In this document: one piece after another, positions 1-64,000 of the stretch | How the letters are laid out: each line of letters opens with the position of its first letter | Numbering within the stretch: the stretch's first letter is position 1 | Assembly: GCA_041661645.1 (NCBI GenBank) | Contig: JBAZUA010000003.1 | Span: 86,841-150,840 of the forward strand | Reading direction: 5' to 3' | Origin: Minisyncoccota bacterium | GTDB taxonomy: Bacteria; Patescibacteriota; Minisyncoccia; Phycocordibacterales; UBA6065 | DNA length: 64,000 nucleotides | Translations under genes and position numbers: made by a program | The notes under the pieces: generated by a model | Told to the model about the DNA's origin: nothing | Seen by the model: the letters and a program-made list of their open reading frames with translations, nothing else | Database searches by the model: none

Positions 1-76
1 TTGATACACTTATGGAATCGGCCGAAGACATATGCCGAATTAATCCATAATGTTCGCCGATTAACAAACACATAAC

Positions 77-853
77 ATGCATATCATGGAAAATCCCCAG
101 ATTAAGAAGATTGCGGTCATATTGGGCATCGTGCTCGTCATCTTTGTCGCGGCAAAGACCATAAGCGAGCTCAAGTCCATGAGCTACATCGGAAAGAGCG
201 TGAATGCCGCCAACGTCATAACCGTCTCCGGCAAGGGAGAGGTGTTCGCCACCCCGGACATAGCGACTTTCTCCTTTAGCGTCACCCAGGAGGCCGCCAA
301 TGTGGGCGATGCCCAGGCAAACGCGACCGAGAAGACCAACAAGATTCTCGCCTCGATAAAGGCTGCCGGCGTCGAGGACAAGGACATAAAGACCTCCTCA
401 TACAATATTTACCCTCGATACGAGTATCTGAACGCCGGCCCATATAGCTCGGGCACCCAGCGTCTCGCCGCCTATGTCGTCTCCCAGAGCGTGCAGGTCA
501 AGGTCCGCAAGCTCGAGGATGCCGGCAAGATCCTCTCGGACATCGGAAGCCTCGGCGCAACTGACGTGTCGGGACTCTCGTTCTCGGTGGACAAGCAGGA
601 TGACTTCGCGCGCGACGCCCGAAACCTCGCCATAAAGGACGCCCGAGATCAGGCTGCCGTTTTGGCCCACGCCCTCGGCGTCGATCTCGGCAGCATCACG
701 ACCTTCTATGAGTCGTCACCATCCCAGCCATATCCGATGTATTACGCAAAGGACATGATGGCATCTTCGGTACGGGTTGAGGCGGCGCCAAGCCTTCCAG
801 CGGGGGAGAGCAAGATCACGTCGAACGTGACTATCACGTACGAGATCAAGTAG
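77..853 (+). CDS. SIMPL-domain (DUF541-like) membrane-anchored periplasmic protein
   Basis: N-terminal TM helix, then SIMPL-like pattern VTVSGKGEV..PD.A.FSFSV..EA....AQA...KTNKIL..IKAAGV..KDIKT; start may be the second ATG at 86. Confidence 0.5.
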   Translation: MHIMENPQIKKIAVILGIVLVIFVAAKTISELKSMSYIGKSVNAANVITVSGKGEVFATPDIATFSFSVTQEAANVGDAQANATEKTNKILASIKAAGVEDKDIKTSSYNIYPRYEYLNAGPYSSGTQRLAAYVVSQSVQVKVRKLEDAGKILSDIGSLGATDVSGLSFSVDKQDDFARDARNLAIKDARDQAAVLAHALGVDLGSITTFYESSPSQPYPMYYAKDMMASSVRVEAAPSLPAGESKITSNVTITYEIK

Positions 854-987
854 TCGCTCGTGTCTCTTTTGAAAGGCACGGATATTTTCTTGCTAGAAAA
901 TTCCTCGAGCTCGCGCCGTCGCGCTCGCTAGTCCTTTCAAAAGAGACACCCGCTCCTTATTGCGAAGACAGCCTTAACGGGCTGTCT

Positions 988-1278
988 TTGCTTTTACTGA
1001 TTGGTGGGTGTAGTATCGGCCGGAGAAAGTTCACCATGAAAACATATAAAAAATACCACGTTCGCATGATTGGGTTTGTGTGCTCCGCATCCGTTGTCGG
1101 ATGGCTCATATCACTTGGAATGGTCTCGGCGTTTGGTCTTAAATTAACCCCATCGGGAGTCGCGCTCCTTTTTGTCCTTTTCGCAAGTCTGGCGCTTCTT
1201 ATGATTTGGTCTTTGCGGGTTCGTTTCAAGACCGATCCCAATTATGCGATGAGGGACTTCGGCATGGAGGAGCCGTGA
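988..1278 (+). CDS. hypothetical small membrane protein (2 TM helices)
   Basis: ORF with two hydrophobic helices; terminator hairpin follows; start uncertain (possibly MKTYKK). Confidence 0.3.
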   Translation: MLLLIGGCSIGRRKFTMKTYKKYHVRMIGFVCSASVVGWLISLGMVSAFGLKLTPSGVALLFVLFASLALLMIWSLRVRFKTDPNYAMRDFGMEEP

Positions 1279-1291
1279 ACTCCGACACTCA

Positions 1292-1320
1292 GGCCCTGTG
1301 AAAACAGGGTCTTTACTTTT
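1292..1320 (+). terminator. rho-independent terminator
   Basis: GGCCCTGtgaaaaCAGGGTC followed by TTTACTTTT. Confidence 0.5.
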
Positions 1321-1389
1321 CCTTTATCTTAGAGTATTATATCCCCAACAGCCCACCGGGGCGGTTTTTATTAACCAAAATTTCAACCT

Positions 1390-1575
1390 ATGAAACTCGT
1401 CGAATACATCAAAGAAACGAAAGGGGAAATGAAGCACGTCACCTGGCCGACCAGGAAGCAGGCAACCAATTACACGTTCCTCGTAATAGGCGTGTCCGTC
1501 GCCGTGGCCCTTCTCCTCGCCCTCGCCGACAAGATATTCGCCCTCGGTCTCGAGAAGCTCATATTCAACAAATAA
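1390..1575 (+). CDS. secE: preprotein translocase subunit SecE
   Basis: 61 aa, single C-terminal TM helix, immediately upstream of nusG (conserved secE-nusG-rplK order). Confidence 0.75.
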   Translation: MKLVEYIKETKGEMKHVTWPTRKQATNYTFLVIGVSVAVALLLALADKIFALGLEKLIFNK

Positions 1576-1577
1576 CC

Positions 1578-2123
1578 ATGTCTAAACAGCAAACAGGCGG
1601 AGAGCGCCACTGGTACGCGATTCACACCTATGCCGGATACGAGAATGCCGTCGCCCGAAACCTCAGGCAGCGCATCGACTCGCTCGGCATGCAGGACAGG
1701 ATATTCAACGTGCTCGTCCCGACCGAGACCAAGATAAAGGTGAAGGGAGGCAAGCGCATCGAGGAGGAGGAAAAGGTATATCCCGGATACATCCTCGTGG
1801 ACATGATCGTGACCGATGACTCGTGGTTCATGGTTCGAAACACCCCTCGCGTCACCGGCTTCGTCGGCTCCGGCGTCCACCCAGTGCCCCTCACCCAGAA
1901 GGAGATCGACCAGCTCCTCGGACGCATGGACTCTGCGACCGTCAAGCACGAGATAAACCTCGCCCAGGACGACATCGTCCGCATCGCGGACGGCCCGTTC
2001 AAGGACATGGAGGGTCGTGTCAGCGAAGTCGACGACAATCGCGGCAAGGTCAAGGTCCTCGTGGCCATGTTCGGCCGAGAGACCCCCGTCGAGCTCGATT
2101 TCTTGCAGGTTAAGAAGATTTAA
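1578..2123 (+). CDS. nusG: transcription termination/antitermination factor NusG
   Basis: NGN domain (WYAIHTYAGYENAV) and C-terminal KOW motif (GPFKDMEGRVSEVDDNRGKVKV). Confidence 0.9.
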   Translation: MSKQQTGGERHWYAIHTYAGYENAVARNLRQRIDSLGMQDRIFNVLVPTETKIKVKGGKRIEEEEKVYPGYILVDMIVTDDSWFMVRNTPRVTGFVGSGVHPVPLTQKEIDQLLGRMDSATVKHEINLAQDDIVRIADGPFKDMEGRVSEVDDNRGKVKVLVAMFGRETPVELDFLQVKKI

Positions 2124-2153
2124 GGTAGTCTACTCCTCACTAAACAAACCATT

Positions 2154-2576
2154 ATGGCAAAGAAAATTACAAAGATGCTCAAGCTTCAGATTCCAGGCGG
2201 CAAGGCCGTTCCAGGCCAGGCCCTGGGTCCAGCCCTCGGTTCCGCCGGCATCAACATCGGCGAGTTCGTCAAGCGCTTCAACGACGAGACCAAGGCCCGC
2301 ATCGGCGAGGTGGTTCCTACCATCATCGAGGTGTACGACGACCGAAGCTACAAGCTCATCTACAAGACCGAGCCCGCATCAAAGATGATCCTCAAGGTCC
2401 TCGGAAAGGAGAGCGGTTCCGGCAAGCCTAACACCGTGAAGGTGGGCACCATCACCAAGGCTCAGGTCAAGGTGATTGCCGAGAAGAAGCTTCCCGACCT
2501 CAACACCGACGATGTCGCCGCGGCCATGAGGATGGTCGAGGGCACCGCCCGAAACATGGGAGTCGACGTCAAGTAA
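2154..2576 (+). CDS. rplK: 50S ribosomal protein L11
   Basis: MAKKITKMLKLQIPGGKA.PG.ALGPALG..GIN...F.K.FN is canonical L11. Confidence 0.95.
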   Translation: MAKKITKMLKLQIPGGKAVPGQALGPALGSAGINIGEFVKRFNDETKARIGEVVPTIIEVYDDRSYKLIYKTEPASKMILKVLGKESGSGKPNTVKVGTITKAQVKVIAEKKLPDLNTDDVAAAMRMVEGTARNMGVDVK

Positions 2577-2592
2577 GTTCACATACGAAAAG

Positions 2593-2624
2593 AAAAAGTC
2601 GCCCTTATGGGCGACTTTTTTTAT
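2593..2624 (+). terminator. rho-independent terminator after rplK
   Basis: AAAAAGTCGCCCttatGGGCGACTTTTTTT. Confidence 0.8.
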
Positions 2625-2650
2625 GCGAAGGGAAGATATATACTTCTGGC

Positions 2651-3154
2651 ATGAGCGAAAACACATCATCGGCACACATCCGCCCTTCCTGGGACGAGTA
2701 CTTCATGAAGATTTGTGGGGTCGTGGGAGAGAGGGGGACCTGCGATAGGGGCAGGGCAAGCTGTGTCATTGTGAAAGACAAGCGTATCCTGGTCACGGGC
2801 TATGCTGGCGCACCCGCTGGCGTGAGGCATTGCGATGAGGTTGGCCATGAGATTCACACGGTTATTCAGGAGGATGGAACCCAGTCAAAGCACTGCATAC
2901 GGACCAGCCATGCCGAACAGAACGCCATAGCCAATGCGGCCCGAAACGGGGTGGCGGTTTTCGAGGGCACCGTGTATTGCAATATGACCCCCTGCTATAC
3001 CTGCGCCAAGATACTCATCAATGCGGGCATAAGGAGGGTCGTTGCCAACAAGGACTATCATGCCGCCAAAAGGAGCAAGGAGGTGTTTGCCGAGGCGGGC
3101 GTGGAACTCGTCATACTCCACAACGAGGTCGAGACCTATTCGAATATGAAATAA
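2651..3154 (+). CDS. dCMP deaminase (cytidine/deoxycytidylate deaminase family)
   Basis: Zn-binding motifs HAEQNA and PCYTC..C, ComEB-like length. Confidence 0.85.
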   Translation: MSENTSSAHIRPSWDEYFMKICGVVGERGTCDRGRASCVIVKDKRILVTGYAGAPAGVRHCDEVGHEIHTVIQEDGTQSKHCIRTSHAEQNAIANAARNGVAVFEGTVYCNMTPCYTCAKILINAGIRRVVANKDYHAAKRSKEVFAEAGVELVILHNEVETYSNMK

Positions 3155-3170
3155 AGGCCCAACAGGGGCA

Positions 3171-3203
3171 CGAAAAACACCTCATTTATTGAGGTGTTTT
3201 TCG
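3171..3203. terminator. bidirectional terminator between convergent dCMP deaminase and thyX
   Basis: GAAAAACACCTCAtttatTGAGGTGTTTTTCG, with A/T tracts on both sides. Confidence 0.75.
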
Positions 3204-3224
3204 CGCCCTAGTGTAGGCCTGCTT

Positions 3225-4517
3225 TTAATCCTTTCTCACGATATCCTGCGCGCCACGCTTGATGTTCCAGGTTCCCGGCGACATGTCATGGTGCATGGCG
3301 AGACCGGGGACAGCGGCCTTGAGGGCCTCTCCCATCCTTTGGGCCTGCAGACGAAGGGTTGGATGTACGGTATCCGAAGATCTAAGCTCTGCTGTATAGA
3401 CGGCTGCGGGGAGAGGACATGTCATCTTTACGACAACTGTGTATCCCATTGCTACATAATATTGTTTGACCTCATCGCCTGCGTCGAGGGCGTCGATCTT
3501 CTGGGCCTGTGCGGCGATGAGGGCCAATGCCTCGGCCTTGAGCGCCTCGGGAAGCTGCTCGAGATACCAGTCATAGAAGCCATGTTTGGTCGAGAGGAGC
3601 GGCATCTCCTGCACGCAGCTGCGATGCCGCTGAAGGTCGCGATATGATCCGAAGTCGAGGGGAAAAGAGAAAATGATGTTTCCGTACTGGCGAATGCGCT
3701 GATGGAGTTCGGCCTTTGCTGGGCGGTCGGAAAGGAGCTTGGCGTGTCGGGCGAGACCGTCGAGGTCGAGCTTTGACTGATACGAGAATCCCGTGATCGA
3801 GGCATCGTCGAAGAAGGCGAACTCCCTCATGCTCTCGGCGATGTACGCCTCCTCGCCCGGATACTCTTTGTGAGAGAAGCTCGATGGGTACTTCCTCTTC
3901 AGTTCATCGTGAATCATGGACGCAACCTCGCGCACCTCGGCGAGGGGATGGTTTCGCATCTCCTTGATATGGTCATATGCCTGGCGAAGATTGGTGTGCC
4001 ATGCCGCGTAGGTCGTGACGCCGGCGGGGAGGAAGCCTCGGGCTATGTCGAAGGCGCGGGCCTTGATGGCCTTCTCGTACATCGTGTCCTTCTCGCCCTC
4101 CTTCATGGGGAAGCGCTCCTTGAGCACGGGCATGAGGGCCTCGAGGATGTGCCTGTAGAATGCCATCCATCCGTCCTGTATCGCCTTGCCCTCGACGCTG
4201 CCCAGGGGATTGAGCACTTCCTGTGCCGCCATGTCGAGGTAGCGGGTGCTTGCCTCCTGTCCGCTGTAAAGCGGCCAGTCCTGCACGGCCTTTGCGACGA
4301 GCATGCTGACGTTCTCGATGAATATGCTGGCCGTTCCGCAGTCTCCGATGGACTTGTGCCCGTAGCCGACATAATAGCTCGCCATGAACTTCTCGGCGCC
4401 GCCTTCCTTCACCTTGGTCAGGTGCTCTTTGACGCTGCGCGGGCTGCGCGAGTACAGGGCCTGGAGCATGGCTACCACCTCGGGGGACAGGTCATCGACG
4501 ATTATGATTTCTTTCAT
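3225..4517 (-). CDS. thyX: flavin-dependent thymidylate synthase ThyX, long form (degenerate N-terminal ThyX-like half plus canonical C-terminal half)
   Basis: ThyX signature RHRX7S present as RHRSCVQEMPLLS; an HxS..EH..F-like segment in the N-half; context with dCMP deaminase, glyA, tmk, dut. Confidence 0.7.
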   Translation of the reverse strand: MKEIIIVDDLSPEVVAMLQALYSRSPRSVKEHLTKVKEGGAEKFMASYYVGYGHKSIGDCGTASIFIENVSMLVAKAVQDWPLYSGQEASTRYLDMAAQEVLNPLGSVEGKAIQDGWMAFYRHILEALMPVLKERFPMKEGEKDTMYEKAIKARAFDIARGFLPAGVTTYAAWHTNLRQAYDHIKEMRNHPLAEVREVASMIHDELKRKYPSSFSHKEYPGEEAYIAESMREFAFFDDASITGFSYQSKLDLDGLARHAKLLSDRPAKAELHQRIRQYGNIIFSFPLDFGSYRDLQRHRSCVQEMPLLSTKHGFYDWYLEQLPEALKAEALALIAAQAQKIDALDAGDEVKQYYVAMGYTVVVKMTCPLPAAVYTAELRSSDTVHPTLRLQAQRMGEALKAAVPGLAMHHDMSPGTWNIKRGAQDIVRKD

Positions 4518-4619
4518 GGGCCTATTGTAGCGGTTTTGGGTCCGGGAAAGAAGTGCAGAACTCTGTTGACCGATGGCGTTTTAAGGCGTATAAAAAGCAA
4601 CAGAACACCTTACATAACC

Positions 4620-5147
4620 ATGAATACAATCGTAAGATCAAGACCGCTCGTGATCCCGGCTCCCTTTGAGCCCGTCGATAGTCTGCTTGGTTGCATCGGC
4701 AACATTCATTGTCGTCGGCCGTCAGAGAAGATTGTCCCGAAATCCTCCTGTGTGCTCGACATTCACTTTGTCCCCATCGGCAGGATCTGTCGGGACGCCA
4801 CCGATCTCCATCAGGGAATGCTCGACGCGCTTATCACCCACAGGCTCAAGCCGGTGTCACTGTATCAGGCCCTGTGCTTCAACAAGGATAATCAGCCCTT
4901 TCAAAGGCATCAGCCGTTCGTTGCCGCAGGGCACGCCTTCGGATCCGCCGAGCGTGATCGCTTCCAGGGTCCGTATGACGAGAGGGTCAGTCTCGAGCTC
5001 TCGAATCTCCGTCAGTTCGCGAGCGGGGGCACGTCACCGTATCTCATCATGCTGGCGACGAACCCTACTTCGGTTGACCAAGGTTGTTTTGAGGGAGAGG
5101 TCCTGAATCAGGCTCTCAAGTCCCTCATGCCGCCATTTTCTTGGTAG
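4620..5147 (+). CDS. hypothetical protein (Cys-containing, about 175 aa)
   Basis: Downstream part of a long ORF; the ATG at 4620 has the genome-typical aaccATG context; upstream part rejected as antisense of thyX. Confidence 0.3.
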   Translation: MNTIVRSRPLVIPAPFEPVDSLLGCIGNIHCRRPSEKIVPKSSCVLDIHFVPIGRICRDATDLHQGMLDALITHRLKPVSLYQALCFNKDNQPFQRHQPFVAAGHAFGSAERDRFQGPYDERVSLELSNLRQFASGGTSPYLIMLATNPTSVDQGCFEGEVLNQALKSLMPPFSW

Positions 5148-5241
5148 GTTTCATAGAGCGGCCACCCTTCCGGTGACCGCTTTTTTTATTCGTTTTCCGC
5201 ATGATAGTATTGAGGCACTTATAAGCGTCACCATCATCCCC

Positions 5242-6411
5242 ATGAAAGACACCCAGATCAAGAAGCTCATACAGGCAGAGAAGTCTCGCCAGAAGTCGGC
5301 CACGAACCTCATCGCCTCCGAGAACTACGTCTCAAAGGACGTCCTCGAGGCCCTCGGTTCCGAGCTCACCAACAAGTACGCCGAGGGTTATCCCGGCAAG
5401 CGATACTACGGGGGGAATGTCATCATCGACAAGGTGGAGAATCTGGCCATCGAGCGCGCCCTCAAATTATATGGTCTCGATGCTGCCGAGTGGCATGTGA
5501 ACACGCAGGCGCTTTCGGGATCCCCGGCGAACCTTGCCGTCTATGTCGGCCTCCTCGAGAAGGGGGACAAGGTCATGGGCATGTCTCTCGATCATGGCGG
5601 ACACCTCACTCACGGTCACAAGGTCTCGGCCACCGGAAAATTCTGGACGCAGGTGCCGTACGGCGTCTCGAAGGACATTGAGGTGCTTGATTACGAAAAC
5701 CTGAAGGAGATCGCGTTGCGCGAGAAGCCAAAGATGATCATCGCCGGCTTCACCGCATACCCTCGCGTCATCGACTGGAAGAAGTTTCGCGAGATCACCG
5801 ATGCCTGCGGGGCGTATCTCATGGTGGACATGTCGCATGTCGCCGGTCTCGTCGCGGGCAATGCGTACCCAAGCCCTTTTCCATACGCCGACATCGTCAC
5901 GACCACGACGCACAAGACCTTGCGAGGGCCCCGAGGTGCCCTCATCTTTGCAAAGAAGGATGTTCGCGACCTCGGCAAGAAGATAGACAAGGCGGTGTTC
6001 CCCGGCCTTCAGGGCGGTCCGCACATGAATCAGACGGCTGCCATCGCTGTCGCCCTCAGGGAGGCTGCGACTCCGGCCTTCAGGAAGTACGCGACGCAGG
6101 TTAAGAAGAATGCCTCGGCCCTTGCCGGCGAACTGACCAGGCTCGGCTGGAGGGTCATATCGGGGGGCACCGACAGCCATCTCATCCTCGTCGACGTGTC
6201 AGGTGCCAACATCGGCGGCGCCGAGGCGAGCGACAGGCTCGAGAGGGCAGGCATCATCGTCAACAAGAATGCGATACCTTTCGACACTCGACCGCCCGTT
6301 GACCCTTCGGGAATCAGGCTCGGCACGGCGGGGGAGACGACCAAGGGAAGGAAGGAGAAGGACATGGTCGCCCTCGCGAGAAAGATAGACCTCATTTTAC
6401 GCAGGAAATAA
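5242..6411 (+). CDS. glyA: serine hydroxymethyltransferase
   Basis: IASENYVS..VLEA.GS.LTNKYAEGYPGKRYYGG, PLP-lysine region TTTTHKTLRGPRG. Confidence 0.95.
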   Translation: MKDTQIKKLIQAEKSRQKSATNLIASENYVSKDVLEALGSELTNKYAEGYPGKRYYGGNVIIDKVENLAIERALKLYGLDAAEWHVNTQALSGSPANLAVYVGLLEKGDKVMGMSLDHGGHLTHGHKVSATGKFWTQVPYGVSKDIEVLDYENLKEIALREKPKMIIAGFTAYPRVIDWKKFREITDACGAYLMVDMSHVAGLVAGNAYPSPFPYADIVTTTTHKTLRGPRGALIFAKKDVRDLGKKIDKAVFPGLQGGPHMNQTAAIAVALREAATPAFRKYATQVKKNASALAGELTRLGWRVISGGTDSHLILVDVSGANIGGAEASDRLERAGIIVNKNAIPFDTRPPVDPSGIRLGTAGETTKGRKEKDMVALARKIDLILRRK

Positions 6412-6444
6412 TCTCTGCTATCCTGCCCTCAAACAATTGATCTT

Positions 6445-7137
6445 ATGAAAACAGAAACACAAGGCAAAGGCAGGTTGATAGTGATCGATGGAACGGACGG
6501 CTCGGGCAAGGCGACGCAGACGAAGCTCCTCGTCCAAAAGATGCAGTCTCTGGGGCGAAAGGTCGCCACCATGGACTTTCCTCGGTATGCCGACAATTTC
6601 TACGGGAAGCTCATTCGAGAGTGTCTCGACGGCAAGCACGGCGATTTCATCGGCATGGATCCGTATGTTGCATCGACGCTCTATGCGAATGACAGGCTCG
6701 AGTCCAAGCCCGTCATCATGGCACATCTCGACGCGGGCGGCGACTGGGCCTTTGATCGTTACGTGAGCGCGAATAGCATCCATCAGGGAGGGAAGATCAG
6801 GGATGAAGGGGAACGAAGAAAGTATTTCTCCTGGTCCGAGTATCTCGAATATGTCAGGAACGGGCTCCCTCGTCCCGACATAACGGTGTATCTGAACCTG
6901 GATGTCTCGGTCAGCATGAGGTTGGCCCGAGAACGCGCGATTTCCAAGGGCCAGTCTCCCGATCAGTCGGAGGGAGACGCCAAACATCAGCACGAGGCGA
7001 GGGAAAGCGCGGTCTCCATCATCCGTCAGTCCAGCAATTGGGTTTTGGTCGATTGCAACGACGGGACGGGAGGAATCCTCTCTGTCGAGGCGATTCACCA
7101 AAAGGTCTGGGACGCAGTCAGGCATCTCTTTGCATAA
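6445..7137 (+). CDS. tmk: thymidylate kinase
   Basis: P-loop IVIDGTDGSGKATQ and DRY-like motif FDRY. Confidence 0.85.
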   Translation: MKTETQGKGRLIVIDGTDGSGKATQTKLLVQKMQSLGRKVATMDFPRYADNFYGKLIRECLDGKHGDFIGMDPYVASTLYANDRLESKPVIMAHLDAGGDWAFDRYVSANSIHQGGKIRDEGERRKYFSWSEYLEYVRNGLPRPDITVYLNLDVSVSMRLARERAISKGQSPDQSEGDAKHQHEARESAVSIIRQSSNWVLVDCNDGTGGILSVEAIHQKVWDAVRHLFA

Positions 7138-7140
7138 ACG

Positions 7141-7173
7141 AAGGCCCGCGCAGCGATGCGCGGGCTTTTTTCC
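7141..7173 (+). terminator. rho-independent terminator after tmk
   Basis: GGCCCGCGCagcgatGCGCGGGCTTTTTT. Confidence 0.8.
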
Positions 7174-7195
7174 TGTTTTTTGCTATATTTTACGT

Positions 7196-7630
7196 ATGAG
7201 AAAGACTCTCAAGATAGTCAGGGTGAGGGGCAATGTTCCCATGCCGAAGTATGCCCTCGCTGGCGATGCGGGTTTTGACCTCTATGTGAGTGAGCGCATA
7301 ACTCTCGCGTCCATGGAACGAACCTCGGTTAATACGGGTTACAAGATGGAGATCCCTGATGATCACGTCGGTATGATTCAGGAGAAAAGCGGTTTGGCCC
7401 ACAAACACGGCATCATCACCTTCGGTAACGTCATTGACGCGGGATACCGGGGTGAGGTCCGGGTTGGCGTCATGAATCTTGGCGCCGAATCATACACCTT
7501 CGAGCCCGGACACAAGATTGCCCAGATGATTGTCCATAAATACGAGACAATGAGATTCAAGGAGGTGAAGGATGGTGACCTCTCGACGTCGGACAGGGGA
7601 GAGCGAGGCTTCGGTAGCACGGGCAAATAA
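7196..7630 (+). CDS. dut: dUTP diphosphatase (dUTPase)
   Basis: AGDAGFDLY, GVIDAGYRGEV and C-terminal DRGERGFGSTG motifs; the ORF upstream of 7196 runs through the terminator. Confidence 0.9.
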   Translation: MRKTLKIVRVRGNVPMPKYALAGDAGFDLYVSERITLASMERTSVNTGYKMEIPDDHVGMIQEKSGLAHKHGIITFGNVIDAGYRGEVRVGVMNLGAESYTFEPGHKIAQMIVHKYETMRFKEVKDGDLSTSDRGERGFGSTGK

Positions 7631-7634
7631 ACAT

Positions 7635-9350
7635 ATGGTCATCCAAGACTTAAAATTACTCATACAGAAGGCTCTCAAGAATCTTTCGCTCGAAGCGGGA
7701 GATTTTACGATAGAGCATCCCGCCGACATGTCGCGCGGCGACTTTGCGACGAGCGTTGCACTCTCTCTGGCTAAACAGGCCAAGGTGAACCCTCGTGAGC
7801 TTGCCGATAGGATAGCGACGGAACTCAACCTCGCAAAGCCCTCGTACATCGAAAAAATGGAAGTCGCGGGCGCAGGGTTCATCAATATAACGCTTTCCAG
7901 GACTTTCTTTGCCCACGAGATGGAGGTCATTCTCAAGCGTGGCAAGCTCTATGGCTCGTCGAACGAGTGGAGGGGCACCAAGGCGCTCGTCGAATACACC
8001 GATCCGAACCCTCTCAAGGTGTTCCACATTGGTCACCTCATGTCGAACGCCATCGGAGAATCGATCGCGCGTCTTATCGCCTCGCAGGGCGCCAAGGTCC
8101 GCCGCATGTGCTATCAGGGAGACGTGGGCCTCCACATAGCCAAGACCCTGTGGGGGATCATGAGGCGAGAGGGGGAATTCCCGTCGCGTCGCGTGCCCAT
8201 CGCCGATCGAGTCGCCTTCCTCGGGGCCTGCTATGTTCAGGGGTCGAACGCATACGAGGATAGTCCCGAGGCAAAGACCGAGATAGAGGCCATAAACAAG
8301 AAGATATACGAGGGCTCCGACAGGAAGCTCATGAAGTACTATAAGCTCGGACGCACGTGGAGCCTCGACCATCTCGAGGGGATATACAAGAAGCTTGGAA
8401 CCAGGTTTGACTATTATGTGCTTGAGAGCGAGATCATGCACGACGGCGTCGCCATCGTGAACGAGTATCTCGAGAAGGGGATATTCGAGAAGAGCGACGG
8501 CGCTGTCGTCTTCAGGGGCGAGGCCCATGACCCGAAGCTCCACACCCGCGTCTTCATTAATTCTCAGGGACTGCCGACATATGAGGCAAAGGAACTCGGC
8601 CTTAATACTCGCAAGTGGAAGAGGGTCCGTCCCGACCGCTCGATCATAATCACGGCGAACGAGCAGTCGGACTATTTTCGCGTGGTGCTCAAGGCCTTCG
8701 AGCTTATCCTGCCCGAGGCACGCAAGGTGACCGAACATGTCTCTCATGGCATGATGCGCTTTGCCGACGGAAAGATGGGTTCCCGAAAGGGTAATATCAT
8801 CACCGGGGAATCCATGATCGAGGACGTCGAGAAGATGGTCTTCGAGAAGCTCGTCGGTCGCGACATGCCAGAGAAGGACAAGGCGGGCGTCGCCGAGATC
8901 GTCGCCGTGTCGGCAATCAAATATTCCATACTCAAGCAGACAACGTCGAGCGACATCATCTATGATTTCGACAAGTCCATATCGTTCGAGGGTGATTCGG
9001 GCCCGTACCTTTTGTATACCGCGGTCCGTGCCGGTGCGATTCTGGCAAAGGCAGATAAAGAAAAGATAAAAGGGAAGATAGCCCCTGACGCCGAGCCCGA
9101 TGCGATTTCAAGGACGCTTGCCCGCTTCCCGGAAGTCGTGTCTCGCGCCGCGAACGAGAAGGCTCCCCATTATGTCGCCACCTATCTGACCGAGCTCTCG
9201 TCACTTTTCAACTCGTGGTATGCGAATACGACCATTGTGAGCAAAGACGATCCTCTGTCCCCACACAGGGTTGCTTTGACCAGGGCTGTGCGCATCGTCC
9301 TCGTGAACGGGCTTGATCTGCTGGGCATCAAGGCACCTGAGAGGATGTAG
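7635..9350 (+). CDS. argS: arginyl-tRNA synthetase
   Basis: ArgRS N-terminal add-1 domain, HIGH-like HIGHLMSNAIGES, C-terminal DALR anticodon-binding region; start taken at the ATG with aacatATG context. Confidence 0.9.
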   Translation: MVIQDLKLLIQKALKNLSLEAGDFTIEHPADMSRGDFATSVALSLAKQAKVNPRELADRIATELNLAKPSYIEKMEVAGAGFINITLSRTFFAHEMEVILKRGKLYGSSNEWRGTKALVEYTDPNPLKVFHIGHLMSNAIGESIARLIASQGAKVRRMCYQGDVGLHIAKTLWGIMRREGEFPSRRVPIADRVAFLGACYVQGSNAYEDSPEAKTEIEAINKKIYEGSDRKLMKYYKLGRTWSLDHLEGIYKKLGTRFDYYVLESEIMHDGVAIVNEYLEKGIFEKSDGAVVFRGEAHDPKLHTRVFINSQGLPTYEAKELGLNTRKWKRVRPDRSIIITANEQSDYFRVVLKAFELILPEARKVTEHVSHGMMRFADGKMGSRKGNIITGESMIEDVEKMVFEKLVGRDMPEKDKAGVAEIVAVSAIKYSILKQTTSSDIIYDFDKSISFEGDSGPYLLYTAVRAGAILAKADKEKIKGKIAPDAEPDAISRTLARFPEVVSRAANEKAPHYVATYLTELSSLFNSWYANTTIVSKDDPLSPHRVALTRAVRIVLVNGLDLLGIKAPERM

Positions 9351-9398
9351 GTGGGGTGCCCTTGCCTTTATCTTATTTTCATGGGAATCTGACAATAG

Positions 9399-9911
9399 AT
9401 GTCGCACCAAATTGTTCCGTCAACCGCACCTAAACCAACAATCCAACAATTAATACAGAAAGGGTATTTAAGGCTTAACTATGATGACTCTGTCCCATTG
9501 CTCGCAAGGGCCGAGCTCGCAGGCATAGATGTCAGGAATCCCAATGTCAGGTTTATGCTCAGGGAACAGGCCCTGCCGAGGGGCATCAGCTTTCTGGGGA
9601 CGTTCCTTTGCAGACAGGTCTCGTCAGCCGTCAGGCGCGTGGATTTCCTTCGGGACACGTGCCGAGAGTTTGGCGATTGTCAGTTCGCCATCATTCCCGA
9701 GACAGTGGCGTTCCTTGCCGAATACGCGCCCTATTGTGGGTATCTGAGGGTCGTCTGTGCGAATTCGGGGATAGAGAGGCTTGGTGGGGACCATGTCCTG
9801 TCAATGTTTTTCAAGCGCAATCACGACACCCAGAAGATTGACGTCTCGGTGTCCGGGGGTAACGGCCAGGGTGTCCTGAGCAGGGATGACGTCGTCCTCT
9901 TCAAAAGGTGA
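9399..9911 (+). CDS. hypothetical protein
   Basis: 170-aa ORF with genome-typical codon usage and a downstream terminator; no recognisable domain. Confidence 0.4.
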   Translation: MSHQIVPSTAPKPTIQQLIQKGYLRLNYDDSVPLLARAELAGIDVRNPNVRFMLREQALPRGISFLGTFLCRQVSSAVRRVDFLRDTCREFGDCQFAIIPETVAFLAEYAPYCGYLRVVCANSGIERLGGDHVLSMFFKRNHDTQKIDVSVSGGNGQGVLSRDDVVLFKR

Positions 9912-9921
9912 AGTCGATTTT

Positions 9922-9954
9922 TCGCGGGGTTCCCAGAAGGAATCCCGCTTTTTT
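9922..9954 (+). terminator. rho-independent terminator
   Basis: CGCGGGGTTCCcagaaGGAATCCCGCTTTTTTG. Confidence 0.75.
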
Positions 9955-9991
9955 GTAAAAAAACCCGAAAATTGCTACTCTAAGTGTCTAT

Positions 9992-12900
9992 ATGGCAGAA
10001 AACACCAATAACCCGCAGGAGCCAAAAATCAAGTCAAAGCTCGTTGAATTGGAGGCCAAGACCCTGGCCTTCTGGAACGAGAGGCAGATTTTCAAGAAGA
10101 CCCTCGCCCGAAAAGGAAAGGACTTTGTCTTCTATGACGGGCCTCCGTTCGCGACGGGCCTTCCTCATTTCGGCCACCTTCTGCCGACCACCATCAAGGA
10201 CATCATCCCTCGATACAAGACCATGCAAGGGTATCGAGTTAAGCGACGCTGGGGCTGGGACTGTCACGGCCTTCCCGTCGAGAATCTCATCGAGAAGGAG
10301 CTCGGCCTCAAGTCTAAGAAGGACATACTCGACTATGGCATAGGCAAGTTCAACGCGGCCGCCGAGGCGAGCGTGCTTCGCTATGCCAAGGAGTGGAGGG
10401 AGATCATACCCCGCATCGGGCGATGGGTGGACATGGAGGAGGATTATCGCACCATGGACTGCGGATACACGGAATCCGTGTGGTGGGCATTCAAGACCCT
10501 TCATGACAAAGGGCTCGTCTATGAGGGATTCAAGTCCATGCAGATCTGTCCGCGCTGCGAGACGACGCTCTCTAACTTCGAGGTGAATCAGGGCTACAAG
10601 GACATCACTGATATATCGGTATTCGTTCGCCTCGAGCTCGTGGGGGAGGAGAACACGCATCTCCTCGCCTGGACCACGACGCCGTGGACCTTGCCTGGAA
10701 ACGTGGCGCTCGCCGTCGGTTCCGAGATCGACTATGCCCGCGTGTCCCATGATGGGGCGACCTACATAATCGCACGCGACAGAGTCGCCGATGTGTTTGC
10801 AGGCAAGGAGCACTCGCTCATGTCTGTCGAGAAGGGAAGCGCGCTTGTGGGCAAGGAATACAAGCCCCTTTTCTCCTATTTTGACAACGGGGGTCTCAAG
10901 AATCGCGCCAATGGGTTCAAGATATATGCCGCAGAGTTCGTCACGACTGCGGATGGTACCGGCATCGTGCACATCGCGCCCGCCTTCGGTGATGATGACC
11001 TCAAGCTGGGGCAGAAGCATGACCTTCCGTTCATACAGCACGTGGGCATGAATGGCGTGTTCGTTCCCGAGGTTCTCGACTTCAGGGGACTCGAGGTGAA
11101 GCCCAAGGGTGACCATCAGAGCACTGACATCGAGGTCATCAAGTGGCTCGCCCACAAGGGATTCCTCTTCGAGAAGAAGAAGATAATTCATTCGTATCCG
11201 CACTGCTGGCGTTGTGACACCCCTCTCCTTAACTATGCCACCTCTTCGTGGTTCGTTCGCGTCACCGATTTCAAGGACAAGCTCGTGGCGGCGAACAAGA
11301 AGGTGTCCTGGACGCCGTCTGACATCCGTGACGGGCGCTTCGGCAAATGGCTCGAGGGCGCGCGCGACTGGGCGATATCACGCTCCCGATTCTGGGGCGC
11401 GCCGATACCCGTCTGGAGGGGCATCAAGAGCGGAAAGATATATCCCGTCGGAAGCATAGGTGATCTCAAATCCCTCATAAGGAAATCAGGAAATTCGTAC
11501 ACGCTCCTGCGACATGGCGAGTCAGAGTCGAACGTCCTCGGCATACTCAATTCTGAATTCCCAAACAAATACCATTTGACCAAGAAGGGCAGGGAGCAGA
11601 TATCGGAGCGGGCAAAGGCCCTTGCCGCGCAGGGCGTCGACGTGATCGTCGCGTCGGACTTCCTTCGCACCAAGGAGAGCGCCAGAATCGTCGCCGAGGC
11701 CTGCGGCATGGACGCCAAGGACATCGTGTATGACGTGCGCCTTCGCGAGTACAGCGTCGGCCCCAATCTCGAGGGTCAGGCCTGGGAGAGCATAGAGGCC
11801 GCCGTGAGGAAACACGGCCTTCAGGCCGGCATGGAGACCCCTGCCGAGCTCAAGAGGCGCGTCCTTGACGCGATGTACGATATCGACAGGAAATATTTTG
11901 GCAAGAAAATACTTGTCATAAGTCACGGTGCGCCCCTCAACACCATCCTTCATGGCGTGCAGGAGGTGCCAGGAACCGACAAGGTCTCGCACAGCGAGCG
12001 CAAGAGCTTCCAGACTCCCGCCGAGATGCACTCTTTGGATTTCGTGGCGCTCCCTCATAACGAGCGATTCGACCTTGACCTTCATAGGCCATTCATCGAC
12101 AAGGTCGAGTGTGTCGCCCCAGACGGGGAGGAGCTTGTTCGCGTGTCCGAGGTCTTTGACTGCTGGTTCGAGTCAGGATCAATGCCGTTCGCCCAGTTCC
12201 ATTACACAGGCTCGGCACTGCCTCACTTTAACCCGCGCGGCGGACTCTTCAGGAAAGCGCTCGGCTTTCCCGCCGATTTTATCGCCGAGGGGGTAGACCA
12301 AACTCGGGGCTGGTTTTATACGCTCACCGTGCTTGGCGTGGCCCTCTTTGGGAGGTCTCCATTCAAGAATGTGATTGTGAACGGCATTGTTCTCGCCGAG
12401 GATGGGCAGAAGATGGCCAAGTCAAAAGGTAACTTCCCGCCGCTTCTTGACACTGTCGACAAATACGGCGCCGACTCGCTGCGATATTTCTTTGCCTCGA
12501 GTCCCGCGGTGAAGGCCGAGGACACGCGCTTCTCGGAGAAGGGCGTCGACGAGGTGTCAAAGAAGCTGCTTCAGAGGCTCGATAATGTTCTGTCGTTCTT
12601 CGAGCTCTACGGCGATGCCAAGACCCCGATGGTTCCTGATTCCGCCCACGTGCTCGACTCATGGATACGTGCGCGTCTTGCCGAGGTCCGAGACGAGGTG
12701 ACTGCCGCTCTCGATGCCTGCCAGATAGATCGTGCCGCACGACCCCTCATGGGCTTCGTCGACGATCTCTCGACCTGGTATATTCGCCGATCCCGAGACC
12801 GATTCAAGTCCGATAATGCCGTCGATCAGGCCCTCGCCCTCGGCACCACGAAATACGTCTTGCGCGAGTTTGCCAAGATATCCGCCCCTTTCATACCGTT

Positions 12901-13483
12901 CTATGCCGAATATCTCTTCGGTCGCGTTCGCGTTGACGCCAACGAGGAGAGTGTTCACCTCGAGCTGTGGCCAAGATGTGTCACAAAAAAGGAATCCCAG
13001 AAACTCATCGATGACATGTCCGAAATTCGCCGACTCGTCACCATTGGCCTCGAGCAAAGGGCCAAGGCGGGCATAAAGGTTCGCCAGCCGCTCGCGTCCC
13101 TTTCCATCAAGAAGGATCAGTTTTGCACGGACCTCCTCGACCTTGTGAAGGACGAGGTTAACGTAAAAGAGGTTCTTCTCGACACGTCTCTCGATCAGGA
13201 GGTTGTCCTCGATGTCGTGGTCACTGACGTCCTTAAGAAAGAGGGCGTCGCTCGCGATGTCATTCGCGCGGTGCAGGATCTCCGCAAGAAGGAGGGTCTG
13301 ACGGTGGGGGACAAGGTCTCGCTTCTTTTGGATTCCGATGAGAAGGGCAAGGAGCTGGTCCATGCTTTTCTCGGCGACATAAAGAGGGTGACCCTCGTTA
13401 CGGGGATCGAATATGCCACCCTTCCTCATGTCGAGCCCCTGGCCATCGAGGGCTACTCATTCAGGCTCGGCATCAGGAAGTAA
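9992..13483 (+). CDS. ileS: isoleucyl-tRNA synthetase, type 2 (eukaryote-like), carrying an inserted histidine-phosphatase domain
   Basis: HIGH = PPFATGLPHFGH; KMSKS = KMAKSKGN; EVFDCWFESGSMPFAQ matches the yeast ILS1 segment; 1163 aa. Confidence 0.9.
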   Translation: MAENTNNPQEPKIKSKLVELEAKTLAFWNERQIFKKTLARKGKDFVFYDGPPFATGLPHFGHLLPTTIKDIIPRYKTMQGYRVKRRWGWDCHGLPVENLIEKELGLKSKKDILDYGIGKFNAAAEASVLRYAKEWREIIPRIGRWVDMEEDYRTMDCGYTESVWWAFKTLHDKGLVYEGFKSMQICPRCETTLSNFEVNQGYKDITDISVFVRLELVGEENTHLLAWTTTPWTLPGNVALAVGSEIDYARVSHDGATYIIARDRVADVFAGKEHSLMSVEKGSALVGKEYKPLFSYFDNGGLKNRANGFKIYAAEFVTTADGTGIVHIAPAFGDDDLKLGQKHDLPFIQHVGMNGVFVPEVLDFRGLEVKPKGDHQSTDIEVIKWLAHKGFLFEKKKIIHSYPHCWRCDTPLLNYATSSWFVRVTDFKDKLVAANKKVSWTPSDIRDGRFGKWLEGARDWAISRSRFWGAPIPVWRGIKSGKIYPVGSIGDLKSLIRKSGNSYTLLRHGESESNVLGILNSEFPNKYHLTKKGREQISERAKALAAQGVDVIVASDFLRTKESARIVAEACGMDAKDIVYDVRLREYSVGPNLEGQAWESIEAAVRKHGLQAGMETPAELKRRVLDAMYDIDRKYFGKKILVISHGAPLNTILHGVQEVPGTDKVSHSERKSFQTPAEMHSLDFVALPHNERFDLDLHRPFIDKVECVAPDGEELVRVSEVFDCWFESGSMPFAQFHYTGSALPHFNPRGGLFRKALGFPADFIAEGVDQTRGWFYTLTVLGVALFGRSPFKNVIVNGIVLAEDGQKMAKSKGNFPPLLDTVDKYGADSLRYFFASSPAVKAEDTRFSEKGVDEVSKKLLQRLDNVLSFFELYGDAKTPMVPDSAHVLDSWIRARLAEVRDEVTAALDACQIDRAARPLMGFVDDLSTWYIRRSRDRFKSDNAVDQALALGTTKYVLREFAKISAPFIPFYAEYLFGRVRVDANEESVHLELWPRCVTKKESQKLIDDMSEIRRLVTIGLEQRAKAGIKVRQPLASLSIKKDQFCTDLLDLVKDEVNVKEVLLDTSLDQEVVLDVVVTDVLKKEGVARDVIRAVQDLRKKEGLTVGDKVSLLLDSDEKGKELVHAFLGDIKRVTLVTGIEYATLPHVEPLAIEGYSFRLGIRK
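11492..12070 (+). other. about 193-aa histidine-phosphatase (PGAM-like, branch 1) domain inserted in-frame in ileS between ...PIPVW..IRKSG and DLDLHRPFIDK..EVFDCWFESG
   Basis: LLRHGESESN (catalytic RHG) and ILVISHGAPL (second His); flanking residues align contiguously with yeast ILS1 (GVRNITDLHRDVIDK). Confidence 0.65.
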
Positions 13484-13495
13484 GTTCCCACAGGC

Positions 13496-14038
13496 ATGTC
13501 CTATTCCGTATACAGCACTCGCGGCTTCATTCTCGGAAGCGCGCCTTCGGGTGAGGCGGGCAAGACGTATTTCCTATACACCGAGCAGTTCGGGCTTGTC
13601 CGCGCCACGGCTATCGGCGTCCGCCACCTCAAGTCGAAGCTCCGCTATAATCTCGAGGATTACGGTTTCGTCACCTTTTCGCTGGTACGAGGCAAGGAGT
13701 TCTGGCGCATCACGGGTGCGGTGTCGGAAGCGGGCGCGGGCCACGACAGTCCTACGGGGCAGGACCTGCTCCAGGCCCGCGCCCGCATACTCAGCTTCAT
13801 GAAGCGCCTTGTCCAGGGCGAGGAACGCAACGACGATCTCTTTGTGGTGCTCCTCAGCCTTTTCGCCCAAGACGCATCGACGCTCGCGACTAAAGGGGAC
13901 CTCGTTGATTTCGAGACGCGCATTCTCGCCCGCTGCCTTGCCGCTCTCGGGTACGTAGACCTGGCCTCCATTGAGGGCATGGAACAGAGGGAGATGATTG
14001 TGGCGATCAACAAGGCCCTCAGGGAGAGTCATCTCTAG
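13496..14038 (+). CDS. recO: DNA repair protein RecO-like (short form)
   Basis: N-terminal OB-fold pattern (GFILGSAPSGEAGKTYFLYTEQFGLVRATAIGVRHLKSK) resembling the RecO N-domain; shorter than typical RecO. Confidence 0.45.
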   Translation: MSYSVYSTRGFILGSAPSGEAGKTYFLYTEQFGLVRATAIGVRHLKSKLRYNLEDYGFVTFSLVRGKEFWRITGAVSEAGAGHDSPTGQDLLQARARILSFMKRLVQGEERNDDLFVVLLSLFAQDASTLATKGDLVDFETRILARCLAALGYVDLASIEGMEQREMIVAINKALRESHL

Positions 14039-14076
14039 GAACTCCGAGGGCATCTCAGCGTGATATACTTTTAGCT

Positions 14077-16014
14077 ATGTTCGAAAGTGAAAAAAAGAGC
14101 CCTCTCGACAGGCTCAAGAAAGGACTCTACTCAAGGAATGACCTGTTCGGCGATTCCCCGCGACACGACATACGTAGGATTGAGCATGAGGAAATTCCCG
14201 TGTCTTGGGAGCGAGAGGGTATTCCCGAGGAGGGCCCTGCGTCTCCGGCTCAGTCGCCGCGGCCCCTTGGAGTCCGGAAGTCATATAAGATACTTTTCTT
14301 CTCAGCCGCATCTTTTCTCCTCATCGCCCTGGCCGTCGGTGCCTTCACCCTCTTTGGGGGCAGGAACTTCGTATCTGTCGATAACATGGACATACTCATC
14401 GATGGCCCTGTCTCGATCGGAGGGGGGGAGCCTCTTTCCCTCAATGTGTCCGTCAACAACAAGAATAATGCCGAGGTCGAACTGGTTGACCTCATAGCGA
14501 CGTACCCTCAGGGAACCAAGGACCCCCAGGACCCAACAAAGGACCTGGCTCGTACCAGACTCTCTCTTGGGACCATGCCTGCGGGCACCCTCACGCAGCG
14601 GACGTTTCAGTCTCTTATGTTCGGGGAGGAGGGCTCAGACAGGGAGGTTGTCTTCACCGTCGAATACAGGACGGCCAATTCAAACGCCATCTTCTATAAG
14701 GAAAAGTCATATAAGCTCAAGCTCGCGTCCTCGCCCGTCATTGTCTCTGTCGATGCCCTTGATAGGGTTCTGAGCGGTCAGGGCACGCCCGTTACCATCA
14801 CCATCTCTTCTAACACGACCTCGGTGGTCAAGGACCTCTTGCTCGTTCTAGAGTATCCCTCGGGATATTCCGTGACCTCAGCAAACCCCGCGGCAACCTA
14901 TTCAAACAACATATGGCGCATTGGCGATTTGGCGCCGGGCGCAAAGAGAGTGATCTTCCTGAACGGCTCGATTCAGGGCGAAGACGGCGACACGAGAACC
15001 ATTCATGCGAACATTGGCATACGCAACGCGGCAAACGAACGCGAGATCGCCACGCGCGTTGTTTCCAAGGATCATTCGTTCCAGCTAGAGAAGCCTTTCC
15101 TCGGACTGGACCTTGCCCTAAACGGCGTCAGGACCGACAATGTTCCCCTTGAGGCGGGAAGGGTTGTAAGGGCCGATGTCATCTGGACGAACAACAGCGC
15201 CACGAGGATCACCGGCGCTCGCATAGAGGCAAAGCTCTCGGGCAGTGCCCTCGACAGGGGCTCGATCAACGTGACGGGCGGATATTATGATTCGAAAATA
15301 GACACGATCATCTGGGAGGCGGGAAGGGTTTCCGGTCTCGATGCCATCACTCCCGGCGATACGAATCGCGTTGGCTTCACTTTCGCCTCGAAACAGGTGG
15401 TTCCCGGGAAACCCCTCATTAACCCCTCCATGTCCGTCGTCGTCACTGCCCGCGGCAACCGCGTCGATGAGACGGGGGTTTCGCAGGAGGTATCGACCGG
15501 GGTCTCTCGCTCAATCAGGCTCGTATCGAACCTTTCCCTGTCTTCCCGAATCCTCCGGTCCCAGGGTCCTTTCAATAACACAGGCCCTATTCCTCCGAAG
15601 GTTGACCAGGAGACGACCTATACCATCGTATGGACAGTGACTAACACTTCGAATAGTATCAATGACGCACGGGTCACGGCGACGCTCCCGCCCTATGTGT
15701 CGTGGGCTGGCGCCGTAAGCCCTGAGGGTGCGGATGTGACCTATAATCCGACAGGGGGACAGATAACGTGGCTTGTGGGATCGGTTCCCCAGAACGCGGA
15801 TGTGGGCTCAGGCGCACGCCAGGTGGCCTTTCAGGTCATCCTGAGGCCTAGCCTGACCCAGGCGGGATCAAGCCCCGAGGTTATCGGACAGAGCCTGATA
15901 GCCGGGACGGACTCTTTCACGGGAACGAATCTCACCAACTCGGCCCCGGGCCTCTCTACGGTCACGACGACGGATCCTCTCTGGCAGGATGGGCAGGGGG
16001 TAGTCACGAAATAA
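14077..16014 (+). CDS. hypothetical membrane-anchored surface protein with repeated beta-rich extracellular domains
   Basis: Cytoplasmic N-terminus, one TM helix (ILFFSAASFLLIALAVGAFTLF), about 550-aa extracellular region rich in T/S/N/V with repeated domain-like segments. Confidence 0.45.
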   Translation: MFESEKKSPLDRLKKGLYSRNDLFGDSPRHDIRRIEHEEIPVSWEREGIPEEGPASPAQSPRPLGVRKSYKILFFSAASFLLIALAVGAFTLFGGRNFVSVDNMDILIDGPVSIGGGEPLSLNVSVNNKNNAEVELVDLIATYPQGTKDPQDPTKDLARTRLSLGTMPAGTLTQRTFQSLMFGEEGSDREVVFTVEYRTANSNAIFYKEKSYKLKLASSPVIVSVDALDRVLSGQGTPVTITISSNTTSVVKDLLLVLEYPSGYSVTSANPAATYSNNIWRIGDLAPGAKRVIFLNGSIQGEDGDTRTIHANIGIRNAANEREIATRVVSKDHSFQLEKPFLGLDLALNGVRTDNVPLEAGRVVRADVIWTNNSATRITGARIEAKLSGSALDRGSINVTGGYYDSKIDTIIWEAGRVSGLDAITPGDTNRVGFTFASKQVVPGKPLINPSMSVVVTARGNRVDETGVSQEVSTGVSRSIRLVSNLSLSSRILRSQGPFNNTGPIPPKVDQETTYTIVWTVTNTSNSINDARVTATLPPYVSWAGAVSPEGADVTYNPTGGQITWLVGSVPQNADVGSGARQVAFQVILRPSLTQAGSSPEVIGQSLIAGTDSFTGTNLTNSAPGLSTVTTTDPLWQDGQGVVTK

Positions 16015-16024
16015 GGAAAACAAC

Positions 16025-17419
16025 ATGAACAAAGAAAAAACAGAAAAGACAGACACCATGGAAAATCTCATATCCCTCCTCAAAAGGCGCGGATTCATAT
16101 TTCAGGGATCGGAAATCTACGGAGGTCTCGCCGGAACCTGGGACTACGCGCCCCTCGGCGTCGCCCTCAAGAACAATGTAAAGGGCCTCTGGTGGAAGAG
16201 GTTCGTCACTGACCGTGACGATATGTATGGAATGGACGCTGCGATACTCATGAATCAGAACGTGTGGAAGTCCTCCGGGCATGTTGCAGGATTCGCCGAT
16301 CCTCTCGTCGAAGACAAGAAGACCAAGAAGCGATTTCGAGCGGACCATCTCCTTGAGGAGGCGGGCGTAAATCCAAAAGGGATGTCACTCGATCAGATGT
16401 CATTGGTCATGAAGGAGAAGGGTATCAAGAGCCCTGATGGCAACGAGCTTTCTGACGTGAAGCAGTTCAACATGATGTTCAAGACGCATGTCGGCGCCAT
16501 GGAGGACGAGACGGCCATATCATATCTTCGTCCGGAAACGGCCCAGGGTATGTTCGTCAATTTCAAGAACATTCTCGACACCATGCATCCAAAGCTCCCG
16601 TTCGGCATGGCCCAGATAGGAAAAGCATTTCGAAACGAGATTGCCCCTCGTGATTTCATATTCCGCACCCGCGAGTTCGAGCAGATGGAGATCGAGTACT
16701 TCGTCGACCCAAAGAACTGGGAGGCAACCTTCGACCATTTCGTTTCTCAAGTTCACGCGTACACCGACGACGTCGGCCTTCCCAAGGAGACTGTGCATGA
16801 GCTCGAGATAGCGAAAGAGGACCTCGCGCACTATTCGAAACGCACCATCGACTTCGAGTTTGACTATCCTTTCGGCAGGAAGGAGCTCTATGGACTCGCC
16901 TACAGAACGGACTTCGACCTCAAGGCTCACAGCCAGGGAAGCAATGTCGACCTCTCGTACTATGACGAGGAGTCAAAGGCTCGCTTCGTCCCTCATTGCA
17001 TCGAGCCATCATTCGGCGTCGATCGAACCGTGCTCGCCGTACTCTCGTCCGCGTATCGCGAGGACGAGCTGGGCGGCGAGAAGCGTGTCTACCTCAAGCT
17101 CTCTCCCAACGTCGCGCCGATAAAAATAGCGGTGTTTCCACTTCTCAAGAACAAGGAAGCCCTCACGGGCAAGGCCCGCGAGATTCACGCCGTCCTTCGC
17201 AGGGAATTCGGCGCCGTCCAGTACGACGAGACCGGATCCATCGGCAAGCGCTATCGCAAGCAGGACGAGATTGGCACGCCGTTTTGTGTCACCATTGATT
17301 TCGAGACCATAGAAAAAGACGGATCATTCGTCACCGTTCGTGATCGCGACACGGGTGCGCAGGAGAAGGTAAAGCTCGCCGAACTCGTGTCATACCTCTC
17401 GCAGAAGCTGGGAAGGTAG
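16025..17419 (+). CDS. glyQS: glycyl-tRNA synthetase (class II, alpha2 type)
   Basis: N-terminus RRGFIFQGSEIYGGLAGTWDYAPLG; class II motifs; C-terminal anticodon-binding domain. Confidence 0.9.
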   Translation: MNKEKTEKTDTMENLISLLKRRGFIFQGSEIYGGLAGTWDYAPLGVALKNNVKGLWWKRFVTDRDDMYGMDAAILMNQNVWKSSGHVAGFADPLVEDKKTKKRFRADHLLEEAGVNPKGMSLDQMSLVMKEKGIKSPDGNELSDVKQFNMMFKTHVGAMEDETAISYLRPETAQGMFVNFKNILDTMHPKLPFGMAQIGKAFRNEIAPRDFIFRTREFEQMEIEYFVDPKNWEATFDHFVSQVHAYTDDVGLPKETVHELEIAKEDLAHYSKRTIDFEFDYPFGRKELYGLAYRTDFDLKAHSQGSNVDLSYYDEESKARFVPHCIEPSFGVDRTVLAVLSSAYREDELGGEKRVYLKLSPNVAPIKIAVFPLLKNKEALTGKAREIHAVLRREFGAVQYDETGSIGKRYRKQDEIGTPFCVTIDFETIEKDGSFVTVRDRDTGAQEKVKLAELVSYLSQKLGR

Positions 17420-18052
17420 GATCCTCTCTAATATTTAAAATAAAAAAACTCCCCAGTGACCAATTATGTGGTATGGGGAGGAAAAACAGCCTCTGGCTGG
17501 TTTTCTAAGTTTACTCTCGTAGGCATCAACGATTTACGACAACTCCTGCAGGAGTCGATGGACGTCTTGTTCACCAGTTACCAAACTTTAAGCTGTGAAC
17601 AATCCTAGACGGTTGAACGTCTGTCGTTGATATTTTCCTACTACCTGAGCGTTATGCATACGAAACCAGAACCTAATCAGGCATCGCGTTCCCAGGTTTT
17701 TCCTTTCAGTGTGCTGTGTCTCTGTTTTTACCCTAACTGTCGTTTCTTATTAGGGTACTGGCACTTGTCTCTACTCATCCAATCGAGAAGGCTTTACGCA
17801 TAAAGCTTGGCGCATATCGATATCTCCAGATTATCGACGGCCTTGGTTCTCTTCATGGAACGTCTGAAGCATCATCAGAAATGCTTTTCATATATATCTT
17901 AACATGAGTAACTAGCAAAGTCAAGGATTTATGGCGGATTATTTTTGAGATGCCCCAAAGACGGCTTTATACAACGCTCATTAATAGTTAGAGTCATTCC
18001 GTTTTTTCTGCTAATGTGTATCTACGGTAATTAAACTAGACTTATAAACGCA

Positions 18053-19324
18053 ATGAAACACACCAAAACCATATTGGACAATGGCGTCCGCGTCATCACT
18101 GTGCCCATGGAGGGGAACCCGACCGTAACCGTCATGGTGACGGTGGGTACGGGTTCGTATCACGAGGAGGAGGGGGAGTTCGGCCTCTCGCATTTTCTCG
18201 AGCACATGTGCTTCAAAGGCACGTCCAAGCGACCCACATCGCTTTCCATCACGACCGAGCTCGATGGCATGGGCGCAATCTACAACGCCTTCACCTCAAA
18301 CGAGATAACGGGCTATTACGCCAAGGCCGACAGCAAGCATTTCGACCGCATCGGCGACATTGTCGTCGATATATACAAGAATTCCATATTTCCCGAGGCT
18401 GAGATCGAGAAGGAGAAGGGCGTGGTCTTGGGGGAGATAGACATGTATTCTGACGAGCCCCAGGAGAAGATTTCGGATGCCCTGCGCGAGTTCATGTACA
18501 GGGGACAGGTCGCGGCTCGGCAGATATTAGGCACCAAGGATACCGTTCGCTCGTTCACCCGGGCGGACATACTTCGCTACAGGGACATGCAGTACAAGGC
18601 GCAGAATACTCTCGTCACCATAGCGGGCGGAGTTTCCGAGGATTTCATGTTGTCTTTTGCCCGATCAGCCTTCGGTGACATGTCTTCTGGCGAGGCGCGG
18701 GCTGAGTTCAAGACCGTCGACAGGGAACAGTCTGGCCCCGAGACGGTCTTTCTCGAGAAGGACACTGATCAGGCCCATATGATTCTGGCCTGGAGGACAT
18801 TCGACCGTTCCCACAAGGAGCGCTTTGCCGCCCGCATCGTGAACGCCCTTCTCCGCGGGGGAATGAGCTCGAGGCTTTTCATAAAGCTGCGCGACGAGAT
18901 GGGTTCCGGATATTACATAGGGTCCGGACATGAGACATACAGCACCTTTGGCCAATTCCACATATCTACGGGTACGACCGCGGAGAGGGCTCCTGAAATT
19001 GCTACCGCCATAATTGGCGAGGTGAGACGTCTTCAGGACGAGGTCGTGCCGCAGGGCGAGCTCGAGAAAATAAAGGAGCTCATCAGGTCCCGCGTCCGCA
19101 TGTCCCTCGAGACTTCTGACGGGGTTGCCGATTTTTTTGCCGAACAGGAAATGTTCGAGGACGCGGTGCGCTCTCCCGAAGAGCTTGATGTCGTCCTCTC
19201 GTCTGTTACCGCTGAGGATGTCATTCGCGTCTCGAAAATTCTCTTCGACCCGTGCAGGCTGACCTTCGCCGCCATAGGCAAGGGCATAGACAGGGAAGCG
19301 GTTTCAAAAGCAATCGCAGCGTAG
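18053..19324 (+). CDS. M16 family zinc peptidase (pitrilysin/insulinase-like)
   Basis: Inverted zinc-binding motif HFLEH followed by a downstream Glu (LEHMCFKGT...E). Confidence 0.85.
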   Translation: MKHTKTILDNGVRVITVPMEGNPTVTVMVTVGTGSYHEEEGEFGLSHFLEHMCFKGTSKRPTSLSITTELDGMGAIYNAFTSNEITGYYAKADSKHFDRIGDIVVDIYKNSIFPEAEIEKEKGVVLGEIDMYSDEPQEKISDALREFMYRGQVAARQILGTKDTVRSFTRADILRYRDMQYKAQNTLVTIAGGVSEDFMLSFARSAFGDMSSGEARAEFKTVDREQSGPETVFLEKDTDQAHMILAWRTFDRSHKERFAARIVNALLRGGMSSRLFIKLRDEMGSGYYIGSGHETYSTFGQFHISTGTTAERAPEIATAIIGEVRRLQDEVVPQGELEKIKELIRSRVRMSLETSDGVADFFAEQEMFEDAVRSPEELDVVLSSVTAEDVIRVSKILFDPCRLTFAAIGKGIDREAVSKAIAA

Positions 19325-19336
19325 TATGATTGGGTC

Positions 19337-20443
19337 ATGAGCGAGACCCCTCGAGACTTTCGGGTAGAGATAACCGCGGGAACCGTCGTCAAGACGATAT
19401 TCCTCCTTATTTTGACGTATTTGCTCTTCATCCTGAAGGATATCGTGCTCGTCATATTGACCGCTGTGGTCATCGCCTCGTCGATCGAGCCCCTCACTCG
19501 CTGGTTCGTCCGCCGCAGCATTCCTCGCGTCTTTTCCGTGCTCATCATATACGTGCTCATGGGCGCAAGCCTCTTTGGCATGTTCTATGCCTTCGTGCCG
19601 ACCCTTCTGAGGGACACTTCTGAGTTCCTGGGATCGGTTCCCGAGTATATTGAAACCGTGTCGCTCTGGAATCCCCTTGGCACCGACGAGACCGTTCAGT
19701 CCAAGGCCGTCGTCACGAGCCTGGCCCAGGATCTGAATACGACACGGGCTGCCGTCCAGGATTCGAGCGACAGCGTCTCCCTGCAGGGCGTGTTGAGCGG
19801 CATCGACAACGCGATCTCGGACGTGTCCGCCGGCTTCATTCATTCCGCGAGCTCGATATTCGGAGGAGTCGTGAGCTTCATCCTCATCATAGTCCTCTCC
19901 TTCTATCTCGCCGTGCAGGAGGATGGCGTCGCGAGTTTCCTCAGAATCGTCACGCCGCGGAAGCAAGAGGCCTACATCCTCGATCTCTGGAGGCGAACCC
20001 AGACAAAAATTGGTCTTTGGATGCAGGGGCAGGTCGTTCTGGCGGTTCTTGTGGGCGTTCTCGTGTATCTGGGGCTCATGGTGCTCGGCGTGAAAAACGC
20101 CCTCCTGTTCGCCGTCTTTGCCGCCTTTCTTGAGATGATCCCGCTCTTCGGCCCCATTATCGCCGCAATTCCGGCGGTCATGTCATCATATGGAATTGAT
20201 GGGGCGTCGGGCGCCCTCATCGTCGGCGGCCTCTACCTCATAATCCATCAGTTCGAGAATCATCTTATCTATCCCCTGGTCGTTAAGAAGATCGTCGGCG
20301 TTCCGCCGATCCTCGTCATCATATCGCTCCTCGTCGGCTTCAAGCTTGCGGGCTTCCTCGGCATCATTCTCTCGGTCCCCCTCTCATCGATGCTCGTCGA
20401 GTTCATCGATGACGTTCATAAGAGGAAGTTTGCACGGGACTAG
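19337..20443 (+). CDS. AI-2E family transporter (PerM/UPF0118)
   Basis: 8-TM topology and conserved AI-2E C-terminal region (EMIPLFGPIIAAIPA). Confidence 0.75.
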   Translation: MSETPRDFRVEITAGTVVKTIFLLILTYLLFILKDIVLVILTAVVIASSIEPLTRWFVRRSIPRVFSVLIIYVLMGASLFGMFYAFVPTLLRDTSEFLGSVPEYIETVSLWNPLGTDETVQSKAVVTSLAQDLNTTRAAVQDSSDSVSLQGVLSGIDNAISDVSAGFIHSASSIFGGVVSFILIIVLSFYLAVQEDGVASFLRIVTPRKQEAYILDLWRRTQTKIGLWMQGQVVLAVLVGVLVYLGLMVLGVKNALLFAVFAAFLEMIPLFGPIIAAIPAVMSSYGIDGASGALIVGGLYLIIHQFENHLIYPLVVKKIVGVPPILVIISLLVGFKLAGFLGIILSVPLSSMLVEFIDDVHKRKFARD

Positions 20444-20476
20444 GGACAGGAGTATCATTCATCGCTACACATCATC

Positions 20477-21931
20477 ATGGAAAAGAAACCTTTCTATATA
20501 ACCACGACGCTGCCATATGTGAACGCCGAGGCCCATATGGGTCATGCGCTCGAGTTCATCCGCGCTGACATCATCGCACGTTGGAAGATGTCGCAGGGAT
20601 ATGACGTGTTCTTCAACACGGGCACCGACGAGCACGGACAGAAGCTGTTCGAGGCCGCCCAGAAAGAGGGGAAGGGGGTAAAGGAGTATGTCGACGACTA
20701 CTCAAATAGGTTCAAGGCCCTTTTGCCGAAGCTCGGCATGTCCTCGGACGTCCATTTCATTCGCACGACTGATGCCCATCACGAGAGGGCCGCTCAGGAG
20801 TTCTGGAAGCGCGTATCGGACAATGGATTCATATACAAGAAGGCCTACAAGACCAAATACTGCGTCGGCTGCGAGGAGAACAAGACCGAGAGCGAGCTCG
20901 TCGACGGTCGCTGCCCGATACACCCGAATCGGGAGCTTCAGCTCATAGACGAGGAGAATTACTTCTTCAAGTTCTCGGCATTCGGCGACAGGCTCATCGC
21001 CCTGTATGACGCGGCCCGAAAGGAGGGGAGGACATTCGTGGTGCCGGAGTTCCGCGAGAACGAGATGCGCGAGTTCATCAAACACGGCCTCGAGGATTTC
21101 AGCATCTCCCGTCTCAAGTCAAGGATGGAGTGGGGCATCAGCGTCCCCGGTGACGAAGAGCATGTCATGTACGTGTGGTTCGATGCTCTCGTGAACTACA
21201 TTTCCACTCTTGGTTGGCCAGAAAATATGGCCAATTTCGAGCGCTTCTGGCGCGACGGCATGCCGACCCAGTACTGCGGCAAGGATAATACGCGCTTTCA
21301 GTCCGTCATGTGGCAGTCCATGCTTATTGCCGCCGGTTTGCCCAACTCGCATACCATAGTCATAAACGGCTTCATCACCGGCGAGGGTGGGGTGAAGATG
21401 TCTAAGTCGCTTGGAAATGTCGTGAATCCGCTTGATGCCATAAACGAATACGGCACTGACTCCCTTCGCTATTTCCTCGCCCGCGAGATAGGCTCGTTCG
21501 AGGACTCTCCCTTCACCATCGAGCGCTTCAAGGCGGCGTACAATTCCGGGCTGGCGAATGGCCTCGGGAACCTCGTGTCGCGCGTCATGAGAATGGCGAC
21601 GACCAATCTTGACGCTCCCGCCTCGATTGTGGATGGGGTTTTGCCCCAGGATTATGTCGATGCTCTCAATTCCTTTGACATACAGAAGGCCACGGGGGTC
21701 ATCTGGAAGCACATATCTGACGCCGATCAGCTCATACAGGACAAGGCGCCGTTCAAGCTCGTGAAGACCGACAGGGCGGCGGCGCAGGAGATAATCAAAG
21801 ATTTGGTGTCTCGTGTGTATTTGATCGGATCAATGCTCGAGCCTGTTCTTCCGCCAATTGCTGAGGCCATCAAGAAGCTCGCCGTAGAGAACAAGATGCC
21901 CGAGACCCCGCTTTTCTTGAGAAAGGAATAA
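20477..21931 (+). CDS. metG: methionyl-tRNA synthetase (short form without C-terminal tRNA-binding domain)
   Basis: HIGH = TTLPYVNAEAHMGH; KMSKS = VKMSKSLGN; CxxC zinc knuckle (CVGC...CPIH). Confidence 0.9.
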   Translation: MEKKPFYITTTLPYVNAEAHMGHALEFIRADIIARWKMSQGYDVFFNTGTDEHGQKLFEAAQKEGKGVKEYVDDYSNRFKALLPKLGMSSDVHFIRTTDAHHERAAQEFWKRVSDNGFIYKKAYKTKYCVGCEENKTESELVDGRCPIHPNRELQLIDEENYFFKFSAFGDRLIALYDAARKEGRTFVVPEFRENEMREFIKHGLEDFSISRLKSRMEWGISVPGDEEHVMYVWFDALVNYISTLGWPENMANFERFWRDGMPTQYCGKDNTRFQSVMWQSMLIAAGLPNSHTIVINGFITGEGGVKMSKSLGNVVNPLDAINEYGTDSLRYFLAREIGSFEDSPFTIERFKAAYNSGLANGLGNLVSRVMRMATTNLDAPASIVDGVLPQDYVDALNSFDIQKATGVIWKHISDADQLIQDKAPFKLVKTDRAAAQEIIKDLVSRVYLIGSMLEPVLPPIAEAIKKLAVENKMPETPLFLRKE

Positions 21932-21950
21932 GCGCTGACGCACAATAGTC

Positions 21951-22811
21951 ATGAGGCCGCAATACATCGACATACACGCCCACACCAACTTCGCCCTCTT
22001 TGATGCCGACAGGAAGGAGGTGGTAGAGCGCGCGCTGAACGCCGGCGTCTGGATGATAAACATCGGCACTCAGCAGGACACCTCGCGGAAAGCTGTCGAG
22101 ATGACCCGAGAGTTTCCCGTCGGCGTTTACTCCATCATCGGCCTTCACCCAATTCACGTGAATCCCTCGTATCACGATGCCGAAGAGATCGGCCCGGAAG
22201 GGAAGACCTTCACCTCGCGTGGCGAAACATTCGATGCAGATTTTTACAGGAAGCTCGCCAAGGAGGGCGGGGCGAAGGTCCTCGGCATCGGCGAATGCGG
22301 CCTCGATTATTATCGACCTTCGACGCCTGAAGAGGATGCCCGCCAGCGCGAGGCGTTCATAGGTCAGATAGGGCTGGCTCTCGAGCTCGACTTGCCCCTC
22401 ATGCTCCATATCCGTTCGGGTGCCACCCGCAACGCCTATCGGGACGTCCTCGACATTCTCGCGACCTATAAAAAGTCCCATGGCGACAAGCTTCGCGGCG
22501 ACACCCATTTCTTTGCGGGAAGCGTAGACGAGGCGAAAGAGTTCCTCGCCCTTGGCTTCCACCTTTCATACACCGGCGTCGTCACCTTCGCCAAACAGTA
22601 CAAGGAGCTCGTCGAGGCGACGCCCGTTGACCGCATCATGTCCGAGACCGATTGTCCGTACGTCGCACCCGTTCCCGAGAGGGGGAAGAGGAATGAGCCG
22701 TCCTTTGTCATACACACGGCCAACAAGATCCTCGATATAAAGGGGTTGGGTCCCATAGAGGGGAGGAAGAGGTTGGTGGAGAATGCCTTTAAATTATTCA
22801 GCCTCAACTAG
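21951..22811 (+). CDS. tatD: TatD family hydrolase
   Basis: IDIHAHT start, GECGLDY and DCPY motifs; classical metG-tatD adjacency. Confidence 0.85.
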   Translation: MRPQYIDIHAHTNFALFDADRKEVVERALNAGVWMINIGTQQDTSRKAVEMTREFPVGVYSIIGLHPIHVNPSYHDAEEIGPEGKTFTSRGETFDADFYRKLAKEGGAKVLGIGECGLDYYRPSTPEEDARQREAFIGQIGLALELDLPLMLHIRSGATRNAYRDVLDILATYKKSHGDKLRGDTHFFAGSVDEAKEFLALGFHLSYTGVVTFAKQYKELVEATPVDRIMSETDCPYVAPVPERGKRNEPSFVIHTANKILDIKGLGPIEGRKRLVENAFKLFSLN

Positions 22812-22827
22812 GTCATAATAAAAGAAT

Positions 22828-22864
22828 TTGACAGAAATATACCAAAGTATATACTTTGGTATAT
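22828..22864 (+). promoter_or_regulatory. sigma70-like promoter (TTGACA-16-TATACT) overlapped by a 28-bp perfect palindrome operator, ATATACCAAAGTATATACTTTGGTATAT
   Basis: Perfect dyad at 22837-22864 overlapping the -10 and the dinJ start codon; predicted TSS at or next to the ATG (leaderless). Confidence 0.55.
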
Positions 22865-23135
22865 GAATACGAAAACGCTTCTGACGGTCAAAATGGAAAA
22901 GAGCCTCAAACAGGCGGCACAGGAAACCGCCGCTGAAATTGGCATTCCCTTGGGAACGCTTGTGAACGCGATTCTCAAGCAGTTCGTCAGGACGAAGGAG
23001 GTTAATCTTGATGTTTCGTATGAGCCTACAGAATATCTCAAATCGGTCATAAGAGAGAGCGAAGAAGAGTTTGCGAAAGGCCTGTCGCCAAAAGCGGCAA
23101 ACGTCGACGAGTTGATGAAGGAGCTGCTTTCTTAA
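22863..23135 (+). CDS. dinJ: type II antitoxin, RelB/DinJ family (RHH)
   Basis: Aligns with E. coli DinJ pattern (..R.D..LK..A...L...G...S.L....L......E..L.F); immediately upstream of the YafQ-like toxin. Confidence 0.7.
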   Translation: MNTKTLLTVKMEKSLKQAAQETAAEIGIPLGTLVNAILKQFVRTKEVNLDVSYEPTEYLKSVIRESEEEFAKGLSPKAANVDELMKELLS

Positions 23136-23150
23136 TTCATAGCTTTATTC

Positions 23151-23405
23151 ATGATATATCGATCTTCTCATTTCAAAAGACAGCTTAGGAAGCTTTCGCC
23201 TAAGTTGCAGAGGAAAGTGGCTGAAAGATTGCGATTGATGCTTGTGAATGAATTTGACCCGATTTTAAATAATCACAAGCTAGGTGGTGAATATGAGGGC
23301 GATAGAAGCATAAATATAACGGGAGACATCCGCCTTACCTATAAAAGGGAAAGAGATGATTTTTACTTGAGGGTTGTCGGCACCCATAGTCAGCTGTATA
23401 AATAG
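23151..23405 (+). CDS. yafQ: type II toxin, YafQ family (RelE/ParE superfamily mRNA interferase)
   Basis: HKLGGEYEGDRSINITGDIRLTYK...LRVVGTHSQLY aligns with E. coli YafQ HPLQGSWKGYRDAHVEPDWILIYK...LRFERTGTHAALF. Confidence 0.75.
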   Translation: MIYRSSHFKRQLRKLSPKLQRKVAERLRLMLVNEFDPILNNHKLGGEYEGDRSINITGDIRLTYKRERDDFYLRVVGTHSQLYK

Positions 23406-23508
23406 CAAGAACGCCGCCTTTCCTTGCTATTTCAGCCATTTCTGGTATTCTCTACTCCACTTGCTCTGGATTAAAAAGCAAGAAATTATAAGCCTAAACA
23501 GTCACAAT

Positions 23509-23979
23509 ATGACCAAAGAAACAGTTAAGACGTCTGGCACCGTCTACGAGGTGGGATTCCACATCGTTCCCGCTGTCTCTCCAGAGAATCTCCCCAAGGA
23601 GGTTGATGCTATCAAAGCAGTACTCGGAGCGCACGGAGCGACCATTATAAGCGAGGAGGCTCCAAAGCTTCGACCCCTCACCTTCACCATGGTGAAGGTC
23701 ATCGGACAGAATCGACACAAGTACGATACGGCCCATTTCGGCTGGATCAAGTTCGAGACCACCCCAGAGGCGGCGGTAGAGATAAACTCGGCTCTCGCCA
23801 CCTCGGAGAAGATCCTTCGCTATCTCCTCATCAAGACCGTCGCGGAGAACACCCTCTATGGCGAGAAGCTTCTCCCTCAGGAGAAGGAGGCGGGCGCAAA
23901 GACGGACGAAGCCGCAAAGGAGGCGGCACCGGTTGTGGCGGCTGAAATTGACAAGGCAGTCGAGAAGATTGTCGCGTAA
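23509..23979 (+). CDS. rpsF: 30S ribosomal protein S6 with acidic/Ala-rich C-terminal tail
   Basis: YE.GFHIVPAVSPENLPKEVDAIKAVL...G..I.S.E..KLRPL.F pattern; rpsF-ssb-rpsR order; upstream part of the ORF (from 23374) judged non-coding. Confidence 0.85.
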   Translation: MTKETVKTSGTVYEVGFHIVPAVSPENLPKEVDAIKAVLGAHGATIISEEAPKLRPLTFTMVKVIGQNRHKYDTAHFGWIKFETTPEAAVEINSALATSEKILRYLLIKTVAENTLYGEKLLPQEKEAGAKTDEAAKEAAPVVAAEIDKAVEKIVA

Positions 23980-24069
23980 GGTTCTTTAGAAAGGCTTCAT
24001 TTATAGGCGTGGACAGGGGGTTCTCGAACCGTTATAGTAACCTCATGTTACTAGCCTAAACCAAACAGC

Positions 24070-24552
24070 ATGTATCTCAACAAAGCCATCATCATCGGAA
24101 ACCTGACCCGAGACCCAGAGCTCAAGGCCCTGCCGTCGGGAATTCAGGTAACGTCGCTCTCTTTGGCCACCAACCGAGTCTGGAAGGACAAGGCCGGCGC
24201 CAAGCAGGAGGCATCTGACTTCCACAATGTCGTGGTGTTCGGACGCCAGGCAGAGACCTCTGCCCAGTACCTCAAGAAGGGACAGCAGGTCATGATAGAG
24301 GGAAGGATACAGACCCGCTCATGGGACGATAAGGCAACGGGCGAGAAGAAGTATCGCACCGAGATCGTCGCCGAGAGCGTCCAGTTCGGACCAAAGGCAG
24401 GCGCAGCCACGGGTGGCTCATACGCCCCTGCGGCATCGGGCCCATCGGCATCAAGCGCTCCAAAGTCAGCATCGGGAGCCAAGGCCGCCGACCCAGTCGA
24501 CACTATCGACTATCCGTCAGAGGACATCAACCCAGAAGACATCCCATTTTAG
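24070..24552 (+). CDS. ssb: single-stranded DNA-binding protein
   Basis: OB fold (NKAIIIGNLTRDPELK....NVVVFGRQAE) and C-terminal acidic tail ending DIPF. Confidence 0.9.
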   Translation: MYLNKAIIIGNLTRDPELKALPSGIQVTSLSLATNRVWKDKAGAKQEASDFHNVVVFGRQAETSAQYLKKGQQVMIEGRIQTRSWDDKATGEKKYRTEIVAESVQFGPKAGAATGGSYAPAASGPSASSAPKSASGAKAADPVDTIDYPSEDINPEDIPF

Positions 24553-24582
24553 AGATTCAATTTATCAACTTAGCAAACAATT

Positions 24583-24786
24583 ATGTCAAAGCAGTGTTTT
24601 TTCAAGGAGAATAACGTACAGCACATAGACTACAAGGATACCGATATCCTCAAGAAGTTCCTCAACCCTCATGCCCGCATCATGGCAAAGAAGAGGACCG
24701 CGGTAAGCGCCGGCAATCAGCGCAAGCTCGCCCTCGCCGTAAAGCGAGCAAGGTTCATGGGACTCCTCCCATACGTAGCGAGATAG
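24583..24786 (+). CDS. rpsR: 30S ribosomal protein S18
   Basis: IDYKDTDILKKFLNPHARIMAKKRT..SAGNQRKLALAVKRARFMGLLPY. Confidence 0.9.
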   Translation: MSKQCFFKENNVQHIDYKDTDILKKFLNPHARIMAKKRTAVSAGNQRKLALAVKRARFMGLLPYVAR

Positions 24787-24791
24787 GGGAC

Positions 24792-24888
24792 AGTCGGGGC
24801 GAGCTCTCGCTTGCTAGTCCTCGAAATAAAGACGCCCAGAGAAATCTGGGCGTCTTTATTTCTGCGGAGGCGCGCTTGAGCTCGCCCC
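24792..24888. terminator. nested inverted-repeat terminator (outer 16-bp stem CAGTCGGGGCGAGCTC/GAGCTCGCCCCGACTG, inner hairpin AAATAAAGACGCCCAGAgaaaTCTGGGCGTCTTTATTT)
   Basis: Both dyads seen directly; the inner hairpin is flanked by A and T tracts (bidirectional). Confidence 0.7.
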
Positions 24889-24964
24889 GACTGCCTTGTG
24901 TGGAAGCGGGCAATTGACTTAGGCGAGGGGGAAATGTAGTCTCTACAGTAAGTCCGCTCATTTT

Positions 24965-25363
24965 ATGTCTACCAACCTACCACCAACTGTCACTGAGAGG
25001 GAGATAGCGATTGCCATCAAGATCGCCGGGACCTGGTTCCGCGTCTTCCAGCCCGAAGGGGACGGGGCGAGGATGTATATGGAGCCCATAAGGGGCGAAA
25101 TCGAGCTCGCAGAGGAGGCCGACGTCAGCAAGCTCATCAGCACATCCTTCGATCGGGGTCATCCGCCGGAGTATTGGAAGCTCTTCGAGAGGATCGGTTT
25201 CAATCTCCTCGTGGACAAGAAGGCCGGCACCGCACACGCCACCTACTTTGCCTTCAAGGACGGAGTTTGGATGATCGAAAAGGGAGCCATCCAGGCTCTT
25301 CCCAGGATTACCTGCGTCTTCGCTCTCTTTCAGGCGGCTTGCCACGAACCTGTTGCCGCCTGA
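24965..25363 (+). CDS. hypothetical protein
   Basis: 132-aa ORF with its own terminator; no recognisable domain. Confidence 0.4.
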   Translation: MSTNLPPTVTEREIAIAIKIAGTWFRVFQPEGDGARMYMEPIRGEIELAEEADVSKLISTSFDRGHPPEYWKLFERIGFNLLVDKKAGTAHATYFAFKDGVWMIEKGAIQALPRITCVFALFQAACHEPVAA

Positions 25364-25375
25364 AGTTTGAAAATG

Positions 25376-25404
25376 AGGCCGCGCATCGCTGCGCGGCCTT
25401 TTTC
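25376..25404 (+). terminator. rho-independent terminator
   Basis: AGGCCGCGCatcgctGCGCGGCCTTTTTC. Confidence 0.8.
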
Positions 25405-25471
25405 TTACCCCACAAACGTGTTGACTTTGCGCGGTTCGGGCGTAGTATTTGCCCCGAAGGAGATATTTATT

Positions 25472-25834
25472 ATGAATAATAGTAGGCCCTGTAGACAGAT
25501 CGACCTTAGTCAATTCGGTCTTGTGCTTGTGTTGACGACTTCCGATAAGGCGGTTGAACGGATGTGGGCTAGCGACGACATCCGGGTTGCCGACTCTGAC
25601 ATGAGGCGGGAGGTGTTACGACACATCATTCCCCTTATCGAGAGGGGCGAGCGGGAAGGAAAGGCTTGTCTGAAGGGGATTTGTTTTTGGGAACGTGTCT
25701 CAAAGACCAGGAACGGCCTTCGCGCCGGGGAGACTTTGAATGTTCCTGTCTCCTGGCGGGCCATGTTGCCTTGGTGGCATCCTGACAACGCCCTGTGGTG
25801 GAAGAATCCTTTCTGTGGACGGATCGTCGACTGA
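25472..25834 (+). CDS. hypothetical protein (Trp/Cys-containing, about 120 aa)
   Basis: ORF with an ATG at 25472; it is the only gene here preceded by AAGGAG; own terminator. Confidence 0.35.
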   Translation: MNNSRPCRQIDLSQFGLVLVLTTSDKAVERMWASDDIRVADSDMRREVLRHIIPLIERGEREGKACLKGICFWERVSKTRNGLRAGETLNVPVSWRAMLPWWHPDNALWWKNPFCGRIVD

Positions 25835-25840
25835 ATGCTT

Positions 25841-25870
25841 GGGGCCGCGCTTTACAGCGCGGCCTTTTTT
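25841..25870 (+). terminator. rho-independent terminator
   Basis: GGGGCCGCGCtttacaGCGCGGCCTTTTTT. Confidence 0.8.
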
Positions 25871-25876
25871 CTTGCA

Positions 25877-25908
25877 AAATAAACACCTCAATCAAGTGAG
25901 GTGTTTAT
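25877..25908 (-). terminator. terminator of efp (minus strand), bidirectional hairpin
   Basis: AAATAAACACCTCAatcaagTGAGGTGTTTAT. Confidence 0.7.
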
Positions 25909-25947
25909 CGCGGCTCTATTAGGGCCTAATTCTGCCGTGAGGCGGGC

Positions 25948-26541
25948 CTAGAGCACTCGCTCTCGGTATTCTCCGGTGTCAGTGTTGATGCGAATGGTAT
26001 CACCCTCGTTCACGAACAGGGGAGTGGTGACCATCGCACCCGTCTCCACCTTCACAAGCTTGTTGCCGCCACGGGCGGTGTCGCCCTTAACACCCGGAGG
26101 GGCCTCGACTACCTTGAGGTCGACGGTCGCATCCAGCCTGACGCCGAATATGGTTCCCTCGTCATCGTCCTTCTCGGGGTCGATGAAGGCCTTGGTCTGG
26201 TACACAGTGTTTGGCTTAAGGAATTTTGCCTGTATGCCGAGGACCGCCTCGGGGATCTTGAATCGCCTGGCGGGGTTATCGATGTCGCAGAACCAGTACT
26301 CGCCCTTGTTCACGAAGAGGTACTTTGCATCCTTGGTGTCGATATCCGCCTCGGCAACCTTGTCTGCGGCGTGGAAGGTGGCCTCAACGACCCGGCCGTT
26401 CAGGAGGTTCTTGATCTTGGTCTTGTTCTGGGGCTTCCTCTGCTGCATGCGGAAGATGTTGTTCTCGATCACCTCGTAGGGCTCTCCCTCGAAGACGATG
26501 AATTTTCGGGTGACGATTTCGCTGTATTCGAGCAATGCCAT
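25948..26541 (-). CDS. efp: elongation factor P
   Basis: Three-domain EF-P with the KPG loop region (KFLKPNTVYQTKAFIDPEKDDDEGTIFGV) and C-terminal KVETGA..V.P.F...G. Confidence 0.85.
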   Translation of the reverse strand: MALLEYSEIVTRKFIVFEGEPYEVIENNIFRMQQRKPQNKTKIKNLLNGRVVEATFHAADKVAEADIDTKDAKYLFVNKGEYWFCDIDNPARRFKIPEAVLGIQAKFLKPNTVYQTKAFIDPEKDDDEGTIFGVRLDATVDLKVVEAPPGVKGDTARGGNKLVKVETGAMVTTPLFVNEGDTIRINTDTGEYRERVL

Positions 26542-26665
26542 AATGTTGATGTTTAGGCTGGAAAAGGCTTAATAGGGCTTCATAGTAGCCTAGGGGAGTG
26601 GGAATGTCCACCTAAAGCAAAGCCGCGCGCCTTCAGCGCGCGGCAATACTCGCTTGATGTTTTGA

Positions 26666-27781
26666 CTAGATCTCCTTGAGCTTTGCCCTGATCTTCTTGA
26701 GTATCTCGGTCGTCACCTTTGGATTCTCCTTGAGGAACTGTCGGGTGGCGTCATACCCTCGTCCGAGAGGGAGCTTCTCGCCAGCCTTGCCGTCCGCGCC
26801 TTCGGGGGTGTATGAATACGATGCACCCGACTTGGCGATGATGCCATGGGACTCGCCGAGGGCTATGATCTCGCCCTCGCGGGAGATGCCTTCGTTGTAC
26901 ATGAGGTCGAACTCGGTCTGTTTGAAGGGGGCAGCTACCTTGTTCTTGACCACCTTCACGCGGACGCGGCCTCCGACGATTTCCTCGCCCTTCTTTATCT
27001 GGGCGATGCGACGGATGTCGAGTCGGACCGATGTGTAGAATTTGAGAGCCTTGCCGCCCGGGGTAGTCTCTGGATTGCCGAACATGACGCCGATCTGCAT
27101 GCGGATCTGGTTGATGAAGATGACGACGGTCTTTGATTTTGCCGTGATGGCGGTTAATTTGCGGAGTGCCTGTGACATGAGGCGGGCCTGTTTACCCATA
27201 TGCGATGCGCCCATGTCGCCCTCAATCTCGTCCTTTGGGGTGAGTGCGGCGACCGAGTCTATGACGATGACGTCGAGCTTGCCCGAACGAACAAGAGACT
27301 CGACTATCTCGAGTGCCTGCTCGCCCGTGTCCGGCTGGGAGATGAGGAGGTTTTCGATCTTGACCCCGATTCGCTTTGAATATTCAGGATCCATGGCGTG
27401 CTCGGCGTCGATGAAGGCGCAGATGCCGCCGAGCTTCTGGGCCTCGGCAATGATGTGGAGGCAGAGAGTGGTCTTTCCTGAAGACTCTGGTCCGAAGATC
27501 TCGAGTATGCGCCCGCGAGGTACGCCGCCGATGCCGAGGGCCGCGTCAAGGCCTATCGAGCCGGTGGGGATGGCGTTTATGTTGACCCTCGGTTTGTCGC
27601 CGAGCTTCATGATGGCATCGTCGCCGAACTTCGTCCTGATGGCGTTCAGGGTGTCCTCGATGTTGGCGGGGGACTTGGATGTCTTTTCCTCGGCCTCGTC
27701 GTGCTCTACCGTGTCGAGCTCGCCGTCGTTCCGCTTGTCTGCCTTGCTGGTCTCTACCTTTTTCTCTTTTTTGCCTGCCAT
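26666..27781 (-). CDS. recA: recombinase RecA (with about 35-aa Lys/Glu-rich N-terminal extension)
   Basis: Walker [11 protein letters not shown]1/L2 loops, [14 protein letters not shown]; the only in-frame ATG is at 27781. Confidence 0.95.
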
Positions 27782-27782
27782 G

Positions 27783-28136
27783 TTATTTGTAGATTAATTG
27801 TAATGTCTGTGCGGTCTTTCGGCCGAATCGATCCCGTGCGTCGAGCTCCATTATATTATATCCGCGGGAGAGAAGTACGCTTTCGCTGAACTTGCCGCTC
27901 TCGTCGGTGAATATCTTGTTGCCGTTGAGCGTCAGGTACGATATGTTCTTTGCCGTCCCTTCGATGGTTATGAGCGATTCGTTCGATATGACTCCATTCC
28001 GAGGGGAGGTGACCTCTATGGTTGGCCCTTTGGCAAAGGCCTGTGCCTGGAAGGCCGCATAGCCGGCAATGACGACGATAAAGGCGAGGATGATCCATAT
28101 CTTCACGAACCTCTTCACTTTCATTCGATCGGTCAT
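27783..28136 (-). CDS. hypothetical membrane-anchored small protein (signal anchor plus beta-rich domain)
   Basis: N-terminal TM helix and a ~90-aa domain ([24 protein letters not shown]...); stop codon abuts the recA start. Confidence 0.4.
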
Positions 28137-28173
28137 TGTCTGTTTGTATGGTTACACGCGGCCGTTCAAGGAC

Positions 28174-30447
28174 TTATAAAGATTTGTCAGAGTTATCCAC
28201 ATCATCGCCCGAATCATCGTCTCCCACGGCTGCCGCCGGGCTTGCACCGGCGACAGAGCGAGCCTTGGAGCCATCCGCGGCGCCTATGACTCCTCGTTCC
28301 TCGAGCAGGTCCATGAGGCGGGCGGCTCTAGAGTAGCCCACACGAAGCTTTCTCTGTATATAGGAGGTTGATGCCTTTCCTGCCTCGAGCACCACCTTGC
28401 GGGCCTCCTCGTACATGTCGTCATCATCGTCTCCCGCACCCTCCGGCTCGTCAAAGCTTGAAGAGAAGATGGCGTTAGGATCCTTTACCGCGTCGGGGCT
28501 GAGGTTTATCTCGTCATTGAGCTCCTCCGAATGGCTTGAAATAAGGTATTTGACCACGGCCTTCACCTCAGCCTCTGATATATAGGCCGACTGGATACGC
28601 GTGGGCTGGGACATCTCGCCGCCGAGATAGAGCATGTCTCCCTGACCGAGGAGCTTTTCGGCCCCCATCATGTCAAGAATGGTTCGGGAGTCGATCTGGG
28701 AGGCAACCTGAAGGGCGAGGCGGGCTGGGATGTTCGCCTTGATGAGGCCGGTAATGACATTGACTGAGGGTCGCTGGGTCGAGAGCATGAGGTGGATACC
28801 GACGGCTCGGGACATCTGGGCCAGGCGGACGATGCCGGCCTCGAGCTCGCGGGGGTATGTCTGCATGATGTCTGCAAGCTCGTCGATGATGACGACGATA
28901 TAGGGAAGGGGCTCTGGTCCGCGCTCCTCGGTTTCCTCGCCATCCTTTTTTATCTTGAACTTCTTTACAGAGGGCTCATAGATGTTTTTATGATACGAGT
29001 CGAGATCTCGCACGCCATGGGATTGGAGAACGTCATAGCGTCGATCCATCTCTTTGGCTGCCCATTTGAGGGAGAGGATGGCTTTCTTTGCGTCGGTGAT
29101 GACGGGGGTGAGGAGATGGGGAATCTTGTTATAGAGGGTGAGTTCGACGCGCTTTGGGTCGATCATGATGAATTTCAGCTTCTGAGGGGAGTTGCGGAAG
29201 AGAAGGGAGACGATAAGGGCGTGAATGGTGACGGACTTTCCGGAACCTGTGGCGCCCGCGATGAGAAGGTGGGGCATCTTGGCGACGTTGGCGAAATGGG
29301 CCTTGCCGGAGATTCCCTTGCCGAGGCCGACGAGAAGAGGCTTCTCCGATGTCTGGTATTCTTCCGCGGAAAGGAGCGTGCCGAGGCCGACGGTGGTCTT
29401 GGTGGTGTTCGGCATCTCGATGCCGACGAGGGACTTGCCCGGGATAGGGGCCTCGATGCGGAGAGGGTGGGCGGCCAGGGCAAGGGAGAGGTCGTTCTGG
29501 AGTCCGAGTATGCGGGAAACTTTGACGCCTTCGGCAGGCTTGAGGGCGTAGCGGGTGACTGATGGTCCGATAGACACCTCATCCATCTCGACGTTGATGC
29601 CGAAGTTCGCGAGGGTTCTCTTTATGATGTTGGCATTCGCCTTGACGTCGCCCACGACCGGTCGGCCCTTGTCCTTCTCGAGGAGGGTGAGTGGGGGAGG
29701 GGTGTACTCCTTGTCCGAGTCCTTGGACTTCTTGATGAAGTCCTTGCCTTCGTCTTCGTTGATCGCAACCTTAAACTTAGACGCCTTTTCCGTTTTTGGT
29801 TTCTCCTCCGTTTCAGCATCGTCCTTCTTCTCCTTTCGCTTCTTCGGAGTCTCTTCCTCGACGGGGAGTGACAGCTTGAGGTTCAGGTCCTCTTCCTCCT
29901 TCTCGTCCTCGTCGACGTTTTTCTTGTCGAAGGAGAGGAGTGATTTTATGTCGAGCTCTTCATTGAAGGCCACGAGCACCGAGACGATCACAAGCGCCGA
30001 GAGGACGACGAGGCTCGCTGACATGTCGAAGAGTCTCACGAAGGGCCAGGCAACCCAAGTGCCGATGAAGCCTCCGCTGCCGACAGACACTATATCTATG
30101 ATTCCCAGGGTGAAGGTCAGGAAGCCCAGTGAGCCATAGAGTTTGATGGCGTTGAATCGGCTGTGGATATTTCGAAGGGACAAGGTTCCCAGTATGAAGA
30201 ATATGAGGGGGAGAAGATAGTAGCCCACGCCGAGGAGATAGGAGAGTCCCTTATAGGTGTAATGACCCGCCGCCCCGCCGCCCCAGATGGCGAGGGATGT
30301 AAACACCGCAAGGGTAAACCAGAGCACCGCAAAGATTCCCTGTATCGTCTCGTCATGGAGGCCGGAGAGTATCCCGGCCGACGCCTCTTTCTTTTCCGTC
30401 TTTCTGCTGATTTTTTCGGGCTTGTCGGCCTGTTTCTTTTTTGCCAT
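28174..30447 (-). CDS. ftsK: DNA translocase FtsK/SpoIIIE
   Basis: 4 N-terminal TM helices, acidic linker, motor domain with Walker A GATGSGKS, C-terminal gamma wHTH; start at MAKKKQ (the ORF upstream of it reads through the promoter region). Confidence 0.9.
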   Translation of the reverse strand: MAKKKQADKPEKISRKTEKKEASAGILSGLHDETIQGIFAVLWFTLAVFTSLAIWGGGAAGHYTYKGLSYLLGVGYYLLPLIFFILGTLSLRNIHSRFNAIKLYGSLGFLTFTLGIIDIVSVGSGGFIGTWVAWPFVRLFDMSASLVVLSALVIVSVLVAFNEELDIKSLLSFDKKNVDEDEKEEEDLNLKLSLPVEEETPKKRKEKKDDAETEEKPKTEKASKFKVAINEDEGKDFIKKSKDSDKEYTPPPLTLLEKDKGRPVVGDVKANANIIKRTLANFGINVEMDEVSIGPSVTRYALKPAEGVKVSRILGLQNDLSLALAAHPLRIEAPIPGKSLVGIEMPNTTKTTVGLGTLLSAEEYQTSEKPLLVGLGKGISGKAHFANVAKMPHLLIAGATGSGKSVTIHALIVSLLFRNSPQKLKFIMIDPKRVELTLYNKIPHLLTPVITDAKKAILSLKWAAKEMDRRYDVLQSHGVRDLDSYHKNIYEPSVKKFKIKKDGEETEERGPEPLPYIVVIIDELADIMQTYPRELEAGIVRLAQMSRAVGIHLMLSTQRPSVNVITGLIKANIPARLALQVASQIDSRTILDMMGAEKLLGQGDMLYLGGEMSQPTRIQSAYISEAEVKAVVKYLISSHSEELNDEINLSPDAVKDPNAIFSSSFDEPEGAGDDDDDMYEEARKVVLEAGKASTSYIQRKLRVGYSRAARLMDLLEERGVIGAADGSKARSVAGASPAAAVGDDDSGDDVDNSDKSL

Positions 30448-30573
30448 GCGGCCATTATACCACTTTACATAAGGCTGTAATAAGGCCCGTTTGCGTCCCG
30501 GGATATTTCGTGTCGCAGGGCGTAAATGCCCTTTACGTCCTTTACCTCTCGGACATATAATGGACAGACTCTC

Positions 30574-30602
30574 TTGACATTTTCCTATAAAGGACATATT
30601 AT
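30574..30602 (+). promoter_or_regulatory. candidate sigma70 promoter (TTGACA-17-TATTAT) for the 30665 gene in the ftsK divergent region
   Basis: Hexamers with 17-nt spacing about 60 nt upstream of the ORF. Confidence 0.35.
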
Positions 30603-30664
30603 ATATAGGACAAAAACAAGGTTCCGGAAGAGACAAACTAAAGGACGAATCATAAAAGACATAT

Positions 30665-31444
30665 ATGGAATCACCTCGAATGGACACGGATAAGACGATG
30701 GGAGGCATAATGGTCTTCAGCCAGAATAACCATTTCGCCTATATCTATAAAAAGACCGAGAAGCTCGTCACGGCGGTCTATATGATTACTAATTTCATCA
30801 AGGACAACGAGCCTCTCAAGTGGCGCATTCGAGAGAAGTCTCTCGAGCTCCTCTCCCTTAACGTGTCTCTGAACACGGTGTCCCTCTCGGACAGGAAGGA
30901 CCTTCTCAAGAAGTATCGGGCGCGCTCGGTCGAGATTGTGTCCCTTTCGAGCATCGCCAATCATTCCGGCCTTATCTCAGAAATGAACTGCGATATCCTT
31001 AAAAGGGAATTCAACAATCTTGCTTCAACGATAGAGAAAGACGAAAACAAGAAGGCAAGCGAGGAGACCGTCATTCTGAGTCCGAGCTTTTTTGATACTC
31101 CTATCGCGTCTCAGCAGATCCAGGAACAGACCCAATTGGCCCCAAGGGTAGTTCCCGTGCCGTCTGCCCAAATCGCCCCCATCGCCGCGGCCCCTCAGAA
31201 TGTCCTTTATAAGAGACAGGGGGTCTCACAGGCTACGCCAAGGAAGGCTGAGTCAAAGAACGATCGTCAGGAGTCTATACTTAAGGTCCTTTCAACTCGG
31301 AACAAGCTTTCCGTAAAGGACTTTACCGATACCATCAAAGGCGTGAGCGAGAAAACTATCCAGCGCGAGCTTCTGTCGATGGTTTCCTCGGGTGTCCTTA
31401 AGAAAGAGGGGGAGAGGCGCTGGAGTACCTACTCTATTGCCTAG
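30665..31444 (+). CDS. hypothetical protein with predicted C-terminal winged-helix (HTH) DNA-binding domain
   Basis: C-terminus RQESILKVLSTRNKLSVKDFTDTIKGVSEKTIQRELLSMVSSGVLKKEG resembles a DeoR/HTH_11-type wHTH; Gln/Pro-rich linker; start uncertain. Confidence 0.4.
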   Translation: MESPRMDTDKTMGGIMVFSQNNHFAYIYKKTEKLVTAVYMITNFIKDNEPLKWRIREKSLELLSLNVSLNTVSLSDRKDLLKKYRARSVEIVSLSSIANHSGLISEMNCDILKREFNNLASTIEKDENKKASEETVILSPSFFDTPIASQQIQEQTQLAPRVVPVPSAQIAPIAAAPQNVLYKRQGVSQATPRKAESKNDRQESILKVLSTRNKLSVKDFTDTIKGVSEKTIQRELLSMVSSGVLKKEGERRWSTYSIA

Positions 31445-31946
31445 GGCTCAAGCCGCTTGCCTTTAGGGTCATTTTGGTGTAGTATTGATGGGTGGATAGC
31501 AGTTATCCACATTCCATTATTTGAGGCCATTTGCACGCAAATGCCTCAAATTATATACTTATGGGAAGTCCCTGTGAGTATTCCTTGGCCCTTGAAAACC
31601 GAATAGCGATTTCAATCACCGATAATCTGAATTTGATTCCGGACGGAATGCCGTATTTCCGAATAACCACTTCATCCTATCAACTATCCCCGAGCCTTGT
31701 GTCGATCTCTCGGGCGAATCAAAAGTTCGCTCGAGAGAAAAATGAGTATCGGGGAATAGTGGAGCGATGGACGTGACGAGTAATATCGTCACGGCCCATG
31801 CGCACACATTCCTTCTCGTTGCCGTCGAAGCGTGAGAGGGAGTGACGGCCGGCTTTAGCTTAGTCACACAGAAGTCTGATATTGCGGACAATTAAAAGTT
31901 ATCCCGCGGTCCAGGCTTCTTCATTACTTAAAGTACACACTTATAT

Positions 31947-33890
31947 ATGTCAACCAATAAAATCGTTGCGGCAGCAGTGGGATTCTCACTCGCCTTCGCA
32001 GCTTTCGTAGGAGTTGGAGCAGCATCGGCAGGCGCACAGTCTATGACTTTGAGCCAGCTCGTTGACCTCTTCATCTCTCTCGGAATCATCTCTTCTGACA
32101 AGGCAGCAGCAGCAAAGGCAGCTGTTACCTCTTCCGCAACCGTCGCAGCTACTACCTTCAGCAAGGATCTCACCATCGGTTCTACCGGTGCTGATGTTTC
32201 CGCTCTCCAGGCAGCAGTCGGCGTAACTCCTGCTACTGGCTACTTCGGTGCAATCACCAAGGCAGCTGTTCAGGCTTACCAGACTTCAAAGGGAATCAGC
32301 GCTACCGGTTACGTAGGACCACTCACCCGAGCGGCTCTCAACGGATCAGTAACGACTACGACCACGACCACCACTACGACCCCTTCGACCACCACGACCA
32401 CGACCGTAGTTAACTCTGGCGTAGAAGGAATTCTTACCGCAGACAAGGCTTCTATCTCTAACTCGACCGTTTACGAGGGAGACACGATGCACACTGTTCT
32501 CGGTATCAAGCTCCAGGCCCGACTCTCTGACATCAACGTACAGCGCGTTCGATTGAACCTCGGTGCAGATACTTCTATCTACACGAAGGCATTCAAGACG
32601 ATGTACCTCGTTGACGACGCAGGAAAGGTCATCGCTCAGGCAGACCTCAACTCAAACACTGTTGTAAAGGATAGCTCTGTCTATCTCCTTACCTTCGGTG
32701 GATTCAACTACGCAGTTGCAAAGGATACTACCAAGTACCTCTGGGTTAAGGCTGATGCTTACTCGTCGTTCAAGACCACTGGAAGCACGAACTGTGCTTC
32801 TACGGCCTCGACTTGTACCATCGCTCTCGCCGACAGCAACGGAGTTCGAGGAGTTGACGGAGCAGGTATTGATCAGAATGCTGGTGGAACCACCGGTTTC
32901 GCTCAGACCATTACCCTCCAGACCAGCCTCATCGAAAACGCTACCCTTGACCTTTCTGTCAGCCCATCAAACGTCAAGACTGGCGATGTAGTTGCTTCGG
33001 AAGGTGCAAACAATGACGAGCTTGATCAGATGTCAGTTCTCGTGTTTGACGTTCGCGCAAACAAGGACTCACTCGACATCACTGACCTCACTGCAAGCAT
33101 CACTTCGACCGCAGCTCTCGCTACCGCAACGACCGCTTACCTCTACGATGGTTCAACCCTCGTCCAGACTGAGTCGATCAACGGTACGACCGTAACCTTC
33201 TCTGACATCAGCAACCTCTCTGTCGCAAAGGACACCACTAAGTCCCTTACGCTCAAGATTGATGTTCGAAGCGCCGTCGCTACTCCTGATTCGTTCGCCG
33301 CATCTATCGCTGCAAGCGGTATAACTGCTGAGAACTCATTGGGTACTACTGTACGCAACACTTCAGCTATCACTGGTGAGAATCAGATTGTCCGAAACGC
33401 AGGTCCAGTATTCACTCTTAAGAGCATCGTCAACGGTACTCCTTCGAAGACTACTGACCAGAACGGTCAGGCAACTTCTACCTTGCCTGTAACCTTCAAC
33501 CTCAACATTGCTGCCAAGGGATCAGACATCACCTTCGGTGCAAACGGTGGGGTTTGGGCTCTCGCAACGACCGGTCAGGCTGTCTTCTACGAGAACAACG
33601 TACTTACCGCAACCTCAAGCATCATGGCTTCTGGCTCTAACGTATCTGTTCTCTACACGGCACCTTCGACTGGTGTAACTAACGGAACCGACGTCTTCAC
33701 TCTTGCAAAGGGTGCAAACATTGACCTTCCTGTTATCGTAAGCATCACGGTTGGAAAGGCTTCTGGATCTGCAGCATACTCTGTTGGATTCAGCGGATTC
33801 AACTGGGGTCTCTCTGGAGCGGCTACTACGACTTCTACCTTCATGTCTGGTAAGACTGAGTGGAGAAGCACGAACGTAACCCTTCCTTAG
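31947..33890 (+). CDS. secreted cell-surface protein: signal peptide, peptidoglycan-binding domain, poly-Thr linker, large beta-rich domain (S-layer-like candidate)
   Basis: Signal peptide (AFAAFVGVGAASAGAQS); PG_binding_1-like repeat (GADVSALQAAVGV..TGYFGAITKAAVQAYQ...GYVGPLTRAAL); TTTTTTTTTPSTTTTTT linker; codon usage differs from neighbours (more GCA/GCT/TCT); own terminator. Confidence 0.65.
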   Translation: MSTNKIVAAAVGFSLAFAAFVGVGAASAGAQSMTLSQLVDLFISLGIISSDKAAAAKAAVTSSATVAATTFSKDLTIGSTGADVSALQAAVGVTPATGYFGAITKAAVQAYQTSKGISATGYVGPLTRAALNGSVTTTTTTTTTTPSTTTTTTVVNSGVEGILTADKASISNSTVYEGDTMHTVLGIKLQARLSDINVQRVRLNLGADTSIYTKAFKTMYLVDDAGKVIAQADLNSNTVVKDSSVYLLTFGGFNYAVAKDTTKYLWVKADAYSSFKTTGSTNCASTASTCTIALADSNGVRGVDGAGIDQNAGGTTGFAQTITLQTSLIENATLDLSVSPSNVKTGDVVASEGANNDELDQMSVLVFDVRANKDSLDITDLTASITSTAALATATTAYLYDGSTLVQTESINGTTVTFSDISNLSVAKDTTKSLTLKIDVRSAVATPDSFAASIAASGITAENSLGTTVRNTSAITGENQIVRNAGPVFTLKSIVNGTPSKTTDQNGQATSTLPVTFNLNIAAKGSDITFGANGGVWALATTGQAVFYENNVLTATSSIMASGSNVSVLYTAPSTGVTNGTDVFTLAKGANIDLPVIVSITVGKASGSAAYSVGFSGFNWGLSGAATTTSTFMSGKTEWRSTNVTLP

Positions 33891-33941
33891 TAGGAAAGTT
33901 ACTGGACATAGCGCTGAATCGAAAGGTTTAGCCTAGTTCAA

Positions 33942-33976
33942 GCAAAAGCCGCACGAGCAATCGTGCGGCTTTTGCG
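33942..33976 (+). terminator. rho-independent terminator after the surface-protein gene
   Basis: CAAAAGCCGCACGAgcaaTCGTGCGGCTTTTGCG. Confidence 0.8.
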
Positions 33977-34042
33977 TTGGGAGAAAAGGAGATTGTTCTA
34001 TATAATAGGGCTATGAAAAAGGCATCGAACGAGGGCGGGTTC

Positions 34043-35005
34043 ATGAAGAAGATAGTCATAGTGACCGTGGCGGCCTGCATTGCATTTGTATTCCTATTCA
34101 AGTTTCTCCAGGATTTTCAGGCGACATCGTTCATCAACCTTTCCTCGGGCACGAATTATACGAGCCGATATCAGTCCGCGACGAACCCTTTGCTCGACTT
34201 TGGCAATTCCTCATATAGCCCATATTCGGACGATTCGAACAGGAGCGTGCCAAACTCTGATGGCAAGTTCACGTCGCCATATGCGGCGCAGGTAAGGTTG
34301 TCTTCTGGTAGCGCGAGCCAGGCTAATCAGACCTATGAGGAATACGTGACGCTCACCAACAGCGGCGCGCCCATCAACATTACGGGCTGGGTCATTGCAA
34401 ACGGCAAGGGGTCGAGGCCGATAGAGAATACTCAGATAAGCTATGCATATCCGGTAGCCGATTCTGCGACCATAGGGCAGGGGACCGAGTTCGTCTCCCC
34501 GGACGGCAAGTTTCAGGTTGGACCGATAGTTCTCAAGAGGGGCGACACGGCAATTCTTCAGACGGGAAGGCCCTTCTCGCAGTTTCCCTTTGCCCTCTAC
34601 ACGAGCTTCCGCGAGAACATGTGCATGGGCTATCTCGACAAATATCCTCTCGCGCCGCAGCTCAGCCTGTCATGCCCGTTCCCGACCAGCGACCCTTTCA
34701 TTCGAACGGTGACAGATCAGTGCTATGACTATCTCAACTCGCTTGCCCGCTGCCAGAGCCCGCAGGATGCGGTAAAGGGCCCGGAGAAGGATAGATATGA
34801 TCTTCTGACCTCCCAGTGCAAGTCTTTTGTCACCTCTCGCCTGAATTATCAGAGCTGCGTGGAGAATAATAGGGACGCCCAGGGCTTCTCGACCAATCAG
34901 TGGCGCGTGTTCCTCAACAGGGATCGCGAGCTTTGGGCAAGCTCCCGCGAGACCATCACCCTTTACGACGCTCAGGGATATGTGGTGGATAGGTTAACTT
35001 ACTGA
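34043..35005 (+). CDS. lamin-tail-domain (LTD) protein with N-terminal membrane anchor and C-terminal Cys-rich domain
   Basis: LTD motif EEYVTLTNSGAPINITGWVI; N-terminal TM; 8 Cys in the C-terminal 100 aa; alternative start at 34013. Confidence 0.65.
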   Translation: MKKIVIVTVAACIAFVFLFKFLQDFQATSFINLSSGTNYTSRYQSATNPLLDFGNSSYSPYSDDSNRSVPNSDGKFTSPYAAQVRLSSGSASQANQTYEEYVTLTNSGAPINITGWVIANGKGSRPIENTQISYAYPVADSATIGQGTEFVSPDGKFQVGPIVLKRGDTAILQTGRPFSQFPFALYTSFRENMCMGYLDKYPLAPQLSLSCPFPTSDPFIRTVTDQCYDYLNSLARCQSPQDAVKGPEKDRYDLLTSQCKSFVTSRLNYQSCVENNRDAQGFSTNQWRVFLNRDRELWASSRETITLYDAQGYVVDRLTY

Positions 35006-35046
35006 TTTCTTTAGGATTTCTTCGGCGGTCCTTCATGGCCTAATTG

Positions 35047-35076
35047 ATATTGTTTCTTCATATGAAGAAACAATAT
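35047..35076 (+). terminator. 30-bp perfect palindrome ATATTGTTTCTTCATATGAAGAAACAATAT plus T-tract, spanning the start codon of the next gene
   Basis: Perfect dyad centred on CATATG; the ATG at 35062 lies in the 3' arm; followed by TTTTTATTT. Confidence 0.55.
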
Positions 35077-36357
35077 TTTTATTTCACGATGATTGGAAGG
35101 AGGGTCTTTTGTCTGTCTGTCGCCATTCTGTCTGCCTTTGTCGCGCCAGTTGTTGCCTGCGCCCAGGTTATCATCACGGAGATAATGTACGATGTGCCCG
35201 GCCCGGATACGGGAAGGGAATGGATCGAGGTGAAAAATTCCGGTTCAGAGCCCGTAGATCTTTCAACGTGGAAACTGTTCGAGGCCAATACAAATCACAA
35301 GATAGTCGCCGTCGGAGCGGCGATCGTCGCACGGGGTTCCTTTGCCGTGATCGCTGATGTTCCTGAAAAGTTTATTGCCGATAATCCCGGTTTCTCCGGT
35401 CAGGTGTTCGATAGCACGTTCTCGCTTTCGGGCGACGGGGAGACGTTGGTCGTTCGTGATTCGTCCGGGGCCGATAGCGATTCGGTCTCGTATGACCCAT
35501 CGATCGGAGCCAAGGGAGACGGCCTTTCGTTGCAAAGGACATCCGATGGGAGGTGGATTGCCGCCAATCCTACCCTGGCCGCGCTGACCATCGCCACCCA
35601 GTCTGAGACAGTGAGGGTTCCTTCCAGTGAAACCGAAATATCCGCATCCGAGGCGCCTCCCTTGGCCGTGTCCGCCCCACAGGATTCTCAGGCAAATTCA
35701 GCCTATGCGAGCCAAGCCTTGGCGAACACGTCGGCAGATCAGTCTGACCTCGAGGTGACGTCTGGTCGGACGAGGCTCGGTTTCGTGGATACCGCGCTTG
35801 AGTTTCGGGCCAAGGTTCGAAAGGGAGGAAGTCCCACATCGACCATCGAGCATATTTGGTCCATGGGGGATGGGTCAATTTACCACGGGACGATCATAGA
35901 TCATGCCTACAGATTCGGCGGCCTTTATTCGGTCATTTTGAACAGTTCGACAAAACATTCTCAGGCCGTATCAAAGGTGTCCGTAAGGATTCTCGAACCG
36001 AGAATCTCCATTGTCGCCGTAACTGATCAGTATGTCGAGATACGAAACGATGATTCATCCGAGCTCAACCTGGGTGGCTGGTCAATCCAAACCGAGGTGA
36101 ATAGGTTTATCGTGGGCGACGATACGATAATGGCCCCTGGCATATCCGTGAAGTTTGCCTTTGCCGCGATTCCTCGGTTCGCCCCGCCCAAGGAATTCAT
36201 TCGCATCCTCAGCCCCTTCGGTCGCATCTTTGCCGAGTGGCACCCTGGCGTCGTGGCGGGGATAGCCCCGGATGGGGTGCTCATCGAATTGCCAGAGGGG
36301 ATGACGAGGGAATCACTCGAGACACTGTTTCGTAATGTTGTAAACAGCCATGAGTAA
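35062..36357 (+). CDS. tandem lamin-tail-domain (LTD) secreted protein
   Basis: LTD1 IITEIMYDVPGPDTGREWIEVKNSGSEPVDLSTWKL; LTD2 YVEIRNDDSSELNLGGWSI; N-terminal signal/anchor; Ser/Ala-rich linker. Confidence 0.7.
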   Translation: MKKQYFYFTMIGRRVFCLSVAILSAFVAPVVACAQVIITEIMYDVPGPDTGREWIEVKNSGSEPVDLSTWKLFEANTNHKIVAVGAAIVARGSFAVIADVPEKFIADNPGFSGQVFDSTFSLSGDGETLVVRDSSGADSDSVSYDPSIGAKGDGLSLQRTSDGRWIAANPTLAALTIATQSETVRVPSSETEISASEAPPLAVSAPQDSQANSAYASQALANTSADQSDLEVTSGRTRLGFVDTALEFRAKVRKGGSPTSTIEHIWSMGDGSIYHGTIIDHAYRFGGLYSVILNSSTKHSQAVSKVSVRILEPRISIVAVTDQYVEIRNDDSSELNLGGWSIQTEVNRFIVGDDTIMAPGISVKFAFAAIPRFAPPKEFIRILSPFGRIFAEWHPGVVAGIAPDGVLIELPEGMTRESLETLFRNVVNSHE

Positions 36358-39295
36358 AAGTGCACGCACCATAGCCTTCACCATCGTCTTTGCTGTTGGC
36401 GCATTTGGCTTTTTAAATGATGTTTTTGCGGATACCATCGTTACGGGTCAGTTAAATTCTGACACGACATGGACGAAGGAGGGAAGTCCCTACATCGTAG
36501 GGACATATCGGGTCAATAAGGGCGTCACCCTCACCATTGAGCCCGGTGTCACCGTTGGCTTCGGCACCGGGATGCCCTCCCTTGATGTATATGGAAGTCT
36601 TATTGCGCATGGCACTTCCGCCGAGCCAATAACCATCGCCTATACCTATCAACAGGCCTATATTCTTCAAATCCAAGTCTTCGGGGGAGTCATGGATTTG
36701 TCGTATCTCACAATCTCGGGTTTTGCCAGCCTGTCTGGACTAAACGGGGCGCATATCAGTTTTGATCATGTGAAATCGATTGATTTTCAGATATTCGTGT
36801 CCGCCTCCTCTCTCGTGATGAATGATTCGGTGTGTTTAAACACCGGACATCCTGTGACCATCCGTGTGGCCGTGAACAAGGGCGTGATCCCTACTGTGCT
36901 TATTCGAAATTCGGTTATCTTGGGAAAGAGATATTATGCCCTTTCTGCTGACTCTGGAGCTGCGGTTGATGTGAGAAATAACTTTTGGGGTGACGTATCT
37001 GGTCCCTACCACTCTGTCTTTAACAAGACTGGAAAGGGGGACCCTATCTCTGGCAATGTTGATTTCTCCCCATGGCTTTCCAGGGACCCTTTCGCATGCT
37101 GTTCAAGCGTCCTTTTCCTTCCGGGCTTCGAGGGCAGTCGGCTCTATGTGTCAGATGATCCATCGAGCACCAGTACCTCGTCCGGCGATAACAGGATTTG
37201 GGAGCCAAACCGCGATAAGGACATTGAATCGCTTGGCCTTACCCCTTCTGGCGCGAGTGCGAATAGGGTGTACTCAAAGATTGGGGATATCATCGACGAG
37301 GCGTATGTTTCTCTCGCGGGACCCAACATATACAAGTCATTTATGGCTGATATGAATGATCTCGTCGCCACGGGTACCGTAAAGAGTTGGCTCCCGGCCG
37401 CATACGATTGGAGGCTTTCTCTGGATCAGTTGCTTAATATGGGGAACGCGTCATCGAGCGGTTTGATTTCGTATCTTGATTCAACATCTACTCCGTATCT
37501 GGTCCAGGAGTTCTATAAGCTCGCCCGCGAGTCAAAGACCGGCAGGGTGAGCATCGTGGCCCATTCAAACGGCGGCCTTCTTGCCAAGGCTTTGGTGTCG
37601 TATGTCGAGAGTCGCGGGGATGCGGATCTCGTGGACAAGATACTGTTCGTGGCCGTGCCCCAGGTGGGAACCCCTCATGCGATCGGGGCGTTGCTGCATG
37701 GCTTCAAGGAGGGGATATGGCCCTTTACCTCGCCGCAGGCAATGCGTCGACTTGGTCAGAATATGCCGGGCGCATACAATCTTTTGCCGTCGCTTCGATA
37801 CGCTGACTTCGTCTCTAGCCCCATCATCAGTTTTTCGTCGGCCACATCATCGCCATTGCTTGTAGATATGCATGACGCGTATGGCGATGGCATCAGACTT
37901 TTTTCATCCCTCGTAGGTTTCTTGAAGGGCAGCGAGGGCAGGCGGGCGCCCACCTACGCTGACCTGTCTGCGCCCGAGATCCTCAGCCCGTCGCTTCTCG
38001 ATAGCGCGTCCACTACGCATGCGGTTCTTGATGCCTGGATTCCATCACCGAGCTCTGAACTGTTTGAGATCGCGGGCAGGGGCCTCGACACTGTTTCGGG
38101 AATTGAATATTACGAGGGAAGGAAGGGCAGGAAGAAGGCGCTTCTCTATAGGCCGATTTTTTCCTCTGATGGTGATGGCACCGTCATGCTCTCGAGCGCC
38201 TGGGCAACACCCTCGACCGAGAATGTCCATAGATACTGGGTTGACCTCAAGCTCGCGAGCGCGGGACTTAATCGCAATCGGGACCATTCGAACATTCTTG
38301 AGGTCGACGATTTGAGGGACTTCATAAAGGAGATACTTTCCGAGGCTCCCCATGCCATACGTCATCGGGCGCAGGTTGCCGATGCCTCAGTCGTGCCCAA
38401 GAAGCCATTTCAGAAAACCACTCGCGTTTTGCTGCATTCTCCCGATGCTTCTCTGGGCGTTAATGACAGCCAGGGGAGGCATACCGGAAGGTCATCATCT
38501 GGATTCGTCGAGACGCAGATTCCCGGCAGCCAGTATCAGGAGCTTGGCGATGTCACATATGTGAGCATCCCTGATTCCCCGTCATCGGATGGTCCCGCTC
38601 CCGTCATCCAGATAACGTCAGGTTCCACAACCTCCTCGATGTCTGATTCGGCCTTTTCGGTCGATGTCGAGCGGGCCACGGATGACGATGTTGCCACCTC
38701 GTCTACCTTTGAGGACGTGGTGGTTCCGCCCGGCGGTACCCTGACCATTGTGCCTATTTCAGATGCGTCTTCATCGACGGTCCCCGTCCTCCAGATAGAC
38801 GATAACGGTGATGGTACGGTCGATAGGGAGGTGTTGCCGGGCGCGCCTATTCCCGAACCTGTGTCCGCGTCAGAACCCGAACCAGGGGTGGAACTAGAAC
38901 ATGTGCCCGAATTTGGCGCCCGTCATCTGTCATCGAGTGGCGGAAGGTCTTCGGCCCGATCATCTGTGCGCGTCACTTTGCCGACCCCGTCTCCCTCATC
39001 GACTGAGTCGTTTTCAATAGCCACGACACAGGCCGCCTCTGCGACTGAGACTTTACCCATGATCGTTAATCACGCGTCGCTCAAAGACGCATCATTGGAA
39101 ATTGCCGACAAGGAGGTTCCTCCCGGGGCAGGGCATCGGTCGACCAACCTGGCGGCGGCATATATCAGCGTGGCCACGACAGCGACCTCGGCCGCGGCTT
39201 CGGGCCCGAGGGCGAGCCTTTCCCTCATCTCGGCTTTTCTCGTCGCCCTTGCCATCCTCTGGCTCTTGTCTTGCAAAATATCGAAATCCAGGTAA
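36350..39295 (+). CDS. large secreted protein: N-terminal right-handed beta-helix-like domain, LCAT-like (PF02450-type) phospholipase/acyltransferase alpha/beta-hydrolase domain, Ser/Pro-rich stalk and C-terminal membrane anchor
   Basis: Signal peptide; beta-helix-like repeats (GVTLTIEPGVTVGFG); LCAT-family hallmarks AAYDWRLS and nucleophile elbow VAHSNGG; C-terminal hydrophobic helix plus KISKSR; start ATG overlaps the upstream stop (ATGAGTAA). Confidence 0.6.
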   Translation: MSKSARTIAFTIVFAVGAFGFLNDVFADTIVTGQLNSDTTWTKEGSPYIVGTYRVNKGVTLTIEPGVTVGFGTGMPSLDVYGSLIAHGTSAEPITIAYTYQQAYILQIQVFGGVMDLSYLTISGFASLSGLNGAHISFDHVKSIDFQIFVSASSLVMNDSVCLNTGHPVTIRVAVNKGVIPTVLIRNSVILGKRYYALSADSGAAVDVRNNFWGDVSGPYHSVFNKTGKGDPISGNVDFSPWLSRDPFACCSSVLFLPGFEGSRLYVSDDPSSTSTSSGDNRIWEPNRDKDIESLGLTPSGASANRVYSKIGDIIDEAYVSLAGPNIYKSFMADMNDLVATGTVKSWLPAAYDWRLSLDQLLNMGNASSSGLISYLDSTSTPYLVQEFYKLARESKTGRVSIVAHSNGGLLAKALVSYVESRGDADLVDKILFVAVPQVGTPHAIGALLHGFKEGIWPFTSPQAMRRLGQNMPGAYNLLPSLRYADFVSSPIISFSSATSSPLLVDMHDAYGDGIRLFSSLVGFLKGSEGRRAPTYADLSAPEILSPSLLDSASTTHAVLDAWIPSPSSELFEIAGRGLDTVSGIEYYEGRKGRKKALLYRPIFSSDGDGTVMLSSAWATPSTENVHRYWVDLKLASAGLNRNRDHSNILEVDDLRDFIKEILSEAPHAIRHRAQVADASVVPKKPFQKTTRVLLHSPDASLGVNDSQGRHTGRSSSGFVETQIPGSQYQELGDVTYVSIPDSPSSDGPAPVIQITSGSTTSSMSDSAFSVDVERATDDDVATSSTFEDVVVPPGGTLTIVPISDASSSTVPVLQIDDNGDGTVDREVLPGAPIPEPVSASEPEPGVELEHVPEFGARHLSSSGGRSSARSSVRVTLPTPSPSSTESFSIATTQAASATETLPMIVNHASLKDASLEIADKEVPPGAGHRSTNLAAAYISVATTATSAAASGPRASLSLISAFLVALAILWLLSCKISKSR

Positions 39296-39466
39296 TATCA
39301 GTATTCAAAGGCCGGAGAAAGCAGGCGACTCGCGAGAGTCCTAATCCCGAAAGGGCAAGCCTGCCGAGGTCGAAACGCATGTCGCAAGGCATGTCGTCTC
39401 TACTCCAATTCCGGCCCACCGCAAGGTGGCCGGGCCTTTTATTATTAGCGGCTTATCCAACATCAT
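39296..39466 (+). promoter_or_regulatory. candidate ribosomal protein L10 leader (autoregulatory 5' UTR of rplJL)
   Basis: 170-nt structured untranslated region directly upstream of rplJ with the hairpin GGCCCACCgcaaGGTGGCCGGGCC; location-based inference. Confidence 0.3.
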
Positions 39467-39958
39467 ATGGCCATAAGCAAGGACAAGAAGAAGGTAATTC
39501 TCGAAGGTCTCCGAACCATCCTCAAGGATGCGTCAACGGTAGTCTTCGTGAACTTCAAGGGACTCAAGGTGAACGACGCGGTCAAGCTCCGCAAGGACTT
39601 GAAGAAGCAGGGCGTCGGATACACTGTCGCCAAGAAGACTCTCATGGGCATCGCCTTGGGCGAGCAGAAAGTCGAGGGCGCACAGCCGGATCTAGCAGGC
39701 GAGGTGGCGATTGCCTACGGCAAGGACCAGATCGCGCCGGCTCGAGAGATCCACGAGTTCGCGAAGAAGAACAAGGGAGTCATGACGATCATCGGAGGCG
39801 TGTTCGACGGCAAGTTCGTCGACGCAAACAAGATGATCTCGATCGCATCGATCCCATCGATGCAGACCCTCAGGGCTCAGTTCGTCAATCTCATCAATTC
39901 CCCTATACAGGGATTTGTCATGGCGGCGAGCGAGATAGCGAAGAAGAAACAGCAGTAA
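39467..39958 (+). CDS. rplJ: 50S ribosomal protein L10
   Basis: MAISKDKKK..VILEGLRTILKDASTVVFVNFKGLKVNDAVKLRK.L...GV.Y.V.K.TL. Confidence 0.9.
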   Translation: MAISKDKKKVILEGLRTILKDASTVVFVNFKGLKVNDAVKLRKDLKKQGVGYTVAKKTLMGIALGEQKVEGAQPDLAGEVAIAYGKDQIAPAREIHEFAKKNKGVMTIIGGVFDGKFVDANKMISIASIPSMQTLRAQFVNLINSPIQGFVMAASEIAKKKQQ

Positions 39959-39986
39959 CACTTATCAGCGGTACTATTAAAAAACT

Positions 39987-40358
39987 ATGGAAACCCCAGC
40001 AAAGTTCAAGTCAATCGTCGAGGCAATCGAGACCATGTCAGTTCTCGACCTCCACGAGCTCGTAAAGCACCTCGAGGAGAAGTTCGGCGTCTCGGCAGCG
40101 GCAGTCGCGGTTGCGGCTCCTGCGGCAGCGGCGGCGGGCGAGGAGAAGTCTACCTTCACGGTAGAGCTCACCGACGGCGGCGCATCGAAGATCAGCGTTA
40201 TCAAGGTTGTTAAGGAGGCTCTCGGTCTCGGACTCAAGGAGGCAAAGGATCTCGTTGACGGCGCTCCAAAGGTTCTCAAGGAGGGAGTCAAGAAGGAGGA
40301 CGCTGACAAGCTCAAGAAGGACATCGAGGCGGCAGGCGGAAAGGTCACCCTCAAGTAA
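39987..40358 (+). CDS. rplL: 50S ribosomal protein L7/L12
   Basis: N-terminal dimerisation helix, Ala-rich hinge [16 protein letters not shown]-terminal domain [48 protein letters not shown]. Confidence 0.95.
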
Positions 40359-40381
40359 ATCTGTCCCCAGGACACGTTTCG

Positions 40382-40412
40382 AAGGCGCCCCGCTTGGGGC
40401 GCTTTTGTTTTG
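40382..40412 (+). terminator. rho-independent terminator after rplL
   Basis: AAGGCGCCCCgcttGGGGCGCTTTTGTTTT. Confidence 0.8.
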
Positions 40413-40447
40413 TGGTATACTCCATTTTACCTATAAACAGAAACACC

Positions 40448-41041
40448 ATGGATACCCTTTCAAGACTTTTCGGTACGGAGCTGCGAGTGAAGATGATGAG
40501 GCTGTTTCTTTTCAACGCCGACGTCGCCTTCGATGTCGAGCAGCTCGAGAAGAAGATGCTCTCGAGGAAGAAGGCCGTGCTCAGGGAGACGGCGTTCCTC
40601 AAGAAGGCCGGTTTGGTCAGGGAGGTCAAGAAGGTTACCGAGTCAAAGAAGAGGGTCAAGGCATTCATCCTCGATCCCAAGTTTGAGTTCACAGACGCCC
40701 TCATGGAGTTCTTCGTGCGCACCCATTCCCTCGAGCACAAGGCCATGGTCAGGAAGATAGAGAAGTCAGGTAAGGTCAAGCTCATTCTCGTCTCGGGCAT
40801 ATTCACCCGTGACACTGAGAGCCGACTCGACCTCTTCGTGGTGGGGGATAACATAAAGACTGCGTCCATAGATCGCATCGTCAAGGGCATTGAGTCTGAT
40901 ATGGGCAAGGACATACGCTATGCCGTGCTTTCGGCCCCCGACTTTGCCTACAGGATGGGCATGAACGACAAGCTCGTTCGCGACATATTCGAGTATCCAT
41001 ACAAGCTTTTGGTGGACAAGCTCGGGGTGGGAAAGGCATAG
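40448..41041 (+). CDS. hypothetical protein (possible wHTH N-terminus)
   Basis: 197-aa ORF starting at an aacaccATG; basic, helix-rich N-terminal ~70 aa; no confident domain. Confidence 0.4.
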   Translation: MDTLSRLFGTELRVKMMRLFLFNADVAFDVEQLEKKMLSRKKAVLRETAFLKKAGLVREVKKVTESKKRVKAFILDPKFEFTDALMEFFVRTHSLEHKAMVRKIEKSGKVKLILVSGIFTRDTESRLDLFVVGDNIKTASIDRIVKGIESDMGKDIRYAVLSAPDFAYRMGMNDKLVRDIFEYPYKLLVDKLGVGKA

Positions 41042-41100
41042 GAAGGTGGTATAATTAGGAGGTAGGGTTTTACAAGCAACTTACTCTTAATCTACACATT

Positions 41101-41799
41101 ATGGTATTGCAAACGTGGGGAAGCACGATCACGGGATCATTTGAGGGCATCTGGGCCGGAGCCATTTCCTTCCTTCCTAACTTCATCGTGGCCGTCGTCA
41201 TCTTTATCATCGGCTGGATCATCGCTACTCTTATCGGCAAGGTCATCGCCCAGCTCATTAAGGCCCTCAAGCTTGATCACGCCCTCGAGCAGGCCGGATT
41301 CGGTGCAGTCGTAAAGCGCGCCGGATTTACCCTCGACTCAGGTGCCTTCATCGGTGGCCTCGTCAAGTGGTTTGTCATCGTTGCCTTCCTCGTCGCCTCG
41401 TTCGAGGTTCTCGGGCTCAATCAGGTCAATGTCTTCCTCCAGAGCGTCGTCCTCCTCTATCTGCCTCAGGTGATAGTCGCGGTACTCATACTCTTGGTCG
41501 CCATTGTTATCGCTGACGTCGTCCGAAAGTTCATTGTCGGCGCCGCTCGAGCCGCAGGCGTCAAGTCTGCTAATTTCCTCGGCACCATTACCAAGTGGGC
41601 CATCTGGATCTTCGCTCTTCTTGCGGCCCTCGTGCAGCTCGGCATTGCGGTTGGATTCATCCAGACTCTCTTCACCGGCGTCGTCGTAGCCCTTTCTCTC
41701 GCGTTCGGACTCGCGTTCGGACTCGGAGGTCAGGAGGCGGCAGCCCGCTCGATCGAGAAGATCAAGCAGGAGATCGCGGACCATCAGCATCACGAATAG
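41101..41799 (+). CDS. membrane protein with tandem conserved-TM-helix repeats (MscS-associated TM_helix type)
   Basis: Two internal repeats (IGKVIAQLIKALKLDHALEQAGF / VVRKFIVGAARAAGVKSANFLG), each following a TM helix; 6 predicted TM segments. Confidence 0.45.
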   Translation: MVLQTWGSTITGSFEGIWAGAISFLPNFIVAVVIFIIGWIIATLIGKVIAQLIKALKLDHALEQAGFGAVVKRAGFTLDSGAFIGGLVKWFVIVAFLVASFEVLGLNQVNVFLQSVVLLYLPQVIVAVLILLVAIVIADVVRKFIVGAARAAGVKSANFLGTITKWAIWIFALLAALVQLGIAVGFIQTLFTGVVVALSLAFGLAFGLGGQEAAARSIEKIKQEIADHQHHE

Positions 41800-41830
41800 T
41801 CTTTCCCGAAAGGGGAGTTGGTCCCGGTGA

Positions 41831-41866
41831 GAAAAGAACGCCTCAATCAATTGAGGCGTTCTTTTC
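41831..41866 (+). terminator. rho-independent terminator
   Basis: GAAAAGAACGCCTCAatcaatTGAGGCGTTCTTTTC. Confidence 0.8.
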
Positions 41867-41964
41867 ATTTTAGACAGCGTCCCATTTGAGCCTTTATTTA
41901 AGAGCCTTTTAAACGAGCCAACATACTTTCGTGAGGGAAAAGCCTTGAATCGTCCCCGAATCCT

Positions 41965-41992
41965 TGACTATTAAACAGCCCTGAGTATACTT
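41965..41992 (+). promoter_or_regulatory. candidate 23S-5S rRNA operon promoter (TTGACT-16-TATACT)
   Basis: Spacer shares the motif AAcAGCCCTGaGTATAcT with the 16S promoter (AAAGCCCTGTGTATAAT). Confidence 0.5.
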
Positions 41993-42885
41993 ATCTCTAT
42001 TCCGATTATGTTAAACCCTCAATCAAAAGCGGACTAGATAAGACCAGTTTCTGGCCTTGTTTAAGTACCGCTCAGACCGAGCGGTTTTTAATTTTCGGGA
42101 GGTGCTGTTATTTGAAATACGAACCCCGTCCCACTAGTCTTCCGCCCTCAAAAGCGGATGGTCTTTTCAAGAGTGGAGACGACTACATTCGTACGTTAGA
42201 TCGTGCGGATGTAAAACCTGCATCTTTCTCCCAGGAAGAGAGGATGCAGTGCAACAGGTAAAAATTAAATTGTATGAGTGTTCGTTGTAAGCGAACACTC
42301 TCATTGAGAATGAGTTTAAGTGGTTTTTAAATTTCCTAATAGGAAATTTAAGAGCATATGGTGGATGCCTTGGCTTCTGAGAAGCGATGAAGGACGTTGC
42401 GTAGCGACGATATGTTCGGGGAGCTGCCGAGCGAGCTTTGATCCGAACGTTTCCGAATGAGGAAACTCCATGTCGAGTGATCGACATGACCTTGGCCTTT
42501 ATGGTCAAGGAGCATACCCTGGGAAGTAAAACATTTCAGTACCAGGAGGAAGAGAAAACAATGTCCGCGTACTGCGGACGATATTTCCTTAGTAGTGGCG
42601 AGCGAAAGGGAAAGAGCCCAAACCTAGTCTTAATCGTGCGGTATGTCGCAAGACGTGCAGCGCGATTAAGACTGGGGGTTGTAAGATGATGATGTCACTA
42701 TTTATAGTGGAAAGAGTTACAAAATGTTTTGTTAGCAGAATTGGCTGGAAAGCCAGACCCTAGTGAGTGATAGTCTCGTATGCGAAAATAAAACATCTCT
42801 TTTATTGTCATTCTTGAGTACCCCAGGACACGAAAAGCTTGGGGGAATCTACCGGAACTAACCGGTAAGGCTAAATATTCCAGAA

Positions 42886-42918
<33 letters not shown>

Positions 42919-43505
42919 CGAAAAGAACCCCGGAGAGGGGAGTGAAATAGACCTGAAACCATATGCTTACAAGGAGTCGGAGCGGTAATTTATTACCGTC
43001 ACGGCGTGCCTATTGAAGAATGAGCCAACGAGTTAATGCATGCTGCAAGGCTAAGGGCTTGAATGCCCGGAGCCGCAGGGAAACCGAGTGTGAATAGCGC
43101 GACTCAGTAGTATGTATTAGACCCGAAGCCGGGTGAGCTTGCCATGTGCAGGTTGAAGTTTGTCGAAAGACAGATGGAGGACCGAACGCTAGAGACGTGC
43201 AATACTCTGCGATGACATGTGGTATGGAGTGATAAGCTCATCGAACTCGGTAATAGCTGGTTCTCTCCGAAATATGTTTAGGCATAGCGTCGTATGTTCC
43301 CACGAGGGGTAGAGCACTGGAAGATTCTGACAGGTAGAAATACCGCAGAACCTATCAAACTCCGAATACTCGTGGTTAAAAGTACGGCAGTAAGACCGTG
43401 GGGGCTAAGCTCCACAGGTCAAAAGGGAAACAGCCCGCATCTCAATTTAAGGTCCCAAAATTCATGCTAAGTACAAGTGAGGTGGTGAATCTTCTCTGAC
43501 GGTGA

Positions 43506-43537
<32 letters not shown>

Positions 43538-44389
43538 GAAAGCGTAACAGCTCACTCACTTAGAGGGTTTGCGCCGCAGATGATCGGGGTTAAAGCATGA
43601 TACCGAAACTGAGGATTGCATCCATATTCGTATGGGTGCACTGGTAGGAGAGTATTCTACTCTGCGATGAAGGCAAAGGGGTGACCCATGCTGGAGCGTG
43701 TAGAAGTAAGAATGTTGGCACAAGTAACCACAATGCGGATGAGAAATCCGCACGCCGGAAGATTAAGGTTTCCTTCGCAATGGATTTCAGCGAAGGGTTA
43801 GTCGGGCCTAAGGGGATGGTGAAAACCGTACCTGATGGACACATGGTTAATATTCCATGACTGGCGTTTGGTGCGATGGGAGGACGGAGCACAGTATGTG
43901 TAGCCCCTTATTGGATTGGGGTTGTTGGTCTCAGGGCGATATGCGAGGAAAATCCCGCATTCTGCATTTATTTGCGAGCCTAAGGACAGACGGGAAGGCT
44001 GGGTTCGCCCAGCGGAACTACACAGAGCGAGCTTTCAAGAAAATTCTCTAAGCATAACCAAACGCTATCCGTACCGAAAACCGAAACAGGTGATCGGCTC
44101 GAGGAGAGCAAGGCGAACGAGTGAAGGTCCTTCAAGGAACTCGGCAAAAAATCAGCCGTAAGTTAGCGATAAGGCTTGCCCTCTCTTTATTGAGGGGGCC
44201 GCAGCGAAAGTATGCCTGGCGACTGTTTATCAAAAACACAGCTCCCTGCGAACTCGTAAGAGGATGTATAGGGGGTGACACTTGACCAATGCCAGAAGGT
44301 CAACCAGCGGCGTTGCCACGTATTTATACGTGGTGGTGACTGCTGTAAGCCCTGGTGAATGTCGGCGGTAACTATAACCGTCCTAAGGT

Positions 44390-44606
44390 TCTGCATCTTT
44401 CGCAAGAAGGGTGCAGAAGGACTGGGACGGTCATAGCAGTGTTAGATGAACAAGAACCTAATAGAAGTTACACAAATAGCTACCTGACATCGCAGTAATG
44501 CATTGTCAGTCCACACATGATCAACAAGAGACCAACGTCATGGATCCGAACTCGTCAATTCGTTGATGGGAGGATTAAGATAGAGTCCGACTTAGAGGAA
44601 TAGTTG
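44390..44606 (+). ncRNA. putative group I intron (217 nt) in 23S, between E. coli-equivalent U1931 and A1932 (CCUAAGGU | AGCGAAAUUCC)
   Basis: Exon sequence is contiguous with E. coli once 44390-44606 is removed; 5' exon ends in U, insert ends in G; internal AAGATAGAGTCCGAC resembles the group I J8/7-P7 3' strand. Confidence 0.5.
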
Positions 44607-45267
44607 AGCGCAATTCCTTGTCAGGTAAGTTCTGACGCGTTGAATAGTGTAACGTCTGGGCAACTGTCTCGAAGGACAGCTCGGTGAAAATACAATCCCG
44701 GTGAAGATGCCGGGTACCTGCAGTTAGACGAAAAGACCCTAGAAGCTTTACTATAGCTTGATATTGAGTATACGATTCTGATGCGTAGCATAGACGTGAG
44801 GATTTGAAGTGCGCTTTCGGGTAGCATGGATCCGCCAGTGAAATAGCGTTCTTCAGTGTTGTATATTCTAACCCCGAGGGCAAAAACCGCGGGAGACAGT
44901 ATCTGGTGGGTAGTTTTAGTGGGGCGCTATCCTCCTAAAAAGTAACGGAGGAGCCTATTAAGGTCAGTTAGCCGTGAATGGAAACCATGGCGATAGTGTA
45001 TGGGCATAAACTGGCTTAACTGTAAGACGTACATGTCGAGCAGATGCGAAAGCAGAGCTAAGTGAACCGACGGATCGCGTTAGATGCGGCCGGAGATTAT
45101 CGGACAAAAGCTACCCTAGGGATAACAGGCTCGTTCCGCCTAAGAGTTCATATCGACGGCGGAGTTCGGCACCTCGATGTCGGCTCATCTTATCCTGGGG
45201 CTGGAGAAGGTCCCAAGGGTTTGGCTGTTCGCCAATTAAAAAGGTACGTGAGCTGGGTTCAGACCGT

Positions 45268-45556
45268 TCAGAAGGTGATTGCGCATAGTCGCGCGATCAT
45301 GCACTGGACAGTCTGAATCCCTCGGACATCATGAGGAAAAAAGAGACAACAACCAATCACGGCGCCCGCAACGAGCAATCATTGCGGAGCCAGTTAACTA
45401 ATATCGGTGAAGCCCGACAGGCGCAAGCTTGGGGTAATACCGAGGGAAGCAGAGTCATATCTGCACCCGTAGAGACTACACGTTAACCTCCACATCGAAA
45501 TAATGAGATGTGGATGAAGATATAGTCCAATGCACAGAGTAATTTGTGAAAACATG
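45268..45556 (+). ncRNA. putative group I intron (289 nt) in 23S at the E. coli-equivalent L2593 site (GAACGU | CGUGAGACAG)
   Basis: Exons rejoin to GAGCTGGGTTCAGACCGT/CGTGAGACAGGTTGGTC; 5' exon ends in U, intron ends in G; contains GTAGAGACTACACG (P7 5'-like GACUA) and GAAGATATAGTCC, which matches the Tetrahymena J8/7-P7 element AAGAUAUAGUC. Confidence 0.6.
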
Positions 45557-45956
45557 CGTGAGACAGGTTGGTCTCCTATCTACTGCAGGCGTTGATTCTT
45601 GAGGAGTTTTGCTTCTAGTACGAGAGGACCGAAGTGAACGGACCGCTGGTCTGCCTGCTGTCACGCCCGTGGCAACGCAGGGTAGCTATGTCCGGAACGG
45701 ATAACCACTGAAAGCATCTAAGTGGGAAGCCGCCTCCAAGATAAGGAATCGTTTGAGGGCCCTAGGAGACTACTAGGTTGATAGGCTTTAGGTGTACACG
45801 CAGCAATGCGTTGAGCCGAGAAGTACTAATTACCCGATCTTATTAGGAAATTTATGAATCACTCATGGCGAGGGCCATGATTACTGATTCTTGATGATTT
45901 AATTATATTTGTTGCAAGTTCGTATTCCTGAAAACAGCACGATTGAATTCTGTGTT

Positions 45957-46062
45957 CTGGTGATTTAACGCGGTGGCACCACCTCTTCCCATCCCGAACA
46001 GAGAAGTTAAACGCCGTAGTGCCGATGATAGTCCTTATGGGCGAAAGTAGGTAGTCGCCAGT
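45957..46062 (+). rRNA. rrf: 5S ribosomal RNA
   Basis: GCGGTGGCACCACCTCTTCCCATCCCGAACAGAGAAGTTAAACGCCGTAGTGCCGATGATAGT...GTAGGTAGTCGCCAG; flanking processing stem GATTGAATTCTGTG / CACAGAATTCAATC. Confidence 0.85.
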
Positions 46063-46081
46063 ACACAGAATTCAATCAAAG

Positions 46082-46111
46082 AAAAAGCCGCCCGCAAGGG
46101 CGGCTTTTTCT
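46082..46111 (+). terminator. rho-independent terminator of the 23S-5S operon
   Basis: AAAAAGCCGCCCgcaaGGGCGGCTTTTTCTTT. Confidence 0.85.
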
Positions 46112-46166
46112 TTGGGTATTGTCCAAAGGGGCGGGGGAGGGCCTCTTTTAGCCTTTATGGGGTGTA

Positions 46167-46195
46167 TTGACAATATAGATAATAGGGTGTATAAT
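46167..46195 (+). promoter_or_regulatory. consensus sigma70 promoter TTGACA-17-TATAAT
   Basis: Perfect -35 and -10 hexamers with a 17-nt spacer, about 100 nt upstream of the 46302 ORF. Confidence 0.6.
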
Positions 46196-46301
46196 ATATA
46201 AGAATATAGGTCTTTGAAGCGTTTGGTTGGGGAAAGAAGGAAATGACTTAATTCCGGGCAATTGCCCAGTCGTTTCCATTAACTCCAACTAAAACAAAAC
46301 C

Positions 46302-46523
46302 ATGAACAGAAATAAACTCTGTCTCCTCAGTCTTCTCGTTATGATCCTGGTCGTCGTGCTGGGTGTCATTCACGCTGTCACCCGCCCCGAAGAGTCTCGG
46401 GTCATTGACGGTCTTTATGCTGTCTCGTGCTCGATGCTCATGATTGTGGCCGCTGTTATTTTCGCCTGCAATCATGAACGCAAGGATGAGGGGTCTTTCA
46501 GATCGGAGCAGAAGGACCAGTAG
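46302..46523 (+). CDS. hypothetical small membrane protein (2 TM)
   Basis: 73-aa ORF between the consensus promoter and a terminator; two hydrophobic helices. Confidence 0.4.
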   Translation: MNRNKLCLLSLLVMILVVVLGVIHAVTRPEESRVIDGLYAVSCSMLMIVAAVIFACNHERKDEGSFRSEQKDQ

Positions 46524-46534
46524 CGAGGGCTTTA

Positions 46535-46578
46535 ACCCACCAATAGCAGAAAACCTGCTCGGTGGGTTTTCTTTTTTT
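46535..46578 (+). terminator. rho-independent terminator
   Basis: CCCACCaatagcagaaaacctgctcGGTGGGTTTTCTTTTTTT. Confidence 0.6.
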
Positions 46579-46739
46579 ATTTGAATAAGTAAAAGGGAAA
46601 CAAGGCAGATGTATGCTCCCTCGAGAAGCCTCCGCAGGGGAGAATCCGTCAAGGCTTCCTTTTGACGGATTCGACCCGAGGACGGGCTACGAGAGGGAGC
46701 TATACACTGCCTCCCTTTCCCTTTATACTTAGTGCACTT

Positions 46740-47501
46740 ATGGCTTCCTGGTCCAACACTCGAAAATACGGATATCTGACGGCGCTTATCGCCTCCATCG
46801 TCATCTTTGTGGGCGTTCCGACCCTTCTTTTGCTCTACAGGGCGCCGACGTGTTTTGATGGCAAGCAGAACGGGGGGGAGAGTGGTATTGATTGCGGTGG
46901 TGCCTGCGCGAAGCTCTGCCTTGCGGATTTCGCCGCACCCCACATTCTCTGGAGCTATTCGACACGCGTCGCCCCGGGCGTTTTCAATGCCGTGGCATAT
47001 GTGCAGAACCCCAATCAGTCCGTCCAGGCCTCATCCATGCGGTATCTTTTCAGGCTCTATGACGATCAGGGCCTCCTCGTTGCCCAGCGCACCGGCAGCG
47101 CCTTTATACCGGCCGGACAGCGTCTCGCGGTTTTCGAGGGCGGCATACAGACGGGTTCCCGAAGTCCCGCAAAGACCACCTTTGAGTTCACGTCTGATCC
47201 CGAGTGGCGTGCCGGGCAGCCTTTTACCAGCCTGAGGGTCACTTTCGTCGATATTGCAACGTCGACATCGCCGTCGGCGGAGGTTCGGGTCGAGAACCAA
47301 GCTCTCGACAGGGGTTTTTCCGACATTACCGCCATCCTCGTTCTCTATGACAAGGATGACAATCGCGTCACATTCTCGAAGACGGTCATTTCCAAGATTC
47401 TTCCCGGCGGCTCTGAGATCCTGTATTTCACCTGGCCCGAGGCCTTTCCATCGGACATAGTGCGTTCTGAGGTTCTCTTCTCGGCGCCCGGGAGCCGATA
47501 G
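46740..47501 (+). CDS. hypothetical membrane-anchored protein with Cys-rich N-terminal extracytoplasmic segment
   Basis: TM anchor (LTALIASIVIFVGVPTLLLL), then CFDGKQNGGESGIDCGGACAKLC; immediately upstream of the SEDS gene; aacttATG context at 46740. Confidence 0.45.
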   Translation: MASWSNTRKYGYLTALIASIVIFVGVPTLLLLYRAPTCFDGKQNGGESGIDCGGACAKLCLADFAAPHILWSYSTRVAPGVFNAVAYVQNPNQSVQASSMRYLFRLYDDQGLLVAQRTGSAFIPAGQRLAVFEGGIQTGSRSPAKTTFEFTSDPEWRAGQPFTSLRVTFVDIATSTSPSAEVRVENQALDRGFSDITAILVLYDKDDNRVTFSKTVISKILPGGSEILYFTWPEAFPSDIVRSEVLFSAPGSR

Positions 47502-47508
47502 TTTTTCC

Positions 47509-48654
47509 ATGACAGAAATCGCAAAGAACATATCCTCTCGCATAGGGAGGACTCATATCGACTGGATCATGCTGGGCGCCGCCATCCTCCTGGTCTGCTT
47601 TGGCCTGGTGACCATGAACTCGTTTGTCGAGAGCAATTACTTTTTCGAGAAACAGATTGTCTGGCTTCTCATATCGATCGGCGTCTTTTTCGGGGCAAGT
47701 TTCGTCGATTGGTCTTTCCTCAAGCGCAGCCAGGTGCTCGTGACGCTCTTCGCCGGCATGGTGGCACTCCTCCTTTTTCTATTCGTGGTGGCCAAGGCCA
47801 CCAACGGCGCTCAGAGCTGGCTCAATTTCGGCCTCTTTGCCTTTCAGCCGACCGACATGGCGAAGGTCATACTCATCCTCATATTGGCGAAGTATTTTTC
47901 GAGGCGTCACATAGAGATAGCCCACATACGCCATATCATCGTCTCGGGAGTCTATGCCTTCATACTTTTCATCCTCATCGCCCTGCAGCCTGACTTTGGA
48001 AGCGCCATCATGCTTGCCTGTGTGTGGCTCGGAATGGTGCTGGTTTCGGGAATATCGAAGAAGCACCTTTTCATACTGTTCTCGTGCGGCGCGATAGCCT
48101 TCGCCCTGCTCTGGGGCTTCGGCTTCAAGCAATATCAGAAGGATCGTATTCTTAATTTTCTGCACCCTCTCTCGGACATACGTAACACCGGATATAACGC
48201 CTATCAGGCGACCATTGCCGTGGGTTCGGGCGAACTTCTGGGGAAGGGCATCGGTTATGGCACTCAGTCGAAGCTCAAGTTCCTTCCCGAATATCAGACC
48301 GACTTCATCTTCGCCGCCTTTGCCGAGGAGTGGGGCTTCGTGGGCGTGCTCATATTCTTCATGGTCTTCGGCGTCCTCATTTGGCGTATCATCGCCAACG
48401 CCCGCAGGGGTGCGGGCAACTTTGAGATACTCTTTGGCCTGGGTGTGGCGATACTCTTCATGAGCCATTTCTTCATCAACGTGGGCATGAACATCGGGTT
48501 GCTTCCCGTGACGGGAATAACGTTGCCGTTCATGAGCTATGGCGGGTCTCATCTCATAGCGTCATTCTTCTCCCTGGGCGTCCTCGTATCCATGCGTCGC
48601 TATATGAGGAGCGTGCACAAGGAGGAGACGAAGTATGAGTTCGTGGGAATCTAG
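47509..48654 (+). CDS. SEDS-family peptidoglycan glycosyltransferase (RodA/FtsW)
   Basis: 10-TM topology; conserved SEDS motifs (PTDMAKV.LIL.LA.YF; GSGELLGKGIGYGTQSKLKFLPE..TDFIFAAFAEEWGF). Confidence 0.85.
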   Translation: MTEIAKNISSRIGRTHIDWIMLGAAILLVCFGLVTMNSFVESNYFFEKQIVWLLISIGVFFGASFVDWSFLKRSQVLVTLFAGMVALLLFLFVVAKATNGAQSWLNFGLFAFQPTDMAKVILILILAKYFSRRHIEIAHIRHIIVSGVYAFILFILIALQPDFGSAIMLACVWLGMVLVSGISKKHLFILFSCGAIAFALLWGFGFKQYQKDRILNFLHPLSDIRNTGYNAYQATIAVGSGELLGKGIGYGTQSKLKFLPEYQTDFIFAAFAEEWGFVGVLIFFMVFGVLIWRIIANARRGAGNFEILFGLGVAILFMSHFFINVGMNIGLLPVTGITLPFMSYGGSHLIASFFSLGVLVSMRRYMRSVHKEETKYEFVGI

Positions 48655-48661
48655 CGCGGTC

Positions 48662-49780
48662 TTATTTCTCGTATACCGCTGAGGTCTTTTCTACCATGCG
48701 GGCAAGGGAGAATTCCGTGCGGACCCTCTTTTCGAGACTATCGCCAAACCCATCGGCGGCCTTTCTGTTCTGGTGAATGAAGGCGAGCGAGCTAGCGATT
48801 TCCTTTTGGCTCTTTGAGTGGATGAGCACGCCTGATTCCATGTCTTTGATTATCTCGGGTATGCCGCCGACGCTTGTCGCTATGACCGGCGTGTGGGAGT
48901 ATCCCGCCTCGAGCAGCACGTATCCGAAGGCCTCGGAGAGGGAGGGGAGGAGGAACACGTCGAATGCCGGTATGAGGGTCCATGCGTCGGGAATGAATCC
49001 TGTCAGGCGGGCGCTTGCCTTGAGGGTGACGTCATCGGCGACTATTTTCTCAAGAGACTCTTTTAGGTCGCCTGTGCCTATGAGGGTATATGAGTAGGGA
49101 AAAGGGAGGGTTTTGAGGGCTCCTAGGGCGTATTCAAGGCCTTTTACAGGGTGTAATTCGGCTATGGTGCCTATGGCGAAGGCATCCTTTGGTATCAAAA
49201 GCCTTGTTCGGGCCTCGTCTCTTGAGAGGGGGTTGAAGGGGTCTATTCCGAGGTGTATGACCTCAATCTTCTCCTTCATGAAGGGGAGGTGGGCCATCTG
49301 GTCCTTGACCCCTTGGGATACCGCTATCGCCCGCGTGCAGAGGAATACCGTGAGCCAGTGAAGGGTGCCGATCGCGAGCTTGGAGAATGGCCCGCGATTC
49401 TCGTTGAATGCCCAGGCATGTGCGGTGAAGACAGTCTTGGTGCGTGGGGATACGAGGGCCGCGATCGCTCCCATGATGCCGACTTTTGAGCTGTTAAGGT
49501 GGAGCACGTCCGGCCTCTCCTTTCGTATGAGCAGGGCGAGGGAGAGCAGGGAATGAAGGTCCTTGAGCGGACTCACATTCCTTCCAAGGGTGGTAAGGGG
49601 AATGGTACGGACGCCCGCTTCCTTGAGCTTTTCCACGAGCGTGCCGTTGCCGCCGCAGGCAACGGCCACGTCATATCTGCCAACGAGCGATCGGGAGAGG
49701 TCGAGAACGTAGCGCTGGGCGCCGCCGAAGTTGGATTTCGTGATGACGATCAGGAGTTTCTTCTGGGGCGTCTCTGCCAT
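48662..49780 (-). CDS. glycosyltransferase family 4 (GT-B fold)
   Basis: N-terminus KSNFGGAQRYVLDL; C-terminal EX7E-like region (PSLSEAFGYVLLEAGYSHTPVIATSVGGIPEII). Confidence 0.8.
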   Translation of the reverse strand: MAETPQKKLLIVITKSNFGGAQRYVLDLSRSLVGRYDVAVACGGNGTLVEKLKEAGVRTIPLTTLGRNVSPLKDLHSLLSLALLIRKERPDVLHLNSSKVGIMGAIAALVSPRTKTVFTAHAWAFNENRGPFSKLAIGTLHWLTVFLCTRAIAVSQGVKDQMAHLPFMKEKIEVIHLGIDPFNPLSRDEARTRLLIPKDAFAIGTIAELHPVKGLEYALGALKTLPFPYSYTLIGTGDLKESLEKIVADDVTLKASARLTGFIPDAWTLIPAFDVFLLPSLSEAFGYVLLEAGYSHTPVIATSVGGIPEIIKDMESGVLIHSKSQKEIASSLAFIHQNRKAADGFGDSLEKRVRTEFSLARMVEKTSAVYEK

Positions 49781-49830
49781 AATGCCTTTGATTATAGCGC
49801 ATAATATTGTATTATTGCACTTGCCCGAAT

Positions 49831-51171
49831 ATGTCCATACTCAGCCGAAAAACCCCCTATATTCTGCTCGTGGGCGATATCGTCTTCTTCGTCCTGTCTC
49901 TCTGGACGGCTCTCTTCGTCCGCTACGGCTCTATCCCCGAGAAGCAGGTGTTCCTGGGACACCTCGCCCCATTCTCCATATTGTTCGTCGTCTGGGTGGT
50001 TGTCTACTTCATCGCCGGCCTCTATGAGCAGAAGACGTCCGTCCTCAGGAACAATCTTTCCCAGAGGCTCCTTTCCACACAGATCATAAACTCAGCCCTT
50101 GCCGCGGTTTTCTTTTATTTCGTCACCTTCACGAGCATCGCGCCGAAGACCAATCTCCTGGTCTATCTCGGGGTATCCCTGCTCTTTGCCTTTGCCTGGA
50201 GGCGATTCGCCTATCCGATCATGAGCATGAGGAGGAGGGAGCAGGCCATCCTCATCGGACGCGGTGCCGAGGTGACGGAGCTCGAGAGGGAGGTCAATGG
50301 CAACTCGCGCTATCATTTTGAATTTGTCCTGACCATCGACCTCGACAAGGACGCCTCTGGCGTCGCGCGCGGGCTTCTGTCCTCGAAGATAGCCGAGGGC
50401 GGCATATCGGCGGTCGTCGTCGATTTCTATGATTCAAAGGCACAGGCCATGCTTCCCGAGCTGTACGAGCTTCTCTTTGCCAAGGTCCGATTCGTCGACA
50501 TGCATCGCGTGTACGAGGAGGTGTTCAGCAGGGTGGCCCTCTCCCTCCTCAATCACAGCTGGTTTCTCGAGAATGTCTCCGCCTATCCAAAGTATGCCTA
50601 TGATGCCCTCAAGCGGGCCATGGATTTCGCCATCGCCCTCGGCCTTGGGACCGTGTCCCTCGTCATATACCCATTCGTTTTCCTTGCCATAAAGCTCGAT
50701 GACGGAGGCGCGATATTCATCATGCAGGAGCGTGTGGGACGGGATGGCGCCATCATCCGCATACCGAAGTTCAGGAGCATGAAGGCAAGTGACAGGGGCG
50801 TCTGGGTCAAGGAGAACGACGACCGCATAACCCGCGTGGGCAAGATCCTTCGCACCTCGCGAATCGACGAGCTTCCCCAGCTTCTCTCGGTTCTGAAAGG
50901 GGATATGTCCCTCGTCGGACCGCGACCCGACATCAAGGCTCTCGGCATCGATCTCTCTTCCCAGATTCCTTACTATGCCATGCGCAACATCATAAAGCCG
51001 GGCCTGTCGGGATGGGCTCAGACCAGGCAGGAGCTTCCGCCGCAGTCGCTCGAGGAGACCAAGATGCGCCTGGCCTATGACTTTTATTACATTAAATACC
51101 GATCCCTCTTCCTCGACCTCAAGATTGCCCTTCAGACCCTTGCAACCTTGGCATCGAGAATGGGAAAATAG
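49831..51171 (+). CDS. polyprenyl-phosphate sugar phosphotransferase (bacterial sugar transferase, WbaP/EpsB-like)
   Basis: 4 N-terminal TM helices; C-terminal PF02397 core (IFIMQERVGRDG..I.KFRSM....G....ENDDRIT.VGKILRTSRIDELPQLLSVLKGDMSLVGPRP). Confidence 0.85.
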   Translation: MSILSRKTPYILLVGDIVFFVLSLWTALFVRYGSIPEKQVFLGHLAPFSILFVVWVVVYFIAGLYEQKTSVLRNNLSQRLLSTQIINSALAAVFFYFVTFTSIAPKTNLLVYLGVSLLFAFAWRRFAYPIMSMRRREQAILIGRGAEVTELEREVNGNSRYHFEFVLTIDLDKDASGVARGLLSSKIAEGGISAVVVDFYDSKAQAMLPELYELLFAKVRFVDMHRVYEEVFSRVALSLLNHSWFLENVSAYPKYAYDALKRAMDFAIALGLGTVSLVIYPFVFLAIKLDDGGAIFIMQERVGRDGAIIRIPKFRSMKASDRGVWVKENDDRITRVGKILRTSRIDELPQLLSVLKGDMSLVGPRPDIKALGIDLSSQIPYYAMRNIIKPGLSGWAQTRQELPPQSLEETKMRLAYDFYYIKYRSLFLDLKIALQTLATLASRMGK

Positions 51172-51177
51172 AAACCT

Positions 51178-52230
51178 ATGCATAAACTATTCATCACCGG
51201 AGGGTCGGGATATGTCGGCGCCATGCTCGTTCGCGAGTTCGCGGCACGGCCTGACGTCGAGGCCATTTTCACCATCGACAAGGAGGAGCCTTCCGAGCTC
51301 TACGCCGGGGACAAGAAGGTGACTTTCATAAAGACCAATATGGCGGACACGGAGAATTGGCTCGATAAGGCAAGGGCTTTTGCGCCCGACGTCGTCGTTC
51401 ACACGGCATGGCAGATCAGGGAGATGTACGGCGAGAAGGCCAAGCAGTGGAGGTGGAACATCGACGGCTCTGACTCCGTGTTTGATTTCGCCTTCTCCAC
51501 GCCGTCCGTAAAGAAACTCATTCATTTCTCCACCGTCGCGTCGTACGGCGCCTTCGCCGACAACGAGATCGACCATCTCTTCACCGAGAAGGATCCGTTT
51601 CGAAAGGTTGACTATCTCTATGCGGAGGAGAAGAGGATAACGGAAGAGCATCTGGAAGAGCGATATGTCACCGCAAAGTCAAAGGGTGTCGTCCCCCAGG
51701 TCTTTGTCGTCCGTCCCGCCGCCGTCACTGGCCCTCGCGGCAGATACATGCGCATCAGGTTCGGTCTTCAGGCGGCGCTTTCAGGCCAGCTCAAGGAGAC
51801 CTTTATTCACAGACTCATCTCGGCCATGGTTTCGTTCGTGCCGATCACCAAGAAATGGTGCAGGCAGTTTATACACGAGGACGATGTCGTCAGTATCGTG
51901 AAGCTTCTCTCGTTCGAGAATCTAAAGGGCGAGTATGAGGTGTTTAACATCTGTCCACCGGGTCCCGTCGTCACGGGCGAGGACATGGCCAGGGCCGTGA
52001 ACAAGAAGGCCGTCCGCATTCACCCATACCTCATTCGACCCGTCTTCTTCATAATGTGGCATATTTCGAGGGGCAAGGTTCCAACGTCCAAGGGTGGCTG
52101 GAAGTCCTATTCCTACCCAATCGCCGTCGACGGATCCAAGCTCACCAAGATGTACGGATTCGCCTACACGTTCCAGCCAAAGGACGCCTTCGTCAAAAAG
52201 GAGGGCACGTACATGGAATTCGTCAAATAG
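51178..52230 (+). CDS. NAD-dependent epimerase/dehydratase family protein (SDR)
   Basis: Rossmann motif ITGGSGYVGAML, YxxxK-like catalytic region. Confidence 0.7.
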   Translation: MHKLFITGGSGYVGAMLVREFAARPDVEAIFTIDKEEPSELYAGDKKVTFIKTNMADTENWLDKARAFAPDVVVHTAWQIREMYGEKAKQWRWNIDGSDSVFDFAFSTPSVKKLIHFSTVASYGAFADNEIDHLFTEKDPFRKVDYLYAEEKRITEEHLEERYVTAKSKGVVPQVFVVRPAAVTGPRGRYMRIRFGLQAALSGQLKETFIHRLISAMVSFVPITKKWCRQFIHEDDVVSIVKLLSFENLKGEYEVFNICPPGPVVTGEDMARAVNKKAVRIHPYLIRPVFFIMWHISRGKVPTSKGGWKSYSYPIAVDGSKLTKMYGFAYTFQPKDAFVKKEGTYMEFVK

Positions 52231-52308
52231 GGCCGAGTTTCGTTGATTTATAGACAAAAGAGGGGTAGGATACCCCTATTCATTACATCAGAACGAATAT
52301 TAACGAAC

Positions 52309-53628
52309 ATGTGGAAAAAACGAATCTCAGCTCTCGTCCTTATAGCAGTAGCCGTTGCCGTAGCATTCTTTACCTATGATCCAGCGGGGACGACCTCAAA
52401 GTTTCCCTACAAGCTCGGACTCGACCTTTCGGGTGGTTCGCATCTCGTGTTTCAGGCAGACGTTTCCGCCCTCGATTCAGCCGAAGTGAGTGGCGCCATG
52501 ATCTCCCTGGCTGACGTAGTCGAGCGACGCATCAACCTTTTTGGCGTGTCCGAGCCTATCGTTCAGGTTCAGGAAGGGGGCGTTGTCGGAGAGGCCGCAC
52601 ATCGACTCATCGTTGAACTTCCCGGCGTTACTGACGTGAAGCAGGCGGTCGATCTCATCGGCAAGACGCCGACCCTCGACTTCAGGCTCGTCCGATCGGG
52701 CGTCGAGAAGCTGACTCCTGCGCAGCGCGCAAGCTCGACTCTCGACGAGCTTTTCGTGTCGACCGGTCTCACCGGACGCTATCTCAAGAAGGCTCATCTC
52801 CAGTTCGACCAGACCACCTATGCGCCTACCGTAGGCATCGAATTCGACGATCAGGGAACCAAGCTTTTCGCCCAGATCACCAAGGCAAATGTCGGAAGCG
52901 TGCTCGCCATCTTCCTTGATGGCAACCCTATCTCGACCCCTGTTATCAACCAGGAGATTTCGGGCGGACAGGCAACCATTAGCGGAAACTTCAAGCTCGA
53001 GGAGGCAAAGACCCTCGTTCGCGACCTTAACTACGGCGCGCTTCCTGTTCCTATAAATCTCGTCTCGACCCAGACCGTCGGAGCGTCTCTCGGAGACGGC
53101 GCCGTTGCCGCGAGCCTTCGAGCGGGAGCGATGGCCTTCCTCGCGGTCGCCATATTCCTCATGCTCTGGTATCGAATCCCTGGCCTCGTCGCCGTTCTCG
53201 CCCTTGCCATCTATACGGCGCTCAACCTTGCGCTCTTCAAGCTCATTCCCGTGACCCTCACCTCTGCAGGCATTGCAGGATTCATCCTGTCCCTCGGCAT
53301 GGCCGTCGATGCAAACGTGCTCATCTTTGAGCGCATGAAGGAGGAGCTTAGGCGTGGCAGGAATCTCCCTGATGCCATCAAGGAGGGCTTCCATCGCGCA
53401 TGGCTCTCTATCCGAGACTCAAACCTCTCCTCGATTATCACCGCCGTCATTCTCTATTACTTCGCATCGACCCCAGTCATCAAAGGCTTCGCCCTTGTCT
53501 TCGGACTCGGCGTCGTGGTCAGCATGTTCTCGGCCATAACGGCATCGCGAACCCTCCTCCTCGCCGTTGGTGCGAAAGGGGATGGCAGGCTCGCCCGCTT
53601 CTTGTTCGGATCAGGAATAAAGTCATAA
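52309..53628 (+). CDS. secD: protein translocase subunit SecD
   Basis: N-terminal TM, periplasmic P1 head (LGLDLSGGSHLVFQAD...), C-terminal 5-TM with GMAVDANVLIFERMKEE. Confidence 0.9.
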   Translation: MWKKRISALVLIAVAVAVAFFTYDPAGTTSKFPYKLGLDLSGGSHLVFQADVSALDSAEVSGAMISLADVVERRINLFGVSEPIVQVQEGGVVGEAAHRLIVELPGVTDVKQAVDLIGKTPTLDFRLVRSGVEKLTPAQRASSTLDELFVSTGLTGRYLKKAHLQFDQTTYAPTVGIEFDDQGTKLFAQITKANVGSVLAIFLDGNPISTPVINQEISGGQATISGNFKLEEAKTLVRDLNYGALPVPINLVSTQTVGASLGDGAVAASLRAGAMAFLAVAIFLMLWYRIPGLVAVLALAIYTALNLALFKLIPVTLTSAGIAGFILSLGMAVDANVLIFERMKEELRRGRNLPDAIKEGFHRAWLSIRDSNLSSIITAVILYYFASTPVIKGFALVFGLGVVVSMFSAITASRTLLLAVGAKGDGRLARFLFGSGIKS

Positions 53629-53637
53629 TCAACTACC

Positions 53638-54546
53638 ATGTTCATAGTAAAATACCGAAAGTTTTTCTACGCATTCTCGATCGCCCTCGTCCTGGTTGGC
53701 ATTGCGGCGCTCTCGATCTGGGGCCTCAAGCCCGGCATTGACTTCAAGGGAGGCTCTCTCATAGAGGTCTCCTATATGGATGTGCGTCCTGATGCCGACG
53801 CCCTTCGTGCCGCCGTCGACAAGCTTTCCCTCGGTGCCTCGTCTATTCGACCTACTGGCGACAAGGGTTACCTCGTTCGTACCGAGGAGCTCAATCCCGA
53901 GTCCCATGCGGCCGTCCTTGCCGCCCTTTCGCAGAATGGAACCCTCAAGCTCGAGGAGAAGCGCTTCAACTCGATTGGCCCTGTTCTCGGAAAGGAGGCG
54001 ATTCAGAAGTCATACATGTCCATTGTCTTCGTCCTTCTCGCGATAGTCCTCTTCATCACCTTCGTCTTCAGGAAGGTTTCCCGACCAGTTTCCTCGTGGA
54101 AATACGGTCTCATCGCCATCGTCGCCCTGGCACATGATGTCATCATCCCTGCGGGCGCCTTCGCAATCATGGGACATTTCGGGGGCATCGAGGTCGACAC
54201 GCTCTTCGTGACGGCCCTTCTCGTCATCCTCGGATTCTCCATTCATGACACCATCGTGGTCTTTGACAGAATCCGCGAGAACCTCCATCGAAACACCGAG
54301 CATCACGAGAAGAAGGAGTTCTCGACTATAGTGGGGGAGAGCATCAACCAGACCTTCGTCCGATCGATCAATACCTCGCTCACCACACTCATCGCCGTTG
54401 CCGTCCTTTATGTCGTTGGCCCCGACGCCACCAAGCATTTCGCCCTGGCGCTCCTCATCGGCATCACCGCCGGAACCTACTCGTCGGTATTCATCGGCTC
54501 TCCTCTCCTTGTCACCGTGCAGGCCCTGCAGGGCAAGAGGAAGTAG
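53638..54546 (+). CDS. secF: protein translocase subunit SecF
   Basis: GIDFKGGSLIEV, C-terminal TM bundle with SIHDTIVVFDRIREN. Confidence 0.9.
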   Translation: MFIVKYRKFFYAFSIALVLVGIAALSIWGLKPGIDFKGGSLIEVSYMDVRPDADALRAAVDKLSLGASSIRPTGDKGYLVRTEELNPESHAAVLAALSQNGTLKLEEKRFNSIGPVLGKEAIQKSYMSIVFVLLAIVLFITFVFRKVSRPVSSWKYGLIAIVALAHDVIIPAGAFAIMGHFGGIEVDTLFVTALLVILGFSIHDTIVVFDRIRENLHRNTEHHEKKEFSTIVGESINQTFVRSINTSLTTLIAVAVLYVVGPDATKHFALALLIGITAGTYSSVFIGSPLLVTVQALQGKRK

Positions 54547-54590
54547 GCCTGTGATAAACTAGACGGACCGCCGCCATACGGCACACCATT

Positions 54591-56156
54591 ATGCTCACCC
54601 CACGAATAGACAACCTCCTCTCTCGCGACCTCCGGGCGCCCGAGCGCCTGAAGGCGGCGAATTCCGAGCCGACAATATCAGTTCACCGCATCACCAACAA
54701 GGCCGCTGTGCTCTATGAGAAGCTCCGCTACCTCGTGGACTACAAGGACGAGAACACCATTCGCCGCAGCGCCATCGAACGCATACTCCGCCGCGCCATC
54801 GTCATCGAGAATCGCGCCGACGTGGGAACCTTGCTTCTACGGGAGCTCGTGAGCGCGGGATACCTGCCAAACGAGACCGTGCCCGAGAGGGAGGCGGCGG
54901 TGCTGTCGACCTTCGTCGACGCCTATCGATCCGCCTTTCCGACCCTGAGCCAGAAGATAACCATGACCGAGACCGAGAAGGTCCTGCTCTCGCTTATGGC
55001 GAGCGAGGTAGAGGCATATCTCTATCCATCGCTCGTGAATGACGCGGTTGCGGACGCATTCTTCCAGACCATTAAGGAGCGCGTCCGCTGTGTCGGCGCG
55101 ATATCCGCTGACGAACTCGACATGCAGCTTTACATAGCGTCGAGGCGCGCCCTTCTGCGCGAGGACGACGAGGCCGTGGCGTACGCCTTGTGGTGCAGGA
55201 CTCTGGGCACTGTGCCGGGATCGCTCGATACGTCAAAGGCCGTCGAAATGAGTCAGGACGTGCCGGGCACCATCGCGCGCATCAGGCTGTCCCTTCGCCA
55301 TCGCATAGGCCCGATGATCATGGGCAAGATAAAGAACGATGCCATCTGCTTTACCGTCATAGCCGAGCTCATACGCCTCTCGCCGGCGAATCCAAAGGCA
55401 TTCTTCGATGATCAGAAGGTCCTTCATGATCAGGCTGAGGCGTTTCTCTCGTCCAAATACAAGATCGAGAACAGCCGTGTCATGCAGAGCAGCCTTCGTG
55501 CCGTCGCCTACATATTCTGCACCAAGATACTGGTTGCCTTGGCACTCGAGGTTCCCTATGATCTCTATATCTCGGGCGTATTTGACTATGTTCCTCTCGC
55601 CATAAACATCATCTTCCACCCGTTTCTCCTGTTCCTCATCACCCGAAACATAAAGCTCCTCGGTCCAGAGAACACCAAGAGCGTCGTCAGTCGCATCGAT
55701 GCCATCGTGTACGGTGGGGAAGCAAAATCGATACCGCTCAAGTACAAGGCATCCGCAGGCGGCCTCAATCTCTTCTTCGGCCTCCTCTACGGTATGATGT
55801 TCCTCGTCTCGTTCGGCGTCATCGTCTGGGCCTTGGCATCCCTTGGTTTTAATCCGGTCGGCATACTTCTGTTCCTGCTCTTCCTTGCCCTCGTCAGCTA
55901 CTTTGGCCTGCGCATCAGGTACAATGCCCAAAGGTGGAGGTTCGCCGTCGCCGAGGATCGCGTGCTGTTCCTCATCTGGAGCTTCCTGACCCTGCCTGTC
56001 ATCCGCGCGGGACGATGGCTCACCGAGAAATTTTCGACCGTCAACATCTTCGTCTTCGTCCTCGACGTCATCATCGAGGCGCCGTTCAAGCTGGCCCTCA
56101 AGCTCTCCGACCTCTTCATCCTGTTCCTGAAGGACAAGAAGGAGGAGACGTATTAG
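54591..56156 (+). CDS. hypothetical polytopic membrane protein
   Basis: 521-aa ORF; soluble N-terminal ~330 aa then at least 5 TM helices; the antisense 330-aa ORF is acidic low-complexity and rejected. Confidence 0.45.
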   Translation: MLTPRIDNLLSRDLRAPERLKAANSEPTISVHRITNKAAVLYEKLRYLVDYKDENTIRRSAIERILRRAIVIENRADVGTLLLRELVSAGYLPNETVPEREAAVLSTFVDAYRSAFPTLSQKITMTETEKVLLSLMASEVEAYLYPSLVNDAVADAFFQTIKERVRCVGAISADELDMQLYIASRRALLREDDEAVAYALWCRTLGTVPGSLDTSKAVEMSQDVPGTIARIRLSLRHRIGPMIMGKIKNDAICFTVIAELIRLSPANPKAFFDDQKVLHDQAEAFLSSKYKIENSRVMQSSLRAVAYIFCTKILVALALEVPYDLYISGVFDYVPLAINIIFHPFLLFLITRNIKLLGPENTKSVVSRIDAIVYGGEAKSIPLKYKASAGGLNLFFGLLYGMMFLVSFGVIVWALASLGFNPVGILLFLLFLALVSYFGLRIRYNAQRWRFAVAEDRVLFLIWSFLTLPVIRAGRWLTEKFSTVNIFVFVLDVIIEAPFKLALKLSDLFILFLKDKKEETY

Positions 56157-56173
56157 GATATAGTGGTTCACAT

Positions 56174-56256
56174 GTCGAAGTGGTGGAATGGCAGACACGC
56201 TGCGTTCAGGTCGCAGTGAGCTCACGCTCGTGGGGGTTCAAGTCCCCCCTTCGACA
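56174..56256 (+). tRNA. tRNA-Leu (anticodon CAG), long variable arm, no encoded CCA
   Basis: Acceptor GTCGAAG/CTTCGAC, anticodon stem CTGCG/CGCAG with loop TTCAGGT, variable arm, T-arm GGGGGTTCAAGTCCCCC, discriminator A. Confidence 0.8.
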
Positions 56257-56264
56257 CAATAGGT

Positions 56265-57077
56265 TTACTCTCTAATTATCTTCGAAAACTCGGGGTCATT
56301 CGCATATTTCATCGCCCTGTCATTTATCTGGAACCTTTTCCTCGCCTCGGCGAATGTCAGGTCGGTATTGATAAGTCCCAGGTCATAGGCAAAATGGTCG
56401 GATTGGCCGGGCACCAGAATGGTGATATTGAAGGGGATCTCGTGCGGTATGACCTTGTTCACATGGGTCATGATATTCGTGGTGCAGGTATTGGTGAGGG
56501 TGTTATAGAACTCGGGCTTGGTGGTCAGGGCATTCGCTCGATTGAGCATGTCCACGAATATGTCTCGCGTTGCCTGCGTCGTCGCGCGTATGGGATATAG
56601 AAACACTTTGTCGTTTCGATAGTTGGTGCGGAGTTTTATTACATCTTTCTCGTCCGCCACCACGTACATTATTTCGTATTGTCTGAAGAGGCCCTTGAGA
56701 GGGGAGAACGACTCGCCCTTTTCCTTGCGTATCTCGACCGATATCGAGACATAGTGGTCACCCTTGAATCCGAATGAGAGGAAAGTGTGCGCCAAATTGC
56801 CGCCCTTTGAAAACGGCTCGACCACATACCACAGGGACTCGATGTCGTTCAGATTAAAGGTCTTGTCGTAATAGGCGGGGGTGTATGAGGTCGTGGAGGC
56901 GTAACTGAAATTGCGGATATTGCGCACGGTAACCAGGTCGCCGTTGAATTCCGCGCTCGGCAATATGGCCTGATCGACCGACCAATCTCGGTCATTGTCT
57001 GGTCTGAAGGTGGTCACGAATAGCCCATAGAGGGCGAAAGGGAGGATACAAAGGCCTAAAATAAGCTTCTTTTTCAT
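56265..57077 (-). CDS. DUF4105-like lipoprotein/periplasmic protein
   Basis: Signal peptide (MKKKLILGLCILPFALYG); YNTLTNTCTTN motif characteristic of DUF4105 (Lnb N-terminal domain). Confidence 0.5.
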   Translation of the reverse strand: MKKKLILGLCILPFALYGLFVTTFRPDNDRDWSVDQAILPSAEFNGDLVTVRNIRNFSYASTTSYTPAYYDKTFNLNDIESLWYVVEPFSKGGNLAHTFLSFGFKGDHYVSISVEIRKEKGESFSPLKGLFRQYEIMYVVADEKDVIKLRTNYRNDKVFLYPIRATTQATRDIFVDMLNRANALTTKPEFYNTLTNTCTTNIMTHVNKVIPHEIPFNITILVPGQSDHFAYDLGLINTDLTFAEARKRFQINDRAMKYANDPEFSKIIRE

Positions 57078-57190
57078 ATGTGTATGAGTACAAGAATAGC
57101 ACCTTTTTTGCCCTATGCCCATAAATACGGCCTGTTTACTGGCTTAAATTGGTGTCGCTGATACTTTATTTAAACTTCACACGAAAGTCC

Positions 57191-57218
57191 TTGACCCCTT
57201 TAAAGCCCTGTGTATAAT
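57191..57218 (+). promoter_or_regulatory. candidate 16S rRNA promoter (TTGACC-16-TGTATAAT, extended -10)
   Basis: Hexamers plus TG; spacer motif shared with the 23S promoter. Confidence 0.5.
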
Positions 57219-57532
57219 GGTTGTTACCCCTCAAGTAGAGGGGGAAAAAGTTTTCGGTCTTTGAAATAATTATTGTTATTAAATATTTGAGAACGTGCAG
57301 TAGAAAACTGGTTATAAAGTTTCTACGCATTGTGCAAGTTAATTCAATTGAGAAGTTGGTTGTCGCAATTCGATGCAGATTCAGCATTCGATGCGACGTT
57401 AAACATATATAGGATTGTGGAGACCCCGGTAGCACGGGGAATCCCAGAACAAAGTAGTGAGCACTCATACTGTGATCTATTTTGTTCCGTTCGTCTTTCA
57501 GTGCACTCTTTCGGGAGTTTGCTGAAAGATTT

Positions 57533-59023
57533 AAAACAAGAGTTTGATCCTAGCTCAGGATGAACGCTGGCGGCGTGGATAAGGCATGCAAGTCAAGGGG
57601 GCCGCAAGGCAACCGGCGAACGAGGTAGTAATAAGTAGGTACGAACCTTCAAGTCAAGCATAGCTCGTCGAAAGACGGGGTAATTCTTGATAGTCCCTTC
57701 GGGGTAAAGATTTATCGCTTGAAGATCGGCCTGCTCGGTATCAGCTAGTTGGTGAGGTAAAAGCTCACCAAGGCAATGACGCCTAGGGGACCTGAGAGGG
57801 TGACCCCCACCGATGGAACTGAGACACGGTCCATACACCTACGGGTGGCCGCAGTCGAGAATCTTCCGCAATGGACGAAAGTCTGACGGAGCGACGCCGC
57901 GTGCAGGATGAAGTCCTTCGGGATGTAAACTGCTTTTATAGGGGAGGAAGTTTATTGACGTTACCCTAAGAATAAGAGGTTGCTAAACTCGTGCCAGCAG
58001 CAGCGGTAATACGAGTGCCTCAAGCGTTATCCGGAATCATTGGGCGTAAAGGGTTTGTAGGTGGTCATGTTAGTCTTTCGTTAAATTTCCCGGCTTAACC
58101 GGGAACATGCGGAGGAAACGGCATGACTTGAGGATGCAAGGGGTCTGCGGAACTCATAGTGTAGCGGTGAAATGCGTTGATATTATGGGGAACACCAAAA
58201 GCGAAGGCAGCAGACTGGGGCACTCCTGACACTGAAAAACGAAAGCGTGGGTAGCGAATGGGATTAGATACCCCAGTAGTCCACGCCCTAAACGATCTTC
58301 TCTAGCTATTTGGAGTATCGACCCTCTGAGTGGCGTAGCTAACGCGTTAAGAGAAGCGCCTGGGTAGTACGACCGCAAGGTTAAAACTCAAAGGAATAGA
58401 CGGGGACTTGCACAAGCGGAGGATCATGTGGTTTAATTCGATGGTAAACGAAGAACCTTACCAGGGTTGGAAATCTAGTTGAAGCCGAGCAGAAACGTTC
58501 GGCGCCGCAAGGCAATTAGACAGGTGCTGCATGGTCGTCGTCAGTTCGTGATTTGAATTGTTCCCTTCAGTGGGGTAACGAACGCAACCCTCATTGCCTG
58601 TTACAAGTGTCAGGCGAGACTGCCCAGCTTTTTGGTCACAATCGAAAGATTGCGCACAAGAAGCTGGGAGGAAGGTGAGGATGACGCCAGATCAGCATGG
58701 CCCTTTGATACCCTGGGCTACACACGTGATACAATGGCACTTACAACGCGAAGCGACGGGGAAACCCTGAGCAAATCGTTTAAAGAGTGCCCTAGTTCGG
58801 ATAGGAGTCTGCAACTCGACTCCTTGAAGCTGGATTCGCTAGTAATCTCGGGTCAGCTATACCGAGGTGAATACGTTCTCAAGTCTTGTACTCACCGCCC
58901 GTCAACTCAAGGGAGTTGGGAGTGCCCGAAGTCCGCGCTTGTCGCGGCCTAAGGCAAGCTCAATGACAGGGAGTAAGTCGTAACAAGGCACGGGTAGCGG
59001 AAGCTGCTCGTGGATTATTTCAA
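57533..59023 (+). rRNA. rrs: 16S ribosomal RNA (about 1.49 kb, no intron), 3' tail lacking the CCUCC anti-Shine-Dalgarno
   Basis: 5' AGAGTTTGATCCTAGCTCAGGATGAACGCTGGCGGCG; GTGCCAGCAGCAGCGGTAATAC (515 site variant); 3' GTCGTAACAAGGCACGGGTAGCGGAAGCTGCTCGTGGATTATTTCA. Confidence 0.9.
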
Positions 59024-59160
59024 GTGAAAACCGCTTTCCACTCTGTGGAGAGCTTACGGAGTCGATCATATTTATATGGGTTTTTCAGATACCTACAACT
59101 GAATGGACGTCAGGGAAGAACTGGCAAACAGAACGGAGCAAAGTAGAGGATAGTATGAAG

Positions 59161-59190
59161 AAAAAACCACCCGAAAGGGTGGTTTTTTCG
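59161..59190 (+). terminator. rho-independent terminator downstream of 16S
   Basis: AAAAAACCACCCgaaaGGGTGGTTTTTTCG. Confidence 0.75.
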
Positions 59191-59227
59191 TTGTGGCATA
59201 AGGGTTTTACGGAAGTAGGGGAAGGTA

Positions 59228-59255
59228 TTGACAAAAGTGTTGTATATGATATGAT
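59228..59255 (+). promoter_or_regulatory. candidate promoter (TTGACA-16-TATGAT) for the small ORF and tRNA-Ile
   Basis: Hexamers with 16-nt spacing between the 16S terminator and the 59328 ORF. Confidence 0.35.
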
Positions 59256-59327
59256 TATAATGTAAAAGCTCGGAGGGAGACCTCCTTTTGTCAGTCAGAG
59301 GGAATAGGAAACAGCCTGATTTCATCA

Positions 59328-59576
59328 ATGAAAACCAGTAGAACTCTTACGGATCTTGGTGTCGGTCACCATGAATCCCTGGGGGAGAAATTCCTCCGTC
59401 TCGTGAGCTCTGTAACGGAACTCACCGCGAAGCAGAAGATTCTGCTCGCCATCCCGGTCGGAATTGTCAGCGCTCCTCTTGCGTTTGGCATGATCCGATT
59501 CATCCTCATCGTTGGTTTCGGAAAATCAGCAGTCCCCATCATGTGGTTGGACTGGTGGTGGGTTTGGCTTCGGTAG
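59328..59576 (+). CDS. hypothetical small membrane protein
   Basis: 82-aa ORF with a C-terminal hydrophobic/Trp-rich segment; terminator follows. Confidence 0.3.
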   Translation: MKTSRTLTDLGVGHHESLGEKFLRLVSSVTELTAKQKILLAIPVGIVSAPLAFGMIRFILIVGFGKSAVPIMWLDWWWVWLR

Positions 59577-59588
59577 CCACCCACAAAC

Positions 59589-59628
59589 TCTGCGCCCCTG
59601 GCACCCGTGCCCGCGGCGCAGTTTTTTA
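59589..59628 (+). terminator. rho-independent terminator
   Basis: CTGCGCCcctggcacccgtgcccgcGGCGCAGTTTTTT. Confidence 0.6.
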
Positions 59629-59700
59629 TTGTCAAAACAGCCGTTTTCTGCTATATTTTCCAAGCTTCAAGCCAGGGTTGGGGCAGGGGTTCATAGACAT

Positions 59701-59773
59701 GCGCGTATAGCTCAGTTGGTAGAGCACATCACTGATACTGATGGGGTCCTAGGTTCAAATCCTAGTACGCGCA
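59701..59773 (+). tRNA. tRNA-Ile (anticodon GAT), no encoded CCA
   Basis: GCGCGTA acceptor, D-arm GCTCAGTTGGTAGAGC, anticodon loop CTGATAC, T-arm CTAGGTTCAAATCCTAG, 3' TACGCGCA. Confidence 0.85.
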
Positions 59774-59788
59774 CTAATACACAAAGCC

Positions 59789-60460
59789 ATGCACAAAGCT
59801 TTCACCATAGGTCAGTCCCTCGCGTTCGGTTGGGCAGAGTACAGGAAGAACATCTATTTTCTGACCCTTGTCACGGCGGCACTATTCCTCATTCAGATAG
59901 TCATCGGTGGCAAGACCTCGAGCGTCACCGTGGCAGTCACGAGGCAGATCTTCGACATCATCCTCGGGGGATTTGCCACATTCACCTCTGTCCGCATCGG
60001 TCTCAGGGCCCTCAAAGGGCAATCCTTTTCCTGGAAGGACATGTTCGACGTGCGTTGGAACGTGTTCGGCATGTATCTCATCGGCATGGCGCTCTTTACT
60101 CTCTGCTATCTTGTCGGCTTCGTCTTCTTCTTTATCCCCGGCCTTATCGCCATCATCCGCCTGAACTTCTTCGCCTTCATACTCGTCGACGAGGGTCTGT
60201 CGCCCCTCGACGCTCTCAAGAAAAGCTTTGCCATCACCAAAGGGCACTTCTGGAGACTTGCCGGATTCGCCTTGGTGCTTGATCTCATTATCATGGCCGG
60301 GGTGCTTGCCCTTGGCATAGGTGCGCTCGTCGCCATTCCTGTTTGTCTTCTTTCCACGGCTTTTGTGTACGGCAGACTCAAGCACGCGGCTTCGTCCCAC
60401 GCCCACAGTCATCCGCAGCCGACGCTCTCCCACTCACACGCCCATACCCCTGCGGCATAG
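59789..60460 (+). CDS. hypothetical polytopic membrane protein with His-rich C-terminal tail
   Basis: 223-aa ORF, about 5 TM helices, C-terminus SSHAHSHPQPTLSHSHAHTP. Confidence 0.4.
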   Translation: MHKAFTIGQSLAFGWAEYRKNIYFLTLVTAALFLIQIVIGGKTSSVTVAVTRQIFDIILGGFATFTSVRIGLRALKGQSFSWKDMFDVRWNVFGMYLIGMALFTLCYLVGFVFFFIPGLIAIIRLNFFAFILVDEGLSPLDALKKSFAITKGHFWRLAGFALVLDLIIMAGVLALGIGALVAIPVCLLSTAFVYGRLKHAASSHAHSHPQPTLSHSHAHTPAA

Positions 60461-60569
60461 GCATTTTTCGCCCCGTCTCCCTCGAAAGGCCCTCTGGATT
60501 GTGTTCTGGAGGGTTTTTCTGTATCATGTAAACTCGTTTTAATTTTTAACAATTAGGCCACCACACACC

Positions 60570-61988
60570 ATGACCACCAAGAAAACCAAGATTGTCTGCA
60601 CCATAGGACCAGCCACCGAATCCCAGGAAAAGCTCGAGGCTCTCCTCAAGGCCGGCATGAACGTCATGCGACTGAACTTCTCTCATGGCGACTTCAAGGA
60701 GCATCAGGCTCGTGTGGCCAATGTCCGCAAGGCGTCTGAGAAGACCGGAATACCGGTGGCCGTTCTCCAGGACCTCGCCGGACCGAAGATTCGCATCGGA
60801 ACCTTCAAGACCGACGCCGTCATGCTGAAGGAGGGTGCCAAGTTCACCATCACCACCGACAAGGTCGAGGGCGACGAGACCAGGGTCTCCGTGAACTACC
60901 CAAGCTTCGCCAAGGAGGTGAAGAAGGGCCATATCGTCTTCCTCCACGACGGCCGCAAGAAGCTCGAGGTTCTCGAGGTGAAGGGCAATGACGTCGTTTG
61001 CAGGATCTTGGTCGGCGGCGAGATCAAGGGTAAGCGAGGCGTCAACCTTCCTGACTCTGACCTTTCCATATCAGCCCTCACCGAGAAGGATCGTACCGAC
61101 CTCGAGTTTGGCGTGAAGAACAAGGTGGACTTCTTTGCCCTCTCGTTCGTTCGCCGAGCGGCCGACATCACCGAGCTCCGCGCCATCCTCGATGCCAAGA
61201 AGTCGAAGGCAAAGATCATAGCCAAGATAGAGACCCCTCAGTCCCTCGCCTGCATAGACGAGATACTCGACCTCGTCGACGGCATCATGGTGGCCCGAGG
61301 CGACCTCGCCATCGAGATCCCCGCAGAGAAGGTTCCTGCCGCCCAGAAGATGCTCATACGCAAGTGCAACGAGCGAGGCCTTCCCGTCATCACCGCGACC
61401 CAGATGCTTGAGTCTATGATCAAGGCACCCGTTCCTACCCGAGCCGAGGTCTCTGACGTCGCGAACGCCATCATCGACGGCACCGACGCCGTCATGCTCT
61501 CCGAGGAGACAACCCTCGGTGACTTCCCGGTACTCGCCGTAGAGGTCATGTCCAAGGTTGCCCTTCAGGTGGAGAGCGAGCTCATGGGCGAGCAGTTCTT
61601 CGCGCCTGTTGGCGAGGATGGCTCTGAGAGCGTGGGCGAGGCCATGACCGCCTCTGCCGTCGACACTGCCGATCGAGTGGATGCAAAGTTCCTCGTATCG
61701 TTCACCAACGGGGGATATAGCGCTCGCATGATTTCGAGGCATAAGCCGGCACAGCGAATATTCGCCTTCACCCCGAACGAGGTTACCTTCCGACAGACGA
61801 CCCTCTCATGGGGCGTCACCCCGGTTCTGGTCGAGAAGACCACGAGCTTCGATGAGATCACCAAGGTTGTCCGAGAGCACTTCCTCAAGAGCAAGCTCGC
61901 GGCCAAGGGCGACAAGATCGTCATGGCATCGACCCTTCCTTTCGGAAAGTCGCTCGAGACCAACATGGTCCTTGTCGAGACTCTCTAA
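60570..61988 (+). CDS. pyk: pyruvate kinase
   Basis: KIVCTIGPAT, MNVMRLNFSHG, IIAKIE..Q...IDEIL...DGIMVARGDLAIEIP, MLESM. Confidence 0.9.
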   Translation: MTTKKTKIVCTIGPATESQEKLEALLKAGMNVMRLNFSHGDFKEHQARVANVRKASEKTGIPVAVLQDLAGPKIRIGTFKTDAVMLKEGAKFTITTDKVEGDETRVSVNYPSFAKEVKKGHIVFLHDGRKKLEVLEVKGNDVVCRILVGGEIKGKRGVNLPDSDLSISALTEKDRTDLEFGVKNKVDFFALSFVRRAADITELRAILDAKKSKAKIIAKIETPQSLACIDEILDLVDGIMVARGDLAIEIPAEKVPAAQKMLIRKCNERGLPVITATQMLESMIKAPVPTRAEVSDVANAIIDGTDAVMLSEETTLGDFPVLAVEVMSKVALQVESELMGEQFFAPVGEDGSESVGEAMTASAVDTADRVDAKFLVSFTNGGYSARMISRHKPAQRIFAFTPNEVTFRQTTLSWGVTPVLVEKTTSFDEITKVVREHFLKSKLAAKGDKIVMASTLPFGKSLETNMVLVETL

Positions 61989-62028
61989 ATTAAGGCCCAC
62001 AATTGTCCATTGTGGACAGAAGAGAGAG

Positions 62029-62057
62029 GAGTCGCCCCTTGCGGGGCGATTTTTCGT
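62029..62057 (+). terminator. rho-independent terminator after pyk
   Basis: GAGTCGCCCCttgcGGGGCGATTTTTCG. Confidence 0.8.
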
Positions 62058-62091
62058 GATACAATTTATCGCATATACATAAAGCACATCT

Positions 62092-62637
62092 ATGAACACA
62101 TCATTGATCACACGATCCATCATCTTTGCCGGCGCCTTCGCCCTATGCGCGACGCTTGCTCCAAACCTTGCCTCGGCCCAGACCTGGACGGCCCCGACGC
62201 TCACCCCTCCGGGAGGTAACGTTTCTGAGCCGATAAACGCCAGCTCCTCGTCCCAGACCAAGGTGGGAGGGCTTTCTCTCGGAAGCCTCAATGTGACGGG
62301 GAACGCTAGCGCTGTTGGGAGCATGTCCGCCGCCTCTTTCCTCTATTCTTCCGACAGGTCTCTCAAGGAGAACATACAGACGTTTGCGAATCCTCTCGCC
62401 ACTGTGCTTGGGCTTCGCGGGGTTTCGTTCACCTGGAAGAAGGGTGGGCAGAAGGACTTCGGCGTCATCGCCCAGGAGGTTGAAAAGGTCATTCCCGAGG
62501 CTGTTCATATCAATGTGGGTACAGGCCTCAAGTCTGTTGAATACGGAAACCTCGTCGGAGTGCTGATCGAGGCAATAAAGGCTCAACAGGTTGAAATCGA
62601 CGCTCTCAAGGCGAGAGTGGATTCCTTAACTAAATAA
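62092..62637 (+). CDS. secreted protein with C-terminal phage tail-fibre/endosialidase intramolecular-chaperone (Peptidase_S74-like) domain
   Basis: Signal peptide (AFALCATLAPNLASAQT); C-terminus SDRSLKENIQTF..LATVLGLRGVSFTWKKGGQKDFGVIAQEVEKVIPEAV...VEYGNLVGVLIEAIKAQQVEIDALKARVDSL matches the S74 chaperone-domain consensus (SDRRLKENI...G.IAQEV..V.PE.V....Y..L....I.A.QE.Q..I..L). Confidence 0.55.
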   Translation: MNTSLITRSIIFAGAFALCATLAPNLASAQTWTAPTLTPPGGNVSEPINASSSSQTKVGGLSLGSLNVTGNASAVGSMSAASFLYSSDRSLKENIQTFANPLATVLGLRGVSFTWKKGGQKDFGVIAQEVEKVIPEAVHINVGTGLKSVEYGNLVGVLIEAIKAQQVEIDALKARVDSLTK

Positions 62638-62638
62638 C

Positions 62639-64000
62639 ATGCTGAGACGCTTCCTTAGGACATCGCCGCTCATCGTTGCGCTTGTTGCGGGGGTGCTGTG
62701 CGTCGGCGCGCTCTATGCGGCGCAATCATATTCGGTCACCAAAGGCGGTGGCTCGCTTGTCGTGAACGAGTTCGGAACCTGCAAGAGGGTGACGAACAAC
62801 AATGCAAAGGACATCTTCGTCCCGACCAAGACCACGAATGAGTGGAGCCTGTTCAGGACCAACGCTCAAAATGTCACGCTCGGGGATTGCGTGGTCGGAC
62901 TCATGAGGACTGACGTGTTTCGAAATGATGGGACCAACAGCACCTACGCCACGACGTCGCCGGCGGGTACCCAGTACGCCATAATCAAAGCCTATGGCGC
63001 AGGAGGAGGGGGCACTGACAGAACCTGGGGTAAGGTCAGTACCGCGAACGGCGGGTACGGCGGATACGTGGCGGCGCAATACGCAATCTCTGGCGGAGAG
63101 TCTTTGACCATCATGCCCGGAGGCGGAGGAGGATCAGGTGGCTCGGGGGCAGGGAATGGATACGGCCCCGGTGGCGGCGGCATGACAAAGGTTGTGACGT
63201 CCCTCGGCACGCTGTGGGCGGGAGGTGGCGGCGGCGCGGCAGGAAACTCCTACAGTCAGGGACCCGCAAGCAATCAGGTCGTTGTGGATGGTGATCCCGC
63301 TGTTTATACCGGCAGCTCTGCGGGAACATGGACCACGGCGGGAGGCGGGGACAATGGCACCCTTGGCCTGGGAGGCAACGGAAAGACTCAGTCTGGCTCT
63401 CCACAGGGCAACGGCGGCTGGAACGGCGGCGGTTCGGGTGGAGCCCATTACACCCAACATGCCGGAGGCGGCGGAGGCGGAGGCGGCTATTATGGAGGAT
63501 CGGGAGGAAATAGGGGCTATGGATCGAACGGCTCTGGTGGCGACATCACGTCCTCCCCTGGCTATGGCGGATCATCATATGCGAACGGCTCCCCGACAGG
63601 TCTCACATATCTGCCCGCACGTATACCATCAGCGACATCACAGAGGCTCGCGTACGATTCGGCACTTAACAAGTATTTCTATATTAATTCTACAGCGGTG
63701 GCAGAGGGGAGCTATACCGAGGGTGGGTATTCTTCAATCACGGCACCCGTGCCTCCTGGCGCGACGAAGACGGACATCGTGATAACCGTCGCCGCCTCGT
63801 ATCAGACTCAGTGTACCCGTACGGGATGCGTCACTGTGCCGGCCGTAAAGAAAAACGGCTATTCCGTGAGTGATCCCGGGGCGGGAAAGGTCTGGACCTT
63901 CAACGTACCCAATCAGGACTTCGAGGCATTCCTTCCGGGAACTGGCTATCTCGAGAACACTGATTACACCTCTCACTCGTTTGGGACTTTCAACATAGGT
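62639..64000 (+). CDS. Gly-rich secreted protein (5' partial; continues beyond the window, more than 453 aa)
   Basis: ATG at 62639 two nt after the upstream stop; N-terminal signal peptide; long GGxGG/GYGG low-complexity region (GGGGGSGGSGAGNGYGPGGGG...GGGGGGGGYYGGSGGNRGYG); no stop before 64000; absent from the supplied ORF track because it is open-ended. Confidence 0.5.
   Translation, partial: MLRRFLRTSPLIVALVAGVLCVGALYAAQSYSVTKGGGSLVVNEFGTCKRVTNNNAKDIFVPTKTTNEWSLFRTNAQNVTLGDCVVGLMRTDVFRNDGTNSTYATTSPAGTQYAIIKAYGAGGGGTDRTWGKVSTANGGYGGYVAAQYAISGGESLTIMPGGGGGSGGSGAGNGYGPGGGGMTKVVTSLGTLWAGGGGGAAGNSYSQGPASNQVVVDGDPAVYTGSSAGTWTTAGGGDNGTLGLGGNGKTQSGSPQGNGGWNGGGSGGAHYTQHAGGGGGGGGYYGGSGGNRGYGSNGSGGDITSSPGYGGSSYANGSPTGLTYLPARIPSATSQRLAYDSALNKYFYINSTAVAEGSYTEGGYSSITAPVPPGATKTDIVITVAASYQTQCTRTGCVTVPAVKKNGYSVSDPGAGKVWTFNVPNQDFEAFLPGTGYLENTDYTSHSFGTFNIG

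Follow-up and report, generated by a model that had tools for sequence, protein, structure and literature searches.

A PhoE-like histidine phosphatase nested within the type-2 isoleucyl-tRNA synthetase of a Minisyncoccota bacterium

How does a phosphatase come to lie inside an aminoacyl-tRNA synthetase (aaRS), and what might it do there? The question is raised by ileS in a window of 64 kb (the whole stretch of DNA analysed here), which encodes an isoleucyl-tRNA synthetase (IleRS) with a histidine phosphatase in the midst of its sequence. Few enzymes are as conserved as the synthetases, and the modules that bacterial ones gain are generally taken to serve solely charging, editing or tRNA binding. 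Here, an autonomous enzyme of an unrelated superfamily sits within the catalytic body of the one IleRS visible, its active site intact across hundreds of species. The physiology of the Candidate Phyla Radiation (CPR) is largely obscure, and the locus offers a strong guilt-by-association case for a phosphatase activity tied to tRNA charging in this group. A literature search for a histidine phosphatase within any aaRS found no description of one, and a 2026 survey of 96,219 IleRS sequences mentions neither phosphatase nor CPR nor Patescibacteria.

Host synthetase and inserted domain

The ileS product is a type-2 IleRS, the eukaryote-like, mupirocin-resistant type, by every measure applied (Table 1). 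It scores 827 bits against the equivalog model TIGR00392 (cut-off 621); PF00133, Anticodon_1 and DUF5915, the last being the type-2 C-terminal domain, are all present. Sequence comparison gives 706 bits with the IleRS2 8C8U, 677 with human IleRS and 289 with the IleRS1 8C9E. The CP1 editing motifs are present (TTTPWTLPGN, residues 228–237; GTGIVHIAPAFG, residues 322–333), as are the strings PIPVW (471–475), DLHRPFIDK (696–704) and EVFDCWFESGS (720–730). Domain order, motifs and type-2 C-terminus are those of P. megaterium IleRS2 (8C8U/8C8V), T. thermophilus IleRS (1ILE) and yeast IleRS bound to tRNA (8WND). The full-length AF2 model has a pLDDT of 86.5, with residues 490–700 at 89–97, and superimposes on 1ILE with a TMt of 0.91 and on 8C8V with 0.82; TMt is 0.82–0.91 for type-2 structures versus 0.65–0.77 for type 1. 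The host thus retains the HIGH, KMSKS and editing motifs and, as modelled, the usual fold. Two special kinds of IleRS were considered and rejected: the mupirocin-resistance enzymes MupA/MupB (NF000257/NF000258; 740 and 694 bits versus a cut-off of 1900) and the GNAT-containing IleRS (NF040702; 329 bits versus 1999, with no GNAT match in the protein).

Table 1. Features of the ileS locus (nucleotide positions in the window; residues of the IleRS product).
Feature	Residues	Nucleotides	Strand	Remark
argS (ArgRS)	592 aa	7572..9350	+	conserved upstream neighbour
ORF in variable argS-ileS slot	170 aa	9399..9911	+	family match absent
ileS (type-2 IleRS, carrier of insert)	1163 aa	9992..13483	+	single unbroken ORF, profile matches
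HIGH-type motif PHFGH	58-62	10163-10177	+	IleRS
N-side flank	471-500	11402..11491	+	PIPVW strand and first half of former zinc-knuckle, without CxxC cysteines
PhoE-like histidine phosphatase insert	501-685	11492..12046	+	end-to-end match to ~195-aa free-standing phosphatases
LLRHGESESN	505-514	11504-11533	+	catalytic signature
Arg507-His508	507-508	11510..11515	+	RHG motif; His508 predicted phospho-accepting nucleophile; 120/120 homologues
Asn514	514	11531..11533	+	phosphate pocket; 119/120 homologues
Arg559	559	11666..11668	+	second phosphate-binding arginine; 120/120 homologues
Glu586	586	11747..11749	+	predicted general acid/base; 120/120 homologues
His645	645	11924..11926	+	second catalytic histidine, SHG motif; 120/120 homologues
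C-side junction		12047..12103	+	conserved linker ALPHNERFDL (686-695), then DLHRPFIDK
KMSKS-type motif KMAKS	807-811	12410-12424	+	IleRS
recO-like gene		13496..14038	+	conserved downstream neighbour, 62/80 related loci

The first-pass annotation had proposed an in-frame branch-1 histidine phosphatase domain in this protein, and the profile search bears it out. PF00300 (His_Phos_1) matches the excised residues 501–693 with an E-value of 9.5e-28 and 97.6 bits, against a cut-off of 21.7, which places the domain in branch 1; in the whole protein the match spans residues 504–660 (E 3.7e-26). The limits given in that annotation, 11492–12070, are right at the start, and their end falls within 8 codons of the end of the phosphatase fold. 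Its label "PGAM-like" has to be replaced by PhoE-like. The dPGM model dPGM_arch (NF038349) scores 78.7 bits where 225 are needed, and pgm_1 (TIGR01258) scores 17.8 versus 81.7. Among NCBIfam equivalog models none reaches its cut-off with the insert, the best being dPGM_arch, CobC and phosphoserine phosphatase, so a substrate cannot be transferred from the PhoE-type enzymes.

The closest solved relative by sequence is PhoE (YhfR) of Geobacillus stearothermophilus (1EBB/1H2E; PDB search, E 2e-6). It resembles the insert in fold, in size (~190–200 residues) and in having RHG, the Asn, the second Arg, the Glu and the His of SHG; residues R507-H508-G509, N514, R559, E586 and H645 align with the PhoE catalytic residues in a sequence alignment. 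An AF2 model of the insert alone (pLDDT 94.5) finds PhoE, phosphoserine phosphatases, TIGAR and CobC by Foldseek at TMq 0.70–0.77 and E 1e-9 to 3e-12, and the small branch-1 phosphatases PspA, CobC, TIGAR and GpgP likewise match the insert in fold, size and catalytic residues. With PhoE itself the TMq is 0.77 at only ~24% identity, and the two differ in that PhoE is free-standing and the insert nested, and in their cap regions. The signature noted earlier is indeed there, the second part as VISHGAPL at residues 642–649, and its Arg and His are invariant in the homologues, as are E615 and R623 of the insert (120 of 120). This conservation is seen against a mean identity among homologues of 43% for the insert, versus 66–70% for the catalytic core of the synthetase. 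As judged from its sequence, then, the insert is a complete small PhoE-type phosphatase with the full catalytic set.

Insertion site and likely origin

The insert occupies a surface loop in the zinc-knuckle of the connective peptide, before the second half of the catalytic fold. Solved type-2 IleRS structures bridge the same gap in 5–7 residues (T. thermophilus 480 to 488, human 491 to 498, Candida 499 to 505), where the window protein has ~200; the P. megaterium, T. thermophilus and yeast enzymes have this short loop in place of a ~195-residue domain, and in a CPR relative without the insert the loop runs from residue 472 to 478. These comparisons confirm that the synthetase is contiguous with type-2 IleRS on both sides of the segment and that the segment is foreign to a normal type-2 enzyme, a sister clade with the 5–7-residue loop included. 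The linker ALPHNERFDL on the C-terminal side looks like part of the host's own loop when set beside the T. thermophilus sequence.

The knuckle itself has been altered. T. thermophilus IleRS has four zinc-knuckle cysteines at this site, as do the CPR relatives without the insert. The window protein lacks those of the first half, and the second half, after DLHRPFIDK, is without cysteines as well. More generally, the Cys pairs are kept in 117 of 117 uninserted relatives versus 32 of 119 inserted proteins. A folded insert may brace the loop, leaving inserted lineages free to lose the zinc ligands.

A possible source of the domain is visible in the gene neighbourhood. In a Staskawiczbacteria-like sister clade, IleRS has no insert (930–1005 residues), and a ~195-residue homologue of the phosphatase is encoded by a separate gene between argS and ileS. 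This order is found at L001, L089, L094, L096 and L102–L105, with genes abutting or overlapping, and the free-standing phosphatases align with the insert end to end. The argS-ileS-recO synteny is common to the inserted and uninserted states. By parsimony, an operon partner encoded between argS and ileS would have been internalised into IleRS in a single event, and in that direction. If so, the two states form a natural before-and-after series leading from neighbour gene to nested domain, replacement of the zinc-knuckle included. Neighbour joining of 161 copies of the domain gives distances of 0.6–0.7 throughout, and the resulting tree does not separate the free-standing forms from the copies at the three IleRS sites (A, that of the window protein, and B and C, described below); loose grouping is seen only for the copies at site C and, at site B, for those of P0163 and P0203. 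In the window, the slot between argS and ileS, which in relatives houses the phosphatase and at times NUDIX, holds an ORF of 170 codons; it is not a recognisable phosphatase remnant, since Pfam gives no match to it and none of 80 related loci has a homologue. The 64-kb window contains no second His_Phos ORF and no NUDIX ORF.

Spread of the domain among translation enzymes

The first-pass annotation regarded the insertion as unusual. The insertion is real, and it is not peculiar to one genome: it is clade-wide, with an origin that can be traced. PF00300 is present in 120 of the 120 closest IleRS homologues, the sister clade being uninserted, so that homologues with and without the insert, which the annotation had asked for, are both at hand. 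A scan of GTDB genomes, using an alignment of the insert junction, finds the inserted IleRS in at least 326 species genomes, all of them Paceibacteria/Parcubacteria by name. All 80 of the loci fetched are colinear, with IleN, insert and IleC in the same order and the insert at the same site.

The domain has close relatives elsewhere. They are found at two further IleRS loops (sites B and C) and in tandem, inside ValRS (1 and 4 copies, in two or more loops), and as C-terminal fusions to ArgRS and TsaC. The catalytic set is retained in these extra IleRS copies (3 of 3 at site B, 5 of 5 at site C). Every aaRS found to host the domain belongs to class I. The recurrence of relatives in IleRS loops, ValRS, ArgRS and TsaC, with the catalytic set kept, points to a functional tie to translation enzymes. 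In the IleRS P0249 a NUDIX domain is co-inserted, and in P0131 (1325 residues) a GNAT domain and the phosphatase are both present.

Nesting as such has parallels. Class Ia synthetases carry nested modules, namely the CP1 editing domain, the leucine-specific domain of LeuRS and the INS in ARD2 of IleRS2 (PMC10485003; bioRxiv 10.64898/2026.02.03.703510; PMC13114784). Like the phosphatase, these are folded units set in a loop of the IleRS/ValRS/LeuRS body. They serve aminoacylation, editing or tRNA binding, whereas the phosphatase is of an unrelated superfamily and also exists as a separate gene. A curated precedent for an extra enzymatic domain in IleRS is provided by NF040702, in which the accessory enzyme is different, an N-acetyltransferase. 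The mycobacterial RNase H/acid phosphatase (Rv2228c/RnhC, NF005567) likewise joins a nucleic-acid enzyme to a CobC/PhoE-like His_Phos_1 domain. Its phosphatase half matches the insert at 57 bits (cut-off 326), and P0012 has the NF005567 architecture; there the fusion to RNase H is end to end, in contrast to an internal insertion in a synthetase.

Possible roles of the nested phosphatase

What the domain does can be approached from its catalytic residues and its company. We somewhat favour the reading that it is an autonomous, active phosphomonoesterase, a former operon partner internalised into IleRS, that acts on a nucleotide-type phosphate ester. The insert would work as a separate lobe by the standard chemistry of its family: His508 would attack the terminal phosphate to form a phospho-histidine, Glu586 would protonate the leaving group, and Arg507, Arg559, Asn514 and His645 would hold the phosphate. 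The most likely substrate would be a phosphate ester linked to the aminoacylation cycle, in which ATP is converted to AMP and PPi. A nucleoside monophosphate or some other by-product of nucleotide type is a candidate and, with lower probability, so is a phosphorylated tRNA 3′ end. Fusion would keep the phosphatase near class I synthetases and in 1:1 amount with them. The nucleotide flavour is suggested by the NUDIX gene that adjoins the free-standing phosphatase at L103, the NUDIX domain in P0249, and neighbouring genes of nucleotide type (pyrH-like, tmk and dut). The cap region, which shapes the substrate pocket in the histidine phosphatase family, is variable among homologues of the insert, with indels, and is deleted in one; such variability argues against a single, sharply defined substrate. 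If the substrate is a tRNA end or a nucleotide made by the synthetase, the fusion would represent a new layer of translation control. If it is a plain metabolite, the nesting of such a domain in an essential enzyme is still striking.

The rival with the best prospects, possible if on the whole unlikely, is that the domain is a housekeeping enzyme (a small mutase, say, or a phosphatase of phosphoserine, sugar phosphates or cofactors) that was fused from the argS-ileS operon in streamlined genomes and is linked to aminoacylation by co-expression only. In very small genomes, genes may stay neighbours in an operon although their functions are unrelated. The insert's best NCBIfam and structural matches are to metabolic enzymes (dPGM_arch, CobC, PspA, TIGAR and a riboflavin-pathway phosphatase), its pI is neutral (6.7; family median 6.5), and two more distant free-standing relatives (L002, L005) lie in unrelated metabolic neighbourhoods; the context of a third (L004) is uninformative. 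Chance hitch-hiking does not readily explain, however, why the sub-family has been joined independently to four translation-related adenylate-forming enzymes, often in several copies: IleRS (three loops), ValRS (two or more loops), ArgRS and TsaC. Internal insertion is also much rarer than end-to-end fusion of neighbours, yet here at least 326 species retain it and the active site is intact.

A more specific version of a translation-linked role is that the nested phosphatase, helped in some lineages by an operon-linked or co-inserted NUDIX hydrolase, frees the 3′ end of the tRNA from a phosphate or pyrophosphate that blocks it, or destroys an inhibitory nucleotide made in the active site. We consider this a long shot. 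Were it true, the synthetase would restore its own substrate or lift its own inhibition, a new way for a fused domain to give an aaRS quality control or self-defence. In its narrower form, tRNA-end repair, the phosphatase would strip a 2′/3′-phosphate or pyrophosphate left at the CCA end by toxin or nuclease damage, again with NUDIX assistance in some lineages, making the tRNA chargeable once more. The domain is linked to four enzymes of tRNA charging and modification, its occasional partner NUDIX is a pyrophosphohydrolase, and a free-standing relative (L003) lies two genes from a tRNA-splicing endonuclease. Toxins that pyrophosphorylate the tRNA CCA end were reportedly described by Kurata et al. 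in 2021. Against repair, the insert is not basic and therefore offers no evident surface for binding RNA by itself, TsaC (of the t6A pathway) does not bind tRNA, and no member of the histidine phosphatase family is known to act on RNA ends. The chances of tRNA-end repair are slim.

It is very unlikely that the domain is a protein phosphatase that undoes an inhibitory phosphorylation which, for instance, toxin kinases of the HipA type place on the synthetase or a partner. The superfamily does include the protein phosphatases SixA, PGAM5 and Sts-1, the HipA/HipT kinases target GltX and TrpS, and the restriction of the aaRS hosts to class I would fit. The SixA model gives a weak match to the insert (E 2e-4), but at 21 bits it falls far below the cut-off of 74.5; kinases are absent from the neighbourhoods examined, and neither the fusion to TsaC nor the NUDIX partner fits a protein substrate.

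About as unlikely is a pseudo-enzyme, in which the fold would serve without turnover, either bracing the connective peptide or sensing phosphate or another ligand. Loss of the zinc-knuckle cysteines in 87 of 119 inserted proteins can be read as a structural role taken over, and the Asn or Glu position varies in ~11% of site-A representatives. Bracing is, however, no reason to keep invariant, in a domain of such low overall identity, the nucleophilic histidine, its catalytic partner His645, the two arginines and the general acid. Copies at other loops keep the catalytic residues too, and a brace has no need of a general acid. The loss of zinc ligands is equally part of the reading we favour, in which an active phosphatase braces the loop as a folded lobe.

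Finally, there is a negligible chance that the insertion is artefactual or selfish in nature, be it a chimeric assembly, an intein or a mobile element of recent arrival. A conserved His-Asn at residues 689–690 superficially resembles an intein C-terminus, but the next residue is Glu/Asp, not Cys/Ser/Thr, Pfam matches to Hint, intein and endonuclease families are absent, and the fold is that of a histidine phosphatase, so the earlier description of the insertion as intein-free stands. The GC content of the insert (0.56–0.63) equals that of its flanks, its position is fixed and the synteny is conserved; the same architecture recurs on hundreds of independent contigs of up to 1.06 Mb, from many studies.

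A phosphatase domain within an intact isoleucyl-tRNA synthetase

The synthetase that carries the insert is intact. The whole feature lies in a single uninterrupted ORF of 1163 aa whose product is isoleucyl-tRNA synthetase (TIGR00392, 827 bits, cut-off 621), with the Pfam domains tRNA-synt_1, Anticodon_1 and the type-2 C-terminal DUF5915. Its affinity is with type-2 enzymes, as P. megaterium IleRS2 (8C8U) scores 706 bits and human IleRS 677, versus 289 for P. megaterium IleRS1. Every string quoted by the first-pass annotation is present in the protein where it had been placed. A full-length AlphaFold2 model, from a 73-sequence alignment, has a mean pLDDT of 86.5 and a pTM of 0.75, with pLDDT 89–97 over residues 490–700; its synthetase body matches 1ILE (TMt 0.91), 8C8V (0.82) and the yeast IleRS-tRNA complex 8WND (0.82–0.89).

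Coordinates of features in the window, its IleRS and the loci compared
Feature	Location	Strand	Remark
tmk	window 6445-7137	+	
dut	window 7130-7630	+	
argS	window 7572-9350	+	
ORF170	window 9399-9911	+	170 aa; between argS and ileS
ileS with insert	window 9992-13483	+	
recO-like gene	window 13496-14038	+	
23S rRNA	window 42334-45850	+	
Group-I-intron-like match	window 45305-45549		in 23S rRNA gene
5S rRNA	window 45956-46063		
tRNA-Leu(CAG)	window 56174-56257		
16S rRNA	window 57532-59025		
tRNA-Ile(GAT)	window 59701-59774		after 16S
HIGH-type motif	window IleRS aa 58-62		PHFGH
KMSKS-type motif	window IleRS aa 807-811		KMAKS
Editing motifs	window IleRS		TTTPWTLPGN and GTGIVHIAPAFG
Zinc-knuckle positions without cysteines	window IleRS aa 476-482 and 707-712		nt ~11417-11437 and ~12110-12127
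Loop span at insertion point	T. thermophilus IleRS 480→488		
Loop span at insertion point	human IleRS 491→498		
Loop span at insertion point	Candida IleRS 499→505		
argS	L096 1747-3399		uninserted operon
Phosphatase	L096 3396-3995		uninserted operon
ileS	L096 3997-6861		uninserted operon; 954 aa
MutT-like NUDIX gene	L103 3049-3495		free-standing; between phosphatase and ileS

The first-pass annotation had proposed that a PGAM-like histidine phosphatase domain is inserted between contiguous IleRS halves. The insertion is borne out: solved type-2 enzymes align on both sides and have 5–7 residues where the window protein has about 200, and neither they nor uninserted CPR relatives contain the segment, which rules out that it is a normal part of type-2 IleRS. 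The suggested profile check agrees, with PF00300 (His_Phos_1) covering residues 504–660 (E 3.7e-26 in whole-protein context) and the excised segment scoring 97.6 bits (E 9.5e-28, cut-off 21.7). Only the PGAM label falls. The dPGM equivalog models reach 78.7 bits, far below their cut-off of 225, and the closest solved protein by sequence is PhoE (1EBB/1H2E, E 2e-6); "PhoE-like phosphatase" is the better name. The catalytic constellation of the PhoE type is intact. Modelled by itself, the insert has a pLDDT of 94.5 and structurally comes closest to small branch-1 proteins of the phosphatase type (TMq ≤0.77), namely TIGAR, the Hydrogenobacter and Entamoeba phosphoserine phosphatases, a riboflavin-pathway phosphatase, Rv3214, CobC and PhoE.

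Residues 501–685 align end to end with free-standing phosphatases of 191–198 aa; the insert is therefore a complete protein. Its GC content is that of the flanks. The following residues, 686–695 (ALPHNERFDL), are kept across the inserted family and resemble PLPEPFD, the host loop in T. thermophilus. The insertion site corresponds, in uninserted CPR relatives as well as in T. thermophilus IleRS, to the loop of a zinc-knuckle with four cysteines (CxxC ... CxC). Both cysteine pairs are present in 117 of 117 uninserted relatives, where the segment is constant at 28 residues. Among 119 inserted proteins, the pairs are kept in 32 and both are lost in 87, the window protein included. With a folded domain in its loop, the knuckle apparently depends less on zinc. 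In P. megaterium IleRS2 numbering, the insertion point falls at about residue 478–484, some 30 residues ahead of residue 513, where the catalytic HUP fold resumes with its second half, and therefore within the connective peptide named CP2 (PMC10485003).

Conservation and origin of the nested domain

Conservation of the nested phosphatase is clade-wide. NCBI already lists an identical protein, encoded on a 169.5-kb contig of a Candidatus Paceibacterota MAG, and PF00300 occurs in each of the 120 best homologues, the least similar of which is 52% identical. A genome scan with a junction-spanning alignment, one genome per GTDB species, matched at least 326 genomes, and the IleRS N-part, insert and IleRS C-part are colinear in all 80 loci fetched, whose titles name Paceibacterota, Parcubacteria, Nomura-, Zambryski-, Taylor-, Vogel- and Adlerbacteria and Minisyncoccia. 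In many loci that one pipeline tagged "uncultured Candidatus Saccharibacteria", the IleRS nevertheless has the Paceibacteria type. The insert is also found in the Paceibacteria-type IleRS of L032 (QYPD01000003.1), an 8.5-kb contig assigned to a "Spirochaetia bacterium" MAG and probably mis-binned. The first-pass annotation had allowed that the catalytic His/Arg might be missing on careful alignment; R507, H508, R559 and H645 are invariant in 120 of 120 homologues, as are E586, E615 and R623, and G509 and N514 are kept in 119. Mean identity to the window protein is 43% for the insert versus 66–70% for the catalytic core. That the active site is fixed while the remainder of the domain drifts argues for catalysis over a purely structural role.

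Homologues with and without the insert, which the first-pass annotation had suggested seeking, both exist, the latter in a Staskawiczbacteria-like sister clade. For the uninserted IleRS, none of the 120 best homologues has PF00300, and those that bear a name come from Candidatus Staskawiczbacteria or Paceibacterales. The free-standing relative P0003 lies between argS and ileS on its contig (L001), and that ileS is 49% identical to the window's, lacks the insert and keeps the zinc-knuckle cysteines. In JGI metagenomes, P0003 relatives occur in two states: one is a compact argS-phosphatase-ileS operon whose IleRS has no insert (L096; L089, L090 and L094 are similar), the other is argS followed by an insert-bearing ileS (L086–L088, L091–L093, L097, L098). 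All four sampled sister-clade loci read (AA_kinase)-argS-His_Phos_1, then nothing, NUDIX or a 279-aa unknown, then ileS-X-recO. The inserted lineages share this synteny, with argS upstream in at least 50 and recO downstream in 62 of 80 loci, and the argS-ileS-recO core is conserved across Paceibacteria. Nucleotide-metabolism genes precede argS in both clades, in the sister clade a pyrH-like AA_kinase. In the window, ORF170 fills the slot that in the sister clade belongs to the free-standing phosphatase, along with NUDIX or further small genes. It matches no Pfam family, and tblastn finds nothing homologous to it in 80 related loci; in some of those the slot is a gap of comparable size. Operon linkage of the phosphatase with ileS and argS is shown; on the most economical reading, the operon partner would have been shifted downstream by about 1.5 kb and ended up inside the reading frame of ileS. 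A tree of domain copies did not resolve their branching.

Other hosts and candidate function

The domain has fused repeatedly with class I synthetases and with TsaC. With the insert as query, a search of 1.84 billion cluster representatives gave 4178 matches at E≤1e-3, of which 378 also pass E≤1e-10. Among the best 150 of the 4178, about 100 copies lie at the canonical site A of whole or fragmentary IleRS, a tally that includes four copies in the ValRS P0134 and P0169 assigned to site A by classifier default. Tandem site-A copies occur in P0217 (1468 aa), P0231, P0250 and P0200. A second IleRS loop, site B, after FESGSMPF, is occupied in P0163, P0203 and P0140; a third, site C, at the boundary of the catalytic body and anticodon-binding domain, in P0216, P0194, P0163 and P0203, and it holds the sole copy in P0252. 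P0134 has four copies, the site-A equivalent among them, and P0169 one, at the site-B equivalent. C-terminal copies are found on ArgRS (P0263) and on the threonylcarbamoyl-AMP synthase TsaC (P0232). Besides the phosphatase, one IleRS (P0249) has a NUDIX insertion in its editing region and another (P0131) a GNAT domain. The catalytic set is complete in 3 of 3 copies at site B, 5 of 5 at site C and 93 of 105 at site A, and all catalytic residues are kept in P0163, P0203, P0216, P0217, P0252, P0194, P0134 and P0169. Contigs with multi-insert proteins reach 1.06 Mb.

Enzymes of the histidine phosphatase superfamily form a phospho-enzyme when the histidine of the RHG motif attacks a terminal phosphate; a Glu or Asp serves as acid/base, and the phosphate is gripped by two Arg, one Asn and a second His. 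We suggest that the insert would act as an autonomous phosphomonoesterase lobe, held 1:1 with the synthetase and close by, a proposal in which we have slightly better than even confidence overall. Within it, a nucleotide-type phosphate ester is the favoured substrate, if tentatively and with distinctly less assurance, because all fusion partners convert ATP to AMP and PPi, because a MutT-like NUDIX gene adjoins the phosphatase in L103 and is co-inserted in P0249, and because pyrH-like, tmk and dut genes lie nearby. A sharply defined substrate is disfavoured, since the cap region varies and is once deleted, no equivalog model fits, and the domain, with a pI of 6.7 (the family median is 6.5), is not a basic one.

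It is also conceivable, though rather unlikely, that the insert is a metabolic enzyme merely hitch-hiking in its hosts; family-level matches agree with this, but repeated nesting at multiple sites and in several hosts does not. Repair of the tRNA 3′ end is improbable: NUDIX pairing and the identity of the hosts would suit it, but TsaC does not bind tRNA, and we know of no precedent in the phosphatase family. In one locus (L003 2710-4594, on a contig that may be archaeal), a tRNA-splicing endonuclease (tRNA_int_endo) is followed, two genes further downstream, by the free-standing relative P0006, a single anecdote for an RNA-end link. A protein phosphatase countering toxin kinases would be a decidedly long shot, and a pseudo-enzyme with a structural role, against which the invariant general acid speaks, slightly more so. 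An artefact or intein can practically be dismissed.

Synthetases with nested or appended domains are known already. A curated IleRS with an accessory enzyme domain, GNAT (NF040702), and the joining of His_Phos_1 to a nucleic-acid enzyme in RNase H/acid phosphatase (NF005567) are precedents. Full-text literature searches found no paper on a histidine phosphatase in any aaRS, and a 2026 survey of 96,219 IleRS sequences mentions neither phosphatase nor CPR nor Patescibacteria. In public databases the inserted proteins go under the generic name "class I tRNA ligase family protein", and their PF00300 match is precomputed. For the nested phosphatase, the evolutionary trail is unusually clear and the function testable.

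rRNA genes elsewhere in the window

The 23S rRNA gene spans 3517 nt versus 2925 nt for the model, about 590 nt extra. A group-I-intron-like match inside the gene (RF00028, E 2.9e-9), which at 44.4 bits falls short of the gathering score of 50, explains about 245 of these. The rRNA genes are unlinked and their order is unusual, with 23S and 5S first and 16S about 11.5 kb downstream.

Follow-up and report, generated by a model that had tools for sequence, protein, structure and literature searches.

The window, as we call the whole 64,000-nucleotide stretch of DNA that was analysed, carries four consecutive plus-strand genes, here named g1 to g4, over a combined span of 7,349 bp (31947-39295; Table 1). 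FtsK, RecA and EF-P are encoded in the upstream flank and L10 and L12 in the downstream flank. All four products have an N-terminal hydrophobic segment and g4 has an additional C-terminal one, as judged from the sequence and from AF2 helices. The open reading frames and hydrophobic segments agree with the first-pass annotation of this DNA, which described four neighbouring genes of about 7.3 kb, equipped with signal peptides or anchors and placed between these core genes. The same annotation let the stretch begin at 31445, where we found no gene, only a non-coding leader. An additional gene with an HTH-like end, g0, lies between ftsK and g1. Its product has a weak match to HTH_DeoR (E 4e-4) and its homologue adjoins ftsK and a g1-like gene in 15 loci; g0 thus keeps synteny with both ftsK and g1, and it may be a regulator. 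The proposed absence of Shine-Dalgarno (SD) sites also holds: the 16S 3' end is GGATTATTTC, with no CCTCC, and an SD-like motif was found in 3 of 38 genes, compared with 17% of random 16-mers.

Table 1. Observed and predicted features of the locus, in window coordinates
Feature	Position	Strand	Remarks
g0	30665-31444	+	259 aa; C-terminal winged-HTH-like end (...IQRELLSMVSSGVLKKEGERRWSTYSIA); between ftsK and g1
g1 leader/promoter region	31445-31946	+	conserved, non-coding; two conserved stems; conserved blocks
g1	31947-33890	+	647 aa
Intrinsic terminator of g1 unit	33942-33975	+	hairpin dG -31.1 kcal/mol, z -7.3
g2 promoter-like site TTGGGA-18-TATAAT	33977-34006	+	-10 box ending 6 nt 5' of g2 ATG
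g2	34013-35005	+	330 aa; ORF extendable back to 33977
g2 helical insert	34625-34870	+	~85 aa
Palindrome 14+4+14	35046-35077	+	perfect, then T-run; just 5' of g3 start
g3	35089-36357	+	422 aa; ORF extendable back to 35044
g3 LTD1	35155-35493	+
g3 PKD	35797-35985	+
g3 LTD2	~36001-36354	+
g3/g4 junction ATGAGTAA	36350-36357	+	g4 start codon overlapping g3 stop codon
g4	36350-39295	+	981 aa
g4 signal peptide	36350-36433	+
g4 right-handed beta-helix	36434-37084	+
g4 LPLA2/LCAT-type hydrolase	37085-38359	+
g4 YDWR	37403-37414	+	within hydrolase
g4 Ser406	37565-37567	+	AHSNGG
g4 Asp609	38174-38176	+	DGDGTV
g4 His646	38285-38287	+
g4 Ig-like beta-sandwich	38402-38845	+
g4 disordered stalk	38882-39208	+	S/A/T/P-rich; ~110 aa, residues 845-954
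g4 TM helix	39209-39283	+	then KISKSR
g4-rplJ intergenic region	39296-39466	+	strongly structured; 3' GC hairpin + T-run; dG -60.9 kcal/mol, z -4.25

The four genes had been taken as one unit. Their sequence points to two: g1 looks like a separate, monocistronic unit that has a leader of its own, long and structured, and ends in a strong terminator, and g2, g3 and g4 look like a leaderless operon with a separate leaderless-type promoter. The g1 leader has a promoter-like CTTGCC-N17-TAGTAT close to its 5' end. When six orthologous regions are aligned, the TTATCCACA at 31503-31511 is invariant, and RNAalifold predicts 29 pairs, of which 7 show compensatory changes. A gap of 380-530 nt precedes g1 in 6/6 orthologous loci, and a GC hairpin with T-run equivalent to the g1 terminator is present in all eight loci inspected. 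A replication origin with enriched DnaA boxes near g1 was considered and rejected, as the window holds 9 TTATCCACA-like sites and 9 are expected. Neither the g1 leader nor the rplJ leader contains an Rfam family reaching the gathering score. Since the -10 box of the g2 promoter-like site ends so close to the ATG, a leaderless g2-g3-g4 mRNA is implied; TATAAT lies 6-8 nt 5' of the g2 ATG in seven of nine clusters compared, this window counted. As RNA, the palindrome at the g3 start would form a hairpin (dG -15.5, z -3.9), and shorter hairpins occur there in loci L006, L007, L008 and L028. The overlap of g3 and g4 noted earlier is seen in the sequence, and an overlap or a gap of at most ~12 nt is kept in all inspected orthologous clusters (n=8) except L004. 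The structured region between g4 and rplJ probably acts as the terminator of the operon, as an L10-leader-type element, or as both.

The g1 product consists of a signal peptide (aa 1-32), a PG_binding_1 domain (aa ~73-133), a poly-Thr linker and ~490 aa rich in T, A and S, with a pI of 4.9 and 2 Cys. The Pfam match to PG_binding_1 (PF01471) scores 40.6 bits at a cut-off of 23, and the family profile retrieved only peptidoglycan-binding domains from the PDB (1LBU, 4LPQ and 5NM7, E 7e-9 to 2.5e-7). The first half of the former label, a peptidoglycan-binding S-layer-like protein, stands, and the second has no direct support: no SLH or other S-layer domain was found by Pfam or by the PDB profile search, and residues 156-647 have no relative detected in either database. 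The composition, long leader, strong terminator and conserved anchor with a variable distal part are compatible with an S-layer protein and not diagnostic of one. We predict that g1 is a secreted wall protein bound to peptidoglycan via its N-terminal domain. Its identity to the L002 protein is 85% in the N-terminal part and 35% in the C-terminal third; the fast-evolving distal part is probably exposed.

Both middle genes appear to encode lamin tail domain (LTD) proteins, as was claimed before. The g3 protein carries a signal peptide cut after A-x-A, two LTDs and a PKD domain between them (Pfam LTD 79.6 bits over 2 stretches, above the cut-off; PKD_4 27.3 bits). It was also considered as a lipoprotein with a VVAC lipobox, but the signal-peptide Cys is not conserved, orthologues having A-x-A type cleavage sites instead, so that g3 is not a lipoprotein. 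In g2 the Pfam LTD match (PF00932, 32.0 bits) remains under the cut-off of 34.3, yet the best Foldseek matches of its AF2 model (pLDDT 79) are the Ig-folds of lamin B1 and A/C (TM 0.63-0.66, probability 1.0, E 4e-3), and PF00932 is precomputed on 73 of its 74 homologues. The g2 chain begins with a TM segment (aa 10-34) and a disordered part (aa 38-75); the LTD beta-sandwich (aa 94-202 and 293-329) is broken by a helical insert with six invariant Cys (C204, C221, C237, C247, C269 and C282). The model suggests an LTD protein that is anchored in the membrane by its N-terminus and whose insert is rich in disulfides. All members of the g2 family, which has only 74 clusters, are at least 35% identical, and 72 are at least 45% identical. 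A look-up of P0181, a second g2-like protein of the same MAG, gave no record. The term adhesin-like, applied earlier to these proteins, finds no direct support. The g2 protein is highly conserved, unlike a host-specific adhesin. LTDs are known to occur alongside hydrolases that associate with membranes, and a role in steering proteins to membrane structures has been suggested for them (PMC6085458). Our literature search found no link between either lamin tail domains or LCAT/PF02450 and Patescibacteria.

The LCAT match of g4 (PF02450, 44.5 bits, cut-off 21) covers residues 327-625, equivalent to model positions 65-370 of 392, and nearly all of 120 homologues carry a precomputed PF02450 match. 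With YDWR, AHSNGG and the TM helix also present, the description of an LCAT-family lipase with a beta-helix and a C-terminal anchor is borne out. The putative catalytic serine is retained in orthologues as well: HSxGG is found in 119 of 120 homologues, and S406, D609, H646, YDWR and FxPG are invariant across a set of 52 homologues. By their order and spacing, rather than by residue-level superposition, S406, D609 and H646 would constitute an LCAT/LPLA2-type triad. The relationship to animal lysosomal phospholipase A2 (LPLA2) is clear only from the structure model; a single-sequence search of the PDB returned no match, and the 52-sequence profile gave only marginal matches, around the nucleophile. 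The top 13 Foldseek matches of the model are all LPLA2, LCAT or Tle4, LPLA2 being clearly better than Tle4. The hydrolase aligns to LPLA2 over 332 of 376 residues, so this match reaches well past the alpha/beta core, and the predicted fold includes LCAT/LPLA2 family-specific subdomains besides that core. Ordinary lipases align only over the ~200-residue core, and generic esterases score much lower than LPLA2. We predict that g4 is a catalytically intact, surface-tethered hydrolase of the LPLA2/LCAT/Tle4 type, its substrate class being taken from the fold since identity to LPLA2 is only ~17%.

In its predicted fold, g4 also contains a right-handed parallel beta-helix of the pectate-lyase-like kind; Pfam gives no match in this protein itself, and PF13229 is present on homologues. 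Among the 52 homologues this domain has no invariant charged residue and no conserved catalytic residues. Its identity to the closest relative is 37%, compared with 70% for the hydrolase and 89-95% for core proteins. Apparently it is a variable, non-catalytic module. Relaxed constraint, instead of host tracking, could explain this fast evolution. The C-terminal anchor also puts g4 near the cell's own lipids. QTASVY with the helix after it was considered as a sorting signal of general use at C-termini and rejected: the motif is confined to g4 homologues in the sampled loci, with no NCBIfam sorting-signal model.

The order ftsK, HTH gene, g1, g2, g3, g4, rplJL was found in ~10 species-level genomes at 35-66% identity. 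This recurrence indicates that the arrangement is not due to chance. The notion of a variable island is at odds with this synteny in the close lineage; across the wider class, the content of the slot between ftsK/g0 and rplJL does vary. Compared with the core proteins encoded on either side, those of the cluster evolve several times as fast. The g4 family is large, with 1,504 clusters at 50% identity (E<=1e-30) and members in at least 568 species genomes; every record listed is a Patescibacteria-type MAG. LTD neighbours are present at only ~10 of 80 g4-related loci, and L042 and L054 have LTD genes near g4 in two other arrangements. Some genomes carry g0, a g1-like gene and g4 with no LTD genes, and L086 keeps g0-g1-g2 and lacks g3-g4. 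Given L086 and the many g4 homologues with no LTD neighbour, a four-protein apparatus is not required, and the earlier view of the lipase and the LTD proteins as one apparatus needs correction in so far as the lipase family does not depend on LTD neighbours. A small 4-TM protein is encoded 3' of g4 in 65 of 85 loci, and no such gene is present in the window. The TM anchor of the window g4 was considered as a fusion derived from this partner and, with no detectable homology, the idea was dropped.

CPR bacteria have no complete lipid synthesis (PMC7242380), and how CPR/Patescibacteria build membranes without it is an open question. Lysolipids correlate with Kaiserbacteria and Parcubacteria, for which a phospholipase A was suggested and not identified (PMC7242380); mechanisms of lipid uptake and breakdown in Patescibacteria have been stated to be unidentified (PMC11665869). 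No lipid genes were seen within the 64 kb of the window. We propose that the locus is a conserved cell-envelope locus of a Paceibacterota (Parcubacteria/CPR) lineage, with two transcription units, in which a tethered lipase and accessory LTD proteins would serve surface lipid acquisition; taken as a whole, this explanation has in our view about an even chance of being right. The g4 protein would be Sec-exported and held to its own membrane by the C-terminal TM helix and the flexible stalk. The beta-helix may dock the enzyme head onto a foreign surface, where the hydrolase may attack a glycerolipid, from another cell or from membrane debris, to give an acyl-enzyme. Release or transfer of the acyl chain would yield a lysolipid and a fatty acid, to be taken up by the presumably lipid-auxotrophic cell. 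The g2 and g3 proteins may be accessory surface or membrane-directing modules, not required by the g4 enzyme family. Gene anatomy, folds, catalytic residues, topology signals, conservation and synteny come out of the analysis itself; the substrate, the lipid source and any physical link among the four proteins are what we infer here. Host-lipid scavenging by g4 is plausible and agrees with the published lysolipid data (PMC7242380).

Whatever the enzyme does, the four genes may not constitute one apparatus. Shared descent could account for their lying in one "surface-protein slot" between ftsK/g0 and rplJL, with g1, and perhaps g2, working independently of g4. We take this as a serious possibility, although somewhat short of an even one. 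It is compatible with any reading of the enzyme and is favoured by the separate leader and terminator of g1, by the g1 (at least 429 clusters) and g4 (at least 1,260) families being far wider than that of g2 (74), and by the partial gene sets such as that of L086. On the other hand, the exact four-gene order lasts down to 35-50% identity in the ~10 genomes, and LTD genes appear near g4 again in L042 and L054.

The enzyme itself may be read in other ways. It could be an offensive effector, a surface-displayed, membrane-damaging phospholipase like the T6SS toxin Tle4/TplE that breaches the host membrane and sets free nutrients of all kinds, with lipid gain as a by-product at most. This is unlikely, given the clearly better fold match to LPLA2, a transacylase/PLA2, and the lack of VgrG, Hcp, PAAR or other T6SS or injection genes in the window and in the annotated neighbourhoods; moreover, the window g4 has no 4-TM partner, yet its catalytic residues are intact. 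Somewhat less likely still, g4 might be directed at its own cell within a core envelope-biogenesis locus, remodelling envelope lipids, for instance into lysolipids that ease the curvature stress of a very small cell, or acting on lipid-anchored wall polymers or lipoproteins. Its predicted anchoring in its own membrane, the conserved synteny among core genes and the wide occurrence of the family in Paceibacteria-type MAGs are consistent with such a role, and CPR lysolipids have been interpreted as a curvature adaptation (PMC7242380). However, neither the long stalk nor the variable beta-helix is easily explained if the substrate lies in the adjacent own membrane, and the rapid evolution of the cluster relative to the core proteins also speaks against it. 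We consider it very improbable that g4 is a polysaccharide or wall-polymer esterase, whose beta-helix would bind glycan, as in pectate/alginate lyases and phage tailspikes, and whose hydrolase would deacylate (e.g. acetyl groups) host capsule or peptidoglycan. The extent of the LPLA2 alignment, the much lower scores of generic esterases, the invariant LCAT-family YDWR and the lack of conserved catalytic residues in the beta-helix all argue otherwise.

The g4 enzyme is a good, concrete candidate for supplying fatty acids and lysolipids to such ultra-small, lipid-dependent bacteria: widespread in Patescibacteria-type MAGs, exported, predicted to be intact and nearest in fold to lysolipid-making enzymes. 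With its domains, S406/D609/H646 and genetic partners now defined, it is testable even for uncultured lineages, and the variable beta-helix is a possible host-specificity marker. A bolder version, to which we give as little credence as to the self-directed role, is that the beta-helix/LPLA2-like family, with a small 4-TM partner or a fused TM anchor, might be the missing lipid-acquisition machine of Paceibacteria, a surface transacylase that strips host glycerolipids of acyl chains directly and passes both acyl groups and lysolipids on to the symbiont membrane, with the fast-evolving beta-helix setting the host range and, in this lineage, the LTDs organising the enzyme in the wall.

Among known systems, LPLA2 (PLA2G15) and LCAT (PF02450; PDB 4X90, 5BV7 and 6MVD) closely match the predicted fold of g4. 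In contrast to them, g4 is bacterial, its domain is set between the N-terminal beta-helix and the C-terminal Ig-like domain, stalk and TM anchor, and its Ser-to-Asp region is ~40 residues longer. Tle4/TplE, an antibacterial phospholipase of Pseudomonas aeruginosa (PDB 4R1D, with Tli4), lacks a signal peptide and is delivered by T6SS injection, whereas g4 is predicted to be Sec-exported and anchored to its producer; a small adjacent gene of the cognate-immunity type was not found beside the window g4. Compared with pertactin-type autotransporter passengers, phage tailspikes and pectate/alginate lyases, g4 has neither conserved catalytic beta-helix residues nor trimerisation or autotransporter domains, and is fused to a lipase. 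For Vampirococcus lugosii, a different organism, a secreted phospholipase has been suggested as a means of recycling host lipids (PMC8080830). The shared element is the biological idea of an exported phospholipase feeding host lipids to a lipid-auxotrophic CPR bacterium; that phospholipase is a single gene without the beta-helix/stalk/anchor layout or LTD partners. Finally, in ExeM, a Shewanella nuclease, an LTD likewise accompanies an exported membrane-associated hydrolase, and an N-terminal signal peptide is paired with a C-terminal hydrophobic anchor, as in g4 (PMC6085458). ExeM-type proteins have the LTD in one chain with a nuclease, a phosphoesterase or an MBL hydrolase, whereas here the LTDs are separate proteins, their genes are predicted to be co-transcribed with that of an alpha/beta-hydrolase lipase, and g2 carries a unique Cys-rich insert in its LTD sandwich.

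Four plus-strand surface-protein genes, g1 to g4, occupy 31947-39295, and the last of them is predicted to encode an exported hydrolase that a long, flexible stalk tethers to the membrane of the producing cell. An NCBI protein from a Candidatus Paceibacterota MAG is identical to g4, which identifies the source as a MAG of that group. The LCAT domain that the first-pass annotation had proposed for g4 is borne out by Pfam (PF02450, 44.5 bits against a cut-off of 21, model positions 65-370 of 392). In the AlphaFold2 (AF2) model, for which 52 homologues served as input (pLDDT 82, pTM 0.78), the hydrolase follows the beta-helix that had also been claimed, and a beta-sandwich and a disordered S/A/T/P-rich stretch lead to a terminal transmembrane (TM) helix. 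The top PDB match in Foldseek is lysosomal phospholipase A2 (LPLA2; E 1.5e-10 to 5e-10, target TM 0.67-0.71), followed by LCAT (E 1e-9 to 2e-7) and by Tle4, a phospholipase effector of the Pseudomonas aeruginosa T6SS (3e-8). Invariant in the 52-sequence alignment are S406 (AHSNGG), D609 (DGDGTV), H646, YDWR at 352-355 and F256/P258/G259; the catalytic-serine motif persists as HSxGG in 119 of 120 homologues, the sole exception being a fragment. All LCAT/LPLA2-family tests that can be run computationally came out positive for the hydrolase domain, and the modelled fold is that of LPLA2, LCAT and Tle4 with an intact triad. The beta-helix has no conserved charged residue in the same alignment, so it probably serves in binding and not as a further catalytic domain.

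Coordinates of the features discussed (window positions, unless a residue range or another locus is given)
Feature	Position	Strand	Length	Basis or remark
RecO-like gene	13496-14038
DUF11-repeat protein	14077-16014		645 aa
Gene next to the DUF11-repeat protein	16025-17419
Glucodextran_B-like protein	27783-28136	-	117 aa
g0	30665-31444		259 aa	weak winged-HTH signature, Pfam scan
DnaA-box-like site	31503-31511
Small ORF in g1 leader	31561-31776			public annotation
g1	31947-33890	+	647 aa	ORF call
g2	34013-35005	+	330 aa	ORF call
Palindrome	35046-35077
g3	35089-36357	+	422 aa	ORF call
g4	36350-39295	+	981 aa	ORF call
g4 signal-peptide helix	N-terminal			AF2 model
g4 beta-helix	residues 29-240			AF2 model
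g4 alpha/beta hydrolase	residues 250-665			AF2 model
g4 beta-sandwich	residues 689-830			AF2 model
g4 disordered stretch	residues 845-954			AF2 model
g4 terminal TM helix	residues 954-978			AF2 model
g4-rplJ intergenic region	39296-39466
23S-5S	42334-46063
Lnb_N (DUF4105) protein	56265-57122	-		E 2e-38
16S-tRNA-Ile	57532-59774
16S 3' end	58980-59025
Peptidase_S74 region	62092-64000
Small partner, locus L005	11160-11567
Small partner, locus L008	12262-12666
Small partner, locus L012	13119-13553

The island had originally been drawn from 31445, but its initial 500 nt (31445-31946) are non-coding. Its core-gene flanks are as described, ftsK and recA (together with EF-P) preceding the cluster and L10/L12 following it, except that an extra gene, g0, separates ftsK from g1. 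A hydrophobic N-terminal segment is present in all four products and a C-terminal one also in g4, in agreement with the proposed signal peptides and anchors (signal peptides were called by hydropathy, cleavage motifs and AF2 helices). The g0 protein has a conserved C-terminal winged-HTH-like motif (...IQRELL.MV..G.LKK.GERRWS.YS), and in 15 loci its gene is invariably divergent from ftsK and upstream of a g1-type surface gene; g0 may regulate the surface locus. The membrane-anchored Glucodextran_B-like protein lies between recA and ftsK, a position kept in the homologous loci L002 (the closest relative), L086 and L087.

The peptidoglycan-binding domain of g1 is supported by PG_binding_1 in Pfam (40.6 bits, cut-off 23) and by the match of residues ~71-144 to peptidoglycan-binding domains (1LBU, E 7e-9). 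The rest of the protein (~490 residues) is T/A/S-rich and matches nothing known; mature g1 has a pI of 4.9 and two Cys. Identity to the closest orthologue is 85-94% over the signal peptide and anchor part and 35% over the C-terminal third. These data fit a wall-anchored protein with its distal end exposed, and an S-layer identity is possible. Many of the contigs on which g1 homologues lie measure no more than ~2.0-2.4 kb, near gene length, and assemblies may break around g1 owing to strain-level variation. For g2, the proposed lamin-tail domain (LTD) falls just under the Pfam cut-off (32.0 bits against 34.3), but its sandwich best matches the lamin Ig-fold. In the AF2 model (pLDDT 79) a TM helix at the N-terminus is joined through a disordered spacer to the LTD beta-sandwich, which is split by a ~85-residue helical insert with six invariant Cys. 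The g2 family is well conserved and of uniform length, with identity of at least 45% in 72 clusters and 36-38% in the remaining two. The LTD assignment of g3 holds firmly (79.6 bits over two stretches, plus PKD, in Pfam), making it a secreted LTD-PKD-LTD protein; a lipoprotein was ruled out because the signal-peptide Cys is not conserved.

Other surface-type proteins occur in the window. A protein with DUF11, a surface-protein repeat, is encoded between the RecO-like gene and a gene downstream. Near the window end lies a secreted 181-aa protein with Peptidase_S74, a domain that acts as intramolecular chaperone in endosialidase and tail fibres; the protein encoded 3' of it (>450 aa, no Pfam matches) runs past the window end. 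This region may represent another fibre-like surface structure.

The order ftsK, g0, g1, g2, g3, g4, rplJ-rplL recurs in L002, L004/L009, L006, L007 and L008, and further in L011, L014, L028 and L087, the outer genes of some of these loci being cut off by contig ends. Thus the possible variability of the island is not seen among these relatives, but it is seen across the class in the slot, that is, the interval between ftsK/g0 and rplJL. Some other Paceibacterota have g0, a g1-like protein and g4 there, without LTD genes, and in most genomes g4 is located outside the slot. In a Taylorbacteria MAG (L086, JACRJQ010000008.1, 5388-18584) the slot retains g0, g1 and g2, and g3-g4 are replaced before rplJL by an MBL-fold hydrolase, YceI, YHYH, a DnaJ/Peptidase_S41 protein and others, from which it follows that the slot is variable across the class. 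An LTD gene is there once more beside a hydrolase gene.

The family sizes are nested. The g4 family is the largest: it counts >1,260 clusters at 90% identity, 1,504 at 50% identity (E<=1e-30) and members in at least 568 species genomes. It is followed by g1 (at least 429 clusters) and g2 (74). In the top 150 g4 homologues an N-terminal extension of 30-880 aa is always present, and in nearly all it exceeds 150 aa. Of 80 loci, ~10 have LTD genes near g4; in two of these, L042 and L054, the arrangement is not orthologous. Relative to L002, FtsK, L10 and L12 are 89-95% identical and g1-g4 54-66% (g4 itself 54%); within g4, the beta-helix is 37% and the hydrolase 70% identical.

Directly 3' of the g4 homologue, 65 of 85 loci (falling among L003, L005-L008 and L010-L083) encode a protein of ~130-145 aa with 3-4 TM segments, a C-x(4-9)-C loop and a 'SLITY.(M/V)REEVF..W' motif, which belongs to no Pfam family. 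No small partner occurs in the window, L002, L004 or L087; instead, g4 there carries a true TM helix at its C-terminus. Many other g4 homologues end in a 'QTASVY' motif and an amphipathic helix; in the sampled loci this motif is restricted to the g4 family. Candidate roles for the small partner are anchoring the 'QTASVY' tail, conferring immunity or accepting lipids.

A strong terminator (dG -31.1 kcal/mol, z -7.3) lies 3' of g1, with an equivalent in 8 of 8 orthologous loci inspected. Directly behind it is TTGGGA-18-TATAAT, with 6 nt separating the end of the -10 box from the g2 ATG; TATAAT is found 6-8 nt before this ATG in 7 of 9 clusters compared, the window counted. This suggests a leaderless g2-g3-g4 mRNA. 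The reported overlap of g3 and g4 is confirmed, the stop of one and the start of the other sharing ATGAGTAA, and in every orthologue but one the two genes either overlap or are separated by at most ~12 nt. Between g2 and g3, at the g3 start, there is a perfect 14+4+14 palindrome, GATATTGTTTCTTCATATGAAGAAACAATATT, followed by a T-run; it may serve in attenuation, processing or translation initiation. In other lineages the hairpins are shorter and end at the g3 ATG. The leader upstream of g1 (~450 nt, and 380-530 nt across the six genomes in which it is conserved) contains a promoter-like CTTGCC-N17-TAGTAT, an invariant DnaA-box-like TTATCCACA, an invariant block TTTGTGTCGA and two stems with compensatory changes, and matches no Rfam family; the small ORF annotated in it is probably spurious. 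The g4-rplJ intergenic region is also strongly structured (dG -60.9 kcal/mol, z -4.25), with a hairpin and T-run at its end, and may be an L10-leader-type autoregulatory element missed by the Rfam model.

The lack of Shine-Dalgarno sites noticed at first reading is corroborated by the 16S 3' end, which is GGATTATTTC and not GGATCACCTCCTT, so that the CCUCC anti-Shine-Dalgarno is missing, and by the frequency of SD-like motifs, found before 3 of 38 genes versus 17% of random 16-mers. A leaderless g2-g3-g4 mRNA is consistent with this loss. A TATAAT-like box lies 6-10 nt upstream of the ATG in several window genes, suggesting that leaderless mRNAs are widespread. The rRNA genes are unlinked and unusual in order, 16S-tRNA-Ile lying 11 kb downstream of 23S-5S (42.3-46.1 kb) on the same strand. 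With 3,517 nt, the 23S match exceeds its 2,925-nt model by ~590 nt, which are therefore inserted; the gene contains no plus-strand ORF of 100 aa or more.

We propose that the substrates of g4 would be glycerolipids beyond the cell wall, which it would deacylate or transacylate to give lysolipids and fatty acids. The beta-helix would supply surface targeting, and g2 and g3 would have accessory roles, which agrees with LTDs being known to accompany membrane-associated hydrolases (PMC6085458). Complete lipid synthesis is missing from CPR genomes, a correlation links lysolipids to Kaiserbacteria and Parcubacteria, and a phospholipase A has been invoked for CPR lysolipids but not identified (PMC7242380). 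The mechanisms of lipid uptake and breakdown are described as unidentified (PMC11665869), and in Vampirococcus a secreted phospholipase has been proposed for the same lipid-supply role (PMC8080830). A glycerolipid-acting g4 fits these three reports. Among the 30-odd window proteins scanned against Pfam, none is a lipid-synthesis protein. The window also encodes a protein with Lnb_N, a periplasmic domain named for lipoprotein N-acyltransferase, which may bear on how this organism uses acyl chains.

Other readings of the enzyme compete with this proposal. The g4 protein could be a lytic weapon resembling Tle4, with which it shares its fold; a T6SS effector of the Tle4 type is ruled out, because g4 has a Sec signal, T6SS genes are absent nearby and an adjacent immunity gene is absent in the window. 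It could also be directed at the cell itself, as a lipid-remodelling enzyme, or be a glycan esterase; we infer the substrate class from the fold match, at ~17% identity. Independently of how the enzyme is read, g1 to g4 may not belong to a single apparatus.

The combination of beta-helix, LPLA2-like domain, Ig-like domain, stalk and anchor in g4 is new and, among all records seen, restricted to Patescibacteria-type MAGs. Two further new elements are its linkage, in one lineage with LTD proteins and elsewhere with the small 4-TM protein, and the Cys-rich insert of g2 inside an LTD. In the literature searched, no paper ties PF02450 or LTDs to Patescibacteria.

Follow-up and report, generated by a model that had tools for sequence, protein, structure and literature searches.

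A candidate major surface protein gene of Paceibacteria behind tandem predicted promoters, a DnaA-box-like 9-mer, and a structured leader RNA

What the cell envelope of CPR/Patescibacteria consists of and how it is built have been described as unresolved (PMC5220378), and S-layers have been reported in some species only (PMC13293708). The 64,000-nt stretch of Minisyncoccota DNA analyzed here (hereafter the window) belongs to a Paceibacteria (Patescibacteria/CPR) genome, that of an ultra-small bacterium not in culture, and contains a forward-strand gene at 31947-33890 that carries unusual codons and follows a long non-coding interval. A first-pass annotation had proposed a candidate S-layer or major surface protein with a structured 5' UTR of about 500 nt. 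Sequence comparison and predicted structure indicate that the gene most likely encodes the dominant cell-surface protein of its lineage.

The coding sequence specifies 647 aa, whose organization was derived from the ORF list, Pfam, AlphaFold2, and Foldseek. A signal-peptide-like N-terminus (approximately aa 1-31) with a conserved A-x-A-Q motif is followed by short helices (aa 35-61), a PG_binding_1 module (approximately aa 70-133; nt 32154-32345), the poly-Thr linker TTTTTTTTTPSTTTTTT (aa 135-153), and about four Ig-like beta-sandwich domains (aa 157-647; nt 32415-33887), the C-terminus being a conserved ...FMxGKxEWRTxxVSLP. The order of signal peptide, peptidoglycan-binding domain, poly-Thr linker, and beta-rich domain given by the first-pass annotation is thus borne out. 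Pfam places PG_binding_1 (PF01471) at aa 92-131 (E 2.9e-10; 40.6 bits against a cutoff of 23), a PDB sequence search finds relatives of this module, and structure prediction of the C-terminal part by AlphaFold2 yields Ig-like beta-sandwiches over aa 160-647 at a pLDDT of about 90 (78.7 on average for the protein). PG_binding_1 is the only part matched in Pfam, NCBIfam, and the PDB sequence search, the other 490 aa beyond it consisting of these beta-sandwiches. Homologs bear the JGI name peptidoglycan hydrolase, a function rejected here because no catalytic amidase, peptidase, or glycosidase domain was found in Pfam, NCBIfam, or the PDB. The protein is also unlike its top Foldseek neighbors, sortase-anchored Gram-positive adhesins, as it has neither an LPXTG motif nor a C-terminal transmembrane segment.

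Gram-positive S-layer proteins such as SbsB and SbsC of Geobacillus pair a module that binds the cell wall with a subsequent array of Ig-like domains. The surface protein resembles them in its secretion, in its non-covalent attachment to the wall through the N-terminus, and in a linker that leads to several Ig-like beta-sandwich domains; like them, it is acidic, of about 63 kDa, rich in Thr, Ser, and Ala, and almost free of Cys. Its composition (62.8 kDa, pI 4.88, Thr 16%, Ala 12.5%, Ser 11%, Cys 0.3%, Met 1%) lies within the range used to recognize S-layer proteins, namely 40-200 kDa, an acidic pI, few Cys and Met residues, and abundant hydroxy and hydrophobic residues. Unlike SbsB and SbsC, it is anchored by PG_binding_1 rather than SLH or CWB2, showed no sequence or specific fold similarity to them in the searches, belongs to a family limited to one CPR lineage, and is a putative lattice former only. 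Searches of Pfam, NCBIfam, PDB sequences, and Foldseek matched no S-layer family or anchor (SLH, CWB2, RsaA, and others), and Foldseek against the PDB returned only generic Ig-array matches with low TM-scores, which are also compatible with adhesins. Hence the proposal of an S-layer or major surface protein stands insofar as the secreted wall-binding architecture and the composition fit it, whereas a relationship to a known S-layer protein was not found; that the protein forms a lattice is suggested by analogy.

A search for homologs gave 429 full-length matches of 620-690 aa under the names Paceibacterota, Taylorbacteria, or Parcubacteria, while the C-terminal module retrieved only 316 representative matches among 1.84 billion proteins, with nearly always identical architecture. 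Gene order is conserved as well, running from a helix-turn-helix (HTH) gene through a long gap to the surface gene and then an LTD gene. Transcript data for comparable proteins come from three cultured-enrichment Paceibacteria, where secreted proteins with peptidoglycan-binding domains rank within the top five secreted-protein genes by expression, one reaching 16.7 as against 12.0-12.2 for ribosomal proteins S11 and S13 in what appear to be log-scaled normalized RPKM values (PMC10936435). These proteins, from Ca. Yanofskyibacterium and Minisyncoccaceae, were interpreted by their authors as host-attachment enzymes; like the surface protein, they come from Paceibacteria and carry both a signal peptide and a peptidoglycan-binding domain along with Ig-like folds, and one of them has about 690 aa. 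The one traceable example has its best UniRef match in Microgenomates at 29% identity, and may therefore represent only an analogous family.

That interpretation leads to a different function, in which the surface protein, though highly expressed, serves as an adhesin for attachment to a host instead of building an S-layer lattice, its PG_binding domain engaging the wall of the host or of the cell itself and its Ig-like array mediating adhesion. We consider this rather improbable. The structural neighbors found by Foldseek are indeed Ig-array adhesins (AgI/II, SdrG, UafA, CfaE) and integrin legs, similar peptidoglycan-binding-domain proteins have been read as attachment factors (PMC10936435), and many contigs break at the surface gene, as would suit a variable surface antigen. 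Yet the gene is single-copy in the window and conserved over its full length across the lineage, the protein lacks not only LPXTG but also, in the Pfam search, any lectin or other ligand-binding domain, and its codon bias, which exceeds that of ribosomal protein genes, points to the abundance of a structural protein. The hosts of the cultured Paceibacteria are moreover archaea, which, to our knowledge, have no murein.

The codon usage of the surface gene is the most extreme in the window. The annotated contrast with its neighbors, a richness in GCA, GCT, and TCT, is reproduced by the counts (GCA/GCT 0.51/0.38 versus 0.15/0.08; TCT 0.38 versus 0.14), and GC3 is 0.53 as against approximately 0.70-0.78 in neighboring genes. 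Such values might reflect recent horizontal acquisition from a donor of lower GC content rather than expression level, a view favored by the reduced GC3. The shift, however, runs in opposite directions in the two codon classes, with T/A-ending codons rising to 0.70 in four-fold families (about 0.24 elsewhere) and C-ending codons reaching 0.83 in two-fold families, and it parallels the bias of ribosomal protein genes, the codon log-ratios of ribosomal protein genes and of the surface gene against background correlating in the same direction (r=0.65, p=2e-8). The first-pass annotation had pointed to the codon adaptation index (CAI) against ribosomal protein genes as a yardstick. By itself, when referred to the five ribosomal genes of the window, plain CAI leaves the surface gene short of first place; only the directional codon log-ratio test used in its place puts it on top, where, under the ribosomal-protein codon model, it outscores all 34 non-ribosomal genes. 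Conversely, the codon model of the surface gene ranks ribosomal genes at the top (Mann-Whitney p=1.2e-5). In orthologs from about 55 genomes of 31-55% GC, two-fold C and four-fold T/A usage both exceed those of the flanking genes, the higher C usage appearing even in AT-rich genomes, and this recurrence favors translational selection over horizontal transfer. Together with the conserved synteny around the gene, these observations effectively refute horizontal acquisition, to which we give hardly any credence, and support the view that the codon bias has the character of translational selection acting on a gene with very high expression.

Upstream of the coding sequence, two tandem sigma-70-like promoters are predicted. 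P1 (31457-31485) consists of a -35 element TTGCCT (31457-31462), a 17-nt spacer, and a -10 element TAGTAT (31480-31485), and its hexamers and spacing are conserved in alignment A2 and in 75 loci. P2 (31530-31559), picked up by a promoter scan and with a predicted TSS near 31566, has a weak -35 element TTTGCA (31530-31535), an 18-nt spacer, and a near-consensus -10 element TATACT (31554-31559) that is invariant in alignment A2, with a geometry conserved in 75 loci. The predicted 5' UTR accordingly measures about 380 nt if transcription starts at P2 and about 455 nt if it starts at P1, somewhat less than the annotated 500 nt. Between the promoters lies an invariant 9-mer, TTATCCACA (31503-31511, forward strand), which equals the DnaA-box consensus exactly and is phased to P2. 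Of 78 distinct loci, 72 have it without mismatch and four more with one. It lies 6-11 nt ahead of the P2 -35 element in 68 of 75 loci and one helical turn further away, at 18-20 nt, in the other 7, which include the window.

The three dyads noticed in the first-pass annotation all exist and are more stable than shuffled sequences (z -3.5, -4.9, and -3.8), but dyads 1 and 2 fall in the promoter region and only dyad 3 lies inside the P2 leader. Dyad 1, TGGATAgcagtTATCCA (31493-31509; z -3.45 against shuffles), has as its left arm a degenerate inverted copy of the 9-mer, whose spacing ranges from 5 to 60 nt in relatives. Dyad 2, ATTTGAGGC...GCCTCAAAT (31519-31551), overlaps the P2 -35 element and spacer and represents an insertion of about 10 nt that is specific to one lineage, occurring in the window and in loci L011 and L049 but nowhere else; in relatives a hairpin often occurs between P1 and the 9-mer. 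The DnaA-box-like conserved site inside one of these promoter dyads had not been recognized at first reading.

Copies of the 9-mer beyond the promoter in 419 kb of loci are orientation-specific, 13 forward versus 4 reverse against a rough expectation of about 1.6 per strand, and of the 11 forward copies inspected most precede ORFs of secreted proteins and one precedes the regulator gene discussed below. A one-mismatch copy near 57209 was considered as a second regulated promoter and discarded, as P2-like geometry is not evident there. The locus is likewise not an oriC, since the window holds just two perfect 9-mers, equal to chance expectation, and no GC-skew inflection. DnaA boxes also occur in promoters, those of E. 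coli dnaA and nrdAB and of B. subtilis sda among them. The perfect high-affinity consensus at the surface gene resembles these in adjoining a promoter in a specific orientation; it differs in being one 9-mer at a fixed position of about -49 next to a weak -35 element, and in having envelope and secreted-protein genes as putative targets. The literature searches returned no report of a DnaA box at an S-layer gene or of TTATCCACA in Patescibacteria, and neither the window nor any of the loci yielded a dnaA gene. TTATCCACA is inferred to be bound by an activator. DnaA in the role of a transcription factor is the most likely candidate, and the winged-helix protein of the gene just upstream is the other possible binder.

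The upstream gene (30665-31444, forward strand) encodes a protein in which a four-helix bundle resembling Avd and the '23S rRNA IVS protein' is joined through a disordered linker to a C-terminal winged HTH that is invariant; this protein is a candidate regulator. The family comprises 1691 matches, and its alignment (A7) contains an invariant SxKTIQRELL...GERRWSxY motif; Foldseek with the AlphaFold2 model matches 2gsc, 2rld, and 8ub7_E (TMt approximately 0.8) as well as ArsR/BlaI-type winged HTH domains. TTATCCACA might accordingly be the operator of this dedicated envelope-cluster regulator rather than a DnaA site, a possibility that we hold tentatively and regard as short of probable; by extension, the GUCGA loops of the leader described below might be a further target of the protein or of its Avd-like bundle. 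The gene precedes the surface gene at nearly all loci and is missing from both loci in which no 9-mer occurs; its recognition helix SxKT(I/V)QREL shows the same invariance as the 9-mer, the 9-mer recurs inside the same gene cluster, and Avd-type bundles bind RNA (8ub7 match). Weighing against these points, an unrelated operator would match the DnaA consensus exactly by chance in only about 1 in 65,000 to 1 in 262,000 cases, and the site is a single asymmetric 9-mer, whereas winged HTH regulators usually bind repeats. DnaA boxes tolerate the degeneracy TT(A/T)TNCACA, to which TTATCCACA conforms and within which TTTTCCACA, one of its one-mismatch variants, also falls, and the 9-mer stands ahead of the regulator's own gene at one locus only.

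The annotated structure of the 5' UTR is well founded. The predicted P2 leader (31566-31949) folds at -133.9 kcal/mol (z -5.45) and is modular, since both module A and hairpin Hb are optional. Module A (31566-31682) contains the conserved blocks CUUGAAAACCGAAUAGCGAU and UUCCGGACGG, gave no consensus structure, and is dispensable, being deleted in L016, L059, and L089. Module B (31683-31946) is a structured RNA composed of domain I, which has a GUCGA internal loop (31701-31705), and of three hairpins, namely Hb, which is optional, Hc, whose loop is GUCGAA (GTCGA at 31824-31828), and, beyond a linker, the long Hd (approximately 31871-31919); a GGAAUAGU block lies at about 31750, and dyad 3, CGTGACGAgtaataTCGTCACG (31772-31793), forms the tip of Hb. 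Independent MFE folds of module B agree, and RNAalifold gives 78 pairs. The covariance model R1, built from five close sequences followed by realignment, scores the window at 83.9 bits (E 7e-20), and all 35 of its matches lie in leaders upstream of the surface gene. In the R1 alignment, which is fitted to the model structure so that pairing is inflated, pairing holds in 91.9% of cells, and 74 of the 78 pairs have changed on both sides, including 10 of 10 in the dyad 3 helix (helix 6); compensatory cells number 620, whereas shuffles give 175 and slid controls 91-135. From 23 leaders aligned plainly with MAFFT, RNAalifold recovers only 9 pairs because the variable hairpins are misaligned. GTCGA is enriched 8-fold and strand-specifically in 75 of 80 leaders, and between 31350 and 32050 no Rfam 15 family reached its gathering score, matches being at chance level (E up to 10). 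The comparative evidence supports a selected RNA structure, and the combination of conserved GUCGA loops, heavy covariation, and modularity suggests specific recognition rather than generic end protection.

Could the region instead be an independent non-coding RNA gene, or a small or decayed protein gene, rather than a 5' UTR? Mechanical ORFs of 49, 81, and 91 aa do exist in 31445-31946, the interval between P1 and the 9-mer often holds a hairpin in relatives, and several short contigs begin inside the leader. These ORFs, however, are conserved in neither position, frame, nor strand among relatives, one of which has no ORF of at least 30 aa in its 500 nt upstream, so that the interval is effectively ORF-free, as annotated; the small protein or decayed gene that the annotation had itself raised as a counter-explanation is rejected for lack of a conserved ORF. 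No terminator separates the structured region from the ATG, R1 matches always abut the start codon of the surface gene, and leader and coding sequence are continuous on short, mRNA-like single-gene contigs. The absence of an Rfam family likewise speaks against a separate RNA gene, and the whole alternative appears very unlikely.

The leader ends in an unstructured, A/C/U-rich initiation region (31920-31946), in which CAUUACUAGAAGUACACAC is conserved in the close clade and no Shine-Dalgarno (SD) sequence occurs. The missing SD is explained by a 16S rRNA without an anti-SD sequence and is therefore genome-wide rather than a peculiarity of the surface gene; the literature search found nothing relevant on anti-SD sequences in Patescibacteria. 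Beyond the stop codon, a 3'-UTR hairpin with a GAAA tetraloop (33903-33940), homologous in relatives, precedes an intrinsic terminator (33942-33975) whose 15-bp stem, AAAAGCCGCACGA-GCAA-UCGUGCGGCUUUU, has equivalents in relatives and matches the strong terminator of the first-pass annotation. The two together reach -46 kcal/mol (z -7.6), and many short single-gene contigs end at the hairpin; a simple scan missed the terminator.

Classical S-layer genes (Lactobacillus slpA, Aeromonas vapA, Thermus slpA) combine multiple promoters, a long, structured, stabilizing 5' UTR, biased codons, and a strong terminator. In the surface gene, too, two promoters are predicted in tandem, the leader is long and folded, the codon bias is extreme, and the terminator is strong; it differs from slpA and vapA genes in having no SD and a much longer leader (about 380 nt) that is multi-helix, modular, heavily covarying, and furnished with GUCGA loops. 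An integrated mechanism can be envisaged in which the protein would be exported by Sec and held to the wall by its N-terminal PG_binding_1, while the poly-Thr stalk, probably glycosylated, would project about four Ig-like domains outward. Its expression would be raised in four layers: transcription from the tandem promoters, with TTATCCACA ahead of P2 at a fixed helical phase (approximately -53 to -45); a leader of about 380 nt whose last 265 nt form the conserved, covarying multi-helix structure with sequence-conserved GUCGA loops, and which may stabilize the mRNA and dock a specific factor while leaving the A/C-rich start region unpaired for SD-independent initiation; extreme codon usage that comparison suggests is translationally selected; and a 3' hairpin and strong terminator that would protect the 3' end. 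This explanation as a whole, a dominant wall-anchored, S-layer-like protein expressed at a very high level by these means, we regard as fairly probable.

A broader extension is possible, though on present evidence unlikely. Paceibacteria cells have very few transcription factors, and across the class DnaA might directly activate the dominant envelope gene and neighboring secreted-protein genes through one perfect box phased to a weak -35 element, tying coat synthesis to replication or growth state, while an undescribed leader of approximately 260-400 nt, its GUCGA loops read by the syntenic Avd-like/winged-helix protein or another factor, would control stability or translation in a lineage that no longer uses Shine-Dalgarno pairing.

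The locus offers a handle at each level. The protein, a lineage-wide, single-copy, candidate peptidoglycan-anchored major surface protein, lends itself to antibodies, cryo-ET fitting, and metaproteomics; the sharply defined 9-mer, identical to a DnaA box, would delimit an envelope regulon; and the leader, a new and strongly covarying RNA, can now be recognized with a covariance model. In addition, the locus displays the organization of very high expression in an organism whose 16S rRNA is without an anti-Shine-Dalgarno sequence, and its control region could make the cell envelope of CPR/Patescibacteria testable.

The gene at 31947-33890 on the forward strand encodes a protein of 647 aa, in which a Pfam scan recognized PG_binding_1 alone (E 2.9e-10), and for which a PDB profile search found relatives for residues about 70-140 only, namely the binding modules of L,D-transpeptidases, DD-carboxypeptidases, and endolysins. 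In 26 aligned homologs, a conserved signal peptide with A-x-A-Q at its end leads into a short helical segment and the binding domain; a linker rich in Thr, which differs in length between homologs, then connects to a well-conserved C-terminal part of 490 aa that ends in ...EWRTxxVSLP. According to the AlphaFold2 model (mean pLDDT 78.7, rising to about 90 in the C-terminal part), there are about four beta-sandwich domains. The composition described in the first-pass annotation (signal peptide, peptidoglycan-binding domain, poly-Thr linker, and beta-rich domain) is borne out. Foldseek searches with this model retrieved generic tandem Ig-like arrays only, including integrin legs and adhesins of Gram-positive bacteria, at low TM-scores. 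The mature protein (62.8 kDa, pI 4.9) contains 16% Thr, 12.5% Ala, 11% Ser, and 0.3% Cys. Among 1.84 billion proteins, only 316 representatives matched the C-terminal module (E up to 1e-3), nearly all with one architecture of 600-700 aa; the family is thus lineage-restricted, and no source offers a name for it beyond 'peptidoglycan-binding'. The protein shares the modular logic of S-layer proteins, although its anchor differs from theirs.

The product is 100% identical to an NCBI 'peptidoglycan-binding domain-containing protein [Candidatus Paceibacterota bacterium]', and its relatives were found in Taylorbacteria, Zambryskibacteria, Nomurabacteria, and Parcubacteria MAGs, which together place the source organism within Paceibacteria (Patescibacteria/CPR). 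The window has a GC content of 54%, and its rRNA genes are unlinked: 23S and 5S rRNA (42334-46063) lie about 11 kb upstream of 16S rRNA (57532-59025), which is followed by tRNA-Ile (region to 59774). The 23S gene (42334-45850) carries several insertions, as evident from its length of 3517 nt versus 2925 nt for the model. The surface gene belongs to a cell-envelope gene cluster, with a gene order kept family-wide: a same-strand gene of about 250-290 aa, a gap of 200-900 nt, the surface gene, and usually a gene for an LTD-domain protein. Downstream in the window (33977-39295) lie genes for secreted proteins that contain Lamin-tail (LTD) and PKD domains, as well as for a 981-aa secreted protein. 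One Nomurabacteria contig holds two paralogs of the surface gene (L056 and L057), the second of which lacks both the upstream HTH gene and the 9-mer TTATCCACA considered below. MAG contigs often stop inside or beside the surface gene (14 loci), suggesting strain-level variability or a coverage anomaly.

Codon usage unlike that of the neighbors, as the first-pass annotation had claimed, is evident from a GC3 of 0.53 versus about 0.72. Two-fold pyrimidine codons favor C (TTC 0.95, TAC 0.93, AAC 0.89), and four-fold codons favor T/A (GCA+GCT 0.89, GGT+GGA 0.87, GTT+GTA 0.74); the deviation is therefore not compositional. Both trends recur more weakly in the ribosomal genes of the window (L11, L10, L7/L12, S18, S6), SSB, and EF-P, and over 59 codons the log-ratios of ribosomal and of surface-gene usage to background are correlated (r=0.65, p=2e-8). 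Under a ribosomal-versus-background model, the surface gene scores +0.148 per codon, while none of the 34 other genes exceeds 0.001; in the reverse test, with a model trained on the surface gene, ribosomal genes rank highest (Mann-Whitney p=1.2e-5). A plain codon adaptation index against the small ribosomal reference set, the check originally proposed, does not place the gene first, because it overshoots the ribosomal preferences. Horizontal transfer, which could also leave a foreign codon bias, is excluded by the two-way deviation, by the ribosomal parallel, and by about 55 orthologous loci (genomes of 31-55% GC) whose orthologs deviate from their flanks in both directions. The pattern is instead best read as the signature of translational selection on a gene that would be exceptionally highly expressed. 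In three Paceibacteria, secreted proteins with a peptidoglycan-binding domain, similar to this one by description, rank in the top five of secreted-protein genes by expression; one such gene (2079 nt, with signal peptide) scores 16.7 and 15.9, where ribosomal proteins S11 and S13 reach 12.0-12.2, on an apparently log-scaled normalized RPKM scale (PMC10936435).

The region upstream of the gene, initially described as free of ORFs, is non-coding: its mechanical ORFs (49, 81, and 91 aa) vary in frame, strand, and position among relatives, no conserved ORF exists, one relative has no ORF of at least 30 aa within its upstream 500 nt, and an Rfam search of the region gave no match even at E up to 10. 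Alignment of 14 upstream regions and a survey of 75 distinct loci point to two sigma-70-like promoters with predicted start sites, P1 (31457-31485, TTGCCT-17-TAGTAT), immediately behind the stop codon of the preceding gene, and P2 (31530-31559, TTTGCA-18-TATACT), which in these loci combines a near-consensus -10 element (TATAAT or TAAAAT) with a weak -35 element (TTGCGC, TTGCAA, or TAGGTG). The two promoters flank TTATCCACA (31503-31511), whose sequence is the high-affinity consensus for a DnaA box. A perfect copy of this 9-mer is present in 72 of the 78 distinct loci with enough upstream sequence, and a copy with one mismatch in four further loci (TTTTCCACA twice, TTATCCCCA twice), despite protein identities down to 35-45% and a GC spread of 24 points. 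Its distance to P1 ranges from 3 to 68 nt across the 75 loci, whereas its gap to the P2 -35 element is 6-11 nt in 68 of them (mode 9) and 18-20 nt, or one helical turn more, in the other seven, including the window. Such near-fixed spacing argues that the 9-mer is functionally part of P2, at about -53 to -45, where an activator site or UP element would lie. All three dyads noted in the first pass are present and more stable than shuffled sequence: dyad 1 (31493-31509) is the 9-mer plus a degenerate inverted copy, and dyad 2 (31519-31551), which overlaps the -35 element and spacer of P2, is the insertion that accounts for the additional helical turn.

Elsewhere in 419 kb of loci, the 9-mer occurs 13 times in gene orientation and four times in reverse, where a rough estimate predicts about 1.6 per strand. 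Eleven of the extra forward copies were inspected, and most of them precede, by 50-230 nt, ORFs with signal-peptide-like N-termini; the exceptions are one before the upstream regulator gene, one before an ORF without obvious signal peptide, and one without a downstream ORF. The forward copies upstream of ORFs come from ten loci and suggest a small envelope regulon. A literature search returned no report of such a motif. A replication origin was rejected, since the two perfect copies in the window are at chance level and do not form a cluster, and the GC skew shows no inflection.

DnaA acting as a transcription factor is the favored candidate for binding the 9-mer, given the perfect agreement with the universal DnaA consensus, which would be very unlikely in an unrelated operator, the single, asymmetric, orientation-specific site, and the variant TTTTCCACA, which falls within known DnaA-box degeneracy. 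The rival candidate is the syntenic upstream protein (30665-31444), which couples an N-terminal four-helix bundle resembling Avd/'23S rRNA IVS protein' with a C-terminal winged helix whose recognition helix, SxKT(I/V)QREL, is invariant; its conservation exceeds that of the surface protein, and the two loci without the 9-mer also lack this HTH gene. The family of the upstream protein has 1691 members, all from Patescibacteria and apparently confined to that group, and is annotated only as hypothetical.

From P2, the predicted 5' UTR is 380 nt long in the window (family range 122 to 493 nt, median 354), with a fold of -133.9 kcal/mol (z -5.45). Its first part, module A (31566-31682), has conserved blocks, yielded no consensus fold, and is deleted in some relatives. 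The last approximately 265 nt (31683-31946) adopt one architecture in independent MFE folds of 23 homologous leaders, with differing stem sequences: domain I, closed by ACUAUC.../...GAAUAGU and containing a GUCGA internal loop and a variable hairpin; an optional hairpin Hb, whose tip is dyad 3 (31772-31793); hairpin Hc with a GUCGAA loop; a GAUUAUU linker; the long hairpin Hd with a large UUAnnAGU loop; and an unpaired CAUUACUAGAAGUACACAC...AUG start region. RNAalifold assigned 78 pairs to five close sequences, and a covariance model built from these gave 35 matches in 651 kb, every one in a leader upstream of a surface gene; full-length matches run as far as the start codon, and the four that are truncated on the 5' side stop where their contigs do. 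For the window, the model score is 83.9 bits (E 7e-20). In the alignment, which was itself fitted to the model, pairing cells amount to 91.9% versus 64% in shuffled and 40-49% in slid-partner controls, 74 of the 78 pairs show both-side changes, and compensatory cells number 620 versus 175 (shuffled) and 91-135 (slid), still a large margin over the slid controls. The leader is a new, strongly covarying RNA that could act as a stabilizer or a sensor. Family-wide, 75 of 80 distinct leaders contain GTCGA, and its strand-specific enrichment (5.5 per kb versus 0.67 per kb elsewhere) indicates an RNA-level recognition motif. In MFE folds, the block GAAUAGUC can pair with upstream ACUAUC or downstream GAUUAUUC, and these mutually exclusive helices may form a riboswitch-like switch. 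In the window, GAAUAGU(C) lies at 31745-31752 and ACUAUC at 31683-31688, the alternative partner in many homologs being GAUUAUUC, at the GAUUAUU linker.

The 16S 3' end (59012-59025) has GGAUUAUUUCAAGU in place of GGAUCACCUCCUUA, with a tail GGATTATTTCAAGT instead of GGATCACCTCCTTA, and thus lacks the anti-Shine-Dalgarno CCUCC; a Shine-Dalgarno sequence was absent in 35 of 35 genes checked, whose upstream regions are A/C-rich. Together these features imply that initiation is SD-independent across the genome, and the unpaired A/C-rich region before the surface gene's start codon is therefore the normal initiation context of the organism, kept single-stranded by the leader.

At the 3' end, the gene's own strong terminator, already claimed in the first pass, has a 15-bp stem (33942-33975) and follows a GAAA-loop hairpin (33903-33940), the 3' UTR fold reaching z -7.6. 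This GNRA-tetraloop hairpin between stop codon and terminator is conserved at equivalent positions in loci L074-L105. About 25 of the best 80 metagenomic loci are contigs of 1.9-2.35 kb holding the surface gene only, with 90-500 nt of leader and just 1-57 nt past the stop codon; several begin at the GGAAUAGU block, and none reaches the terminator or neighboring genes. These contigs look like assembled mRNAs, and since many end at or just after the GNRA hairpin, it may mark a processed or protected 3' end. Independent short contigs (L075, L084, and L002, with 5' ends at model positions 61-76, and L093-L105) begin about 10-30 nt from a conserved GGAAUAGUCGAG or GGAUAGUAGU block situated about 190-230 nt before the ATG, which may reflect an mRNA processing site or an assembly artefact.

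The proposal of an S-layer or major surface protein is therefore partly supported: the product carries every computational hallmark of the major cell-surface protein of Paceibacteria, and would presumably be abundant and perhaps lattice-forming. Its predicted expression region exceeds the classical S-layer pattern, adding to it an invariant DnaA-box-like putative activator site in phase with a weak promoter, and a leader RNA that is new and covaries strongly.
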